Below are positions 1 through 64,000 of a DNA stretch of 64,000 nucleotides, in pieces. Source of the DNA: Macrostomum lignano (taxonomy: Eukaryota); contig NIVC01003958.1 in NCBI GenBank assembly GCA_002269645.1, positions 1-64,000 of the forward strand. The letters are read 5' to 3'. Position numbers and translations under genes: made by a program. Below the pieces are notes generated by a model. It was given only the letters and a program-made list of their open reading frames with translations. It had not been told where the DNA came from and searched no databases. The stretch's first letter is position 1. Every line of letters starts with the position of its first letter.

Positions 1-1463
1 GTTATCAGGACAATCGACCATTTTTATGCGGTGCAGTGGCTGAGGTTCCTTTCGATTCGGCGGTGCAGTATTTGAGGCTCACAAGAGCTACAAGCGCTGA
101 AGTTACCTATCTGCTTATTTTTAGGTCGGATGCTTTGCATTTTTGCTTTGAAGAAATGCGGAGGAAAGCCAGCGCCTCAGCCTCTCCTCTCGGCGATTCC
201 GCCGAGCGAGCAACCGGAAGTTTAGGAAGAATTTTAATATCAAAAAGACAAATAATTAATCAGATAAAGTGGCCCTGACTGAACCGGGCACTAAGCTCTG
301 CTAGCCATGGCTGATCAGTCAGAGGCGGAGCGGCAGAGCAGCAGGTAGGAGAGCACTGCAAGAGCAAGTTTGGATCGACATTCGCGACAAAGCAGAGAAT
401 TGCAACAACTTGCAAAAGATGGGAAAGCAGAGAGCAGTTTTCCTGTTCATGTGCATCAGTTTCTGGATTCAGCAGAATAGGCACACAGCAGCTGCTGGTG
501 CTGAAGTGCATTCAGGTGCGCTGCGGAGAAACAAGCAACTGACAATAGGAGTCGTGAGAGAGGATGTTGACAATGGGGAGGCTGGCGGCAAGGCCAGCCA
601 GCTGTTGCTAGCAGGCGGGCAAACTTGCAAAGCGGCTTTTGATTAATTTCTGCCGCTGGAAGGCTGCAGAGACGCACGCGAGCCGGGGGACTCGGCAAGG
701 AGGGAGAGGAGGCCGAAAGGCTGAGAAGCTGCAAGCCCCGATGCCCCGTTGGGACTTGAGTGCATGGGAAAAGGGAAACGTAAGGCGGAGCAGGGAGGCT
801 GGTAATTACCGCATCCTGCTGGGTGATTGGCAATATCAATGGGGCTCTGTTTTGTCTGCGTGTTGCAGCAGGCTGGCGGCCGTCCGGCCCTCTTATTAGA
901 AGCAGCCGGGGCCGAGGCGGTGGGGCGCTCCGGGCCGTCAGGATGTCACGTAGAATGAGTTGGCGGCTGCTTCCCAGCTCACTGTAAGCGGGGGATAGCA
1001 GAGCTGAGTGCGCGATAATGGGATTCATAGCCGAGCAGTTCTGCCCGGGATTAATCACCTGCCCAACAGCTCCCGCCGCGCTGCTTAAAAGTGCAGCAGA
1101 AACTCGGATGGCTCTCCAGCCTCTCGTGCAGAAGTCCACACCTGATTGATTCGCTAATGCCTGCTCGACTCGCTCATCTCAGCCTCCACAGATATCGATC
1201 CGCCTTCACCTGGGTATGGTTTCACCTAGGCTAACAGCTGAGTCTTTGAGTCGCTCGCATTTGGCATTCAAACTGTAACAAAACTGACTGATTGGCGAGA
1301 AATTCTGTCAGTACTGCAACTACTATGAGTAGGTGGAAAGCATCGTGCATCTGTTTAGACTCTGCGGGATGAAAATTAGAGATTGGCTTGCTTATTGCTG
1401 GTATTTGACCCGAATGCTTTTGTGCTCCCGGCCGGAAATTTTCTATGCATAAACCCAGTTCTT

Positions 1464-1587
1464 AGTAATAAACACCCACTGCAACCCAGGCCTCAGTAAT
1501 AAACACCCACTGCAACCCAGTCCTCAGTAATAAACACCCACTGCAACCCAGTCCTCAGTAATAAACACCCACTGCAACCCAGGCCTC
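1464..1587. repeat. 31-bp tandem repeat (4 copies) that includes the synaptotagmin splice acceptor
   Basis: AGTAATAAACACCCACTGCAACCCAG(G/T)CCTC starts at 1464, 1495, 1526 and 1557. The last copy supplies the CAG|G acceptor. Confidence 0.9.
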
Positions 1588-1732
1588 AGCAACAGCTCGC
1601 CGAGCCCGCGCAATGCCTCTTCGCCGGTGCCGGAGTCGCAGAGCCCTCGCGGCAGCAGCCCGGTGCCGCTGGGCCTCAGAAAGCGGGCCCTCAGCCTTGC
1701 CAACGCTGTCCTGGGCATGCCGGAGATTCTAG
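1583..1732 (+). CDS. Probable synaptotagmin-like linker exon (GLSNSSPSPRNASS...LGMPEIL)
   Basis: CAG acceptor, AG|GTGAGC donor, open Ser/Pro-rich frame with GC3 bias, phase 1/1 compatible with the next exon. Confidence 0.55.
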   Translation, partial: ASATARRARAMPLRRCRSRRALAAAARCRWASESGPSALPTLSWACRRF

Positions 1733-2593
1733 GTGAGCTTCACAGGAGAAATTGCAGCTGCCGTGGGTTATGAAACGCCGGACAGGGTGAGAAAAATGCT
1801 TTTCAACTCCTCACCACTTGTGGAGGCCTTGGCGGTGGAAACCCAGCACTGGCAATGCAGGTCAAACAGGGATAGAGAAGTGCCGGGCGCGGTGCAGTCG
1901 CCAGGGGACTGCAACTGAGAACTGCAAATGGAGAGCTTGGCCAGGTCCGCCCAAGCTCGAGTTTCTCCGCGGGCGGATTACTGATAATCTTCTCTCGGGC
2001 CAACCGGCGCCGTGGGGGAAGCCGGAGTAGGCGGCAGGCGCCTCACCTTCCCGGGGAAGCAACTCAAGAAGCGAGCCGACCCAACGTCCGCCTTTGTGGC
2101 GACAGGAGCGGCACGGGAGAAGCTTGGAGGCGGCTAGAGGGGGGGGGAAGGCGCCTCATCAGTAGGAGACGGGCGGAGTGAAGTTTAGAGCTTGGGGGCT
2201 TGAGCCGGCCCGCTGCCCCATGCATGATTGATGCCAACGGGAAGTCACTTGTCCGCCCTGCCCCCCGCCGCCCCAGATCGAATTGGCGCGGGCCGACCCG
2301 CCGCCTGTCTTTGATCTGGCAAATCTCTGGCCGTAGAGCATCGCGCCTCCTAATCCCTGCCTTCAAAACCTCTTTCACCGAGCGGGCGCGGCAGCAGCAA
2401 AGGACTTTCGGCCCGCCGCGGGTAGTTTGGAGGGACAGACGGAGCAGAGGAGGGACGGAGAGGAGGAAAATGCTGCTCGCCTTCTCATTGGCTGCATCAA
2501 AATGCCCAGTCTCCTCTAAAAGCTGTTAGTAGTTCCGGCTGCTCAGTCCAGCTTCCCAAGCCTCATCACTTTGCTCTGCCCGCTGTCTTCCAG

Positions 2594-2810
2594 GCTCCGG
2601 CCAGAGTTCAGTGTCCTCGCTGCACGAAGCTGAGAAATCTCCGGCCACCGCATGTCAGCGGCCGACGGCGGCGGCGGTGGCGGCGGCGGCGGCAGCGGTC
2701 GGGCGAAGGTCGCCAGTCCCGGCGGCGAGTTTCGACGCGAGCGCCGGCGGGCCAGCATGCAGGACGCCATCGACGCTTCCAAGATCAACGCCGACCTTTA
2801 CAGCAAACTG
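2594..2810 (+). CDS. Synaptotagmin-like exon before C2A (…RRASMQDAIDASKINADLYSKL); one base apparently missing near 2635-2637
   Basis: CCAG acceptor and GTGAGT donor at 2811. Adding one A to the AAA run gives a single open frame that splices in phase 0 to the C2A exon. Confidence 0.65.
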
Positions 2811-2814
2811 GTGA

Positions 2815-3390
2815 GTTGCTGAGCTGGTAACTCAGCTGGTACCCCAGCAGACTGGAACTGCTGAGCTGGTACCTCAGCTGGTACCCCCAGCAGACTGGAA
2901 CTGCTGAGCTGGTACCTCAGCTGGTACCCCAGCAAACTGGAACTGCTGATCTGGTACCCAGCTGGTACCCCCAGCAGACAGGAACTGCTGAGCTGGGAGA
3001 CAGGAACTGCTGGCTGGAAGACAGGAACTGCTGGCTGGAGACAGGAACTGCTGGCTGGGAGACAGGAACTGCTGGCTGGAAGACAGGAACTGCTGGCTGG
3101 GAGACAGGAACTGCTGAGCTGGGAGACAGGAACTGCTGGCTGGGAGACAGGAACTGCTGGCTGGGAGACAGGAACTGCTGAGCTGGGAGACAGGAACTGC
3201 TGGCTGGGAGACAGGAACTGCTGAGCTGGGAGACAGGAACTGCTGAGCTGGGAGACAGGAACTGCTGGCTGGGAGACAGGAACTGCTGGCTGGGAGACAG
3301 GAACTGCTGGCTGGAGACAGGAACTGCTGAGCTGGGAGACAGGAACTGCTGGCTGGGAGACAGGAACTGCTGGCTGGGAGACAGGATGTC
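2815..3390. repeat. Intronic minisatellite, 21-22-bp unit CTGCTG(A)GCTGGGAGACAGGAA, with a longer variant at the 5' side
   Basis: Visible tandem array. It explains the repetitive ORFs at 2798..3496 and 2917..3396. Confidence 0.95.
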
Positions 3391-4019
3391 CCTCATATGC
3401 TAGGGCTGCGATGAAAGCCAATGAAAAGTAAGCCTTGGGAAAGCTTAAATAACGAGAGGCAGCCGGAGACAGATGGCGGGGAGGGGAGAGCTGCAAAAAA
3501 GGTTAGGATTAGGGCGGAAGAAGCGCAGACAGGGGCAGCATAGGGAGCGAGTGGGAGATGGGAGGGATTACCCGCTGAAAGGGATGCTAGGTGCGTCAAA
3601 GGTGAGTAGAGGAAGGGTGAAAGTGAGGCAAAAGAAGGGTTGCGAAGGCGTAGGGGAGCGCGGCGGGCACAATTAGTATAATTAGATCAGGAGGCTGCGC
3701 TGACAGCGGATGCGGCGGCCACAGAAAACTCGGCGCCGCCAGCTCAGTCTCCGCGGTCAAACATTTGCGTAGCTCACCGACGACTCTGAGAAGGAGACGG
3801 GAGGGGGTCTGGCAGCTGGACCGCAGCTGAGACACGGCCTCATCGTCACGTCGAGACAGCAAATTTATTGTTGACATAAAGTTAGCAGAGTGACTTCCAG
3901 GATTTGGGTTCAGCCTCCAGAAGCGTCTTCCGGCAGTCTGGAAAATTCTGCTCCTAGTAGACAGCTAATCTCAGCAAATTCTCTGAGCAGTTGGAGTTGG
4001 ATTTTAGTTGGACTGCAAG

Positions 4020-5045
4020 GGTTGGAGTTTGACTGTGGGGGTTGGAGCTGGACTGTGGGGGTTGGAGCTGGACTGAGGGGGTTTGTGTTGGACTGTGGGG
4101 GTTTGTGTTGGACTGTGGGGGTTTGTGTTGGACTGTGGGGTTTGTGTTGGACTGTGGGGGTTTGTGTTGGACTGTGGGGGTTTGTGTTGGACTGTGGGGG
4201 TTTGTGTTGGACTGTGGGGGTTTGTGTTGGACTGTGGGGTTTGTGTTGGACTGTGGGGGTTTGTGTTGGACTGTGGGGGTTTGTGTTGGACTGTGGGGGT
4301 TTGTGTTGGACTGTGGGGGTTTGTGTTGGACTGTGGGGGTTTGTGTTGGACTGTGGGGCTTTGTGCTGGACTGTGGGGGTTTGTGTTGGACTGTGGGGTT
4401 TGTGTTGGACTGTGGGGGTTTGTGTTGGACTGTGGGGGCTTGGAGCTGCACTGTGGGGTTGGGGCTGGACTGTGGGGTTGGGGCTGGACTGTGGGTTGGG
4501 GCTGGACTGTGGAGTAGGGGCTGGACTGTGGGGTTGGGGCTGGACTGTGGAGTAGGGGCTGGACTGTGGGCTTGGAGCTGCACTGTGGGGTTGGGGCTGG
4601 ACTGTGGAGTAGGGGCTGCACTGTGGGGTTGGGGCTGGACTGTGAGGTTGGGGCTGGACTGTGGAGTAGGGGCTGCACTGTGGGGTTGGGGCTGGACTGT
4701 GGAGTAGGGGCTGGACTGTGGAGTAGGGGCTGCACTGTGGGCTTGGAGCTGCACTGTGGGGTTGGGGCTGCACTGTGGGTTGGGGCTGCACTGTGGGGTT
4801 GGGGCTGCACTGTGGGGTTGGGGCTGGACTGTGGAGTAGGGGCTGGACTGGGGTTGGGGCTGGACTGTGGGCTTGGAGCTGCACTGTGGGCTTGGAGCTG
4901 CACTGTGGGGTTGGGGCTGGACTGTGGAGTAGGGGCTGGACTGTGGGGTTGGGGCTGGACTCTGGAGTAGGGGCTGCACTGTGGGGTTGGGGCTGCACTG
5001 TGGGGTTGGGGCTGGACTGTGGGGTTGGGGCTGGACTGTGGGGTT
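4020..5045. repeat. Intronic G-rich minisatellite: 20-bp GGACTGTGGGGGTTTGTGTT grading into 19-bp GGACTGTGGGGTTGGGGCT
   Basis: Visible tandem array. Source of the spurious 130-520 aa repetitive ORFs. Confidence 0.95.
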
Positions 5046-5107
5046 GAAGTTCCACTTGAGCCGAAAGCAGGTGTCGCACCCGAACCACCCACCGCCGTCA
5101 CCCGCAG

Positions 5108-5545
5108 TACAATCAGGCCAACGCCACCATCCAGAGCATCCAGGAGGAGAATCTCGGCCAGCTGAACTTCTCCGTCGCCTACAAGGAGGAGACTGGCATC
5201 CTGACGGTGCGCATCATCCAGGCCATTGAGCTGCAGCCCAAGGACAGCTCCTGCGGCCTCGCCAACCCGTACTGCCGCGTGGCCGTGCTGCCCAACCGCA
5301 AGACGCAGACGACAACCAAGATACACAAGAAGACGCTCAACCCCGAAATCGAGGAAGAGTTCATCTTCGAGGTGAAGCCACAGGACCTGAACTGGAGCGT
5401 GCTCGAGATCACCGTGTTCGACTATGACCCCTGCTCGCTCGATGACTGCCTCGGCCAGGTGAAACTGCCGCTGTCCGAGGCGGAGTTCAGCGAGCGGCAA
5501 CTGCTGTGGAAGGGCCTGTCCGCAACTGAGAAGGACCCGGACCCG
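5108..5545 (+). CDS. SYT: Synaptotagmin-like protein, C2A exon
   Basis: LGQLNFSVAY...TLNPEIEEEFIF...VFDYD...LGQVKLPL is a C2A pattern. CAG acceptor and GTAAAG donor; 438 nt, phase 0/0. Confidence 0.9.
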
Positions 5546-6062
5546 GTAAAGTGAACTCGCTTGAACCAAAACAACTCAAATGCTCAGCTGCAGCTGGGAA
5601 GGAGGTTCTCAGTGGTTAAGATAAACAGGCCGCAGGCAGCCCTAAAAACTGCCCAGTTTCTTTTTGATGCCCGACCAAAAAGCATTCGGAGCAGCCAGTG
5701 CGCTGAAATTCAGTCCATGCGAGCCCGACTCCATCACTCAGACAGCGGGGACGTCAGGTCCAAGTGCGGGGACCGGGGCAATACAAACACGAGGCCGTAT
5801 TTGAAGAATGACTTCGAGTCGGGATGGGCAAATTGAACTGGCTTTCGTGCAGCTGGGGGCTCTGGGGAGACGAGCCATCCTGAATAAAACATCGCCATTC
5901 GACACATTTCGCGTAGCCTGAAAAATTGCGGGCTTGAGATTTCGTGATGACAAACGTAAAGCTCAACAAGGTTCGATTGCTTGTGGGGATTAAAGCCTCA
6001 GAAATTCTAGAGAGTAGCTGCTGAGCTCCGGTGAGAACTAGAAAACCTATTCCGCTTCCCAG

Positions 6063-6183
6063 GAGCACAAGATCGGCGACCTGATGTTCTCCCTGTCCTA
6101 CCTGCCAGCAGCCAAACGGCTCAGCATCTCCGTCATCAAGGCTCGTAACCTGCGCGACCCGGCCAAGGACAGACCGCTCAGTG
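6063..6183 (+). CDS. SYT: Synaptotagmin-like protein, first C2B exon
   Basis: IGDLMFSLSYLPAAKRLSISVIKARNL is the C2B start motif. CCAG acceptor and GTGAGT donor. Confidence 0.9.
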
Positions 6184-6312
6184 GTGAGTTCTGGGAACCA
6201 ATAGCTCACGCCAGCAATGTAGGCAGTTGCGCTTCTCTCGGACAGTCACCCCTGAAACCGCGAGTGCTGCTCACGGTACCCTTGAGAGTCCCCCGAATCC
6301 GCGACTCCGCAG

Positions 6313-6632
6313 ACGCCACCGTCCGCGCGACCCTGTCGATGCAGGGCGGCAAGAAGATCAAGCGGAAGAAGAGCTCCAACTGCAAGATGGCCGGCAACCC
6401 GGTCTGGGAGGAGGCCCTCATCTTCAACGGCGTGCCAGAGGAGGACCTGCGCTCCGGCTGCCTGGAGATCTCCGTCTGCCACGAGGGTGTCCTCAGCAGC
6501 ACGGAGGTCGGCCGGGTGTACCTGGGCCCGGACACGGGCGGCCAGGAGTACCGGCACTGGTGGAACATGCTCAAGTCCAAGGGGGCCTCGGCGCGGTGGC
6601 ACCGGCTGATGCCGTCGAAGGCGCGCAAGTGA
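6313..6632 (+). CDS. SYT: Synaptotagmin-like protein, terminal C2B exon
   Basis: KKIKRKKS..NPVWEEALIF...GRVYLG...HW.NML...RWHRL and a TGA stop. Phase matches the upstream exon. Confidence 0.9.
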
Positions 6633-9305
6633 CGCAACCTGCCCGCACAACGCCAGCCAGAGCTCAGGCCGCTGCCATGGAGAACTGGCTATTTGCTATT
6701 TGCTATTTAAATTCGACCCTGTAATAACTAATGTCCGAATTCAGCAGAATTTTCATTCATATCTAACCGAAGACTGCGTCAGCTTGATCATTACTCCAGA
6801 AGCACTGCCAAAACTAGTTTTGAGAATCACGGAGATTCTAAGTAGAACTCGAACTGCTTCTCCGGAATGTGCAGAGTTGATCAGCGCAATGCAATGGTCC
6901 ACTCTTGAAGGCACCGCATGCAACCTTGCATTGGCAAACAGGGACCGGAGCCCTGCAGAGTTGTGCCTGCATGCGGTTTTGGTCTGCACTTTTCCTGTGG
7001 GTCCACGCCACCAGGTCCATTGAGTTCGCACTGTTTGCAAAGCTTTGCACAGAATTCCAGCTTAGAAGTCTTGGAATGAAAGCCAAGTAAAACTTTTTCA
7101 GAGCCAGATTTCAGCGCATTACCAGACTCGCTCCGCACAGCACTTATGTTCCTGCTCTCACGCCACCGCTGCAGACTCAGTGCGGACTGTGCCGGTAAGA
7201 GAATTGTTAATAGTTCAGAGGACGGACTTGATATCCACGCGTTTCAGTCGCGGTTGCCACGATCTCGTAACCATAGGGTCGTCGAGAAATGCTGCACCCA
7301 CAAAGGAATTAACAAAGAAAAGTTCTTGTGCGTGCACTTTTACTTTTATGGCAATATTTCTCACCAACGACAGCCCCCTTAGCATCAAGAGCTCTGAAAT
7401 ATTAATAGTTAAAGTGCATGTACAAAAGAACATTCATTCGTTGATTCCCTTGTTGGTGCAGCATTTCTCTATACTGCATACTCGACCGGTTTTTTTATTT
7501 ATTGCACTTTTAAAGCGAACGTATCCAAACTAAATACGTCGTAAATAATTAACTTCCCATATTTTGCACCTGTGTGTACTTCGGCGATGGACTGCGCGGC
7601 AGCGACCGAGGCCCCCCTGCCGCTCTCTGTCTCCTTTTAGGCTACACCTACCACTGGCTGTCCATTCCGATTTAAAAAAAACTCAAACAAGAAAATTTGT
7701 TTTAAGAGTCAAATAAACGGATTTGTCTTTGCTTTAATTTCTTTGAAACCCAAGAGAAAATCTCAGTAGAGCAGGTTGCACAGGGGAGGGACAGCCGGGC
7801 CTGTTGCTGCTCGAACACCCTCTCGAATACCCTCTCGAGCTGTCTGTCCTTCACAACCCGGCCCGCCTCTCTTCTGTAGCGCTGCCTCTGTCTCGCGCGG
7901 CCCCAGCCGGATGCACAGGATTCGGGAGCAGCCCTCGGCCACGCGGCCGCTACCTCCGGTGCAAATTACCGCTGCTGCCCCCCCCCCTGCCCTCGGATGC
8001 CCGCCGTTCAGCAGCTGCTCTGCAGCCGGGAGAGAAGCTCAAACTGGGAGGGAGGTGCCTGGGCGGAACGGCCAGTCTAAAAGGATTAATAAAACACAAA
8101 TCTGCTGCCTCGACCGCAGCAGAGTGAGCAGTTTGCTGGGAAGGCAGTGGAGGGGTCAGGGGGGGGGGAGCAGTGGAGAACGCGGAAGCCGCCCGCTTCC
8201 CCTTCCTTCTCAACTGCGAAAGCTGAGGAAGCGGGGATGAGATTCCCCTTCCGCTGCGGAATCGCGAGAATTTCCGCCTGCTGCCGCTTCGATCACCATG
8301 CGATTTTCTTCCACCAGCTGCGCTATCCATCCTACTTGTCAGTAGGCTGCATTAATGATGTAGCCGTGCTTTTATTTCACTTTGCCCACTCAGTAGCCGA
8401 GCAGACCGACTTCATGGACAGCTGAAGTAGAAGGCCATGCACATTATTTTCTTAGAAACGCATAGCGCTAAAAGCGGTTTCACCATAGACAAATTCTGTC
8501 AATTGCTATCACTATGAAGTTCCATTTGCAAAGTTTCCAATTTCACCAGAACGCAGTTGTTTGGTTAATAGATAACATGATGACTGACGCAACAATATCG
8601 TAACTACACGGGCCTCGGGCCTGTTCTGAGCCCAAACCTGTGTTGCATTAAAATTACTCAGACTAAAGCACAGCTAATTCGGTAGATTAGTCGGTTAAAC
8701 CTGGCTAATATAAGATAAGCATTCGGGCTAACTCTAACTCGACTGGGGTGTCTGCCGGTCTGCAAGAGAGTCTCCAATTTCTGCCTGAAGAAGTGTTTGG
8801 ACCAATCTCTTAGCCATGTTCTTGAATGTAGCTGGGTGGCTCTGGGCTGCGGCCGCGCACTTCACCGGATAAGACCGAGCATCGCGAGTGCAATTGCGAG
8901 CTGAAAACAGTTTGAGTCAGGCTGCACTTCCTGCTCTCCGCGAGACCTCTTCCTACCCGCCCACCGATGCCGCCCCAGCCTCCCAGTGGCCTGCGCCATC
9001 GCTTGATTGTTTGCCAACCCCAACTGCGCGCTCATGAATTCGAGTGCACTACGCAACACACTGCCGCCCCCTCGCGCTGAGGTAGGTTTCTGTCCGAGCC
9101 AACACTGCTTTCTTGTCTCTCAGGCCTGGCGTGTTTTCTCCGTTCCTCTCGCTGTTCCCCCATCGCTATTTTTCTATTCTTACCGCCATTGGCCAGCTCG
9201 CCTACGACCTTACAGAGGTCTGCGGAATGAATTTTAAGGTCGCTCGTTCCCCTCGGCGAGAGCGCCAGTGAAGCTCCCGACCTGCCAAAGAACCGGACAG
9301 GCAAA

Positions 9306-9450
9306 ATGAGCAGCCGCCGCGAGTCCAAGGCCGAGAAGGCGAAGGACGAGGAGCTCGTCAGCTTCCTGAATGCGGCTGACAAATTCGAAGATATCGACGC
9401 TGACTCGGAAGAAGAAGCTGGCCAGGTCAACACTGAGGTGGTGCTGGTTG
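9306..9450 (+). CDS. SLCO: OATP/SLCO gene, first coding exon (MSSRRESKAEK...)
   Basis: ATG in AAAATG context, acidic N-terminal tail, GTGAGT donor at 9451, phase 1 fits the next exon. Confidence 0.65.
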
Positions 9451-9464
9451 GTGAGTCAGCTGAC

Positions 9465-10028
9465 TGAGGCAGACATGAGTAGGGAGCAGGTGAGCCGCTC
9501 TCTGATGGCTGAGGCAGACATGAGTAGGGAGCAGGTGAGCCGCTCTCTGATGGCTGAGGCAGACATGAGTAGGGAGCAGGTGAGCCGCTCTCTGATGGCT
9601 GAGGCAGACATGAGTAGGGAACGGGTGAGCCGCTCTCTGATGGCTGAGGCAGACATGAGTAGGGAACGGGTGAGCCGCTCTCTGATGGCTGAGGCAGACA
9701 TGAGTAGGGAACGGGTGAGCCGCTCTCTGATGGCTGAGGCAGACATGAGTAGGGAACGGGTGAGCCGCTCTCTGATGGCTGAGGCAGACATGAGTAGGGA
9801 GCAGGTGAGCCGCTCTCTGATGGCTGAGGCAGACATGAGTAGGGAGCAGGTGAGCCGCTCTCTGATGGCTGAGGCAGACATGAGTAGGGAGCAGGTGAGC
9901 CGCTCTCTGATGGCTGAGGCAGACATGAGTAGGGAACGGGTGAGCCGCTCTCTGATGGCTGAGGCAGACATGAGTAGGGAACGGGTGAGCCGCTCTCTGA
10001 TGGCTGAGGCAGACATGAGTAGGGAACG
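9465..10028. repeat. 45-bp intronic minisatellite, about 12.5 copies
   Basis: Unit GCTGAGGCAGACATGAGTAGGGA(G/A)C(A/G)GGTGAGCCGCTCTCTGATG. Explains the repetitive ORFs at 9370..10176. Confidence 0.95.
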
Positions 10029-10735
10029 GCCTATCATGCACCTAATTCTCATTTTCGGTCAAGGCTCTGCAAAACTGAAAGCGAGGGAGCGGGCAGCAGG
10101 GGTTCCGAGCCGCATCTGCGCATCTGCGCTAATTTCCACACCCTGCTTACCTGGAGGATTCACACTTTTTAGTTGAAAAACTCCAAAGCTCCAAACAGCC
10201 CCCCCCCCCCCCCGGCACAATGTGGTGTCGGAATGAAGTGGGAAGCTTCGGTTTTTTACAACTTCGCAATTTGTTGCTAAGGAGATTCTGGGGCAGGGAA
10301 GCTGCGGGATCCCAACTAGCGTGACCTGGTTACCTGGGGGGGGGCAGAGAAAACTCTTCATCTGGATAATCGTGCCGGCCCGAATGCACTTCTGTCGAGG
10401 CCGTGCGGGGCGAACTTTCTTTGCTGGGCCCCGGTCGGCCTCTGTGCCGCCTCTTCCCGCTGGCTCTTCATCATTCCCAGCATCCCAGGTGGGCTGCCGC
10501 TACCGGCTGTTCTCGATCCGCTCCATCATGTCCAAATCGCGAACCCACCTCTGTCCGCATGTTGAATGCCGCTGCATCAGGCACTCCGACAGCAATAATT
10601 CCGCAATGATTCGGTGCAACCGTGCGCCGCTTTGAAAAATTCAAATTAACTTAAAATTTTTCACCTTGAACTCGACTTTTGTATCCGGGATGTTTAACTG
10701 CTTGCGGAGATGGCGATTCACAACAATGATTAAAT

Positions 10736-10870
10736 GACTTCCAGCACCCCCTCCCTGCACACCAACCACCAGCCTGAAGATCTTTGCGACTTCCAAGCAC
10801 CCCCTCCCTGCACACCAACCACCAGCCTGAAGATCTTTGCGACTTCCAGCACCCCCTCCCTGCACACCAA
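10736..10870. repeat. About 52-bp tandem repeat, about 2.6 copies
   Basis: GACTTCCA(A)GCACCCCCTCCCTGCACACCAA recurs at about 10736, 10788 and 10840. Confidence 0.8.
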
Positions 10871-10967
10871 AGCGGTGGCCCCCTTCCAGCTCTTTCACAG
10901 ATTTTCACACGGAATCAACAAATTTGAGAGTTGAGCAGAACCGAACCGTCGACCAAAACATCCCCAG

Positions 10968-11255
10968 ACATTTCGCATGACTCGCCGAGCGATGAGGCTG
11001 GTGAGTCGAACGAATGCGGCTGCTGGGGCCTGCGCTGCCGCTGCCTGCGCCGGTTGAACCAGTTCGAGCTGTTCCTGCTGCTGCTGACTCTGTTCGGCCT
11101 GTGCGGCGGCCTGCAGAGCGCGCTGAAGTCGGCCAGCCTCACCAAGCTGGAGAAGCGCTTCAACTTTAACTCGGCCACGTCCGCCCTGGTGCTCATGGCC
11201 AACGATATGGTCTACCTGCCCAGCGTGCTGCTCGTCTCCTACTTCGGCTCGCTGG
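10968..11255 (+). CDS. SLCO: OATP/SLCO exon 2 (TM1-TM2)
   Basis: LTKLEKRFNFNSATSALVLMANDMVYLPSVLLVSYFG matches the OATP LEKRF...S...D...VSYFG pattern. Phases consistent. Confidence 0.9.
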
Positions 11256-11510
11256 GTATGGCTGAGTGACTCTTCTCAACCAGCTGGGTATGGCTGAGTG
11301 ACTCTTCTCAACCGGCTGGGTATGGCTGAGTGACTTTTCTCAACCAGCTGGGTATGGCTGAGTGAATCTTCCCAACTGGCTGGGTATGGCTGAGTGAATC
11401 TTCTCAACCGGCTGGGTATGGCTGAGTGAATCTTCCCAACTGACTGGGTATGGCTGAGTGACTCTTCTCAACCGGCTGGGTATGGCTGAGTGACTCTTCT
11501 TAACCGGCTG
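11251..11510. repeat. 32-bp tandem repeat, about 8 copies, beginning with the exon/donor junction
   Basis: Unit GCTGGGTATGGCTGAGTGACTCTTCTCAACCA. The first copy spans the GCTGG|GTATGG donor. Confidence 0.95.
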
Positions 11511-11699
11511 GTTCAACTTAACAACTGTTTAACTACCATCCTCATTGACAGCATGATCCAATTCTGATTTGATCAACTCAGTCTCAAAAACTTGTAATGC
11601 GATTTTTTATTAACAGTTGCTAAGCCAGTGAAGATTAAATACCCTGGCATCCAACTTAGTCATTTATGAGAGGAGTGAATGCGATTTAAGGGGCCGTAG

Positions 11700-12237
11700 C
11701 TGAGTAGCTGAGTAGCTGAGTATCGGAGTAGTTGAGTAGCTGAGTCGTTAAGTAGCGGAGTAGCTGGGTAGGTGAGTAGTTGAGTAGTAGCTGAGTAGTT
11801 GAGTAGCTGAGTAGTTGAGTAGTAGCTGAGTAGTTGAGTAGCTGAGTAGTTGAGTAGTAGCTGAGTAGTTGAGTAGTAGCTGAGTAGTTGAGTAGTAGCT
11901 GAGTAGTTGAGTAGTAGCTGAATAGTTGAGTAGTAGCTGAGTAGTTGAGTAGTAGCTGAGTAGTTGAGTAGTAGCTGAGTAGTTGAGTAGCTGAGTAGTT
12001 GAGTAGCTGAATAGTTGAGTAGTAGCTGAGTAGTTGAGTAGTAGCTGAGTAGTTGAGTAGTAGCTGAGTAGTTGAGTAGTAGCTGAGTAGTTGAGTAGCT
12101 GAGTAGTTGAGTAGCTGAGTAGTTGAGTAGTAGCTGAGTAGTAGCTGAGTAGTTGAGTAGCTGAGTAGTTGAGTAGTAGCTGAGTAGCTGAGTAGCTGAG
12201 TAGTAGCTGAGTAGTTGAGTAGCTGAGCAGTTAAGTA
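11700..12237. repeat. Short-unit satellite built from AGTAGCTG/AGTAGTTG units
   Basis: Visible array. Explains ORF 11686..12333. Confidence 0.95.
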
Positions 12238-12431
12238 GTCAAAAGGCTCGAACACAAATTTCACAATTTTGGTGTAAAATGGAGGCACCAAACCACAAAA
12301 CTGATGTGCAAAGCGAGGCAAGCTGATACTCAAGCTGTGAGATCACTCAAATTTGGCCTGCAGCCCTTGGCTCCAGGCAGTGGGTGGAATTACCGAGCTG
12401 CTTCACTGCTGGCCATCAAACCATTCTGCAG

Positions 12432-12832
12432 GTCACCGGCCGCGTCTGCTGGCTTTCAGCTGCTTCGGCTACGGCCTGTCCGGACTTCTGTTCGCCCTGC
12501 CGCATTTTCTGTTCGGCGCAGCGCCGCAGCCAGCAGACGGCGCCTCGGCCAACCAGCAGCTGGGGTTCGTCTGCCCGGCCGACTCCGGGCTCCGCAACTC
12601 CACGCCCGCTGGCGCGATACCGCAGGGCCAGGACGCTGGACTGGAATCGTCCGTGGCGCTGGGCCTGTTCCTCATCTCCGGCTTCGTCGAGGGCCTGTCG
12701 GTGGCGCCGTACTTCAACCTGGGCGTCGCTTTCATCGACGACATCACGGGCGACTTCTCTGGCGTCTTCATCGGCCTCGTCATCGCCGCGAAGATTTTGT
12801 CGCCGACTCTCGGCTACCAGCTGTACGGAAAG
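12432..12832 (+). CDS. SLCO: OATP/SLCO exon 3
   Basis: GHRPRLL...ALPHFLFG and LGVAFIDD...LSPTLGY are OATP hallmarks. The 3' donor (GTTCGA) is weak, so the end is less certain. Confidence 0.88.
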
Positions 12833-13096
12833 GTTCGAGTGGAGAGGCTCGGAAATCAAGGGGGTTTGAGGGATTTGGGGGCTTCTCAAGAGTGCTCCTC
12901 AAGGCCTGCCAGAAGGCCTTCGACGAAACGCCGAGTGAGTGCCTCTCCTCTCCGGTAGGGTGCCAGAGCGTCAATTTCACAGTGTCAGGAATTGGCTCTC
13001 TTAGTAGTTCTGAGCTCTGAGTCGATCCACGTCCCCTCGCTGAATTAGTTATGCCAGTAAGCGAAGCTAATTCTGACCCCCCTCTCACCGTTCAAG

Positions 13097-13770
13097 GTTT
13101 TTGTCCGCCTCAGCGACCAGCTGATTCCGTCCGAACCGCGCGAGCGCGCCAGCCCTACCTACATCCCTGCCTGGTGGCTCGGCTTCGCCATCGTCGGCCT
13201 GCTGTCGCTGCTGCTCGGCCTGCCGATGCTGCTGTTCCCCTCCCGGCCCGGCTTCAATGCCGAGAAGTACCGGCGCCGGGCGGCGGGCGAGGGCGGCGGC
13301 CTCCTGTGCCGTGTCGCCCTCCGCCTGGGCGGCAAGCGCTCCTCTAGGCGTCGGAAAAGCCAATTGGAGGCAACCGCCGCCGGAGAGGCAAAGCCCAACA
13401 GCCTGCTCGGCTTTGTCGGCTCGCTCAAACGGTTGCTAAGCAACCCGGTGTACGTGTGCCTGCTGTGCGGCAACATGTTCGAGTTCATGGAGATCAACTG
13501 CATCATAGCCTACATGGTGAAGTACCTGAACCTGCACTTTCGCATCGGCAGCGGGGAGGCGGCAGTCCTGGCCGGCATCGCCGGGCCGGGGGCCAACGTG
13601 CTCGGCATCCTCATCAGCAGCTGCGTGGCCGCCTGCGTCAAATGGCGGGTGCCGCAGCTGGCCAAGTTCCACGCCTGCGTCAACTGCTTCGGAGTGCTGG
13701 CGGCCGCGACCGGGTTCCTGTTCGTCTGTCCGCGCGTGGATCTGGTGGGCGGATTTCCGGCTGGTGGCCA
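13097..13770 (+). CDS. SLCO: OATP/SLCO exon 4
   Basis: AWWLGF...LLFP, LKRLLSNPVY, YMVKYL motifs. GTGAGT donor at 13771. Confidence 0.9.
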
Positions 13771-13881
13771 GTGAGTGCCAGACTTTGTGTGCGCAGATAG
13801 CCTATTTGCCTGCCGGCCTAGTGACAAATTGTACTTGGGTGCAGCAGGGCTCCAACAATCCTTTTTTATCAAATTTATCAG

Positions 13882-14041
13882 CGGCGGCAGCTTCATCCCC
13901 GACTGCTCGGCCAGCGGCGGCCCCGGGGCACCTCAGCTGTCGCCCTTCGCGTCCGGCTGCAACTGCAGCGCCGCCGCCTTCAAGCCGATCTGCATCGACG
14001 GGAGGAACTTCTTCAGCCCGTGTGCCGCCAACTGCCACACG
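13882..14041 (+). CDS. SLCO: OATP/SLCO exon 5 (Kazal-like extracellular loop)
   Basis: CNCSAAAFKPICIDGRNFFSPCAANC matches the OATP Kazal pattern. GTAAGC donor. Confidence 0.92.
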
Positions 14042-14275
14042 GTAAGCGGCCTGTTCTGAGTGAATTTTTTGCAGTCAAATGAATCACCTTCTATCTGGCT
14101 GAATATATCTGTAAGATGGTTTGCTTAGTTGATTGCGTGTGCGCACGTTCACTAGCTCTTATGTACATTTGCTCGCTGCACAATGATAATATATAAGTGA
14201 ATGCCTTGGCGCACTGGGCAGCCAAGAGTCGGTCTACGCCTTAAGCCAATTTCTCGTTTTCGCTTGTTCTTACAT

Positions 14276-14290
14276 TGGTGGCAGCGGCGG
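14276..14290 (+). other. Primer-binding site TGGTGGCAGCGG(CGG), tRNA-Leu-like
   Basis: Directly after the 5' LTR and complementary to the ...CCGCUGCCACCA 3' end typical of eukaryotic tRNA-Leu. Confidence 0.75.
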
Positions 14291-14292
14291 CT

Positions 14293-15135
14293 ATGACTGA
14301 AAATGAAGGCAGTGCAGAGAGCCCTACAGTGGCGGTGACTCAGCCCCAAGCTAGTTTTGTCAACATGTTTTTGCGGCCGCCTCAATACCAGCATGGACAA
14401 GACTTTGAACTTTGGCTGGCACGATTCAACAATTTCGCATCATCTCTTCCTGTGGATCAGCGCAAGAATGCTCTGCTGTCATTCCTCGACGACAAATCAT
14501 ATCAAGCGGCCAACAATTTGGATGCTGCCCTGTCCTACGACGACTTTGAGAAGGCTCTGAAAAATCGATTTCGGCCATCAACATCCTCTGCTGAGCTGCA
14601 GGCGCAGTTCTTCAATCTGACTCAAAAGGACGGTCAGTCGGTTGCAGACTATTCCGATGCCCTGATCGTTGCGGCAAAGCGTGCGTTCCCGAGTCTGATG
14701 GAGACGAAAGCAGGTGCCGAGCAGGAGACGTCGGTGACAGCGAAGGACGAGCTTCTCAAAGGTCGGTTTCTATCCGGATTGAGGGACCCAGCTGTGCGAA
14801 TGCAGACGCAGATGCAGCCAAAGGCGACATTCGCTGATACAGTTGAAACAGCGCGATTCGTGGAATCGATACAGTCGCAAGGAGGCACCGCTACGGCTCT
14901 AGCTGCTGAGGTTCCCGAAGCCTTTGCAGTCGGAATTCAACGGTCCCTGAAGGAGCTGTCCAACAAGCTCAGCCGCTGGGAGTCAAAGGACCAGGATCAT
15001 CGTCAGAGCGGCGACAGACGCAGAGTTGTGACATGCTGGAAGTGCGGTAAGCCGGGCCATGTTCAAAGATTTTGCACTCAGAAGTCGGGAAACTTCGATG
15101 GAGCGGCGACCGCCGGGGTGCCGTTCCGCAAGTGA
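14293..15135 (+). CDS. gag: Gag with a C-terminal CCHC zinc knuckle
   Basis: CWKCGKPGHVQRFC; helical capsid-like region with LKGRFLSGLRD. Confidence 0.93.
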   Translation: MTENEGSAESPTVAVTQPQASFVNMFLRPPQYQHGQDFELWLARFNNFASSLPVDQRKNALLSFLDDKSYQAANNLDAALSYDDFEKALKNRFRPSTSSAELQAQFFNLTQKDGQSVADYSDALIVAAKRAFPSLMETKAGAEQETSVTAKDELLKGRFLSGLRDPAVRMQTQMQPKATFADTVETARFVESIQSQGGTATALAAEVPEAFAVGIQRSLKELSNKLSRWESKDQDHRQSGDRRRVVTCWKCGKPGHVQRFCTQKSGNFDGAATAGVPFRK

Positions 15136-18100
15136 GAATCCCGGCGCAACCAGTCGTAGAGGTGTCCTGCTCAGCCACTGGTGCCAACATGCTGGTAAAC
15201 TGTCGCATCCTGCCAATGTGTGTCCCTGCCAGCTGTCTAGTTGACACTGGGTGTTCCCAGTCTTTGATGTCAAGTTCCCTGTTTCGCAAGCTGAATGAGA
15301 GGCTCCTGCCTTTGACCACTCCGGTGCAGTTGAAGCTGGCAGACGGTAACTATTTGGCTGCCTGTGGTTGGCAGGAAGTGCAGCTAAGTTTCGGTGTGGC
15401 AACGGTTCGACAAAGAGTTTTAGTTGTCGACAATCTGGCCAAGGATTTTTTGCTGGGTGCAGATTTCCTGGCAAACTGTGGCTGCGTCATCGACTGCAGT
15501 CGCCAAACGCTCACTGTGTGCGGTCAGCAAGTAAAAATGGAGTCATCGGCAGCAAGTAGCTGTGTATTCGCCGTTGAGGTAGCAGACAGGACAACCGTGC
15601 CCGCTGGTCACGAAATCGTCTTTCCAGCGAGATTGGCAAGTGAGTCAGATGCAGCTGTTGATGGTGAGTGCGGCATTTTTGAGCCTGACAATTCGAAGGA
15701 CATCTCCACGGTCATGTGTGGAGCGCGCAGCCTCTCGGTGTTGCGAGGAGGACTCATCGCCGTTCACTATGTCAATACGGACACCAAGCCGCATACATTT
15801 TACCCCGGAACAAGACTGGGGACTTTTGAGCCGATGTCAGATGGTGCCGATGCAGAGTTGTCAATGCAAGCTGAGACAGTGAAAGGTCAAATCGCCGAGT
15901 ATGTACCAAATGTGCACATTGATGAGAAAAATCTTACAGCCAATCAAGTTCAGTGTGTCAAAGATCTTCTGCATCAGTACCAGGATGTGTTCTCGAAAAG
16001 TCCAAACGACCTGGGCTGCACTTCACTCCTTGACCACAAAATTGACACCGGGTCGGCGAAACCTATCAGAGTGCCTCCTCGTAGATTGTCGCCGCCGAAT
16101 CAGCGAGCTGTGTCAGAGATGGTCGAGCAGATGGTGAGAGACGACATCGTAGAGCCTTCGAATTCTCCGTGGTCGAGCCCGGTCATTCTGGTGAAGAAGA
16201 AGGACGGCAGTTTGCGCTTCGTGAACGACTTCAGACTGCTCAACTCCGTGACCGTCAAAGACAGTCATCCACTGCCTCACACCAGCGATCTGATCGATGC
16301 TCTCGCAGGATCCACAATGTTCTCAACGCTCGACTTCACTAGCGGGTACACCCAGGTGATGCTGGACTCAGAGAGTCGCGCAAAAACAGCATTTCCTGCG
16401 CCACAAGGATTATTCCAGTACAAGAGACTACCGCAAGGTGTGTGCAATGGTCCTGCCACGTTTTCAAGGCTGATGGAACTCGTTCTGAAGGGCCTCCGAT
16501 GGGAAGTGTGCCTGTCATTTCTTGACGACGTTGTCATCTTTTCGAAAGGATTCGAGGAGCATCTGCGGCGTCTTGAGCTTGTGTTGCAGAAATTCAGAAC
16601 CGCTAACCTGAAGTTGAAGCCGACCAAGTGCCACTTGTGCTATCAGGAGATCTCATTTCTTGGCTTTCGAATCTCAAAAGATGGCGTGACCACTGACCCG
16701 GACAAGGTGAAAGCAGTGCAGGAGTGGCCAACGCCCGAAGATCGTTCAGAAGTGCGACAATTCCTGGGGTTATGTGGCTACTATCGTCATTTCGTTAAAA
16801 ACTACAGTGAGATTGCTGAACCGCTGTACAAGCTAACGCAAAAGGACGTGACCTTCAGCTGGACTCTCGAATGCTCAGCAGCATTTAATCGCCTAAAGCA
16901 GTGCCTTACTTCCAGCCCAGTCCTCATCATGCCGACATTCGCAGAAGACGCTGAGTTCGTGCTAGATACCGATGCCTCTGGCGTGGCCATCTCCGGAGTT
17001 CTTCAAGAGCGCCGTGGTGGCAGGACGCAGGTGGTGGCGTACGGCAGTCGCATTCTGTCCAAAGCAGAGAGAAATTACTGCACAACGAGGCGTGAGCTGC
17101 TGGCAATTGTGCACTTCGTCGGTCACTATCGCAGCTACTTGTTAGGAAAAAGATTCACACTACGTACTGATCACGCCTCGCTGATCCATCTTCTGCGCTT
17201 TCGAGATCCCGATGGTCAGCTGGCACGGTGGCTGGATAAGCTAAGCGAATTCGACTACCAGACGGAGTATCGCAAGGGCGAGAAACATGGAAATGCAGAC
17301 GCACTTAGTCGGCGACCGTGTCGAAAAGGACCTTGCCTGTGCAGTGGCTCTGCGCTCGCTGTCGAGTTCAATGACGACAGCGCGATTCGACGAGCACAGG
17401 CAGAGGATCAGTGCATGCAGAAGCTGGCGAACTGCTTGCGAGATGGGCAACCACCGGATAAGGCAGAGACGGACGGCTGGAGCAATCGGCAGCGGCAACT
17501 GCTGTCCGAGTTTAAGCGGCTGACACTGGTGAACGGACTGCTGTGCCGCCGATGGGAATCCGAAGATGGCAGCGCCTTTTGTCAGCAGCTGCTGGTGCCA
17601 GAGAGTCTACAGCGCGATGTTTTTGTCGAAGCTCATGCTGGAACGAGCGGCAGCCACTGCGGACCGCAGAAGACCATTGAAAAGATCAGGGCGCGACTCT
17701 ACTGGCCTGGAATGACAGCAGATGTGACTGACTGGTGTGCTGCGTGCCTCGAATGCGCGACACTGAAAGATTCTGGCCAGCACAGGCGGGCACCTCTACA
17801 GAGCATGGCGGTCGGCAGCGTTGGCCAGCGACTGGAAATGGACTTCATGGTGGGCCTGCCGAGGACCGATCGTGGAAATTCAGTCATCCTGGTAGTCATC
17901 GACACCTTCAGCAAGTGGACTGAGGCCTTTCCACTGCCGTCTCAAGACGCTGAGACCACAGCCCGGACGTTTGTCAACGAGTGGGTGGCTCGCTTTGGAG
18001 TCCCGCAGTCGGTGCACACCGACCAGGGTCGAAACTGGGAGTCACAGCTGTTTCAAGAGACGATGCGGCTGCTGAAAATCGACAAGACTCGGACGACAGG

Positions 18101-19034
18101 CTACCACCCTGAAGGAGACGGCGGTTGCGAACGGATGAACCGGACACTGGTGCAGCTGCTGCGAGCATGGGTGAACGAGAATCAGCGAGACTGGGATCTT
18201 CATCTGCAGATTGCACTGATGGGCTACCGCACTTCAGTCCACAAGTCGACTGGTCAGACACCTTCGGCGATGCATTTCGGCCGGGAACTGCGACTACCAC
18301 TGGACTTGGCATACGGAGGTCTGGCGCCGGATAGGCAACGTCCTTGTGAATGGGTGGCCGAGCTGCGGAGCCGGCTGCAGACATCGCACGAAAGGGCGCG
18401 ACAAAACTTGGAGGCAGCGCAACTGCACCAGAAGGCAGCGTACGACAGGAGGTGCCACGGCGAGGCATTCAGCGAGGACGATCTGGTCTGGCTGCACAAT
18501 CCGGCGCTGAAGCGAGGCGAGAGCCGAAAATTTCATCGATGGTGGACTGGGCCATGGCGCGTTAAAAAGCAGATCTCAGACGTCACCTACCGCATTCAGC
18601 ACGAGGCCAATGCACGACGGCGAAGGGTGGTGCATTTCAATCGCATGAAGCCATGCAACACGGCCAGTCCAGCTGCAGCACCTCAATTGCAACCAGCGGC
18701 GCAACTGCACAATCCTGACGAGGACGACCTGAGATTTGACGGCGTCCCAGCCGGCGCCCCAGCCGGCGCCCCAGCCGGCGTCCCAGCCGGCGCCCCAGCC
18801 GGCGTCCCAGTCGGCGCCCCAGCCGGCGTCCCAGTCGGCGCCCCAGCCGGCGCCCGCGGCGCCCCAGCCGGCGCCCCAGTCGGCGCTCCGGTCGGCGCCC
18901 CAGCCGGCACCCCAATCGGCGCCCCGGTCGGCGCCCCTGCTGATGTTCCAGAGCATCCAGAACAGCCTGTATTGCGCCGAAGTGAGAGGGCCCGTGCCCC
19001 GCCAGAATTTTTTGGTGAAGTGTATACTCATTGA
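15072..19034 (+). CDS. pol: Pol (protease-RT-RNase H-integrase), in the -1 frame relative to gag
   Basis: LVDTG protease; LPQG...FLDD RT; DTDASG...ELLAIV...ADALSR RNase H; HHCC and D..D..E integrase; GPW motif. No internal stops. Confidence 0.96.
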   Translation: MHSEVGKLRWSGDRRGAVPQVRIPAQPVVEVSCSATGANMLVNCRILPMCVPASCLVDTGCSQSLMSSSLFRKLNERLLPLTTPVQLKLADGNYLAACGWQEVQLSFGVATVRQRVLVVDNLAKDFLLGADFLANCGCVIDCSRQTLTVCGQQVKMESSAASSCVFAVEVADRTTVPAGHEIVFPARLASESDAAVDGECGIFEPDNSKDISTVMCGARSLSVLRGGLIAVHYVNTDTKPHTFYPGTRLGTFEPMSDGADAELSMQAETVKGQIAEYVPNVHIDEKNLTANQVQCVKDLLHQYQDVFSKSPNDLGCTSLLDHKIDTGSAKPIRVPPRRLSPPNQRAVSEMVEQMVRDDIVEPSNSPWSSPVILVKKKDGSLRFVNDFRLLNSVTVKDSHPLPHTSDLIDALAGSTMFSTLDFTSGYTQVMLDSESRAKTAFPAPQGLFQYKRLPQGVCNGPATFSRLMELVLKGLRWEVCLSFLDDVVIFSKGFEEHLRRLELVLQKFRTANLKLKPTKCHLCYQEISFLGFRISKDGVTTDPDKVKAVQEWPTPEDRSEVRQFLGLCGYYRHFVKNYSEIAEPLYKLTQKDVTFSWTLECSAAFNRLKQCLTSSPVLIMPTFAEDAEFVLDTDASGVAISGVLQERRGGRTQVVAYGSRILSKAERNYCTTRRELLAIVHFVGHYRSYLLGKRFTLRTDHASLIHLLRFRDPDGQLARWLDKLSEFDYQTEYRKGEKHGNADALSRRPCRKGPCLCSGSALAVEFNDDSAIRRAQAEDQCMQKLANCLRDGQPPDKAETDGWSNRQRQLLSEFKRLTLVNGLLCRRWESEDGSAFCQQLLVPESLQRDVFVEAHAGTSGSHCGPQKTIEKIRARLYWPGMTADVTDWCAACLECATLKDSGQHRRAPLQSMAVGSVGQRLEMDFMVGLPRTDRGNSVILVVIDTFSKWTEAFPLPSQDAETTARTFVNEWVARFGVPQSVHTDQGRNWESQLFQETMRLLKIDKTRTTGYHPEGDGGCERMNRTLVQLLRAWVNENQRDWDLHLQIALMGYRTSVHKSTGQTPSAMHFGRELRLPLDLAYGGLAPDRQRPCEWVAELRSRLQTSHERARQNLEAAQLHQKAAYDRRCHGEAFSEDDLVWLHNPALKRGESRKFHRWWTGPWRVKKQISDVTYRIQHEANARRRRVVHFNRMKPCNTASPAAAPQLQPAAQLHNPDEDDLRFDGVPAGAPAGAPAGVPAGAPAGVPVGAPAGVPVGAPAGARGAPAGAPVGAPVGAPAGTPIGAPVGAPADVPEHPEQPVLRRSERARAPPEFFGEVYTH

Positions 19035-19217
19035 ATGCAGATTTTCTTAGATATTTTTTTTTGAAACACTGACATTGCTTAAGTTCATTTTAATTTCCAC
19101 TTTTATTTCCCTCAAATATTTTTTCGTTCAAATATTCGATCAGAATTCGTCGAACTCATACTCGTAACTTTTTTTAACACAACAAAAAATGCAGAAAGTG
19201 AGTGGAACACTTTTTTT

Positions 19218-19230
19218 GAAAGAAGGAGAG
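19218..19230 (+). other. Polypurine tract
   Basis: GAAAGAAGGAGAG, ending 3 nt upstream of the 3' LTR. Confidence 0.85.
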
Positions 19231-19418
19231 CATTGTAAGATGGTTTGCTTAGTTGATTGCGTGTGCGCACGTTCACTAGCTCTTATGTACATTTGCTCGC
19301 TGCACAATGATAATATATAAGTGAATGCCTTGGCGCACTGGGCAGCCAAGAGTCGGTCTACGCCTTAAGCCAATTTCTCGTTTTCGCTTGTTCTTACATA
19401 TCGATACATCTCGCACAG

Positions 19419-19701
19419 AGGGGCGGCAACGTGTCCTGTGAGTGCATGTACAACAGCACCGCCGGCCTGAGCACCGGCGTGGTGGCCAGCTTCCCTCTGG
19501 CGCAGCTGCGAATGCGCACCAACCTGCTCTGCTCTGACGAATGCAGCTCCAATGTGTACACTTTCGTGGCGCTGTTCACCCTCCTCAAGCTGGTGCGCCT
19601 CAGCGCCCGCTCCCAGGAGGCGGTGTTGCAGCTGCGCTGCGTGCGGCCGCGAGACAAGGCGCTGGGCCTTGGTGTGACGTCATTCATGTTCAGCCTTGGA
19701 G
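19419..19701 (+). CDS. SLCO: OATP/SLCO exon 6
   Basis: VSCEC...LRCVRPRDKALGLG OATP motif. Phase 0 matches exon 5 across the retrotransposon. Confidence 0.9.
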
Positions 19702-19816
19702 GTCAGAAAATATTATAGAAAATCCCTTAATGAATGAAGCTATCGTGTTGCTTCTACAGAAAGCAGCTGTCATCGCGGGTATCTCGCCGAAACTCGCACT
19801 TAATCTCCCTCAACAG

Positions 19817-20142
19817 GCATCTGGGTGCCGCCATTTGTGGGCCACCTTTTCGACCGAGCCTGCCTGTTCTACGACCCGAGGCCGAGCTACAAGCGGACCT
19901 GCCTGTTCTTCGACACCCAGCGCTTCCGCTACTCCTTTGTGGGCTTCACCACCGCCGCCCTGGTGCCAGCGTGCGCCTTCTTCTTCTTGGCCTGGTACTT
20001 CACCGTCCGCCATCCGAGGTTCGCCGACATGTCCAGCTCGCGCCGCTGCACCCTGGAGATGCAGCAGCCCGCTGCTCTGGAGAGGCGCGGCGGCAATGAT
20101 GCGGATGATTCTCCTGACAGGAAGGAGGCGCAGCATCTCTGA
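19817..20142 (+). CDS. SLCO: OATP/SLCO terminal exon
   Basis: PPFVGHLFDRACLFY...CLFFD..RFRY matches the OATP C-terminal pattern. The seven exons sum to 2277 nt (758 aa plus stop). Confidence 0.9.
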
Positions 20143-20440
20143 CGTTGAGTTTCTTGGACTGCCTAAGCAATACAGGAACTCGCTGCTCGATAAACTTTGT
20201 GAACCATTGAGTAACGGCTAACGAAACTGAATGCCCGCAACTGCGCCTAATAATTCGGACTCATGCGTACTCAAAGCAACCCAACCCTTCATCAGCGAAT
20301 CGGTTTGCAAGCATGCGTAGCTCTGTCGAGTACACAATGCTTTGGCTGCTTTTGGTCCCTCCCAATGTGCTCCTTCATCCATCGGTACAAATTCTACTGC
20401 ACAGTTCATTTTTGAAGTCATGGCCTTTTCTAGCTAGTAG

Positions 20441-20697
20441 TTAATGTACAGTTTGCTTGTGGAACTCACACCGTTTCCCAGTCTAGTTCAACAAAACTGA
20501 TATGCAGTTCTGTTGAATTGCACAGTTTAATGTACAGTTTGCTTGTGGAACTCACACCGTCTCCCAGTCTAGTTCAACAAAGCTGATATGCAGTTCTGTT
20601 GAATTGCACAGTTTAATGTACAGTTGGCTTGGGGAACTCACACCGTTTCCCAGTCTAGTTCAACAAAACTGATATGCAGTTCTGTTGAATTGCACAT
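20441..20697. repeat. 86-bp tandem repeat, 3 copies
   Basis: TTAATGTACAGTT(T/G)GCTTG...GAATTGCACA starts at 20441, 20527 and 20613. Confidence 0.9.
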
Positions 20698-21091
20698 GGT
20701 AGATTGCCGCTAGCTAAATTGTACAGCCGGTGTTTGAATTCCAAGCTGCCTTGTCGAAATACGAGTGGCGCTCTAAAAATGTAATGACAAAATTGCAAAT
20801 GGAGATGTCTGACTTGCATATCAGTTTTGTTGCAATAGACTGGGAAACGGTGCATTTAGTCTCTCGGATCGTATCGAAGCTCTTGTAGGAGAATCTGAAT
20901 GCACTCAGATAACTAAAGCTGCGAATAGCAAAAACTGAAATGGTCATTCTGTAATCACGTGCAGACTGCTGATGGAGCAAAGCTGCGGCTCTCTGATAAT
21001 GATAATAAATGTAAGGAATGCATCAATGTATTTAAACCCTTCTGGTATCTCAGCACATAAGGCCGATCAGAGTGTGTGAGAATATTTTGCC

Positions 21092-22608
21092 ATGGCCTGC
21101 AAGACGGTGGCAGTCAACCTGCTGCTGCTTGTCTGCATGAAGCTCATTGTTCAGCTTGCCAACATCGAGTATTCGGGCTTCGATAAAGACGAATTTGCCT
21201 TGATCAATGACACTTGCACATTGCTGAACTCGACGCAACCAAACAAAGGTAGTTTTATTGGCCTTCTAACCAAAGGCCACGTGTTGAGATGCAGCCTATC
21301 GATTGTTGGCGGCCTGCTCGGCCGTGCCCTGGAGTACCGCAGCATCCTGTTCTTCGGGGAGCGATAATGTCCGTTGGAGTCTGTCTGATTACTCTTGTCA
21401 CGCAGTTCGGCCTGGTTTGCACGCCGGCGCTGTACTATCTGGCCTGGATCCCGTATCCTCTGTACAATGGCCTGCTTCTTCCCACCATGTTCTACAGTCT
21501 GATTAGCTGGAGCTCCGGGCCTAAGAGCCGCATGCTGCTGGCGGTGCTGTACTACTTGGTGACTGAACTTCCTCCCATTCTGGAATCCAGCTCAGCATCC
21601 TTGTCAGGCATTCAGCTCTACGCCTACCGGCAGCATAGTGCAGTCGTGTCGGCAACGGGGGTTTCCCTGTGCCTGCTGTTCATGGCTCTGTCATTGGGGC
21701 TGGCAGCCGAGCCAAGCCGGCGCCAGTTTGAACAGCTGACAGTCAGGCGCCTGATGCGGTACGCGCGCATCTTCGCAGCTTTTATAGTATTCGTAGCCCA
21801 GATGAACGACGGTCACGTATCGAATTACCGCATAGAAATCCGGCACTTGGCCCCTATTTTCAATCGCACTGAAGCCAAGCCCAGCTGGGAGCAGTGGGCG
21901 TGGGATGTCAACTTCACTCGGCACGCCAACACTGCCGGAATTCTCGCCGCCGCTTGCGCTCTGGTAGCCATGGCAGCCTCGCCCCACATTCGCTTCATGT
22001 CCCACAAGATGAGACTAAAGTTGGGCGTTGCCTTAGCGGCTGCAGCTTCATTAGGCTGTCTTGCAGCCTACCTGGTACTCGGCTGCAGTGCCGGATCGTG
22101 GGGTCCGGTAGCCGCATTCAGCGTTTTTGGTAACGCCGCGTTTTTCGATGGCGTCTCTGAGATGCTCAGCATTGTGGCCCTGTACGAACTGGCGGACGCG
22201 ATCTCCTTTAGTCAGAACAAGCTGCTGCTGTTCGGCATCAGCTTCACCGCCAGCGCTCTGTCCGGTTTATTCAGGTACTGTGTTGGCCTCGCCGTCCATC
22301 GAATCGCTAGCGGTGGCGCGACTGGCGAAGGCACCGTGCTGCAGGTCGCGCGTCTCGATCACGTCATCGACTTCGGCCTGTCGATCTCCTGTCTGGCCTA
22401 CGCGCACTGGCTGGCGTTTCCGCTGGCTTCCACCCTGGAGCAGCCGGACCCGTGGGGACTCGCTGACCAGCAGGAGCCGCTGATTCCATCGGGCCAGGGT
22501 GAACTGTCGGGCTCCGTTCAGCAAAAGGAAGTAACGCCTGGCTCGTTCCAAGAGCCGAGCAGTGACGAACCAATTGACAGCGACAATCTGCATCGCTCTA
22601 GCCGCTGA
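21092..22608 (+). CDS. Intronless divergent SLC15/POT-like 12-TM transporter, paralog 1; one G apparently missing at 21356-21359
   Basis: ORFs 21092..21367 and 21289..22608 join into about 505 aa collinear with paralog 2. GGLL..LEYRSIL resembles the POT TM2-3 motif and GVSEMLSIVALYEL resembles SLC15 GISEIFASIAGLEF. Confidence 0.75.
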
Positions 22609-23397
22609 CATGATGGAAGACGGAAAAGTATGATTTTCTATGGAACCACTTCAACTTTGTGCAAGTTTCGGCACGTTCACAGCTGTTTAGCTGCGATTTC
22701 TGAAATACACTGTTTTCGTTGTCCTGAGGACTTATACGATGTGTTCTAATGGTGAGGCTAAGGGGTGAAAGTCCATGTTGTTCGCTTTGACTTCCACTGA
22801 AGCAGAAAGCGCCAATTGTTTGCACGAGACTGAAAAACTTCATTCAATTTTTTTACACACGGCGATTTCAGAACCACGGACTACTACTACTATGCATATG
22901 TTTAAGTCTTTGGGTTCTATCAGAAAATTCCTTAGTTTTCAACATTGCTTGTCAAAAATTATGAGCTGCTTTGAAAGCTTATTATATTTTTAGGGCATTT
23001 TGTAAACACAAACGTGCTGACTAGCAGAGACAGGCGTTTCGGTGACTTTCAATTGGGTAGACTTCATCGAAAATCCATATTTATTTGACTCGAAATGTAG
23101 TTTATAACGAGGGCAACAATTATTCAATAATTGCAAAAGTAGTATTTGGAGTTGATCAAGTTTAGTCACATCACGAAAGCACTCCATTCTCAGTCACGTT
23201 AATTAAAATAGCCAGTTAACTTCATAGTCTAAATTTAGGAGGTATGCGCTTATCTTTTCTTGTACTATGATTTATCACGTTGCATTAGTCATCAGTTCAA
23301 CGACGACTACTGTAAATCCATCTGAGGTCTACTTGTATCTGGAGCGTTTATCGATGTGACGAGTTATTTCTCAGATTCTTTGTTAATAAAAATATGC

Positions 23398-23468
23398 TGC
23401 TGACTGAGTGACTGACTGAGTGACTGACTGACTGACTGACTGACTGACTGACTGACTGACTGACTGAC
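23398..23468. repeat. (GACT)n microsatellite
   Basis: Direct reading. Confidence 0.95.
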
Positions 23469-23932
23469 TAGTTGTCCTTTTTCAGTGCATGTACGCAAGG
23501 CCAGCCAGTATCGTCATTTTAGGTTTATTTGGCTAGGGCCAAGAAAGTGTTCAGACTGTGCGACACAAGTCAGATGTTTGTCGCTGCATGCCTGAAATGT
23601 TTGAAAAGATTTATGCTAAGGAAGGCATTCACAGAGATTCTTGCACATTAACTGTATTTTAAGCAAATGTACAGTGGCCAGTGAAGACAAGCGCGTGCGT
23701 CTTTCGCAGTTGAACATTTCCTTTTTGAGAAGCACACCTTACCATCTTTCGCAGCTGTCCATGGTAAACATGGAACGCTTGATGGCTTGCTTTCGTGCTG
23801 AGAGCCTCTGGGGTTGCGCGTTCTAACTGTACAAAAACCGAAATCTGCTGCATGGCACAGGTAATGTAACATAAAACATTACGGAATTTCAGATAGAAAT
23901 GCGAACAAATATCGAATCTTGCATTGTCAAAT

Positions 23933-25095
23933 ATGTCCCAGTTCTGTTGGAAAAGTCTGGTGGCGGTGATCATCATGAAAGCAATTAACCAGTACGTCAC
24001 CTTTGAGTACCTACTCTACAACAGTAATTTGTACCACAAAGTTAACGGCACCTGCCAGCTGAAAGACCCGTCAGGGTTGGTGAATTACACAAATGCTCCA
24101 ATGATGTATACCTTTCACTTTGGATACACCCTGTCCGTGGTCGGTGGTCTCATGGCGAACAGCTACCTCGGATTCCGGCCGGTTCTGATTATCGGCGGAG
24201 CGGTGACTGCGGTGGCTGCGGCTCTTCTGGCCATCAGCATCTCGCTCGGGCTGATCTGCCACCCGGCGTTCTACGCTTTTGTGTGGATGTTCCATCCTCT
24301 GTACATGGGTTTAATTGTACCTTGCCTGTTCTACGGATTCGTTCGCCTCAGCTGGGGGAGGAAGAGCCGCATGGTGCTGGTAGCCTTGTACTATTACAGC
24401 GCTGAAGCCTCCACGTGGCTGGAAGTTTTTGTCGCTCCCATTGTGACATCATACTGGAATACCTACTACAGCATAATGGTTGGCGGCGTGTGCTTGAGCC
24501 TGATTTTTCTGTCGCTTTCAACAACACTAAAAGAAGATGAGGAGCCAAGCTCTATGGAAGTTCCAACCATGAAACGTCTCGTTCGGTTTTTTCGCATTCT
24601 CAGTGCCTTCACGATGTTTTCTATCCAGTTGTACGACGAACACGTTGACGGGTACCAGAGGGAAGCCATTCTCTACTCGAGAAACTCGACAAGTAATTCG
24701 CTGTTTGAGTCCAACCTTCTGGCAGAAATGCAAGCTAATGATTTGCCGCGGTACGTGAACATGGCCTCGAAGCTGGGCACATCCGCGCTCCTGATTCTAT
24801 TAGGAATCAGCAGGCAAACGTCTTTCATATCGCACGAGATCAGAATTCAGGTCGGAATCTTGACTGCAGCAACTGTTGCTCTATTTTGTTGTTCTGCAGA
24901 TCTTCTTCTAGCAAAACTGGGCCCAGCAAGTCCCATTCTGACCACTTCCTTATTTTGTACAGCATCGTTTCTGGATGGAGCGTCGGAGATTGTCGTGATG
25001 GTCGGTGTGTATGAGTTCATCGATATGATTGGCACGAGAGACCACAAGCTCGTGCTTTTCGGCGTCGCCTTCAGCGTTTGGACTCTGGCTTACTT
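23933..25095 (+). pseudogene. SLC15/POT-like paralog 2, 5' part (interrupted by a LINE)
   Basis: GGLMANSYLGFRPVLIIGG and GASEIVVMVGVYEF motifs; aligns with paralog 1. The coding sequence is cut at the LINE TSD. Confidence 0.8.
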
Positions 25096-25185
25096 ACTTA
25101 CTTACTTACTACTGACGGGGGGCGCAGGCGCCGCGAATAGGCCGCGAGGCCCCTATCGCAACCCCAAGGTAAAAGAGCACAAGGA

Positions 25186-30164
<4,979 letters not shown>

Positions 30165-31112
30165 TACCCGAGAATACATGCGAGTCCTGATCTGTCAAAT
30201 TGATTGTTTGAGAGTTTTGCTGCAATTCTCTTTCAGACTTGTTTGACTGAGAGATATTTATTGTTCGTGACCCGTTGGGATTTGGGACCGATGTGACTCA
30301 AAAAACTCTTAAAGAAACTTGTGAAGCTGGTGTAATATCTCCAGTGTTTTAATAATCCTATATTTCCCATTCAATAAGTCAAAGCGTAGTCTTTGTTCTC
30401 TTCAGAAAGCATTTTTTTTCTCGGTACAAAATCAGTCTAGTCTCGCACTAGTCTCGGAAAGTTGGCCAAAATTTTCAATTTACATGTAGCTAATGCACTC
30501 GTAAAAGCACGCTCAAATTGTAGCTAATGAACAAATGATTGGAAGGTATATCTTCGCATTATAACACAGTGAACTCGAAATAGCTGAATTTTTTCCTGCT
30601 TGAAGCTTTTCTATTTAATGCTACTAATATTTCAATGGTTAGTCATACCAATAACTATATCCATAACTATACGTGTACTTTATATCACAATGCATGAAAA
30701 GAACACATCGATATTGTTGAACTTTGTCTTGAAAGATTAACCACCTTAGCTAGTAGAAAAACTAACAAAAGCTAAGCTCTTTCTGCAACAATAATGATTA
30801 TTATTTGCACTTTGCAGTCACTTTTACCAAAGTACCAATCGGTATTCAATATTTGACCTACATGTAACTAGCCCATTACGCTGGTATTGTACAGAAAACC
30901 CAATATTTTACACATGTCATACCGGTATGCATTCTCATGTAACTCGGGGAATTGCTTTCTTGCATCTAAACAAGCCATTGCTTATGTACTACTCAAACTG
31001 GTCTTTAATTACGCATCCCACTCGCTACATTCGTTACTAATTCATTGGAATTATGAGTAATACATAGTCAATCGTCCTGTCGACCATTAAAAATTCATGG
31101 GGGGTTGTTAAT

Positions 31113-31360
31113 ATGTCTAGGCTCATGGGGAATTATTCAGATGTCTAGGCTCATGGGGAATTATTCAGATGTCTAGGCTCATGGGGAATTATTCAGATGT
31201 CTAGGCTCATGGGGAATTATTCAGATGTCTAGGCTCATGGGGAATTATTCAGATGTCTAGGCTCATGGGGAATTATTCAGATGTCTAGGCTCATGGGGAA
31301 TTATTCAGATGTCTAGACTCATGGGGAATTATTCAGATGTCTAGGCTCATGGGGGAATTG
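31113..31360. repeat. 28-bp tandem repeat, about 8.5 copies, with degenerate copies to about 31660
   Basis: Unit ATGTCTAGGCTCATGGGGAATTATTCAG. Confidence 0.9.
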
Positions 31361-32699
31361 TTGTTGTTGAGATGCATAGGTCATGAGGGATATTGTTAAA
31401 GTTCTGTGGCTCAGCAGGGGGAATCTCTGAAATGAAATTCCAGAATCTCTGATCTTTGAAATATCTGAATTTACATCTCTGAGATTCTATTCTAATGTCA
31501 AGATTCATGGGGGGGGGATATATTGCTGAGTTGTCAAAAATTATGTGGAAAAATTCTGAGATGTCAAGGCTCATGGGGGATTGTTGAAATGCTGTGGCTC
31601 GTCGGGGCAGCTCAGATGCTTTGATCCAAAGCTCATGGTGATCAGACACCTTATCTAGGTTAGATAGCTTGCTGTCAGGGTGGATGCTGCTTTTAACATC
31701 ATTTTCCATAAGAAATTGAGAATAGTGACTGTTAACAATGGCAAAGCCTACATGTAGTTTATTGAAAAGCTTCCATTATTTTCTTTGTTGCCTCCCCAAC
31801 GGGGGGAACAGATTTGATATGTAGTACATGTACTAAGACTTGAATTGCACCAATCGAATGCGACCAGCAACGTTGACGTCCAGAAATTCAATTAACTACA
31901 TCAAATTCAAGTACCTTTTTAAACAGACGTTGCATTTTAGATAGTTGCAACTTGTCTAATGGTCGAAAGACCTGAAAGTCATCTATTGCGGGGCATCCAA
32001 AATGCTGGACAGTTAAAAACACCCTTAGTGGTGAAGAGAGCTACTTTAAGTTTACAGCGACGGTCTTGTCCCTGAGTGTGGCTTCTGGATAAGATAATGC
32101 TGGTGCAAGAGGGAGTTTGGTTGCTTCAGCATAGGATTGGGATTTTCATCAACCTGAACGTAGATTTACTCCTGCATTTCTGCGTCCGGGACGTTTTTCA
32201 AGGGCAGGGCTTCCGTTTGACCGCCTCAATCCACCCAGCTCTTGTGCAGTGTGCGCCATCATGCGCGCTCAATATTTAACCCACGCGCAGGAGACACTAC
32301 TAAAAGAGTAGTATAATTTTGATGCACTATCTAGTAGTCTTTGACTTCTTGAACTTGCTTTAGCCGTAACAATCTATCTGTGTTCAAGTCACACACAGAG
32401 TTTCCTGCTGTTTGCGCTAAACTCGCGCTTTGTAGCGCTACCCTTAGAAGAATCATTTTATATTACAAATTAAGGTTCCAAATTCTATTTAAATTTTCAA
32501 ATGTCATTTAACGTCATGAATACAACTACACACTTCTAACACTATATACTACTACTAGTCTGGCAAATGTATGATCAGAAGTTCCTATGCAACAAAGTAC
32601 GCGATCAGCAAACCAGATCGCTGCTGTGATATAAAGCCAATCATTACCAGCGGCTAGCAGCATTTTCCTCTAGCCACGAGAAGACTGATGGCCCAACTC

Positions 32700-34535
32700 A
32701 ACTTTCTGCCGGCCAGAGTAAATCAAATTCCATGGCTAAATTGGTAGTATCCGTTCTTGCCGGATAAGGTAAGCACTGCTTACCATGAGTATTCTAGGTT
32801 TTCTTGTTTTCTGACAATTATAGGCGTTGCATTCTACATTCTTAATTGTTTCGTCAGTAACGTTCCTTAGTGCTTTGGTTCAAAAACACAACTTTTGTTC
32901 GAAGAGGCTTCATTAAAGTTTGAAATCAAATTTACTAATAACAGAGTTAAACAACAAAAACGAGAATGAAAAACCTGATAATATTCTGGCTGATCAAACT
33001 TACTGCGCATACAGAACGTACGGCTCGTGCACTACAGAAACTATAACTAGTGAAACTAATATAAATTATCAAGAGTTGTGAACTAATTTGAGCTAAAGAC
33101 AAAAGGCAAAAACAGTAAACAGAATGGATGAAAACTTTAGTTTTAGCGGAAAGTGAGTCCATTCTGCCGATGCTCGTACTTCAACGCTGCGAATGCCAGC
33201 GTTGAAAGCAATCTAACAAACAAAGTCCCGGGCATCCTGGACATCGGCTGCAGAAATAAACTGTGCGCCGGGAACTGGCAGAACTGTAGCACATTCTGCA
33301 CCTTTTCGTAGGTCTGGGCTGGGTAGGACGACCTGGGATTTTCTCCGGAAAATGCTGCTCAGGGACTGCAACTGTTTGCAGCATGGAAGCCGGTCGCTTC
33401 CTGCCATTTCCAGTTCGCTCTACCAAATCACGGATGCTGGCTTCGAGATATCTGATAAAAGTATTCTGGCCACCACACTTGCAGTACAGAACCCAAGCGT
33501 TGCGCACCATTTAAAGGCACATATGCAAACCCAGCTTGTGGAACCATTTTGTTGTCTTTCTGCTGGCATCATAGGGCTGCAGGGGTGCCGTCCAGCGTGT
33601 CCACTCCACCGCTGTGCATCGTCTGTGCTCCAGTAGTCATGTAGCTCGGACTTTTTGTTCAGGCCCATGTACAGGTGCATGCCGACTAGCTTTTTCAGCT
33701 CGCTTGCGGTGCAGTCCCGCCAGCTAGATACAATGGACGGAAGGACATCCGTCTCAGGATCCAGCTCCATCAGCATGGTGGCCACCTTGGCGTTTGTCCA
33801 TTCAGCGAGGCATTGGAAAAGCTCTTCAGAAAGAAACATTTGTAAAAATAAAGACTTATCCTTCTCAACATCCTCAGGAATTAAAAAGTTCGGATTTAGG
33901 CCAGCAGTTCCGGTAAATTCAAAACATTCTGTCCCTTCATCGGACCCAGGCTCGACAAGTCGCCAAACATTCTCAACTACAGCAGCATCGCCATCTGCAA
34001 ACTCCTGTTCTTCCTCGCCGTCAGGCCCTTCTATGGTTGGAGGATTGCCATCCAGTGCTTCTTCGCCAACCTCCTCGCCAGGCTCCTCGTCTATTGTTAA
34101 GTAGGAGTCGAGGCTTGCTTCACTATCAGAGGTCATGTAGTCGATCTCAGAGGCAGAAGCCACGTACTTTAGGATATCAGTGAGTAAATACTGTGTCAAA
34201 TTTAGCGAGAAAAGGCTAACAAACAAGTTGGTAAGAGTGTTACTGTAAGAAAGCTATTTTACTACAAAGGGAACTTGCTGTCTGAGCACAGATTTCTAAG
34301 GTAAGCAGCGCATACCAAGCAGGCAGCAAGTGAAACTGTTTTATTGGCTAAATCAGTAGTGCTGTTCATTTCCTTCCCATCTAGCACGTCAGTTTGAGCC
34401 AAGCTGGATCAGTAAGCCTAGCCGGCAGGAATGGAAGTGACATGCTATGCCAGAAATTATCTATGGTAAGCACTGCTTACCAAGCAGTCGGGAACAGACA
34501 AATTATGGATTCTGGTTAGCCAGGAAGAGGCTCTA
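32700..34535 (-). mobile_element. Internally deleted piggyBac relic (ends approximate)
   Basis: Acidic N-terminus and LFLQMFLSEE...WTN...ELKKLVG...MGL...DYWS, joined directly to GGVD..D and the C-terminal Cys-rich domain (CRMC...C..C...LC...CF..WH). Frameshift and a TAA at 33513-33511. TIRs not resolved. Confidence 0.8.
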
Positions 34536-35169
34536 GACATGAAAGAAGAAATCAGTTAAAAAGGTGCTAAATGGGTGTTCGCCTCGCGGCGGCTTGCTGG
34601 CGCACTAATCGGGCGTCATCACAAGTCTGACCAGTCGTCATACAATTAACCGCTGCAAAAGCCAATTAAGTCGAAGATTTCTTACAATTTTCAACAAACT
34701 GTGTGCATATCGCATCTTCAATTGAAGGGCCAGCTCTAGCCGCTGCTAGTAGATTCTCAACAATTTTCAGTCTCACTAATTAGCTTTCAACCCCTTTCAA
34801 TGCAATTGTTTTTCTTACCATGAAAACCACGGCAGAAAAAGAAGAAGCAGGAAAAATTTGGCAATTTTTTTACCGTGGCATTGACGTGCAGGTAAGGTTT
34901 TGAGGTTCAAGACCTGATTGAAGATTCATCACTGTGGGAGGAATTTAAAATTACGAGTAGATCACGAATGGGGCAGCACAATTAAAGTGCCACTATTTCA
35001 CCTTGGCTACATACGAGATTGGAAAACTGAAGTAAATAATAAAAACTGCCTGCTCAGCAGCGCGTTTGCTGGAATAAAATAGGCGGCCTCCTCTCACCGG
35101 TGGAGCGGTGGGCGCCACCCAACCAAAACGAGACAGAGCGTACATACGCGGCTGGGGTGCACAGAAAGA

Positions 35170-35375
35170 GCGTACTTGGGCACTAAAGCCGGTTTACTCA
35201 AGTGCAAGCCTAGCGCGAACCGCAGCCGAATACATCGGGCGGTAAACTGTGCTGGCTGTAGCTTTTCAGACATCAGCATCTCGGGCTGATCTGCCACCCG
35301 GCGTAAAACAGACAAGGGGAAATAAGACCCAATGTACAGTAAATGGAATAAGCAGACAAAAGCGTAGAAAAGCGC
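35170..35375. pseudogene. Decayed third SLC15/POT-like fragment with an internal inversion
   Basis: CATCAGCATCTCGGGCTGATCTGCCACCCGGCGT on + nearly matches 24232-24269. The next ~65 nt match the following codons of paralog 2 on the - strand. Confidence 0.6.
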
Positions 35376-35879
35376 GCCTATATATTCGACACTTTCAAGT
35401 TTTGAAATCTACCGTCGTGAACATCCAGCAGCCTCCACTTGGCTTTATTACCGATTCCAGAACTAGAATCGGTTCGAAGCTTTTCATAGTTCCATTTTCA
35501 GAATCGGTTCCAGAACCGTGTTCTGGTTCTGGAATCGGAATTATTCTGGTTCTAGAACCGATCTTCGTGAAAAGCCTTCACTCGTAAACGAGTGAATTTT
35601 TATTTCTTCGAAAGTTTAAGTTCTTCAAAAATTTGGCTGGGAATCGGAAGATTTTATATTAGAACTGACGTTCGTGTCGGCTTACACTACAATAACACAT
35701 GATTTCTAATACATAGTTTATATTATAGCTAAGATCATTTACATTAAATGATTGTAACTATTTTTGCATATATATTTAAATAGTATTATTGTCAGGGTTT
35801 CGCTTTTGTCAGGTTGCTTATCAAAAATTAAATCTAATAAGACCTAATTGAAAATGAAATGCCTCTAGCATCTTGTAAA

Positions 35880-36073
35880 CTTTGTCCAACTCGGAATATC
35901 CCAACCGTTATTCCGACTGATTATTAAATACATTGCAAGTCTAAATATCATTCCGACTCTTATTTTGACTGATTATTAAATACATTGCAATGATTGGATG
36001 ATACTTAGACTATTTCTAGAATAACCGCATTACGAGCTGGAATAATGGTCGGAATATTCTGAGTTGGACAAAG
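35880..36073. mobile_element. MITE with 35-bp terminal inverted repeats
   Basis: 35880-35914 versus the reverse complement of 36039-36073: 31/35 identical, all four differences are transitions. Confidence 0.75.
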
Positions 36074-37633
36074 TGTAAAAGGTCATACAAAACCATAAGC
36101 CTACATAAATATTATACTAAAAAATCAAGATATTCTATTTTAATTTTAGGCCAATGCTAAAGCCTTTGGCAAAGGCAAAGCCAAAAATTAAGATAAGTAA
36201 TTTAGGAATATATAGCCTTAGGCCTAGGCTTAGGCCTAATAAATTGCCTAGGCCTACTAGCTAATAGCACTACTCACTTTACTAGGCTTAGTAGGCCTAG
36301 TGCTTTGTTTGATAAAAATGCACTCTTAGAGACAGTTGTCTCCTAAGGCTAAACTAAAAATTTAATTGATCTCTACTGCAAACTTTGTACACATTTAACA
36401 CATAGGCCTAATATACCAGATTAAAATATATACATGGCTAGAAATAGGATAGGGACTAAGGAGCCTACAATACAATGTCAATATACTATAAAATAAACAT
36501 AAAAATAAAAGCTAATATTAAATTAAAACTAATATAAAATAAAAGTAGGAAAAACTTGACTTTTTACTAATATTTTAACTAATATAATATAACAATTTTA
36601 TTTAACTAATTTCTAAGTCCAATATGGTCATTTTGTAGCTTTTTAAAGCCTATTTTATTTATTGATAAAAAATCTAATATAGTTTGAAAGGTTAGGCTAA
36701 GATATAAAATATTGGGTTTTTATCTTATAGGTCTAATGATAAAGTAATTAAAAAATCATTTTTGTTTAATTTTAAAAATATAGGAGCCTTTAATTTTTGT
36801 AAGTATTACTTTTAGGCCTAGTTCTTTTTATATTTATTTGTCTCTTTAATGAAAAAGATAATATAGTTTTTTATTGTAATAAAGGCAAAAAGCTAGATAT
36901 ATTTATAAAAACTTTTTTCCTTTTCTTTTTAGTTTATATTACTTCTATATTATATAACTTCTATTTCTAATTATATTACTTCTATATTGCTTTTTAGCCT
37001 ATAAGGGAAAGAACAAGCAAATGCATAACAATCCTAATATCTTCTATAAAAGCAACAGATTAAAAAAGTAAATCAATGAATTCAAATACCTAGATGTATC
37101 ATCTTCAAACCCAGTAATAACTCTAAAAGATACATTGCCCATCAGATCAAATAAGGATAATAATTCTACAATGTTTTAACTATTACATAAAGTCAAAGAT
37201 ACCACAGTCCACACTAGACATCATGCTTATCAGTAGACTATTTAATTCTTGGGTCATATAAGTTATAACGTATGGTTATGAAATCTAGGGACCTTTAGCA
37301 ACCTATATTTATCTCAAAACCATTGACAAAATTCTAAAATTTCCATAAATACCTTCTTTACTTATCTAAAATCACTTGCAACTCTTTTATACTTGCAAAA
37401 CTCAATTTAACACTTATCTCACTTACCATCTTGAATTTTTTCTTATATATTTCTTATATTATATTTCTTATATATATAAGAAATATATTTTAAAATAAAA
37501 ATATTTTAATTTTATACAACCCCTGGAAAGTAAGGCCCAAACAACCCTTAGAAAGTGAACCTCCTTAAAAAACTACAAAACCTAGGTTTATCTTATGCTT
37601 GGGCGCAACCTGTTTGTTGCCAATAGAAATGGC

Positions 37634-38278
37634 CAAGTGATTCCCAAGGTTGCGCATATATGCCCTATAGGAAAAAGTTGTAAAACCGCGGATGGTGTCC
37701 GGCGCACTTTTGAAATTTTTCTAAAGCGCAGCGCACGCACAGGCGCAGCGCCTGCGCACGCTGCCCTTTCTTACTGGCTGCTGCTCTAGCAAATACATAT
37801 ACATGGAAATGGGTATAATACCTCTGTTGCAGGGGCTTATACACTCGTAATTTATTAAGCTTAGAGATGTTCCGAAAATTCAATTTCAATTTTCCAAAAT
37901 TTGAAATTTTTTAGGGAGCAAATTTCAATTTCGAAATAAAATTTAGAAGTGAAAATTTTGGTAGTGTCTAAAAAGTCGCTAAAAATAAACTACTTTCTAC
38001 TACATATACATGTATTACTTTTTGCTTAAGCAGTAAATTGAAAGTAAAAAAGTGAGTGTTGATCATACTAAACTTTGTTTTTCTGAATTATGATTTTGGG
38101 AAATTTCAATTTTGATTTAGGAAAGTTAGCAAATTTTGATTTCGACGAAACTGCAGATCTTCCGGAACATCTCTAATAATCCTAAAGCGCGGTAAAATAG
38201 TTTGACTCTTTTCTAAAGCGCGCGTCCGCGGGTTTTTAACATTTATTCCAATAGGGCATATATGGTTTATCTCACTTG
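37634..38278. mobile_element. MITE-like element (TIR core CATATATGCCCTAT.GGAA) containing a hAT-like MITE
   Basis: 37655-37693 is inverted at about 38225-38264. Inner pair TAGAGATGTTCCG (37862) and CGGAACATCTCTA (to 38175) resembles hAT TAGRGATG ends. TSDs not convincing. Confidence 0.6.
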
Positions 38279-41200
38279 CATATACAAACATTAAACCCTG
38301 GAGACAATTATAAAAAACAAAGCAATAATAACAAAACAAGTATATATCTCTTGGGAGCACAAACATTTCAAAAAATAGAAAACTACATAAAAGTTAGGCA
38401 TTACAAAAATTGCTTTATGTATAAGAATATTTTTAGGCCTGATATAAAAAACTACTTCCCAAGTACTTTTAGAAGAAAAATACCTAGAAATCCTGCTAAA
38501 GCTTAAAACCAAGTTTGTACCAAACAAGTATACCCAAGAAAATGCAAACTTTTTGTCAAATATTCAGGAAATAAAATATTACACTATGTAGTTGAATATG
38601 CTGTTATACTAAATATCAGAAAAAAAGTATTTTAGACAAAGCCAATTGAGCACAGGGCATTTCTACAGCTTAGGCTATGCTATAAATGAAAGCAAAACTA
38701 AAAAAGACCTGCTAGCTATTGTAAAGATTTATAAACTCATAAATAATCTTCATTCTTCTTTTACAACCAACATGAAAAGGTAGACAATACCCTGTATATA
38801 CTACTCTATTATTACTTTTCTTATATCAATCAAATCCATTATGTTGGACTTCCCAAAGCTAGATACTCCCTTTTGCTATATCTCCTTTCATATATCTGCA
38901 AAATAGAATTAGTATATTATATCTTTTGATATACTATATTACCCCCTTTTCATTTTTTAATAAGGATTGGATAATAAAATAGTGGATCATAAGACAAAAA
39001 ATGCCTAAATCTTCATGTTTGTATAATTTTTAAAATTACATTAGCAGTGCAACTTAGAATAGTTTTGAACAAAAATACTCATTTTGCAACTTACTTGAAT
39101 CTCTAATCTTTTATACAACTTGTTTAATTCTTTGTAACTTAGTGTATTCTTTTCATTATGCTTTTTACTTTATTTTGCCTTTTCAATTTTGCTTCTTTGC
39201 CTTATTTTTTAGATACCTAGATAAAGACAACTCATTTTTAGTGTAATGAGTATATTGTATATATAATAAATATGTCAAAGTTATATATCAAAGTTTTAGC
39301 ATTAAAACTAAAAATATTTTGTTACATTGCCCAAATTCAAGTTAAAGAAATATGGTTCAATAAAATGCTACTGTCTTATTGCCTTTTCATATGTTGTATT
39401 TGTTAAAATGTTTTTTTACATTAAAATATTTTTCCCTTTTCATGTTTTTGTGTATAAACTTTATATGCCTATGTTTTTTATTCCTTTGGCATATAATATA
39501 ATATGGTATAAATCTAGAAAAGTCCAAATTTTTAAACAGAAGCTTAGCATTGTTTTAATTATTCTTTAAATAAGTGTGACTTATATTTAAACTTTTAAGA
39601 AATTTTACCTTAATTGATTTTTAAGTTTTAGGGTTTGCTTATATGCAGTATATACCTTTGCTAGCTAAAAGCTTTTTTATTTCTTTATCAAATTCTAAAA
39701 AATGATTTTTAATTGATAAAGTAGGCCTAGCATTTATATTAATTTGCCATTTTTATATATTAGTTACATAATATAATATTGCAAGCTATGATGATTTCAA
39801 TAAACATTAAATCTACAAATGTTATCAAAGTATTTATTCTAACAAATTTATCACTGCTTTATAAGCTAGTGTCCTTTTTAAGATGTGTATATATACTCTT
39901 TATTACTAATAGTAGTAATATATGTTGTAGGGCTTACTTCTGTCCTCCAACTATCCCACTATTGCCACCAAAGTTGTCACAGGGCTGATTCCTCTGTTCT
40001 GGAAATCTCAGCCGCTGATACCAAAGTTGTGCTAGGTTTTCAATTTTCCTCTGCTGATACTAAATTCTGCCTTTGGTATCTCTAACTGTTTCTTAGAATT
40101 TAATTTAAATATACTGGTAGCGTCTTATGTATTAATCTGGTAGCGTTCTTAGTATAGTCTGGTAGCGTTCTTAGTATATTAGTCTGGTAGCATTCTTAGT
40201 ATATGGCCTGAGCGGTCTTACTGGTATATGTACTTTCTCTTTCCAGTCTGGGCGTTACCGAGATTAGAGGGTCACAGCGATCACTCTTAGTACTTTCTTT
40301 GCATGAATCCCTGATTCCCAACTCTCAATACCTCTTTAAAATAAGCAATGATCTGAGAATAAGTATTGAACAACGTTTTGAGCTTATAGCTATCGAACGA
40401 GTTATACTTCCATCCCTTCGGCTCTCTCCTATTTATACTAATCAATCGCGTATATTTAAAACAAACTCTTACAACTTGAGAATATTTCGCGTATTATAAC
40501 AAAAGAATATTAATTTTCGCGCTAGTTCAAAAACAATAATTCCTAGAAATAAGGTACCGCTACTACATATATAAATATATTAAGGTTTAAGTTAAGTCCA
40601 GGTAAATAATTAACTACTCTTATATAATCTATGATTTGATTAGCACTAGGCTCTAAGCCATTTAAGTTGTCTACTAAGTATTAGTTATTTATTAGTTTAT
40701 TTATTTCCTGGATCTGCCCTAATGCAACTAAGTTTTTTCTTTTTTTATAGCTGATAGAATATTCTAATTGAGAATTGAGATGCTTTAAATGTTTGAGCTT
40801 AAGTAGTATATACTGTTTTAGTAACATTGTAATTTAATTTAATATTGTATTTTAAAATTTTCTGAATTGCTTATACTCAAATGCAACCAATTTTCAGGTT
40901 GATCACATGTGATTTAAGTCAATTTTAGTTTTAGGATTAAATTAATCTTGTCAGCATTTATAGTTTTTATTTTCTATATTTTTTAATTTATAAATACCTT
41001 TCCATTACTTAACTTTGTGATATAATAATTAATAATTAATAATATAATTTATTATATAAATAGTAGCACAAATCTGATTAAAATCAATAAAAGATACCAC
41101 AAAGCACTTGTGCTGACTTCGACTGATATGATTCATAGGATATATTTCCATAAAAAAACTTTATCCCCTCAAGTGTTTAAGGGAATACAGAATTGGAGTT

Positions 41201-41902
41201 TTCATTGCTTCAGATGTATTAATAGAGATCAGCTCAGTAATTTCTCAGATAATTTCTCAGATAAACTATCAAGATTGCAAAATATCTACTTTCGCTCCCT
41301 GACAAAAAATTCACTGCCATTTGCTTAGGTTTGAGTGCCTTGCTTTGGCTGTGCTTCTTCACTCACTAGGAGCAGCGGCTGGTCATCATTATTTTTTAAG
41401 CAAAGCCAACTACACGCGTTTCATGGGCTCCTCTTAGCTCACGGTGTGCCACAAGCCCTGGCAGGTATGAGGAAGCGATCGCAACCTGTTCTCAGGCTAT
41501 CATTAATGTCTTGAGCACAGAGGAACGAATGCACTCTGGCATGACTTGCAAGAGTGAGGCCGGTTTGCAACTCCTCCCGCTACGCCTGATCGATGCCTTC
41601 TCCGTGTCCGAATAGGCTTTTCGTCTTTGCTGCTTTCGCATCTAGGGAATCAGCGATCCCTAGGGAACTTCTGCAACTGCTGGCACTGCCAATGCGTCGC
41701 CTTGACTCGCTCTGGCACTCCTTTCGTATCCCCCACCTCAGAGTTCCCCTGTCCTCCAATTGGCGGCCGGCTTCGCTCTGCTTTTCCTGCACCACTTTTC
41801 CTCACCCCCCTCCGCTTAAATACGCCAGCCGAGTTCAGCTGAAGTGCTGAGACTTCCGTGCCGCTTCTTGCTAGTTTGCCTGTCCGCCATCCCGCCGCCT
41901 TC

Positions 41903-42439
41903 ATGACTTCTCCGCCCCCGTCTGAGGCGCCCAACACTGACGCCGCTGCAGCAGCCGCCGGATCGCGCGACTCTAGCGCCGAGCGCGCCCGCCACGTCAC
42001 CTTCTCGCCCGGCGTCCACTCGCCGCTGCCGCACCAGCACCAGCACCACCACAGGCGCCAGCAGCAGCAGCACCCGATCACGGGCCATCTGCACCCGGTC
42101 AGCCTGTTGGAACGGCCCGATTGCTCCTTCGTCATTCCCTGTCCGGTGGCGAGCGCCTGCCCGGTCCAGCGTCGCCGACTTAGCGACGATAATGAAGAAG
42201 AGGATGAAAAGGAAGAGAATGGGGCAGCTGGCGCCTCCGAGGCGGACGCTGAGCTGGCTTCGGGCGTGGATGATGCCGTGGGAGATTGCGATAGTGAAGA
42301 GGATTGCCACCAGTCCAGGATCGCTTCGCCGCCCCCTCCGACAGCGGCACCGAAGCCGTCGCTCGAGGACTGCCTCGCCATCTGCGCGCAGCTGGTGCCG
42401 CATTGGGACCGTCTGTCGGGCCTTCTATCTCTGCTTCAG
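41903..42439 (+). CDS. Probable first exon of an unknown protein (RHVTF motif, His/Gln run, acidic tract)
   Basis: 179 open codons from ATG with host-like codon usage, ending at CAG|GTTAGA. Downstream exons not resolved. Confidence 0.5.
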
Positions 42440-45400
42440 GTTAGAAGTGGTGTTGCGTGTCTCGATATTTCTGCAGCAGAAGCTGGCTTCAATAATCCAT
42501 TCAGTTATGGCTTGTGTAAGGCTCGGGCAGCCAATTCCATTCAAGCCTGGGACTAAAAAGCGAATCTTCACAGCGTTTTCGGCGTTGTGAAATTTCGGTT
42601 TTATGAAGTTTCGGTCTTGTGAAGGGTAGTGCTTTTCGGCTTTGTGAAATTTCGGTCTTATGAAAGCGACCCTCATAGACTTGGGGCAACTATTATGTCA
42701 GCGAAACTTCTGATTTTTTGTCTGCCTTTTCATCAACTTATGACGCACGTTCCCTGGCGCTGCAAGCTGCAGAAGTAATCCCCGGAGTGGGAAGGCATGG
42801 CTCTGTTAAGAAGGCAGTTTCAGCTCCCTTCGCTCCCGAGTCCATTTACTCCGATAGCGTATCGAGCAGGCCGGCAGGAGAAAGAAAAGAAATAGTGAGA
42901 GCTCGGATCCCCTGGGCGTGCTGTTCGAATCAAATCCTACTGGATTGCTAATGCCACGCAGCTTGCTGGCTCCTTTGCCTCATCATCGCGTGCACTCCGG
43001 AACAAACTCAGATCCTTGTGTTCTTTCGAGACTCCTCCAATGCTTTGGCTATTGAGAATAGTCTTGCGCTCTCACTGGATTATGCGTTGCTTAGCGCCTT
43101 TATAGCACTATCTCTAGGAATATACAGTCTGCTCAGTCTTTTTCCTGATTAGGAGCCAGTACGTTCTTCTGACCGACCCACTGACCATGCCTAACTTTTG
43201 GCTTGGCTAGTTTATTAGCCACTATTTAAGCTGCAGCAGTGTTTAAATCGCGTGATCACGTGCCATCGAGAGAGCTAGCGGGGCTGAGTAGCTGCTATTG
43301 AGCACAGGTTTTTGGAGCCATAATCTGCAGTGATTGCTTTGCTGTGTTCGTGTTTTCCTAGCTTTGCCTTCATCGCTACTTATTTTTAAATCTTCCACAC
43401 CGGAGATGAAGGGTTGATTCGCTCACGTGATCAATGTTACCTTTTCCCATCCTCGCTCCGCAAAAGTTTCCTATCTTTCATCCATCTCCCGCTAGTGAGA
43501 TTGGCTGTGTGTTTTTAATTCGGACTTCCCATTTCCGCACCGGATGGGCCGCCCGGGCCCTCCCACTTCATTCTCTTGCTGCTCAGTCGACCAGTCAGCT
43601 GTGTCCGGTGCAGCTGCTGCAGGATGGGGATCCAAGGCCCTACCGGTTGGCCCCTGATTGAAAAAGAGTTCAGCCTGCCTGACCTGGCAGCTCTTCCTGC
43701 AGCATGGCTCTAGTCTCTTTACCCCCTCCCTTGCCACCAAGCGTGTTACTGGCTCGGTCTGTCGCTTGTTATTCTCTCGTCTTCTTTTGATGTTGAATTT
43801 TTTAAGTCAGGCCGGGGTTCCCGTCCTCTGATGCGTATCAGCAGGGGTTAAAGCCTATATATTCCCTGTCACTCACAGTCTCTGGCATGGCCTGCTAGGG
43901 TTAAAACCTTTTCTCGAAAGAGCAGTTCTGTAGAGTATCGCTTAATTATCGATGAGAAAATCCTTCACTAATCTTTTTCCTTTCTTAATCCGACGACTGG
44001 CCTGTGCGAGTCCGCTGTGCCGCCTAATTGCAAGTCGTAGCAGCGCATTGCGCTTTGCATTCAATGCAAATTGACTGTTGAGTGGGAAAGGAGGCGGAGC
44101 GGGCCATGCAAATTGAATCTTGTGTGGCAGACTTTTAGGGCCAGTAATTGATTATTAGGCTTGCTAAATTGGCCGGTCATGTAGCTGCAGTGCTGCATCT
44201 CTCCCTTCTATGCATCTATGGCAAGGCATGCAGACCTAAGTATACGCGGGTATGGATGTGGGAGAATGAAGTGCAACTGTGTGCGGCTCTACTCGGGAAA
44301 GGGGCTTAACGGTTGTTCGTCCCTTTCGATGGGAAGGAAAGACGAGGCTTTCCTGCACCGGATCTCTGGTTGTTTTTGGACAGCACAGCTGCTCTGAAAA
44401 TTTATTTCAGTCCTACGACTTGCCTGCACTGTCTGCTTCGCTTTTTTGCTTCTAGAATCTTGATTAATCTTGATTCCTTCTTTCCCAGCTTTACCTATCA
44501 GATATAAGCATCTGGTAGTGTCACCTGCCTTTGCTTAAAATAGTCTGCATGCTAGTCTACTTATCTCTGATAACATCTGCCCGGTAATTATACGGCAGCA
44601 TTTTCCTGTCGCCCTGAGGTCACCTGTTCATGCAGGCTAATGATGCAGCACGGGCATGCGCTGCGGCTCTTGCAGCTTCTGGCGTCGAGGCCTTTCAATG
44701 TCCAGCCATTTTTCATCGCCTGTAAGTCCCGCGCCCTCATGCTTGCACAGTTTGAGAAGCTCAGAAACTGCCCGAGCAGATTTAAGGGTATACAGGTATT
44801 CTACACACCGTTCAAGTCTGATTTTTATTATTTGGATAACGGCTCAAAGAAAAGGGGCATTGATGTAGGACAAGATTCTAAACTTAAGAATTGCTCGAGT
44901 CTTGTCGTTTTTGGCAAAAAATCCTGCAATTCTTGGCAGCCAGAGTAATTTTTAGCGCAGTTGGCTGAGCAAATTTTATTGTAGAGCCACCTCCGTCACT
45001 GACCGCAAATTCATTGGAGCTCACAGATAGGCCTGGTTATAAATGCTCTTAGCATCCTCTTTAGATTTTCCAGCTAATCTCCGGTCTTAGTCTGAGTCCT
45101 AGGTTCTTGAAGCAATCTAGCGGATTTGCCTAGTTTACTGGAAGATATAGACTACTCCCATCTAATTGTGTAGCTTGTTCATTACTGTTGAATTATTACT
45201 GTTGTCTGTCATTATTTAGCTATTGTTAAAAAAATTGTTCTTTATGTGTTGTTCATTGGCAGTTAATTTTTGTTGCCCACCGCCGTCATTTGTGTTTTTT
45301 GCCGTCACCAAAAGTGCACGCTGAGCTTTTAGTATAGCGGAAACTGCGAATTGATGAAGTGCCTTATAAATTATATAATCTAATTAGCATAAGCTGCGCA

Positions 45401-45599
45401 GTGAGGCTGCGGATTTGCCTAATTGGCTAAATAAATTACCTGTCAAGGTATCGGTTAGCGTGGCCCAGGATCCTCTTTAGATTTTAGCTGTGTTTATCGA
45501 TGCGCGCACTGCGGGATCGGTTAGGGCATTCAGAACTGATGAAGTGGGGTCCCAAACTCACTACTCTGCTCCCCCTATTGCAGCAGCAGCAGCAGCGGC

Positions 45600-45704
45600 A
45601 TGCCCCGAGGTGAAACCCGAAAGCGCTCCCTGCCGCCCATCGCCGAGCACGAGGCGGCGGGGCCCGGCGCTGCTAAAGTCGGCAAAATGGCCGACCAGCC
45701 TGTC
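45600..45704 (+). CDS. Probable first exon of the peroxiredoxin gene (MPRGETRKRS...ADQPV)
   Basis: ATG, 35 codons, GTAAGT donor, phase 0 compatible with the acceptor at 48600. Confidence 0.55.
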
Positions 45705-46379
45705 GTAAGTGCGGCAAGCCTTAGGGAGAGAGTGGGGATGAGGAGGGAGCAGCTCGGTTCCGCTTAAGCGCTGGTCCTGCGGCGGCGGCGGCGGCACTTT
45801 TTCTGCTTTTTTTATCTCCTGCACGCGCAGCCTGCAGCGCAACTGCCGGAGCAGCTGCTGAATCTAATTTCCTCCCACCAGTTCCCCGGCCTCCCCAACC
45901 TGCTGCTCAGACTCGGCGCCCCGGCTAGGGCGGGGGGATTATCGGGCGCGCGTGACTCGGCAGGCTTGAATTATTTTTTCCTCTGCCTTTTTGCCAAGCG
46001 TTGAGTTTTGTTTGCATCTGCTGTTTTAATCCAGTGTTGCTGGGAGAGTTTGTATCAAGTGAAGCAGCAAGTTGGCGGGACAGGAGCCCTTTTGTCCTTT
46101 GCCGCCTAAGTGTCTGCTTGGCCGGGGGGAGGGGAGGGGGCTGCACGAACTTGTCTAAGGGACATCTCGTATCAAAGATCGGTTCTGCTTCTCACTTAAA
46201 ATTTATATTCTGTTCTGCATTTACTCTATAACTCTAACTGGAATCTTTTGTGCTTTCAATCAATTACTCTAATTTAAAAAGTAAGCTGGCCTTCGTCAAG
46301 GCCTAGCCATCTCCATCTGTTTGGTCTTTTATCTAAGACTAAGAAATTTTCTGATCTAACACTGTTTCGATCCGATTCC

Positions 46380-47620
46380 CTGTTTTTAGATCTGATCCCG
46401 TCTTCTAGATCTGATCCCCTCTTCTAGATCTGATCCCGTCTTCTAGATCTGATCCCGTCTTCTAGATCTGATCCCGTCTTCTAGATCTGATCCCGTCTTC
46501 TAGATCTGATCCCGTCTTCTAGATCTGATCCCGTCTTCTAGATCCGATCCCGTCTTCTAGATCTGATCCCGTCTTCTAGATCTGATCCCGTCTTCTAGAT
46601 CCGATCCCCTCTTCTAGATCCGATCCCGTCTTCTGGATCTGATCCCGTCTTCTAGATCTGATCCCGTCTTCTAGATCTGATCCCGTCTTCTAGATCTGAT
46701 TCCCTCTTCTAGATCCGATCCCGTCTTCTAGATCTGATCCCGTCTTCTAGATCCGATCCCGTCTTCTAGATCTGATCCCGTCTTCTAGATCTGATCCCGT
46801 CTTCTAGATCCGATCCCCTCTTCTAGATCCGATCCCGTCTTCTGGATCTGATCCCGTCTTCTAGATCTGATCCCGTCTTCTAGATCTGATCCCGTCTTCT
46901 AGATCTGATCCCCTCTTCTAGATCCGATCCCCTCTTCTAGATCTGATCCCCTCTTCTAGATCTGATCCCGTCTTCTAGATCTGATCCCCTCTTCTAGATC
47001 TGATCCCCTCTTCTAGATCCGATCCCGTCTTCTGGATATAACCTCTTTTAGATTTGATCCCTTTTTCTAGATCCGATCCCGTCTTCTAGATCTGATCCTC
47101 TCATCTAGTTCTGATCCCGTCTTCTAGATCTGATCCCCTTTTCTAGATCTGATCCCCTTTTCTAGATCTGATCCCCTCTTCTAGATCTGATCCCCTCTTC
47201 TAGATCTGATCCCGTCTTCTAGATCCGATCCCGTCTTCTAGATCTGATCCCATCTTCTAGATCTGATCCCCTCTTCTAGATCTGATCCCCTCTTCTAGAT
47301 CTGACCCCGTCTTCTAGATCTGATCCCGTCTTCTAGATCTGATCCCATCTTCTAGATCTGATCCCCTCTTCTAGATCTGATCCCCTCTTCTAGATCTGAT
47401 CCCCTCTTCTAGATCTGATCCCGTCTTCTAGATCCGATCCCGTCTTCTAGATCTGATCCCATCTTCTAGATCTGATCCCCTCTTCTAGATCTGATCCCCT
47501 CTTCTAGATCTGATCCCGTCTTCTAGATCTGATCCCCTCTTCTAGATCTGATCCCATCTTCTAGATCTGATCCCGTCTTCTAGATCTGATTCCCTCTTAT
47601 AGATCTGGCTCTACCGGTAT
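46380..47620. repeat. 19-bp minisatellite CTAGATCTGATCCC(G/C)TCTT, about 65 copies
   Basis: Direct reading. Confidence 0.95.
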
Positions 47621-48099
47621 ATCTTCTAGACCTTATCCTCTTATCCTCTTAAGACCTGATTCCCTCTTCTAGATCCGACCGTATCGCCTGGAGCAGATAC
47701 AGGTTCTCACCGTATCTGGCCTTCAGATCTGACCAAAATTTAGCGTAATTTATGGCAATATCTGTTTCGAATTATTATCGAGGCAAATTTTTCGGGAGAG
47801 AGAAAATCTTATCTACCATTCAAAAGGCTTTTATTATGCCTTTTGGCGCTAAATCAGCCAATGTCAGCGCCTTAGCTTCTGTGCGAGACTGATAAAGGAG
47901 TTGCAGTTTAAATCAGTGCAGGATTGCCGATTCATTAAACTCATTTTAGAGCAGTTCAGGATAGCGGCTATATGGACTTTTACCGTGTTTACTAGAGGCC
48001 TGACCTAACTTGTGATTTTGTTTTGCTAATTGCGAACTTCATTGACATAGACCACATGGCTATATAGTCTGACACATTTCACAATTGTTTTCTCTGTCC

Positions 48100-48540
48100 G
48101 GTCTTTGTTCTCTGACCGATCCCGCTCTTTGTTCTCTGACTGATCCCGCTCTTTGTTCTCTGACCGATCCCGCTCTTTGTTCTCTGACCGATCCCGCTCT
48201 TTGTTCTCTGACCGATCCCGCTCTTTGTTCTCTGACCGATCCCGCTCTTTGTTCTCTGACCGATCCCGCTCTTTGTTCTCTGACCGATCCCGCTCTTTGT
48301 TCTCTGACCAATCCCGCTCTTTGTTCTCTGACCGATCCCGCTCTTTGTTCTCTGACCAATCCCGCTCTTTGTTCTCTGATCGATCCCTCTCTTTGTTCTC
48401 TGACCAATCCCGCTCTTTGTTCTCTGATCGATCCCGCTCTTTGTTCTCTGACCGATCCCGCAGTTTGTTCTCTGACCAATCCCGCTCTTTGTTCTCTGAC
48501 CGATCCCGCTCTTTGTTTTATGACCGATCCCGCTCTTTGT
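48100..48540. repeat. 24-bp minisatellite CTTTGTTCTCTGACCGATCCCGCT, about 18 copies
   Basis: Direct reading; 8-aa periodic ORFs. Confidence 0.95.
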
Positions 48541-48600
48541 CCTTTATCAAGCTAGTGAATTCAAAATCTATAACAGAACTTTGGAAATTCCGCGTTGCAG

Positions 48601-49194
48601 GGCGGGGAGCCGCAGCAGTCGCTGCAGCCGGGCTCCGCTGCCCCGAGCTTCACCTGTAAGGCTCTCCTGCCTGACCAGAGCTTTGGAGACGTCCGGCTGA
48701 GCGACTACTCGGGAAAGTACGTTGTGCTCTTTTTCTACCCGGCCGACTTCACCTTCGTGTGTCCGACCGAGATCGTGGCCTTCTCGGACCGGGCCGAGGA
48801 GTTCCGGAGGATCAACTGCGAGCTGCTGGCCTGCAGCACCGACTCGCACTTTGTGCACCTGGCCTGGACCAACACGCCGCGCCAGGACGGCGGCCTCGGC
48901 CGCGTCAGCATGCCGCTGCTGGCCGACCGCTCCCAGGCCGTCAGCCGCGCTTACGGCGTCCTCAAAGCCGATGAGGGCGTCGCCTACCGCGGCCTCTTCA
49001 TCATCAGCGACCGCGGCCTGATCCGCCAGGTGACCATCAACGACCTGCCTGTTGGTCGCTCGGTTGACGAGACGCTCCGCCTGGTGCAGGCCTTCCAGCA
49101 CGCCGACAAGCACGGCGAGGTCTGCCCTGCCGGCTGGCGGCCCGGCGACCGAGCGATGAAGCCGGACCCCAGCCTCAGCAAGGAGTACTTTCAG
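48601..49194 (+). CDS. PRDX: Typical 2-Cys peroxiredoxin (Prx1/AhpC class), core exon
   Basis: [14 protein letters not shown] (peroxidatic Cys), [18 protein letters not shown] (resolving Cys), EYF. GCAG acceptor and CAG|GTGCGG donor. Confidence 0.95.
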
Positions 49195-49299
49195 GTGCGG
49201 CGGGTGCTATGGGGAATCTCGCTGATGGAGGGCGACTAACGAAATCTTGGCTGTTTTATCTGTAGGAAATTCTGAAAATACTGTTCCACAATTGAGTCT

Positions 49300-49465
49300 G
49301 AGCACTTGAGTCTTAATACTTGAGTCTGAGTACTTGAGTCTGAGTACTTTAGTCTGAGCACTTGAGTCTGAGTCCTTGAGTCTGAGTACTTGAGTCTGAG
49401 TACTCGGTTCTGAACACTTGAGTGTAAGCACTTGCTTGAGTCTGATTACTTGAGTCTGAGTACAT
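49300..49465. repeat. Degenerate 14-bp repeat CTTGAGTCTGAGTA
   Basis: Direct reading. Confidence 0.8.
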
Positions 49466-49781
49466 TCTTCAGTTGATTTCTTGCTAATCGTCAGCTTAAA
49501 GATCGGTCCTAAGCTTTCCTTAGAGAGCAGCTTACGAGTACATGTTAAGAGAAATAGCAAATTGTTCTCATTTAGCTGGCCAACGTCACGACAGCATTTT
49601 TGCGCTCACCTCAACAGAATTCATCAGAGTTATGAAAGCGCCGGATTATTCATGTGCGTCCACAGAGAGCTTGCCTAAATCTCCTCACCCTGTAATCCCT
49701 CTCGCCTGCCCTGAGTTCGAATCCTCTACACCCTACATCAACTCAAAGCCGCCGCATTGAAATTGTCGCCTTGGCATTCAG

Positions 49782-50084
49782 CCAGATGGCGGCGGCGGGC
49801 CGCAGCCGCCCGACAGCCCGCCCGCTGCCGTTGCCGCACCAGAAGGCGCCGCCGCCGCTCCTCCCGAAGGCGACAAGGCGGCTTCGTCATCCCAGCCGGA
49901 ACCGGAAGTGAAGCCTGCCGGGTCTCGGATTTTCCCCTGGCTGGACGAGAAGGCCTACAAGGCGCACGCCTTCGCCCCCGCCCGGCTGCTCCTGCTGGAA
50001 GAGGCGGCACTGAGCTGCTCCGCTCATGGTTGGGGTCTCCGTGCTCAGTTGTCCGTTATTGCCGTTGCTCTTTCTGTTGGCTAA
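49782..50084 (+). CDS. Probable last peroxiredoxin exon: Pro/Ala-rich extension
   Basis: TTCAG acceptor, phase 0, 100 open codons with GC3 bias (PDGGGGPQPP...RIFPWLDEKAYKAH...VIAVALSVG stop). Confidence 0.5.
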   Translation, partial: PDGGGGPQPPDSPPAAVAAPEGAAAAPPEGDKAASSSQPEPEVKPAGSRIFPWLDEKAYKAHAFAPARLLLLEEAALSCSAHGWGLRAQLSVIAVALSVG

Positions 50085-50165
50085 TAGAAATTTGTGATTG
50101 TTCTCTTGGGTCTCGTTGGGGTTTTTAATGTTGCTCAAAGTGCATTGAAGCTGGTTAAACATGAG

Positions 50166-51222
50166 CATGAGACACCTGGTTAGACATGACCATGAGACAC
50201 CTGGTTAGACATGACCATGAGACACCTGGTTAGACATGACCTTGAGACACCTGGCTAGACATGACCTTGAGACACCCAGTTAGACATGACCTTGAGACAC
50301 CTGGTTAGACAGGACCTTGAGACACCCAGTTAGACATGACCTTGAGACACCTGGTTAAGCATGACCATGAGACACCTGGTTAGACATGACCATGTGACAC
50401 CCAGTTAGACATGACCTTGAGACACCTGGCTAGACATGACCTTGAGACACCTGGTTAGACATGACCTTGAGACACCTGGTTAGGCATGACCATGAGACAC
50501 CTGGTTAGACATGACCTTGAGACACCTGGCTAGACATGACCTTGAGACACCCAGTTAGACATGACCTTGAGACACCTGGTTAGACATGACCTTGAGACAC
50601 CTAGTTAGACATGACCTTGAGACACCTGGTTAGACATGACCATGAGACACCTGGTTAGACATGACCATGTGACACCCAGTTAGACATGACCTTGAGACAC
50701 CTGGCTAGACATGACCTTGAGACACCCAGTTAGACATGACCTTGAGACACCTGGTTAGACATGACCTTGAGACACCTGGCTAGACATGACCATGTGACAC
50801 CTAGTTAGACATGACCTTGAGACACCTGGTTAGACATGACCATGAGACACCTGGTTAGACATGACCATGTGACACCTGGTTAGACATGACCATGAGACAC
50901 CTAGTTAGACATGACCTTGAGACACCTGGTTAGACATGACCATGAGACACCTGGTTAGACATGACCATGAGACACCTGGTTAGACATGACCATGAGACAC
51001 CCAGTTAGACATCACCTTGAGACACCCAGTTAGACATGACCATGAGACACCCAGTTAGACATCACCTTGAGACACCTGGTTAGACATGACCATGAGACAC
51101 CCAGTTAGACATCACCTTGAGACACCTAGTTAGACATGACCATGAGACACCTGGTTAGACATGACCATGAGACACCTGGTTAGACATGACCTTGAGACAC
51201 CTGGCTAGACATGGCCATGAGG
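50166..51222. repeat. 25-bp minisatellite C(A/T)TGAGACACCTGGTTAGACATGAC, about 42 copies
   Basis: Direct reading. Confidence 0.95.
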
Positions 51223-51689
51223 ACACCAGCTTAGTTATAAAAAACAGTTAGTGTGCTGAATTGGTGTTTTTACATTTATTTACATTGCACCTGTTACATT
51301 AAAAGTTGTGGTTGGCAATTGTATTAGAGCCCATGCCCGCAGCTCAGTAGTCGCAATGCCTCTCCCTCCGCCCCTCTGACTGTTTCAGTCCATCTGAGCG
51401 AGCCAAGCTGACAGCCGCGGCCCGCTGGGATTCCCCAGGCCAGCCTGCGAGCTACCCAGACTTTCACGTCGGTATCCCAACATTTGCGCTTCGCAACATT
51501 TTTTAAGTCAACTCTTTTTTAATGTCTATTACTTTATCATCTGTTCGAATGTGAGCACTTTAATCCTTGTCGTCCTCACCTGAGGGGCTAGTTGTGCAAT
51601 AATAGTTTGTCGAGCCCCCATTGCAACACTGTCTCAAAAATCGGCCTCCTGCTTATTCATTAAGTTCGTAGCTTAGTTAGACACTGACG

Positions 51690-52030
51690 CAGTTGCTATG
51701 CAGTTGCTATGCAGTTTCTATGCGGTTGCTACGCTCTTGCTATGTAGTTGCTACGCAGTTGCTACGCAGTTGCTACCCAGTTGCTACGCAGTTGCTATGC
51801 AGTTGCTATGCAGTTTCTATGCGGTTGCTACGCTCTTGCTATGTAGTTGCTACGCAGTTGCTACGCAGTTGCTACCCAGTTGCTACGCAGTTGCTATGCA
51901 GTTGCTACGCAGGTGGTACGTAGTTTCTATGCGGTTGCTACGCGGGTTGCTCTGCCGTCGCAATATAGTTTCTACATAGTTACTATGCAGTTGTCACATA
52001 AAGGTCACGCAGTTGCTATGCAGTTGCTAA
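51690..52030. repeat. Degenerate 11-bp repeat GTTGCTA(C/T)GCA
   Basis: Direct reading. Confidence 0.85.
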
Positions 52031-52679
52031 GCGGATAGTAAGCAGTTGCTACACGCCGAACCTAAGATGTGCAATGGCCCCACCAGCCCCAGCCCCAATT
52101 TTTTTACTTGTTTTCGTTGTCTCAAGCAGGCACACTTTTACTTTAGCCTAGGCATTTGTTATTTTATTTTCTACGGTAAGGCTTCGCCACTGCCAAGCAG
52201 TTTGCAACAGTCCCATGATTGGCAGCTTTTCAATGTTTATCGCCCAGCTGCAGTTCGCAATTGCCTGTGCTTCATCATCATCATTTGTTCTGTTCAAATC
52301 GCTATTATTAATTGTTGTCACTTTTTCCCCATCAATTTGTCACCCCCTGAGGCGCCTCGGATCAACCAGCGAGTTTTTCATCTCCCAACTTTTCATTCCC
52401 TCCCAGATACTTCAGTGAATTGATTGCGCAATTCAGCGCCTCAACTATTTGAATATTTTGTCTCATTGTTGTCTCCCAGCCAGCTTCCGACCGCTTCAGT
52501 TTCTATTCTTTATAGCTACAATGGTATTTCAGCAAATACAGACGAATCAGCCACGAATCGACAATCCCGAAGTATTTTACGTTTCAGAAATTGACGGCTT
52601 GTACTTTTCATTTTCTATTTTGTAGATTAGCTATGAGATTAACTCATTGTTCGGGTACTTGTTTTGCTATGTGGGGATT

Positions 52680-53510
52680 CAGTGAGCTCCCATCCCCTCC
52701 CTGATCCTTCAGTGAGCTCCCCCCATGATCCTTCAGTGAGCTCCCCCCTGATCCTTCAGTGAGCTCCCTCCCTGATCCTTCAGTGAGCTCCCTCCCTGAT
52801 CCTTCAGTGAGCTCCCCCCTGATCCTTCAGTGAGCTCCCTCCCTGATCCTTCAGTGAGCTCCCTCCCTGATCCTTCAGTGAGCTCCCTCCCTGATCCTTC
52901 AGTGAGCTCCCTCCCTGATCCTTCAGTGAGCTCCCTCCCTGATCCTTCAGTGAGCTCCCTCCCTGATCCTTCAGTGAGCTCCCTCCCTGATCCTTCAGTG
53001 AGCTCCCTCCCTGATCCTTCAGTGAGCTCTCTCCCTAAACAGTGAGCTGAGTCCCTGCTGATCCTTCAGTGAGCTCCCTCCCTGATCCTTCAGTGAGCTC
53101 CCCCCATGATCCTTCAGTGAGCTCCCTCCCTGATCCTTCTGTGAGCTCCCCCATGATCCTTCAGTGAGCTCCCTCCCTGATCCTTCAGTGAGCTCCCTCC
53201 CTGATCCTTCAGTGAGCTCCCCCCATGATCCTTCAGTGAGCTCCCTCCCTGATCCTTCAGTGAGCTCCCTCCCTGATCCTTCAGTGAGCTCCCTCCCTGA
53301 TCCTTCAGTGAGCTCCCTCCCTGATCCTTCAGTGAGCTCCCTCCCTGATCCTTCAGTGAGCTCCCTCCCTGATCCTTCCGTGAGCTCTCTCCCTAAACAG
53401 TGAGCTGAGTCCCTGCTGATCCTTTAGTGAGCTCCCTCCCTAAACAGTGAGCTGAGTCCCTGATCCTTCAGTAAGCTCCCTTCCTGATCCTTCCGTGAGC
53501 TCCCAGCCAC
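52680..53510. repeat. 24-bp minisatellite GATCCTTCAGTGAGCTCCCTCCCT
   Basis: Direct reading; 8-aa periodic ORFs. Confidence 0.95.
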
Positions 53511-54044
53511 TCCCTGAATTCCCGATGGCAATGATGAGGCAGTGATGCAGCTGGAATAGTTTTAGTCAGCGGCTTCAACTGCTTTGGCGAGGCTTTCAAC
53601 CATTGCAAACTGCTCGGCTAAGACTCGAGTACCTGAGCTGCTATCAGATTAAACTGCAACTGACTATTTCGAGGCTGGCGATGATTTATGCCAGCTTGAG
53701 CAGCACTGAGTGGCTTCTTCTTAAGCAGCTCCGATAAGGTTTGCTGCATCTCTCGATAAAAAAGCTTTGCCCACACAGCGTAATACTCGTAAATCAATTT
53801 TTGTTCAGAGTTCAGACGCTGCATAGGAACAGAACTTTTATTGTACTAGTGAGGTCACGCTCCCAAGCTAGGTTTAAGGTCTTCATCTGGGGCATCTGGG
53901 TTCTGCTGATTAAGCAGATGAAGCTGAAATACGAGTAGCTTGCCCCGTGTATCACAAAAAAATTAATAAATTGCCATCATGCTACTTATCTGCATTGGAG
54001 CGTAGTAGTAGAGATAATCAATTTGCTTTTCTCTAGAACCTTCA

Positions 54045-55225
54045 CTGGGTTCTCATTCCCTCTCTGATCCCTTACTGGGTTTTTATTCCCTCTCTGATCC
54101 CTTACTGGGTTTTTATTCCCTCTCTGATCCCACTGGGTTTTTATTCCCTCCCTGATCCTCACTGGGTTCTCATTCCCTCCCTTGATCCTCACGGGGTTCT
54201 CATTCCCTCCTTTGATGCTCACTGGGTTCTCATTCCCTCCCTGATCCCTCACTGGATTCTCATTCCCTCCATGATCCCTCACTGGATTCTCATTCCCTCC
54301 CTCATCCCTCACTGGATTCTCATTCCCTCCCTTGATCCTCACTGGATTCTCATTCCCTCCCTGATCCCTCACTGGATTCTCATTCCCTCCCTCATCCCTC
54401 ACTGGATTCTCATTCCCTCCCTCATCCCTCACTGGATTCTCATTCCCTCCCTCACCCCTCACTGGATTCTCATTCCCTCCCTCATCCCTCACTGGGTTCT
54501 CATTCCCTCCCTCATCCCTCACTGGGTTCTCATTCCCTCCCTCATCCCTCACTGGGTTCTCATTCCCTCCCTCATCCCTCACTGGATTCTCATTCCCTCC
54601 CTCATCCCTCACTGGGTTTCATTCCCTCCCTCATCCCTCACTGGGTTCTCATTCCCTCCTTCATCCCTCACTGGGTTCTCATTCCCTCCCTCATCCCTCA
54701 CTGGGTTCTCATTCCCTCCCTCATCCCTCACTGGATTCTCATTCCCTCCCTCATCCCTCACTGGGTTCTCATTCCCTCCCTCATCCCTCACTGGATTCTC
54801 ATTCCCTCCCTCATCCCTCACTGGGTTTTCATTCCCTCCCTCATCCCTCACTGGGTTCTCATTCCCTCCTCATCCCTCACTGGGTTCTCATTCCCTCCCT
54901 CATCCCTCACTGGGTTCTCATTCCCTCCCTCATCCCTCACTGGGTTCTCATTCCCTCCCTTGATCCTCACTGGATTCTCATTCCCTCCCTTGATCCTCAC
55001 TGGATTCTCATTCCCTCCCTTGATCCTCACTGGATTCTCATCCCTCCCTGATCCTCACTGGATTCTCATTCCCTCCCTTGATCCTCACTGGTTCTCATTC
55101 CCTCCCTTGATCCTCACTGGATTCTCATTCCCTCCCTTGATCCTCACTGGGTTCTCATTCCCTCCTTTGATCCTCACTGGGCTCTCATTCCCTCACTGAT
55201 TCCTCACTGGGCTCTCATTCCTTCA
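54045..55225. repeat. About 30-bp minisatellite CACTGG(A/G)TTCTCATTCCCTCCCTCATCCCT
   Basis: Direct reading; 10-aa periodic ORFs. Confidence 0.95.
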
Positions 55226-55269
55226 TTCATCCTTCGGTGTTCAGCCACCCTTATATCCTTTAGTATTCC

Positions 55270-55535
55270 CTTCACCTGACCATTGCCCTCACCTGACCAT
55301 TGCCCTCATCTGACCATTGCCCTCACTGACTATTGCCCTCACCTGACCATTGCCCTCACCTGACCATTGCCCTCACCTGACCATTGCCCTCATCTGACCA
55401 TTGCCCTCACCTGACCATTGCCCTCACCTGACCATTGCCCTCATCTGACCATTGCCCTCACCTGACCATTGCCCTCACCTGACCATTGCCCTCACCTGAC
55501 CATTGCCCTCACCTGACCATTGCCCTCACCTGACT
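55270..55535. repeat. 17-bp minisatellite TGACCATTGCCCTCACC
   Basis: Direct reading. Ends just before a TTTCAG acceptor-like site upstream of the PDP ATG. Confidence 0.9.
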
Positions 55536-55587
55536 GATTTCAGCGCCCCCGCACATTCTCCACTATCGCGTCCGCTGCCGCCTCGCC

Positions 55588-55823
55588 ATGACGATTCGGC
55601 GAGCGGCCGCTCGTCCCGCGTGGCTTCGCCGCTGGCTGCACGCGGCTGCTGGGCTGCGCCATGCGGAGGTCATCAGCGGCAACCAGCAGTTCCCCCTCAT
55701 CAGCCCGCAGCAGGTGCGCCAGCTGCTGCGCCAGGGAGCCGAGCGGCACACGGCTGACGTGGCCGGCTGGCAGGTCTCCGTGCACTGCAACCAGGTGCCC
55801 TGCAACCGGCCCGTGGAGGACAG
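55588..55823 (+). CDS. PDP: Pyruvate dehydrogenase phosphatase catalytic subunit (PPM family), exon 1 with a mitochondrial-type presequence
   Basis: Arg/Ala-rich N-terminus lacking acidic residues, then ISPQQVRQLLR...NQVPCNRPVEDR, matching PDP NQLxxNxPIEDR. Confidence 0.9.
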
Positions 55824-55874
55824 GTGACGGCTGGTCTTGGTTTCACTTGAAATTTCTTTCAATTTGTGCGTCTC

Positions 55875-56320
55875 CTGACTCAACTGCCACTCGTGGGTCA
55901 CCTGACTCAACTGCCACTCGTGGGTCACCTGACTCAACTGCCACTCGTGGGTCACCTGACTCAACTGCCACTCGTGGGTCACCTGACTCAACTGCCACTC
56001 GTGGGTCACCTGACTCAACTGCCACTCGTGGGTCACCTGACTCAACTGCCACTCGTGGGTCACCTGACTCAAATGCCACTAGCGGGTCACCTGACTCAAC
56101 TGCCACTCGTGGGTCACCTGACTCAACTGCCACTCGTGGGTCACCTGACTCGAATGGCACTCGTGGGTCACCTGACTCGAATGCCACTCGTGGGTCACCT
56201 GACTCAACTGCCACTAGCGGGTCACCTGACTCAACTGCCACTAGCGGGTCACCTGACTCAAATGCCACTAGCGCGGTCACCTGACTCGAATGCCACTCGT
56301 GGGTCACCTGACTCAACTGC
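55875..56320. repeat. 27-bp intronic minisatellite TGACTCAACTGCCACTCGTGGGTCACC
   Basis: Direct reading. Confidence 0.95.
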
Positions 56321-56332
56321 CCCAATCTCCAG

Positions 56333-56597
56333 ACTGGCCGTCAGCCGCCTGCTGATTGGGCCTCCCGTGCAGTCGCAGGACGGTCCGCTGCTTGTCGGCG
56401 TCTTCGACGGGCACGCAGGACCCGCGTGCGCGAACTCCGTGCACCTGCGCCTGCCCGACTACCTGGCCGTGGCCATGGCCGACCCGCTGCGCCTGCACGA
56501 CATCAAGGTGGCCGGACAGGCCCTCAGTCTCAACATTGCCAGGCTGCCCCACGGCCCGGAACTCGAGGAGGAGCTCGGCCGGCTGCACGACCAGCAG
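56333..56597 (+). CDS. PDP: PDP exon 2
   Basis: LVGVFDGHAGPAC is the PPM motif. Phases consistent. Confidence 0.92.
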
Positions 56598-56659
56598 GTG
56601 CTGCGCCTGTTGTCATAGCAACTTACTAGCAACGCTCTGTCGCTGTTCTTCATTTTTAA

Positions 56660-57310
56660 CTACACCAGCCTGCTGGATTCTTCGCTCCCTACCGCAAATC
56701 CTGTGCTGGATTCACCGCTCCGCAAATCCTGTGCTGGATTCTCCGCTCCGCAAATCCTGTGCTGGATTCTCCGCTCCCTACCGCAAATCCTGTGCTGGAT
56801 TCTCCGCTCCCTACCGCAAATCCTGTGCTGGATTCTCCGCTCCCTACCGCAAATCCTGTGCTGGATTCTCCGCTCCCTACCGCAAATCCTGTGCTGGATT
56901 CTCCGCTCCCTACCGCAAATCCTGTGCTGGATTCTCCGCTCCCTACCGCAAATCCTGTGCTGGATTCTCCGCTCCCTACCGCAAATCCTGTGCTGGATTC
57001 ACCGCTCCGCAAATCCTGTGCTGGATTCTCCGCTCCCTACCGCAAATCCTGTGCTGGATTCTCCGCTCCCTACCGCCCCATCCTGTGCTGGATTCTCCAC
57101 TCCCTACCGCAAATCCTGTGCTGGATTCTCCGCTCCCTACCGCAAATCCTGTGCTGGATTCTCCACTCCCTACCGCCCCATCCTGTGCTGGATTCTCCAC
57201 TCCCTACCGCAAATCCTGTGCTGGATTCTCCGCTCCCTACCGCCCCATCCTGTGCTGGATTCTCCGCTCCCTACCGCAAATCCTGTGCTGGATTCTCCGC
57301 TCCCTACCGG
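56660..57310. repeat. 33-bp intronic minisatellite CCTGTGCTGGATTCTCCGCTCCCTACCGCAAAT
   Basis: Direct reading. Confidence 0.95.
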
Positions 57311-57380
57311 CTCCTCGAATTCCACTCTCCCTCTGCTTTCGCCCCTCCCCTCTTTAACCAGCCAGCCACCCGTACCGCAG

Positions 57381-57938
57381 CTGTCCGCCTTCACCTCGGA
57401 GACGCTGTCCATGAGCGAGCCGGAGCCGCTCGGCCACCGCCTGCGGGAGGCCATGCAGCGCCTCGACACGGACATCGGCGAGGCTGCGCAGCCCCGGCCA
57501 GGCGCCGCTGGCCTCAACCGCGCGCTGCTCCGCGTGGCGCTGTCCGGCTGCGTGGGCACCGTGGCGCTGCTGGAGCCGCCCGACCGCCTCCACGTGCTGC
57601 ACGTTGGCGACTGCGCCGCCGTCCTCGGCCGCTGCCACGACCAGCTGTGGTACGCGCACAAGCTCACCGAAGAGCACCGAGCCGACAATCCCGCCGAGCT
57701 CGAGCGCCTCATGCGCTCCCATCCGGTCAGCGAGCGCGACTTCCTTGTCCGCTACGACCGCCTGCTCGGCGAGCTCATGCCGCTGCGCGCGTTCGGCGAC
57801 ATTCGCTACAAGTGGAGCGCCGACCTGCTGCGCACCGCCGGCCGCCTGCTGCAGCTGCCCGCCACCTACAACCCCGTGCCGCAGTACTACTACACCCCGC
57901 CTTACCTCACCGCCGAGCCCGACTTCGCCACGCAGCAG
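57381..57938 (+). CDS. PDP: PDP exon 3
   Basis: VALSGC, GDCAAVLG, RLLGELMPLRAFGDIRYKWS and YYTPPYLTAEP are PDP-specific motifs. Confidence 0.95.
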
Positions 57939-57949
57939 GTGACCTACGC

Positions 57950-58750
57950 TCATGTGACCCCCTCCTCTAATGTGACCCCCTCCTCTAATGTGACCCCCTC
58001 CGCTCATGTGACCCCCTCCTCTAATGTGACCCCCTCCTCTAATGTGAATCCCCCTCTAATGTGGTCCCCTCCGCTCATGTGACCCCCTCTAATGTGGTCC
58101 CCTCCGCTCATGTGACCCCCTCTAATGTGACCCCCTCGGCTCATGTGACCCCTCCTCTAATGTGACCCCCTCCTCTAATGTGACCCCCTCCGCTCATGTG
58201 ACCCCCTCCTCTAATGTGACACCCTCCTCTAATGTGAATCCCCCTCTAATGTGGTCCCCTCCGCTCATGTGACCCCCTCTAATGTGACCCCCTCCTCTAA
58301 TGTGACCCCCTCCGCTCATGTGACCCCCTCCTCTAATGTGACACCCTCCTCTAATGTGAATCCCCCTCTAATGTGAATCCCCCTCTAATGTGGTCCCCTC
58401 CGCTCATGTGACCCCCTCTAATGTGACCCCCTCCTCTAATGTGACCCCCTCCGCTCATGTGACCCCCTCCTCTAATGTGACACCCTCCTCTAATGTGAAT
58501 CCCCCTCTAATGTGGTCCCCTCCGCTCATGTGACCCCCTCTAATGTGACCCCCTGCTCTAATGTGAACCCCTCTAATGTGACCCCCTCCGCTCATGTGAC
58601 CCCCTCTAATGTGACCCCCTGCTCTAATGTGAATCCCTCCGCTCGTGTGACCCCCTCCTCTAAAACCCCTCCGCTCGTGACCCCTCCTCTAATGTGAACC
58701 CCTCCGCTCATGTGACCCCCTCCACTATGTCCTCCACTCATGTGACCCAT
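57950..58750. repeat. About 18-bp intronic minisatellite TGTGACCCCCTCC(TCTAA/GCTCA)
   Basis: Direct reading. Confidence 0.95.
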
Positions 58751-58776
58751 GTGTCTGCTGCTCCCCATCCTGGCAG

Positions 58777-59118
58777 ATTACAGGCGACGACCGGTTCCTC
58801 ATCCTGGCCTCCGACGGCCTGTGGGACCACCTGCCGCCCGAGGACGCTGTCGCCATTGTCGGAGCCGCCATCGACAGCGGCGCCTTCGGCATCGGCGGAG
58901 GCGGCGGCAGCAGCGGCAGCGACGCGGAAGAAGTCACGGAGAGCGGGCGCAGCGGCGCCAACCTTGCCACGCTGCTGGTGCGGGCGGCGCTGGGCGGGCA
59001 GAAGCGGGGAGACTCGGAGCCCTCGGAGGCGATGATCACCCAGCTGCTGTCGGCGCCAGCCAACGTGGCCAGGTACTACAGGGACGACATCACCGTGGCA
59101 GTGCTGCTGCTGCACTGA
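58777..59118 (+). CDS. PDP: PDP terminal exon
   Basis: DRFLILASDGLWD, N(L)ATLLVRAALG, ARYYRDDITV. The four exons total 1401 nt (466 aa plus stop). Confidence 0.95.
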   Translation: MTGDDRFLILASDGLWDHLPPEDAVAIVGAAIDSGAFGIGGGGGSSGSDAEEVTESGRSGANLATLLVRAALGGQKRGDSEPSEAMITQLLSAPANVARYYRDDITVAVLLLH

Positions 59119-59218
59119 CGCAAGTTGTTTTCGTGCCATTAACCTGCGTATTGACAGAAACTGTTGTAAAGTGAGCATTCACATCCAAAGCTTTGTTTTC
59201 AATTCAATTGATTGCTCC

Positions 59219-60057
59219 GCTGGTCTCTACTGACAGTAGTTTCGGGTGAAAACAACAGCCTATTTACAGTCTCTGCTGGTCTCTACTGACAGTAGTTTCG
59301 GGTGAAAACAACAGCCTATTTACAGTCTCTGCTGGTCTCTACTGACAGTAGTTTCGGGTGAAAACAACAGCCTATTTACAGTCTCTGCTGGTCTCTACTG
59401 ACAGTAGTTTCGGGTGAAAACAACAGCCTATTTACAGTCTCTGCTGGTCTCTACTGACAGTAGTTTCGGGTGAAAACAACAGCCTATTTACAGTCTCTGC
59501 TGGTCTCTACTGACAGTAGTTTCGGGTGAAAACAACAGCCTTTTTACAGTCTCTGCTGGTCTCTACTGACAGTAGTTTCGGGTGAAAACAACAGCCTATT
59601 TACAGTCTCTGCTGGTCTCTACTGACAGTAGTTTCGGGTGAAAACAACAGCCTATTTACAGTCTCTGCTGGTCTCTACTGACAGTAGTTTCGGGTGAAAA
59701 CAACAGCCTATTTACAGTCTCTGCTGGTCTCTACTGACAGTAGTTTCGGGTGAAAACAACAGCCTATTTACAGTCTCTGCTGGTCTCTACTGACAGTAGT
59801 TTCGGGTGAAAACAACAGCCTTTTTACAGTCTCTGCTGGTCTCTACTGACAGTAGTTTCGGGTGAAAACAACAGCCTTTTTACAGTCTCTGCTGGTCTCT
59901 ACTGACAGTAGTTTCGGGTGAGACAACAGCCTTTTTACAGTCTCTGCTGGTCTCTACTGACAGTAGTTTCGGGTGAGAACAACAGCCTTTTTACAGTCTC
60001 TGCTGGTCTCTACTGACAGTAGTTTCGGGTGAAAACAACAGCCTATTTACAGTCTCT
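59219..60057. repeat. 56-bp minisatellite, about 15 copies, with internal palindrome CTACTG-A-CAGTAG
   Basis: Direct reading; near-identical units and no spacers. Confidence 0.95.
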
Positions 60058-61920
60058 CCAAGATTTCAATTCACACCAAAAAGGCAGGTTGGCGCCGGCT
60101 CTTCGAAACGAATAAATAATCTGCTCGCTCTCCGTTGCCACCCCGGCGCTCTGGCAAGGATTTGCTAAGAAGGATTTCCCCCTTTGTGCTTCTCTGCTTT
60201 CCTGTAATTTTTTTTTCACGTGCTCGCTAATCTCCTTAGCTATTCGAGGCTGGAATTCTGTATCCGGCTGCCTTGAATTTTGTCTGCTTTTTAGTTGCTT
60301 TTAGAGCAGCGGAGGCACTCGGCTGATTGCCGCCCCCCCGCAGAGGCCCCTGGGCCCGCACTCTGTCTGATAACTTTGCTTTATTAGCAACTTACCTAAT
60401 TGTCCAACGCGGGGTCAGCTCTCTGTGTGCTCACGCTGACTCTCAGTTCTCTCATACTGCTGGAAGTAGCCTGTCCGCTATGTTCCAGTGCCAGCCGCCT
60501 GCTAAAGTACAGATAACATCTTCACAGCAGTCTGTAATGTGTTGCCTGCATTGCTCATGTGCGCTGCCTGTTTTATAACTGTAAGTCTGCTCTGTCCGCC
60601 TACCCGCCTGTTCGTCTCATTCATTTTGTCTGCCGGCATGAAATTAATAAATTAAAAAAAATGAAATATTAAAAATTCTTGTTTCTAGCTTGAAGATCCA
60701 TATTTTAAATGCAATAAATGCTAATTTGAGCAATAAAATTGTCTTGACTGATTATTTTACTAAGAGAGAGTTCATAGCCCGAGGCAAGGGTCAATTAGAG
60801 AAATCTCTCTACCCATTAGTCTGCGGGGGCTTCCCATCAGCGTCAGTTCTATTTTTTTCTGTACAGCCGGGGTCGCACCGGTTTTGGCCTGTATTGTTGC
60901 TATTCAATAGGTGCTGTGCGGCGGCACTGTGCTTTATGCTCACTCAGTTCCAAGTTGTGACGTCCAATGCAAAAATAGACACTTCAGGCACTCGGCTCGG
61001 TCGTCTGTGAGCGCTCTTAGATGGAGCTACGCTCGAACTGCTCGAACTGGTGTCTAAAATTAGATACTCGTCATGACTCGCAGTAAGATGACTCTGCCCA
61101 GCTGGCTGGCAGGCCCCATCACCCGCGCCGAGTCTCACTCGGGTGCTGCTGACGCTGCAGTCGCCCTGCCGGCGAGGACAGGCGCAAACTCTGCGTTTCG
61201 TCGAATGACTGGGAGGGAAATTCAGGCAGCTCAACTGAAAACGCGTCATTTGGGGTTGGTTTGTGCCCGAAAATCGACCGGTGGCTGTCTTGCGATTCAC
61301 GCCAATGAGGGCCAGGTCACAAGGCACAGAACACATGCCTTACGATTAGAAAGTCAAGAGCCGCCGTACACCCTGTGTGAGCGAGTGCATGGGTGCGTGC
61401 TTGCGTACAGTATTAGCGGCCCTTGTATGTGCTCAGGAGTCAGCGGAATGGGCAGAATTGCCCCAGCGTACTGGTTGCGAGCCGGTGTCGCTGAAGGCGT
61501 TGCGCCTTGGAGCCCGCAGCCCCTCCTGCAGCAACATGTTAATGACGCCGCTCTGCGTCAGTTGATGCTCGCGCAACGGCTTAGTTAACAAGGCCTGAGT
61601 TCCATACAGACAAACTTTGCCTTCTCTTTTTAGTTGCACTGACACCGTTTGGACGGCAGCTTCTAGTGGGTGTGTGGGTGCAATTTGGTTCGTGGGTGCA
61701 AATTTCCATGTTGAACTCAAATTCAGCAAAATGTTTCGGGTTGTCAGAGATGACAGGATTTGACAACATTTTGACATTGTATTTTAGATTAATAGCGGTA
61801 GAGAAGACGAAACGGATTAGGGAATAGTACAAGTGAGATTGTGAGTCAAATCGCAGCCTCTGCAGCTGCATCTCGCAGGTGTTCAAGTTTATTTTTAACT
61901 CTCCAAAACAAATATTTGAG

Positions 61921-62819
61921 TCAGCGACGTCTCCACGAGTCCTGCGCAGCTCCCGCCCACTGCTGCCGCCCGCCCATGGTGACGTTGAGCCTGTTGTCGT
62001 CCCCGACGATGTTGAGCAGGCCTCCGTTCTGGTTCACCCCGCCGCAGTCCAGCAGGTCGGCTTCGCTGCCGCCGGCCTCCCTCCCCAGTCTGGACCGCGG
62101 GCCGCACGCCTCGACCGTCTGCTCGGTTCGCAGGCTGGCCATCGAGTTCCATCGGCCGTTGGGCTGGTGCTCGGGCCGGCAGAGCCGCAGCTCCGGCTGG
62201 GCCGCCGACTCCGCGGTGTTGACAGTCGCCGGATTCGCCCCGGCGCTGCTTCTGGCCGGCGGAATCGGCATCTGCCGGAACTCCCAGAACAGCGACTTCA
62301 GCTCCGCCAGGGCGAAACGCCGCGGCTTTGTCTCAACGCAGCTGAGCAGCTCCGCCTCCCTCTCCAGCAGCTCCTGCCGGGACTTCACTTTCCTCCGCTC
62401 CAGAAACTTCACGAGCTGCCGGTCCGTGTTGGCCGCCTTCAGCGAGTTTCTCCAGCGCTTCTTCGCCGGCTTTTCTTCGAGGGCCTCCTCCCAGCCGCTG
62501 CTGTAGGCGCTCTCGCCGCGGTTCCAAAGCTTGGCGTTGTCCAGCACCTTCAGGAGCTCGTTGTGGGAGAAGCGCTGCCTCCGAGACCCGGCTCGGTCGA
62601 TGATGCTCTTGCGATGCTCGACCAGCTGCTGCACATCCGTGACCTGCTGCACCTCGATGAAGTAGTCCGCAGGCACCTGCGCGTTTTTTGTCTCTTAAAA
62701 AAGGTCACGAGATCCTGGCTGACCGGCCGGCTGCCGATTTCCGCATAGCCGCTCTCGCCTGAGACCCGCGGCAGTTGCGGGTTTCTGAGGCGGACTGGAA
62801 AATCGCTCAGTTCGGACAT
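61921..62819 (-). CDS. Unknown intronless protein A (about 299 aa); one A apparently missing at 62684-62689
   Basis: ORF 62550..62819 (MSELSDF...FKRQK) joins ORF 61921..62676 when one base is added to the run. Strong GC3 bias. The exact C-terminus is uncertain. Confidence 0.65.
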
Positions 62820-63104
62820 GATCGCCGAGATGGTTCGCTGCTTGGCTACGTGGCGGTTCTGAGTCTTGGCTGGCTGGCTGCTTCGTCATATTTTTATATC
62901 TTGGGTTCATTCCGCATTATAGTGCCTCCCCCTAAAATATCTGTGACTAATAATACCCTCTAAGTGGGCTTTTGTTGTCACAATGTACAGTGCAGACTCG
63001 TGCACAATGCCCGGCATAATTTTGTATATTTAAAATAGAGCTGGCAGACAGATGCGCCTCCATAGTTTTGCCCAGAACCGCCGCTTCATCCAAGCAGCTC
63101 AGAG

Positions 63105-64000
63105 ATGAGTGACGTGAGTAGGGCGATTCAGTCCTGGCAGGGCGACGCGCGGGTGAAGAAGTTCATCATCAAGTCCTGCCCGAAGGGCGACAGCCTCGGC
63201 CAGTTCCTCCGGGATGAGAATCTGCGAAGTCTCAACAAGAAAATTGCCAAACAGAAAAATGCGAAATTCGCTATTAAAGATGTTGACGCGCGCTGTGAAC
63301 CATCTCAGGGACAGCTGGGCTGCCAAGATGTCGCAAGCCGCACGAGCGGAGCCGGGCTACGATAGCCTCGCCGAATCCGGCGGCCGAGCGGAGTCGGGCT
63401 ACGATAGCCTCGCCGAATCCCCCTGCCGCAGCTCAGCCTCTGAAGCCAGCGCCACCCAGACTTGCAGAAGCGTCTCCTCTCTGGCCAACCGGCCGCTGCC
63501 GCCAGTGCCATCAGAGCGGCGGGACTCCGACCGCGGCTACCAGACTCAGTCAGGCAGCCTGTCTGATGAGGACTCGCAGGCTGCCGGAGCTGCAGCAGCC
63601 CTAGCTGCGACCGCGGAGCCGAGCGTCCAGCCTCCGCGGCCGCAGCCGAGACGCTCTGCAGTCAGGGTGAGTCACAATGATGCCGCGAGCAGCTCCTGCG
63701 GTGCCGCCGAGGCTGCCGAGCAGCTGGTGGCGGACTCTGAGCAGGACTCGGCTGGCCGCACCTGGTCGGAGGCCGCGGCAGTCAGAGCTCCGCAGCCCCG
63801 GCCGCGGCTCAGCTTGGCCCGTCGTTCCAGCGAGACTCGTGGCGGCGATGACGCGTCCAGCCTCTCGGGACCCGCCGCCACCGCTGCGGCCCCGCCATCG
63901 AGCGGTCGACGCCGGTCTGCCAGAACGGCTTCTTCAACATCCACGGCGGCAAAAACGAGATCGATGTCGACCTGGAGGCTGTGAAAATGTTGATGGACTT
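63105..64000 (+). CDS. Unknown protein B, divergent from A, running off the window; two frame changes (near 63290 and between 63667 and 63897)
   Basis: ATG at 63105. Coding-like segments in successive frames; the last (…IERSTPVCQNGFFNIHGGKNEIDVDL…) has very strong GC3 bias. Confidence 0.55.

Follow-up and report, generated by a model that had tools for sequence, protein, structure and literature searches.

Among the described systems closest to the locus analyzed here, the RHIM (PF12721; RIPK1, RIPK3, TRIF, and ZBP1) is a short, non-globular segment of ~20 residues within a disordered region. Its core tetrad is (V/I)-Q-(V/I/L/C)-G (PMC13506858; PMC12119088), and the strictly conserved Gly is followed C-terminally by an Asn, a variable residue, and an apolar residue (PMC4262963). 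Invertebrate cRHIMs are very degenerate, with only the fourth-position Gly conserved; VxxG, VHIG, ARNG, and LHFG cores occur in IMD-pathway proteins, and VHIG and ARNG are functional (PMC10268257). The fungal PP motif has the core pattern NxGxQxGxN (PMC9815663), and the fungal HRAM, sigma, and PP motifs and bacterial BASS are found in adjacent genes with a common short G/N/Q-rich motif, which lies C-terminal to a helical N-domain in one protein and N-terminally in an NLR partner. A different type of system is represented by taxonomically restricted tandem families of disordered adaptor-like proteins. The locus described here resembles these in that it consists of intronless local paralogs, has no homologues outside its lineage, and combines fast-evolving low-complexity linkers with conserved islands (a Tyr element, RxxPxxP, and a C-terminal motif).

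The window, i.e., the whole 64,000-nucleotide stretch of DNA that was analyzed (positions 1–64,000 of Macrostomum lignano contig NIVC01003958.1), ends with two divergent genes, A on the minus strand and B on the plus strand. An earlier sequence-only reading of this DNA had described two genes starting 285 bp apart in opposite directions; its coordinates were confirmed, and the layout is kept in the homeologous locus. The spacer is presumed to be a bidirectional promoter common to A and B. The features of the two genes are as follows:

61921–62819, minus strand: gene A coding sequence, single exon (ATG at 62819, stop at 61921–61923), 299 aa with the gap at 62667 filled
61975–62040, minus strand: C-terminal motif of A, GVNQNGGLLNIVGDDNRLNVTM, ending 17 residues before the stop
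62497–62756, minus strand: [DE]S[GA]Y-element region of A, with ESGYAE (62756–62739) and ESAYSS (62514–62497)
62667, no strand: missing nucleotide (C) that splits A into two ORFs; the base is present in NIVC01004833.1 and in the homeologous locus (L001)
62820–63104, no strand: 285-bp spacer between the start codons of A and B; the divergent layout is also found in L001, with ~250 bp between the ATGs
63105–64000, plus strand: gene B coding sequence, single exon, 302 aa, extending 13 nt beyond the window (stop at contig positions 64011–64013)
63105–63330, plus strand: N-terminal helical domain of B (WQGDxxVKKFI...HLRDSW), common to C and D
63291, no strand: extra nucleotide (C), the first apparently false frameshift in B
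63331–63408, plus strand: tandem-duplication region of B, in which a 45-bp duplication (63331–63375) gives two G-Y-D-S-L-A-E-S elements
63490–63510, plus strand: RPLPPVP of B, which fits the class I SH3-ligand pattern RxxPxxP
63908, no strand: missing nucleotide (G) shortly before the motif, which gives B its second apparently false frameshift
63912–63974, plus strand: C-terminal motif of B, PVCQNGFFNIHGGKNEIDVDL, ending 12 residues before the stop and in frame in both L001 and the redundant contig (L003)

The protein of gene A corresponds to GenBank PAA46496.1 (BOX15_Mlig016461g3), for which the redundant contig has an intact coding sequence. Another GenBank protein of the same family, PAA93897.1, has its C-terminus in the wrong frame. 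Placing the frameshift of A in the poly-A/T run around 62690 was ruled out, as the absent base maps to 62667. For B, the intact ORF comprises 302 aa in L003 and 287 aa in L001, and the Tyr elements EPGYDS (63349–63366) and ESGYDS (63391–63408) correspond to a single element in the homeolog. The proposal that B reaches its motif through one single-nucleotide correction was right in kind, because L003 and L001 read through, but there are two errors (63291 and 63908) rather than one; the intron at 63667–63860 proposed as the other route is unneeded and was ruled out, since the intact single-exon ORFs of L001 and L003 read through this stretch. The motif 'cores' delimited earlier are the final 14 residues of GVNQNGGLLNIVGDDNRLNVTM (62016–61975) and the final 15 residues of PVCQNGFFNIHGGKNEIDVDL (63930–63974).

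Genes A and B form, with C and D, a cluster of four neighboring genes that lack introns. A is encoded on the minus strand and the other three on the plus strand; C and D are located just past the end of the window. The cluster is present in three loci: the window, the redundant contig NIVC01004833.1 (L003, 99.5% identical), and the homeolog L001 (94%). Intact ORFs were found for all four genes in L003 and for three of the four in L001. B and C match each other by BLASTP (E = 3e-14), and D matches the B/C profile (hhalign, E = 4e-5 over 87 columns). A stretch of A within 62497–62756 aligns weakly with the N-terminal domain of B, C, and D (two collinear hhalign matches, E = 0.11 and 0.34), and the whole-protein BLASTP comparison of A and B is not significant (E = 17). 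Judged by these comparisons, the four genes are local paralogs from one ancestor, with the N-domain of A assigned to the family on weak scores. An old inverted duplication, mentioned as a caveat in the sequence-only reading, therefore turns out to be the origin of the pair.

The order of elements is identical in the four paralogs: a helical N-domain (B, C, and D; weakly in A), an acidic [DE][ST][GA]-Tyr element, a disordered linker containing RxxPxxP, and the C-terminal motif. Both the Tyr and the RxxPxxP elements occur in all four proteins. A and B are not 'otherwise dissimilar' as had been stated; they share these elements and the disordered linker, and the N-domain is weakly recognizable in A. 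The RxxPxxP elements of the linkers (RPLPPVP in B) may be SH3 ligands. AF2 predicted helices for the N-domain (pLDDT 70–89) and disorder for the remainder. In all four paralogs, the linkers between N-domain and motif are unalignable and compositionally different.

The motif of the four paralogs has the consensus [VW]-x-Q-[NS]-G-h-h-N-[IV]-x-G-x4-h-x-V (~20 residues) and ends 2 to 17 residues from the C-terminus; in all three loci, C and D have it in the corresponding C-terminal position. Compared with most catalogued linear motifs, this island is longer and richer in G, N, and Q, and no tested class matched. On visual inspection, PIP-box, LIR, clathrin-box, LC8, and PDZ-ligand readings were ruled out, as the four paralogs do not all conserve the residues that these would require; a SUMO-interaction-like h-h-x-h core can be matched in A, C, and D, whereas B does not fit. 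A G/N/Q-rich stretch of ~20 residues with alternating hydrophobics also has the appearance of an amyloid-signalling motif.

The best-surviving alternative to a binding element, itself improbable, is the model of the earlier reading, in which the C-terminal element is a RHIM/cRHIM-like beta-arch and the proteins co-polymerise into a functional-amyloid signalling switch. Like a RHIM, the element is a short non-globular segment near a terminus, flanked by disordered Pro-rich sequence, with conserved Gly, Asn, and Gln and alternating apolar residues, and AF2 placed a low-confidence beta-meander across the motif of A. The pattern G-x-x-N-x-h-x-h, which agrees with the RHIM extension of Gly and Asn-variable-apolar (PMC4262963), is found in A, B, and B', whereas it is absent from C, C', and D (G-H-R-T-S-I-A-V in D); the likeness pointed out earlier thus holds for A and B and does not extend to C and D. 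The tetrad had already been flagged as non-canonical, and a regular expression for (V/I)-Q-(V/I/L/C)-G indeed found no instance in A, B, B', C, C', or D, where the nearest tetrads are NQNG, CQNG, RQSG, NIVG, and NIHG. Unlike in the RHIM, the Gln of the family lies within [NCR]-Q-[NS]-G, and N-I-[VH]-G precedes the second Gly. NIVG and NIHG are compatible with the degenerate functional tetrads of cRHIMs (PMC10268257), but they fit the fourth-Gly rule trivially, the rule being too loose to discriminate. The fungal PP pattern NxGxQxGxN was absent from all copies by regular expression.

A degenerate x-x-x-G core in a disordered region of an invertebrate protein is also what characterizes the cRHIM proteins (Drosophila PGRP-LC/LE, IMD, and Pirk; shrimp SRB2 and IMD), in which this region is cytoplasmic, whereas the M. 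lignano carriers have no PGRP, death, or scavenger-receptor domain. To our knowledge, no IMD-pathway link is known in M. lignano. The comparison with the RHIM HMM (PF12721) that had been proposed was negative: hmmscan gave no match for full proteins or isolated motif peptides at E ≤ 10 (HMMER filters drop most matches above ~0.1), nor did either match any other Pfam-A family at that threshold. HET-s-type and SesB-type Pfam families were likewise not matched. A motif profile found no matches among PDB sequences and hence none among RHIM chains. The family differs from the RHIM proteins in that it has no HMM match and is not associated with a kinase, death domain, TIR, or Z-alpha context.

The genomic context bears on the same model. 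A helical N-domain followed by a C-terminal motif resembles the HeLo/BASS effector layout (PMC13506858), and the adjacency of genes with a common short motif recalls the fungal and bacterial systems. In contrast to these, 130–190 residues lie between motif and helical domain in the M. lignano proteins, so that the two do not adjoin, and the N-domain has no detectable similarity to HeLo or to solved folds. The effector domains HeLo, HELL, SesA, SesB, PNP_UDP, TIR, and BELL were not found beside the motif (Pfam, Foldseek, and PDB sequences). Further carriers, to which the earlier reading had looked for partner domains, do exist in the adjacent genes C and D, but no NLR (NACHT/NB-ARC), kinase, TIR, death-fold, or known effector domain was found in the proteins or loci read. 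A NACHT or NB-ARC gene is absent from the window, L001, L002, and L003, where the neighbors are a PP2C gene, transposons, and satellites. The effector/NLR arrangement, with the motif at the C-terminus of one protein and the N-terminus of the other, was not observed either; the motif is C-terminal in all four carriers, which have a single architecture. That all carriers are built alike, each with its motif at the C-terminal end, points to paralogy and not to a sensor/effector pair. Co-evolution specific to the A–B pair is not supported, because the identity of their motifs by direct count (~44%) is no higher than that of A–D or B–D (~44% each). We regard amyloid co-assembly of the family as unlikely on this analysis. 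There is only a slim chance that it is a flatworm-specific family in which a degenerate RHIM/cRHIM-like C-terminal beta-arch would co-assemble paralogs into a functional amyloid platform, regulated by the Tyr/degron-like and RxxPxxP elements of the linker and operating without NLR, RIP kinase, or death-fold.

The second alternative is that the likeness of the motifs is neutral and without specific function, being left over from common ancestry or due in part to chance in a tail rich in G and N. The similarity near the C-termini of A and B that the earlier reading described is real, in frame, and conserved: the last 45 residues reach a Smith-Waterman score of 37 (shuffle mean 17.4), which none of 2000 shuffles attained. 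Three pairwise C-terminal comparisons (A–B, C–D, and A–D) are at p ≤ 5e-4, with at most one of 2000 shuffles reaching the observed score. When the four full-length paralogs were aligned with MAFFT, only the motif residues Q, G, N, and I formed invariant C-terminal columns, and in A, C, and D the window of highest hydropathy within the tail lies in the motif. A loose pattern, composed after seeing the motifs, matched only A and B in the six frames of the 64-kb window. The conserved residues are encoded by differing synonymous codons between paralogs, which argues against recent gene conversion. A neutral relic would be consistent with the insignificant A–B BLASTP result, with the degraded C copy (in which the second Gly and the N-x-h portion are missing), and with profiles built from 2–4 copies, which gave no significant cross-detection of the remaining paralogs (best non-self match D, E = 1–5). 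It would also agree with a dN/dS between homeologs of up to 0.88 (range 0.27–0.88); by region, constraint on the motif does not exceed that on the remainder, with few substitutions at such a short time scale. In the regional comparison, the value for A and the pooled values are overestimates, owing to a wrong base in the repaired A' sequence. Nevertheless, position and residues Q, G, N, and I were kept in all four proteins while the linkers became unalignable, and together with the shuffle results and the synonymous codons this makes a functionless relic improbable.

The M. lignano assembly was produced with PacBio/Canu and Pilon polishing, and 180 Mb of it lie in blocks duplicated at ≥95% identity (PMC5730564). 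The window and L003 differ by 28 indel events versus one substitution in 5.2 kb, and by 48 gap positions versus 11 mismatches over 12 kb, the window indels being mainly single-base deletions. Because the window differs from a 99.5%-identical contig almost only by 1-nt indels, the frameshifts at 62667, 63291, and 63908 are, on this comparison, long-read assembly errors and not real mutations, and those elsewhere on contig NIVC01003958.1 are probably errors too. It is very improbable that A and B in the window are pseudogenes undergoing decay, with genuine frameshifts: this contig has three frameshifts in A and B, its C and D contain many more, and M. lignano does carry redundant gene copies (PMC5730564), but genuine decay would have added substitutions, and a predominance of single-base deletions is expected where the PacBio consensus of a duplicated region is unpolished.

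Relatives of the family were found nowhere outside M. lignano among 5.8 billion clustered proteins, in libraries apparently without other Macrostomum species. An exhaustive profile search of 1.84 billion cluster representatives returned only the family itself and one bacterial cadherin-repeat protein, which was rejected as spurious because it aligned to the low-complexity part of the profile. Scans of viral and metagenome contigs found no relatives, so that a viral or metagenomic origin is unsupported. For the N-domain, word-indexed, profile, Pfam, PDB sequence, and Foldseek searches gave nothing beyond M. lignano; the best Foldseek match of its AF2 model in the PDB had E = 1.7, none being meaningful, and PDB sequence searches with the family proteins had no meaningful match. 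The gene identifiers of the family were not found in literature full texts or in the supplements of M. lignano papers (expression or function).

The explanation we favor, by somewhat better than even chances, is that the family comprises lineage-specific, adaptor-like proteins that are disordered and have inherited a beta-prone binding element at the C-terminus; the binding by this element, its beta conformation, and the co-regulation of the genes are what we infer from the sequences. One ancestral gene gave rise to the four-gene cluster through local duplication with one inversion, and A–D have the motif in common because they descend from that ancestor. The motif was retained during linker divergence beyond recognition, which suggests that it is a functional module. 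It would most likely be a short, beta-strand-forming binding element, via which the proteins would dock on a common partner, on their own N-terminal domain, or on each other.

If the motif were instead a self-templating beta-arch, RHIM-type amyloid signalling would be extended to flatworms and to a new protein context, and an amyloid platform, if true, would mean that Platyhelminthes have amyloid signalling without an NLR, RIP kinase, or death-fold component. Under the preferred explanation of an inherited binding element, the family is a tidy case of lineage-restricted, locally duplicated disordered proteins, in which deep conservation is confined to a small helical domain and a few short motifs. 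The finding is of use for the annotation of the genome of M. lignano, a transgenesis-capable species, and for the study of how orphan families evolve.

Genes A and B, the head-to-head genes that the sequence-only reading had treated as a pair, belong to a four-gene family, the other two members of which (C and D) carry a related C-terminal element. The contig (NIVC01003958.1, assembly GCA_002269645.1 [Mlig_3_7], 67,539 bp) is covered by the window at 1-64000, and C and D are single-exon genes on B's strand, 3' of B at roughly 64.6-66.9 kb. When the ORFs were read again, the positions and sequences proposed for the A and B motifs, as well as the 285-bp gap between the opposite-facing starts, proved correct. 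Two further loci of the same assembly, L001 (NIVC01000020.1) and L003 (NIVC01004833.1), hold these genes; L002 denotes the stretch of the window contig, including its part beyond 64000.

Gene A: start 62819, stop 61921, minus strand (ORF reading)
Gene B: start 63105, plus strand (ORF reading)
A-B spacer: 285 bp between the divergent starts
Motif of A: 62040-61975, minus strand, GVNQNGGLLNIVGDDNRLNVTM
Motif of B: 63912-63974, plus strand, PVCQNGFFNIHGGKNEIDVDL
Genes C and D: L002 11400-13640, L001 6227-8277, L003 5967-8205, same strand as B
[DE][ST][GA]-Y-x-[SE] element: follows directly on the N-domain in all paralogs; window copies at 62739-62756, 62497-62514, 63349-63366 and 63391-63408
RxxPxxP in B: 63490-63510, RPLPPVP; the other three paralogs also carry RxxPxxP
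Frame errors in B: extra C at 63291 and missing G at 63908 (comparison with the other loci)

Read 13 nt past the window end, B terminates in VDLEAVKMLMDFKSK and a stop, so that 12 residues follow its motif (17 in A). The related ends are RWRQSG-VINISIKCPVQLQ in C (229-244 aa) and, directly before the stop, RVRQSGAINIVGHRTSIAVRD in D (275-307 aa). A database search with the gene A ORF (61921-62676, minus) found a single relative, a hypothetical protein from Macrostomum lignano, which is a flatworm with a free-living habit. Antisense to gene A (61841-62748, plus) there are long ORFs of 221 and 289 aa; they were rejected as genes and read as by-products of GC-rich coding sequence.

Across the first ~90 residues, B and C are clearly paralogous (BLASTP E = 3e-14). 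A profile of B and C aligns with D along 87 columns (hhalign E = 4e-5), and A gives two weak but collinear matches to the N-domain family (E = 0.11 and 0.34), which implies an insertion of ~27 residues in the N-domain of A. All four proteins share one order of elements: the N-domain, [DE][ST][GA]-Y-x-[SE], a long low-complexity linker including RxxPxxP, and the C-terminal motif. Linker composition varies from Ser/Ala-rich (B) through GSAA repeats (C) and AEAAK repeats with poly-Pro (D) to charged helices (A). We take the [DE]SG-Y-x-S element to resemble a beta-TrCP-type DSGxxS phosphodegron and a YxxL phosphotyrosine site, and RPLPPVP in B to match the class I SH3-ligand pattern, which would fit an adaptor-like role. 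In B, a 45-bp tandem duplication (63331-63375) gives a second GYDSLAES; the 94%-identical homeolog has one. Because B, C and D are separated by intervals of a few hundred bp and M. lignano uses SL trans-splicing, the three genes could be co-transcribed.

Full-length MAFFT alignment of the four paralogs brings the motifs into register unaided, and no C-terminal column is invariant except those of the motif Q, G, N and I. When the last 45 residues were aligned locally and compared with 2000 shuffles, A-B and C-D scored above all 2000 and A-D above all but one; B-D was borderline (p = 0.05), and A-C and B-C were not significant. Synonymous codons of the conserved residues differ among paralogs (GGA/GGC/GGT; AAC/AAT; GTG/GTC), which argues for conservation at the protein level rather than recent gene conversion. 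Motif identity is about 9/21 for A-B and 8/18 for both A-D and B-D; since A and B are no more alike than either is to D, there is no pair-specific co-evolution of A and B. Whole-protein BLASTP of A against B gave no significant match. With profiles built from two to four motif copies, no other paralog was recovered at a significant E-value. The best-supported reading, which we consider moderately probable, is a disordered, adaptor-like family without detectable relatives outside M. lignano. Its genes would have arisen by local duplication with one inversion, and the C-terminal element would have been inherited and kept as a putative short beta-prone binding module.

In the tails of A, C and D, hydropathy peaks in the window of the h-h-N-I-h core. 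For B, AlphaFold2 run without an alignment predicts four to five helices in the N-domain (pLDDT 70-89), with the rest, including the motif, disordered. The model of A is poor overall (mean pLDDT 42); its motif coincides exactly with a meander of three strands joined by turns at NQNGG and GDDN, which is compatible with a propensity for a beta-hairpin or beta-arch, without being evidence for one. Foldseek found no similar solved fold (best E = 1.7).

The proposal that A and B co-polymerise through a RHIM-like amyloid motif has composition and pattern as its sole positive support, and we regard it as unlikely. In RHIMs one Gly is strictly conserved and is extended C-terminally by Asn, a variable and an apolar residue (PMC4262963), and the RHIM-like G-x-x-N-x-h-x-h is present in A and B but missing from C and D (regex). 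The four proteins contain neither the RHIM tetrad (V/I)-Q-(V/I/L/C)-G nor the PP pattern of fungi, NxGxQxGxN (PMC9815663). Neither the Pfam RHIM model nor any other Pfam model matched them, and a motif profile had no matches among PDB sequences. In invertebrate cRHIMs the sole conserved position is the fourth, Gly, and tetrads as different as VHIG and ARNG function (PMC10268257); NIVG and NIHG have this Gly, but the definition is too loose to discriminate. NLR-associated amyloid signalling pairs a motif at the effector C-terminus with one at the N-terminal end of an NLR encoded next to it (PMC13506858). The NLR/effector analogy does not hold for this family: its carriers are all paralogous and have the motif at one and the same end, and no NACHT, NB-ARC, TIR, kinase or death-fold gene occurs in any of the loci read. 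Between homeologs, dN/dS is 0.27-0.88, and no extra constraint on the motif is visible at this short time scale. That the element is a neutral relic is less likely still.

Short-read polishing performs poorly in highly identical duplicated blocks. Mlig_3_7 was assembled from PacBio reads with Canu and polished with Pilon, and holds 180 Mb of duplicated blocks of at least 95% identity (PMC5730564). L001, about 94% identical to the window in nucleotides, is a homeolog or diverged duplicate. L003 is collinear with window 51960-64000 and 99.5% identical over 12 kb, with 11 mismatches and 48 gap positions, a pattern typical of indel errors in long-read sequence that has escaped polishing; ORFs elsewhere in the window are therefore probably falsely frameshifted too, and the pattern probably extends to the whole contig. 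Real pseudogenisation of the window copy is very improbable, given that the 5.2-kb gene cluster differs from L003 by 28 indel events (mostly single bases absent from the window contig) against 1 substitution. All four ORFs are intact in L003. We interpret the frameshifts in the window copies of A and B as assembly errors. Protein A of L003 (PAA46496.1, 299 aa) equals window A with a missing base restored at 62667. For B, the suggested 1-nt correction was right in kind, with two errors rather than one; the alternative, an intron at 63667-63860, is ruled out by intact B ORFs that run unbroken through it in L001 and L003. The deposited B protein of L001 (P0002) contains the motif. The A gene of L001 (10028-10957) has a 1-nt insertion at the equivalent of window 62132, so the final ~85 residues of PAA93897.1 are translated from a wrong frame and the protein lacks the motif, which is intact in the DNA. 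The annotation is transcript-based (PMC5730564), so RNA evidence backs A, B and C.

The rest of the window holds mobile elements, repeats and one phosphatase gene:

14275-19034: apparently intact Ty3/gypsy-type LTR retroelement, gag ORF (Retrotrans_gag, zf-CCHC) then 1320-aa pol ORF (protease, RT, RNase H, integrase)
25186-28197, minus strand: second reverse-transcriptase ORF, 1003 aa, with RT and RNase H domains
33420-34226, minus strand: piggyBac-like DDE transposase fragment
about 55546-59118, plus strand: PP2C phosphatase gene
52695-60057: seven distinct minisatellite arrays in and around the PP2C gene

The minisatellite periods are 17, 18 (also read as 122), 24, 27, 30, 33 and 56 bp, with 15-45 copies each, and some arrays are translated as repeats within long ORFs. 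GC content is 27-29% at 36000-40000 versus 50-63% in the flanks.

Neither the family nor its layout or motif appears to have been described: the proteins are deposited solely as 'hypothetical', and the gene IDs are absent from the papers and supplements searched. Clusters of lineage-specific paralogs that keep a few short motifs are of an ordinary kind; a demonstration of the amyloid reading would be notable, and transgenesis in M. lignano makes testing possible.
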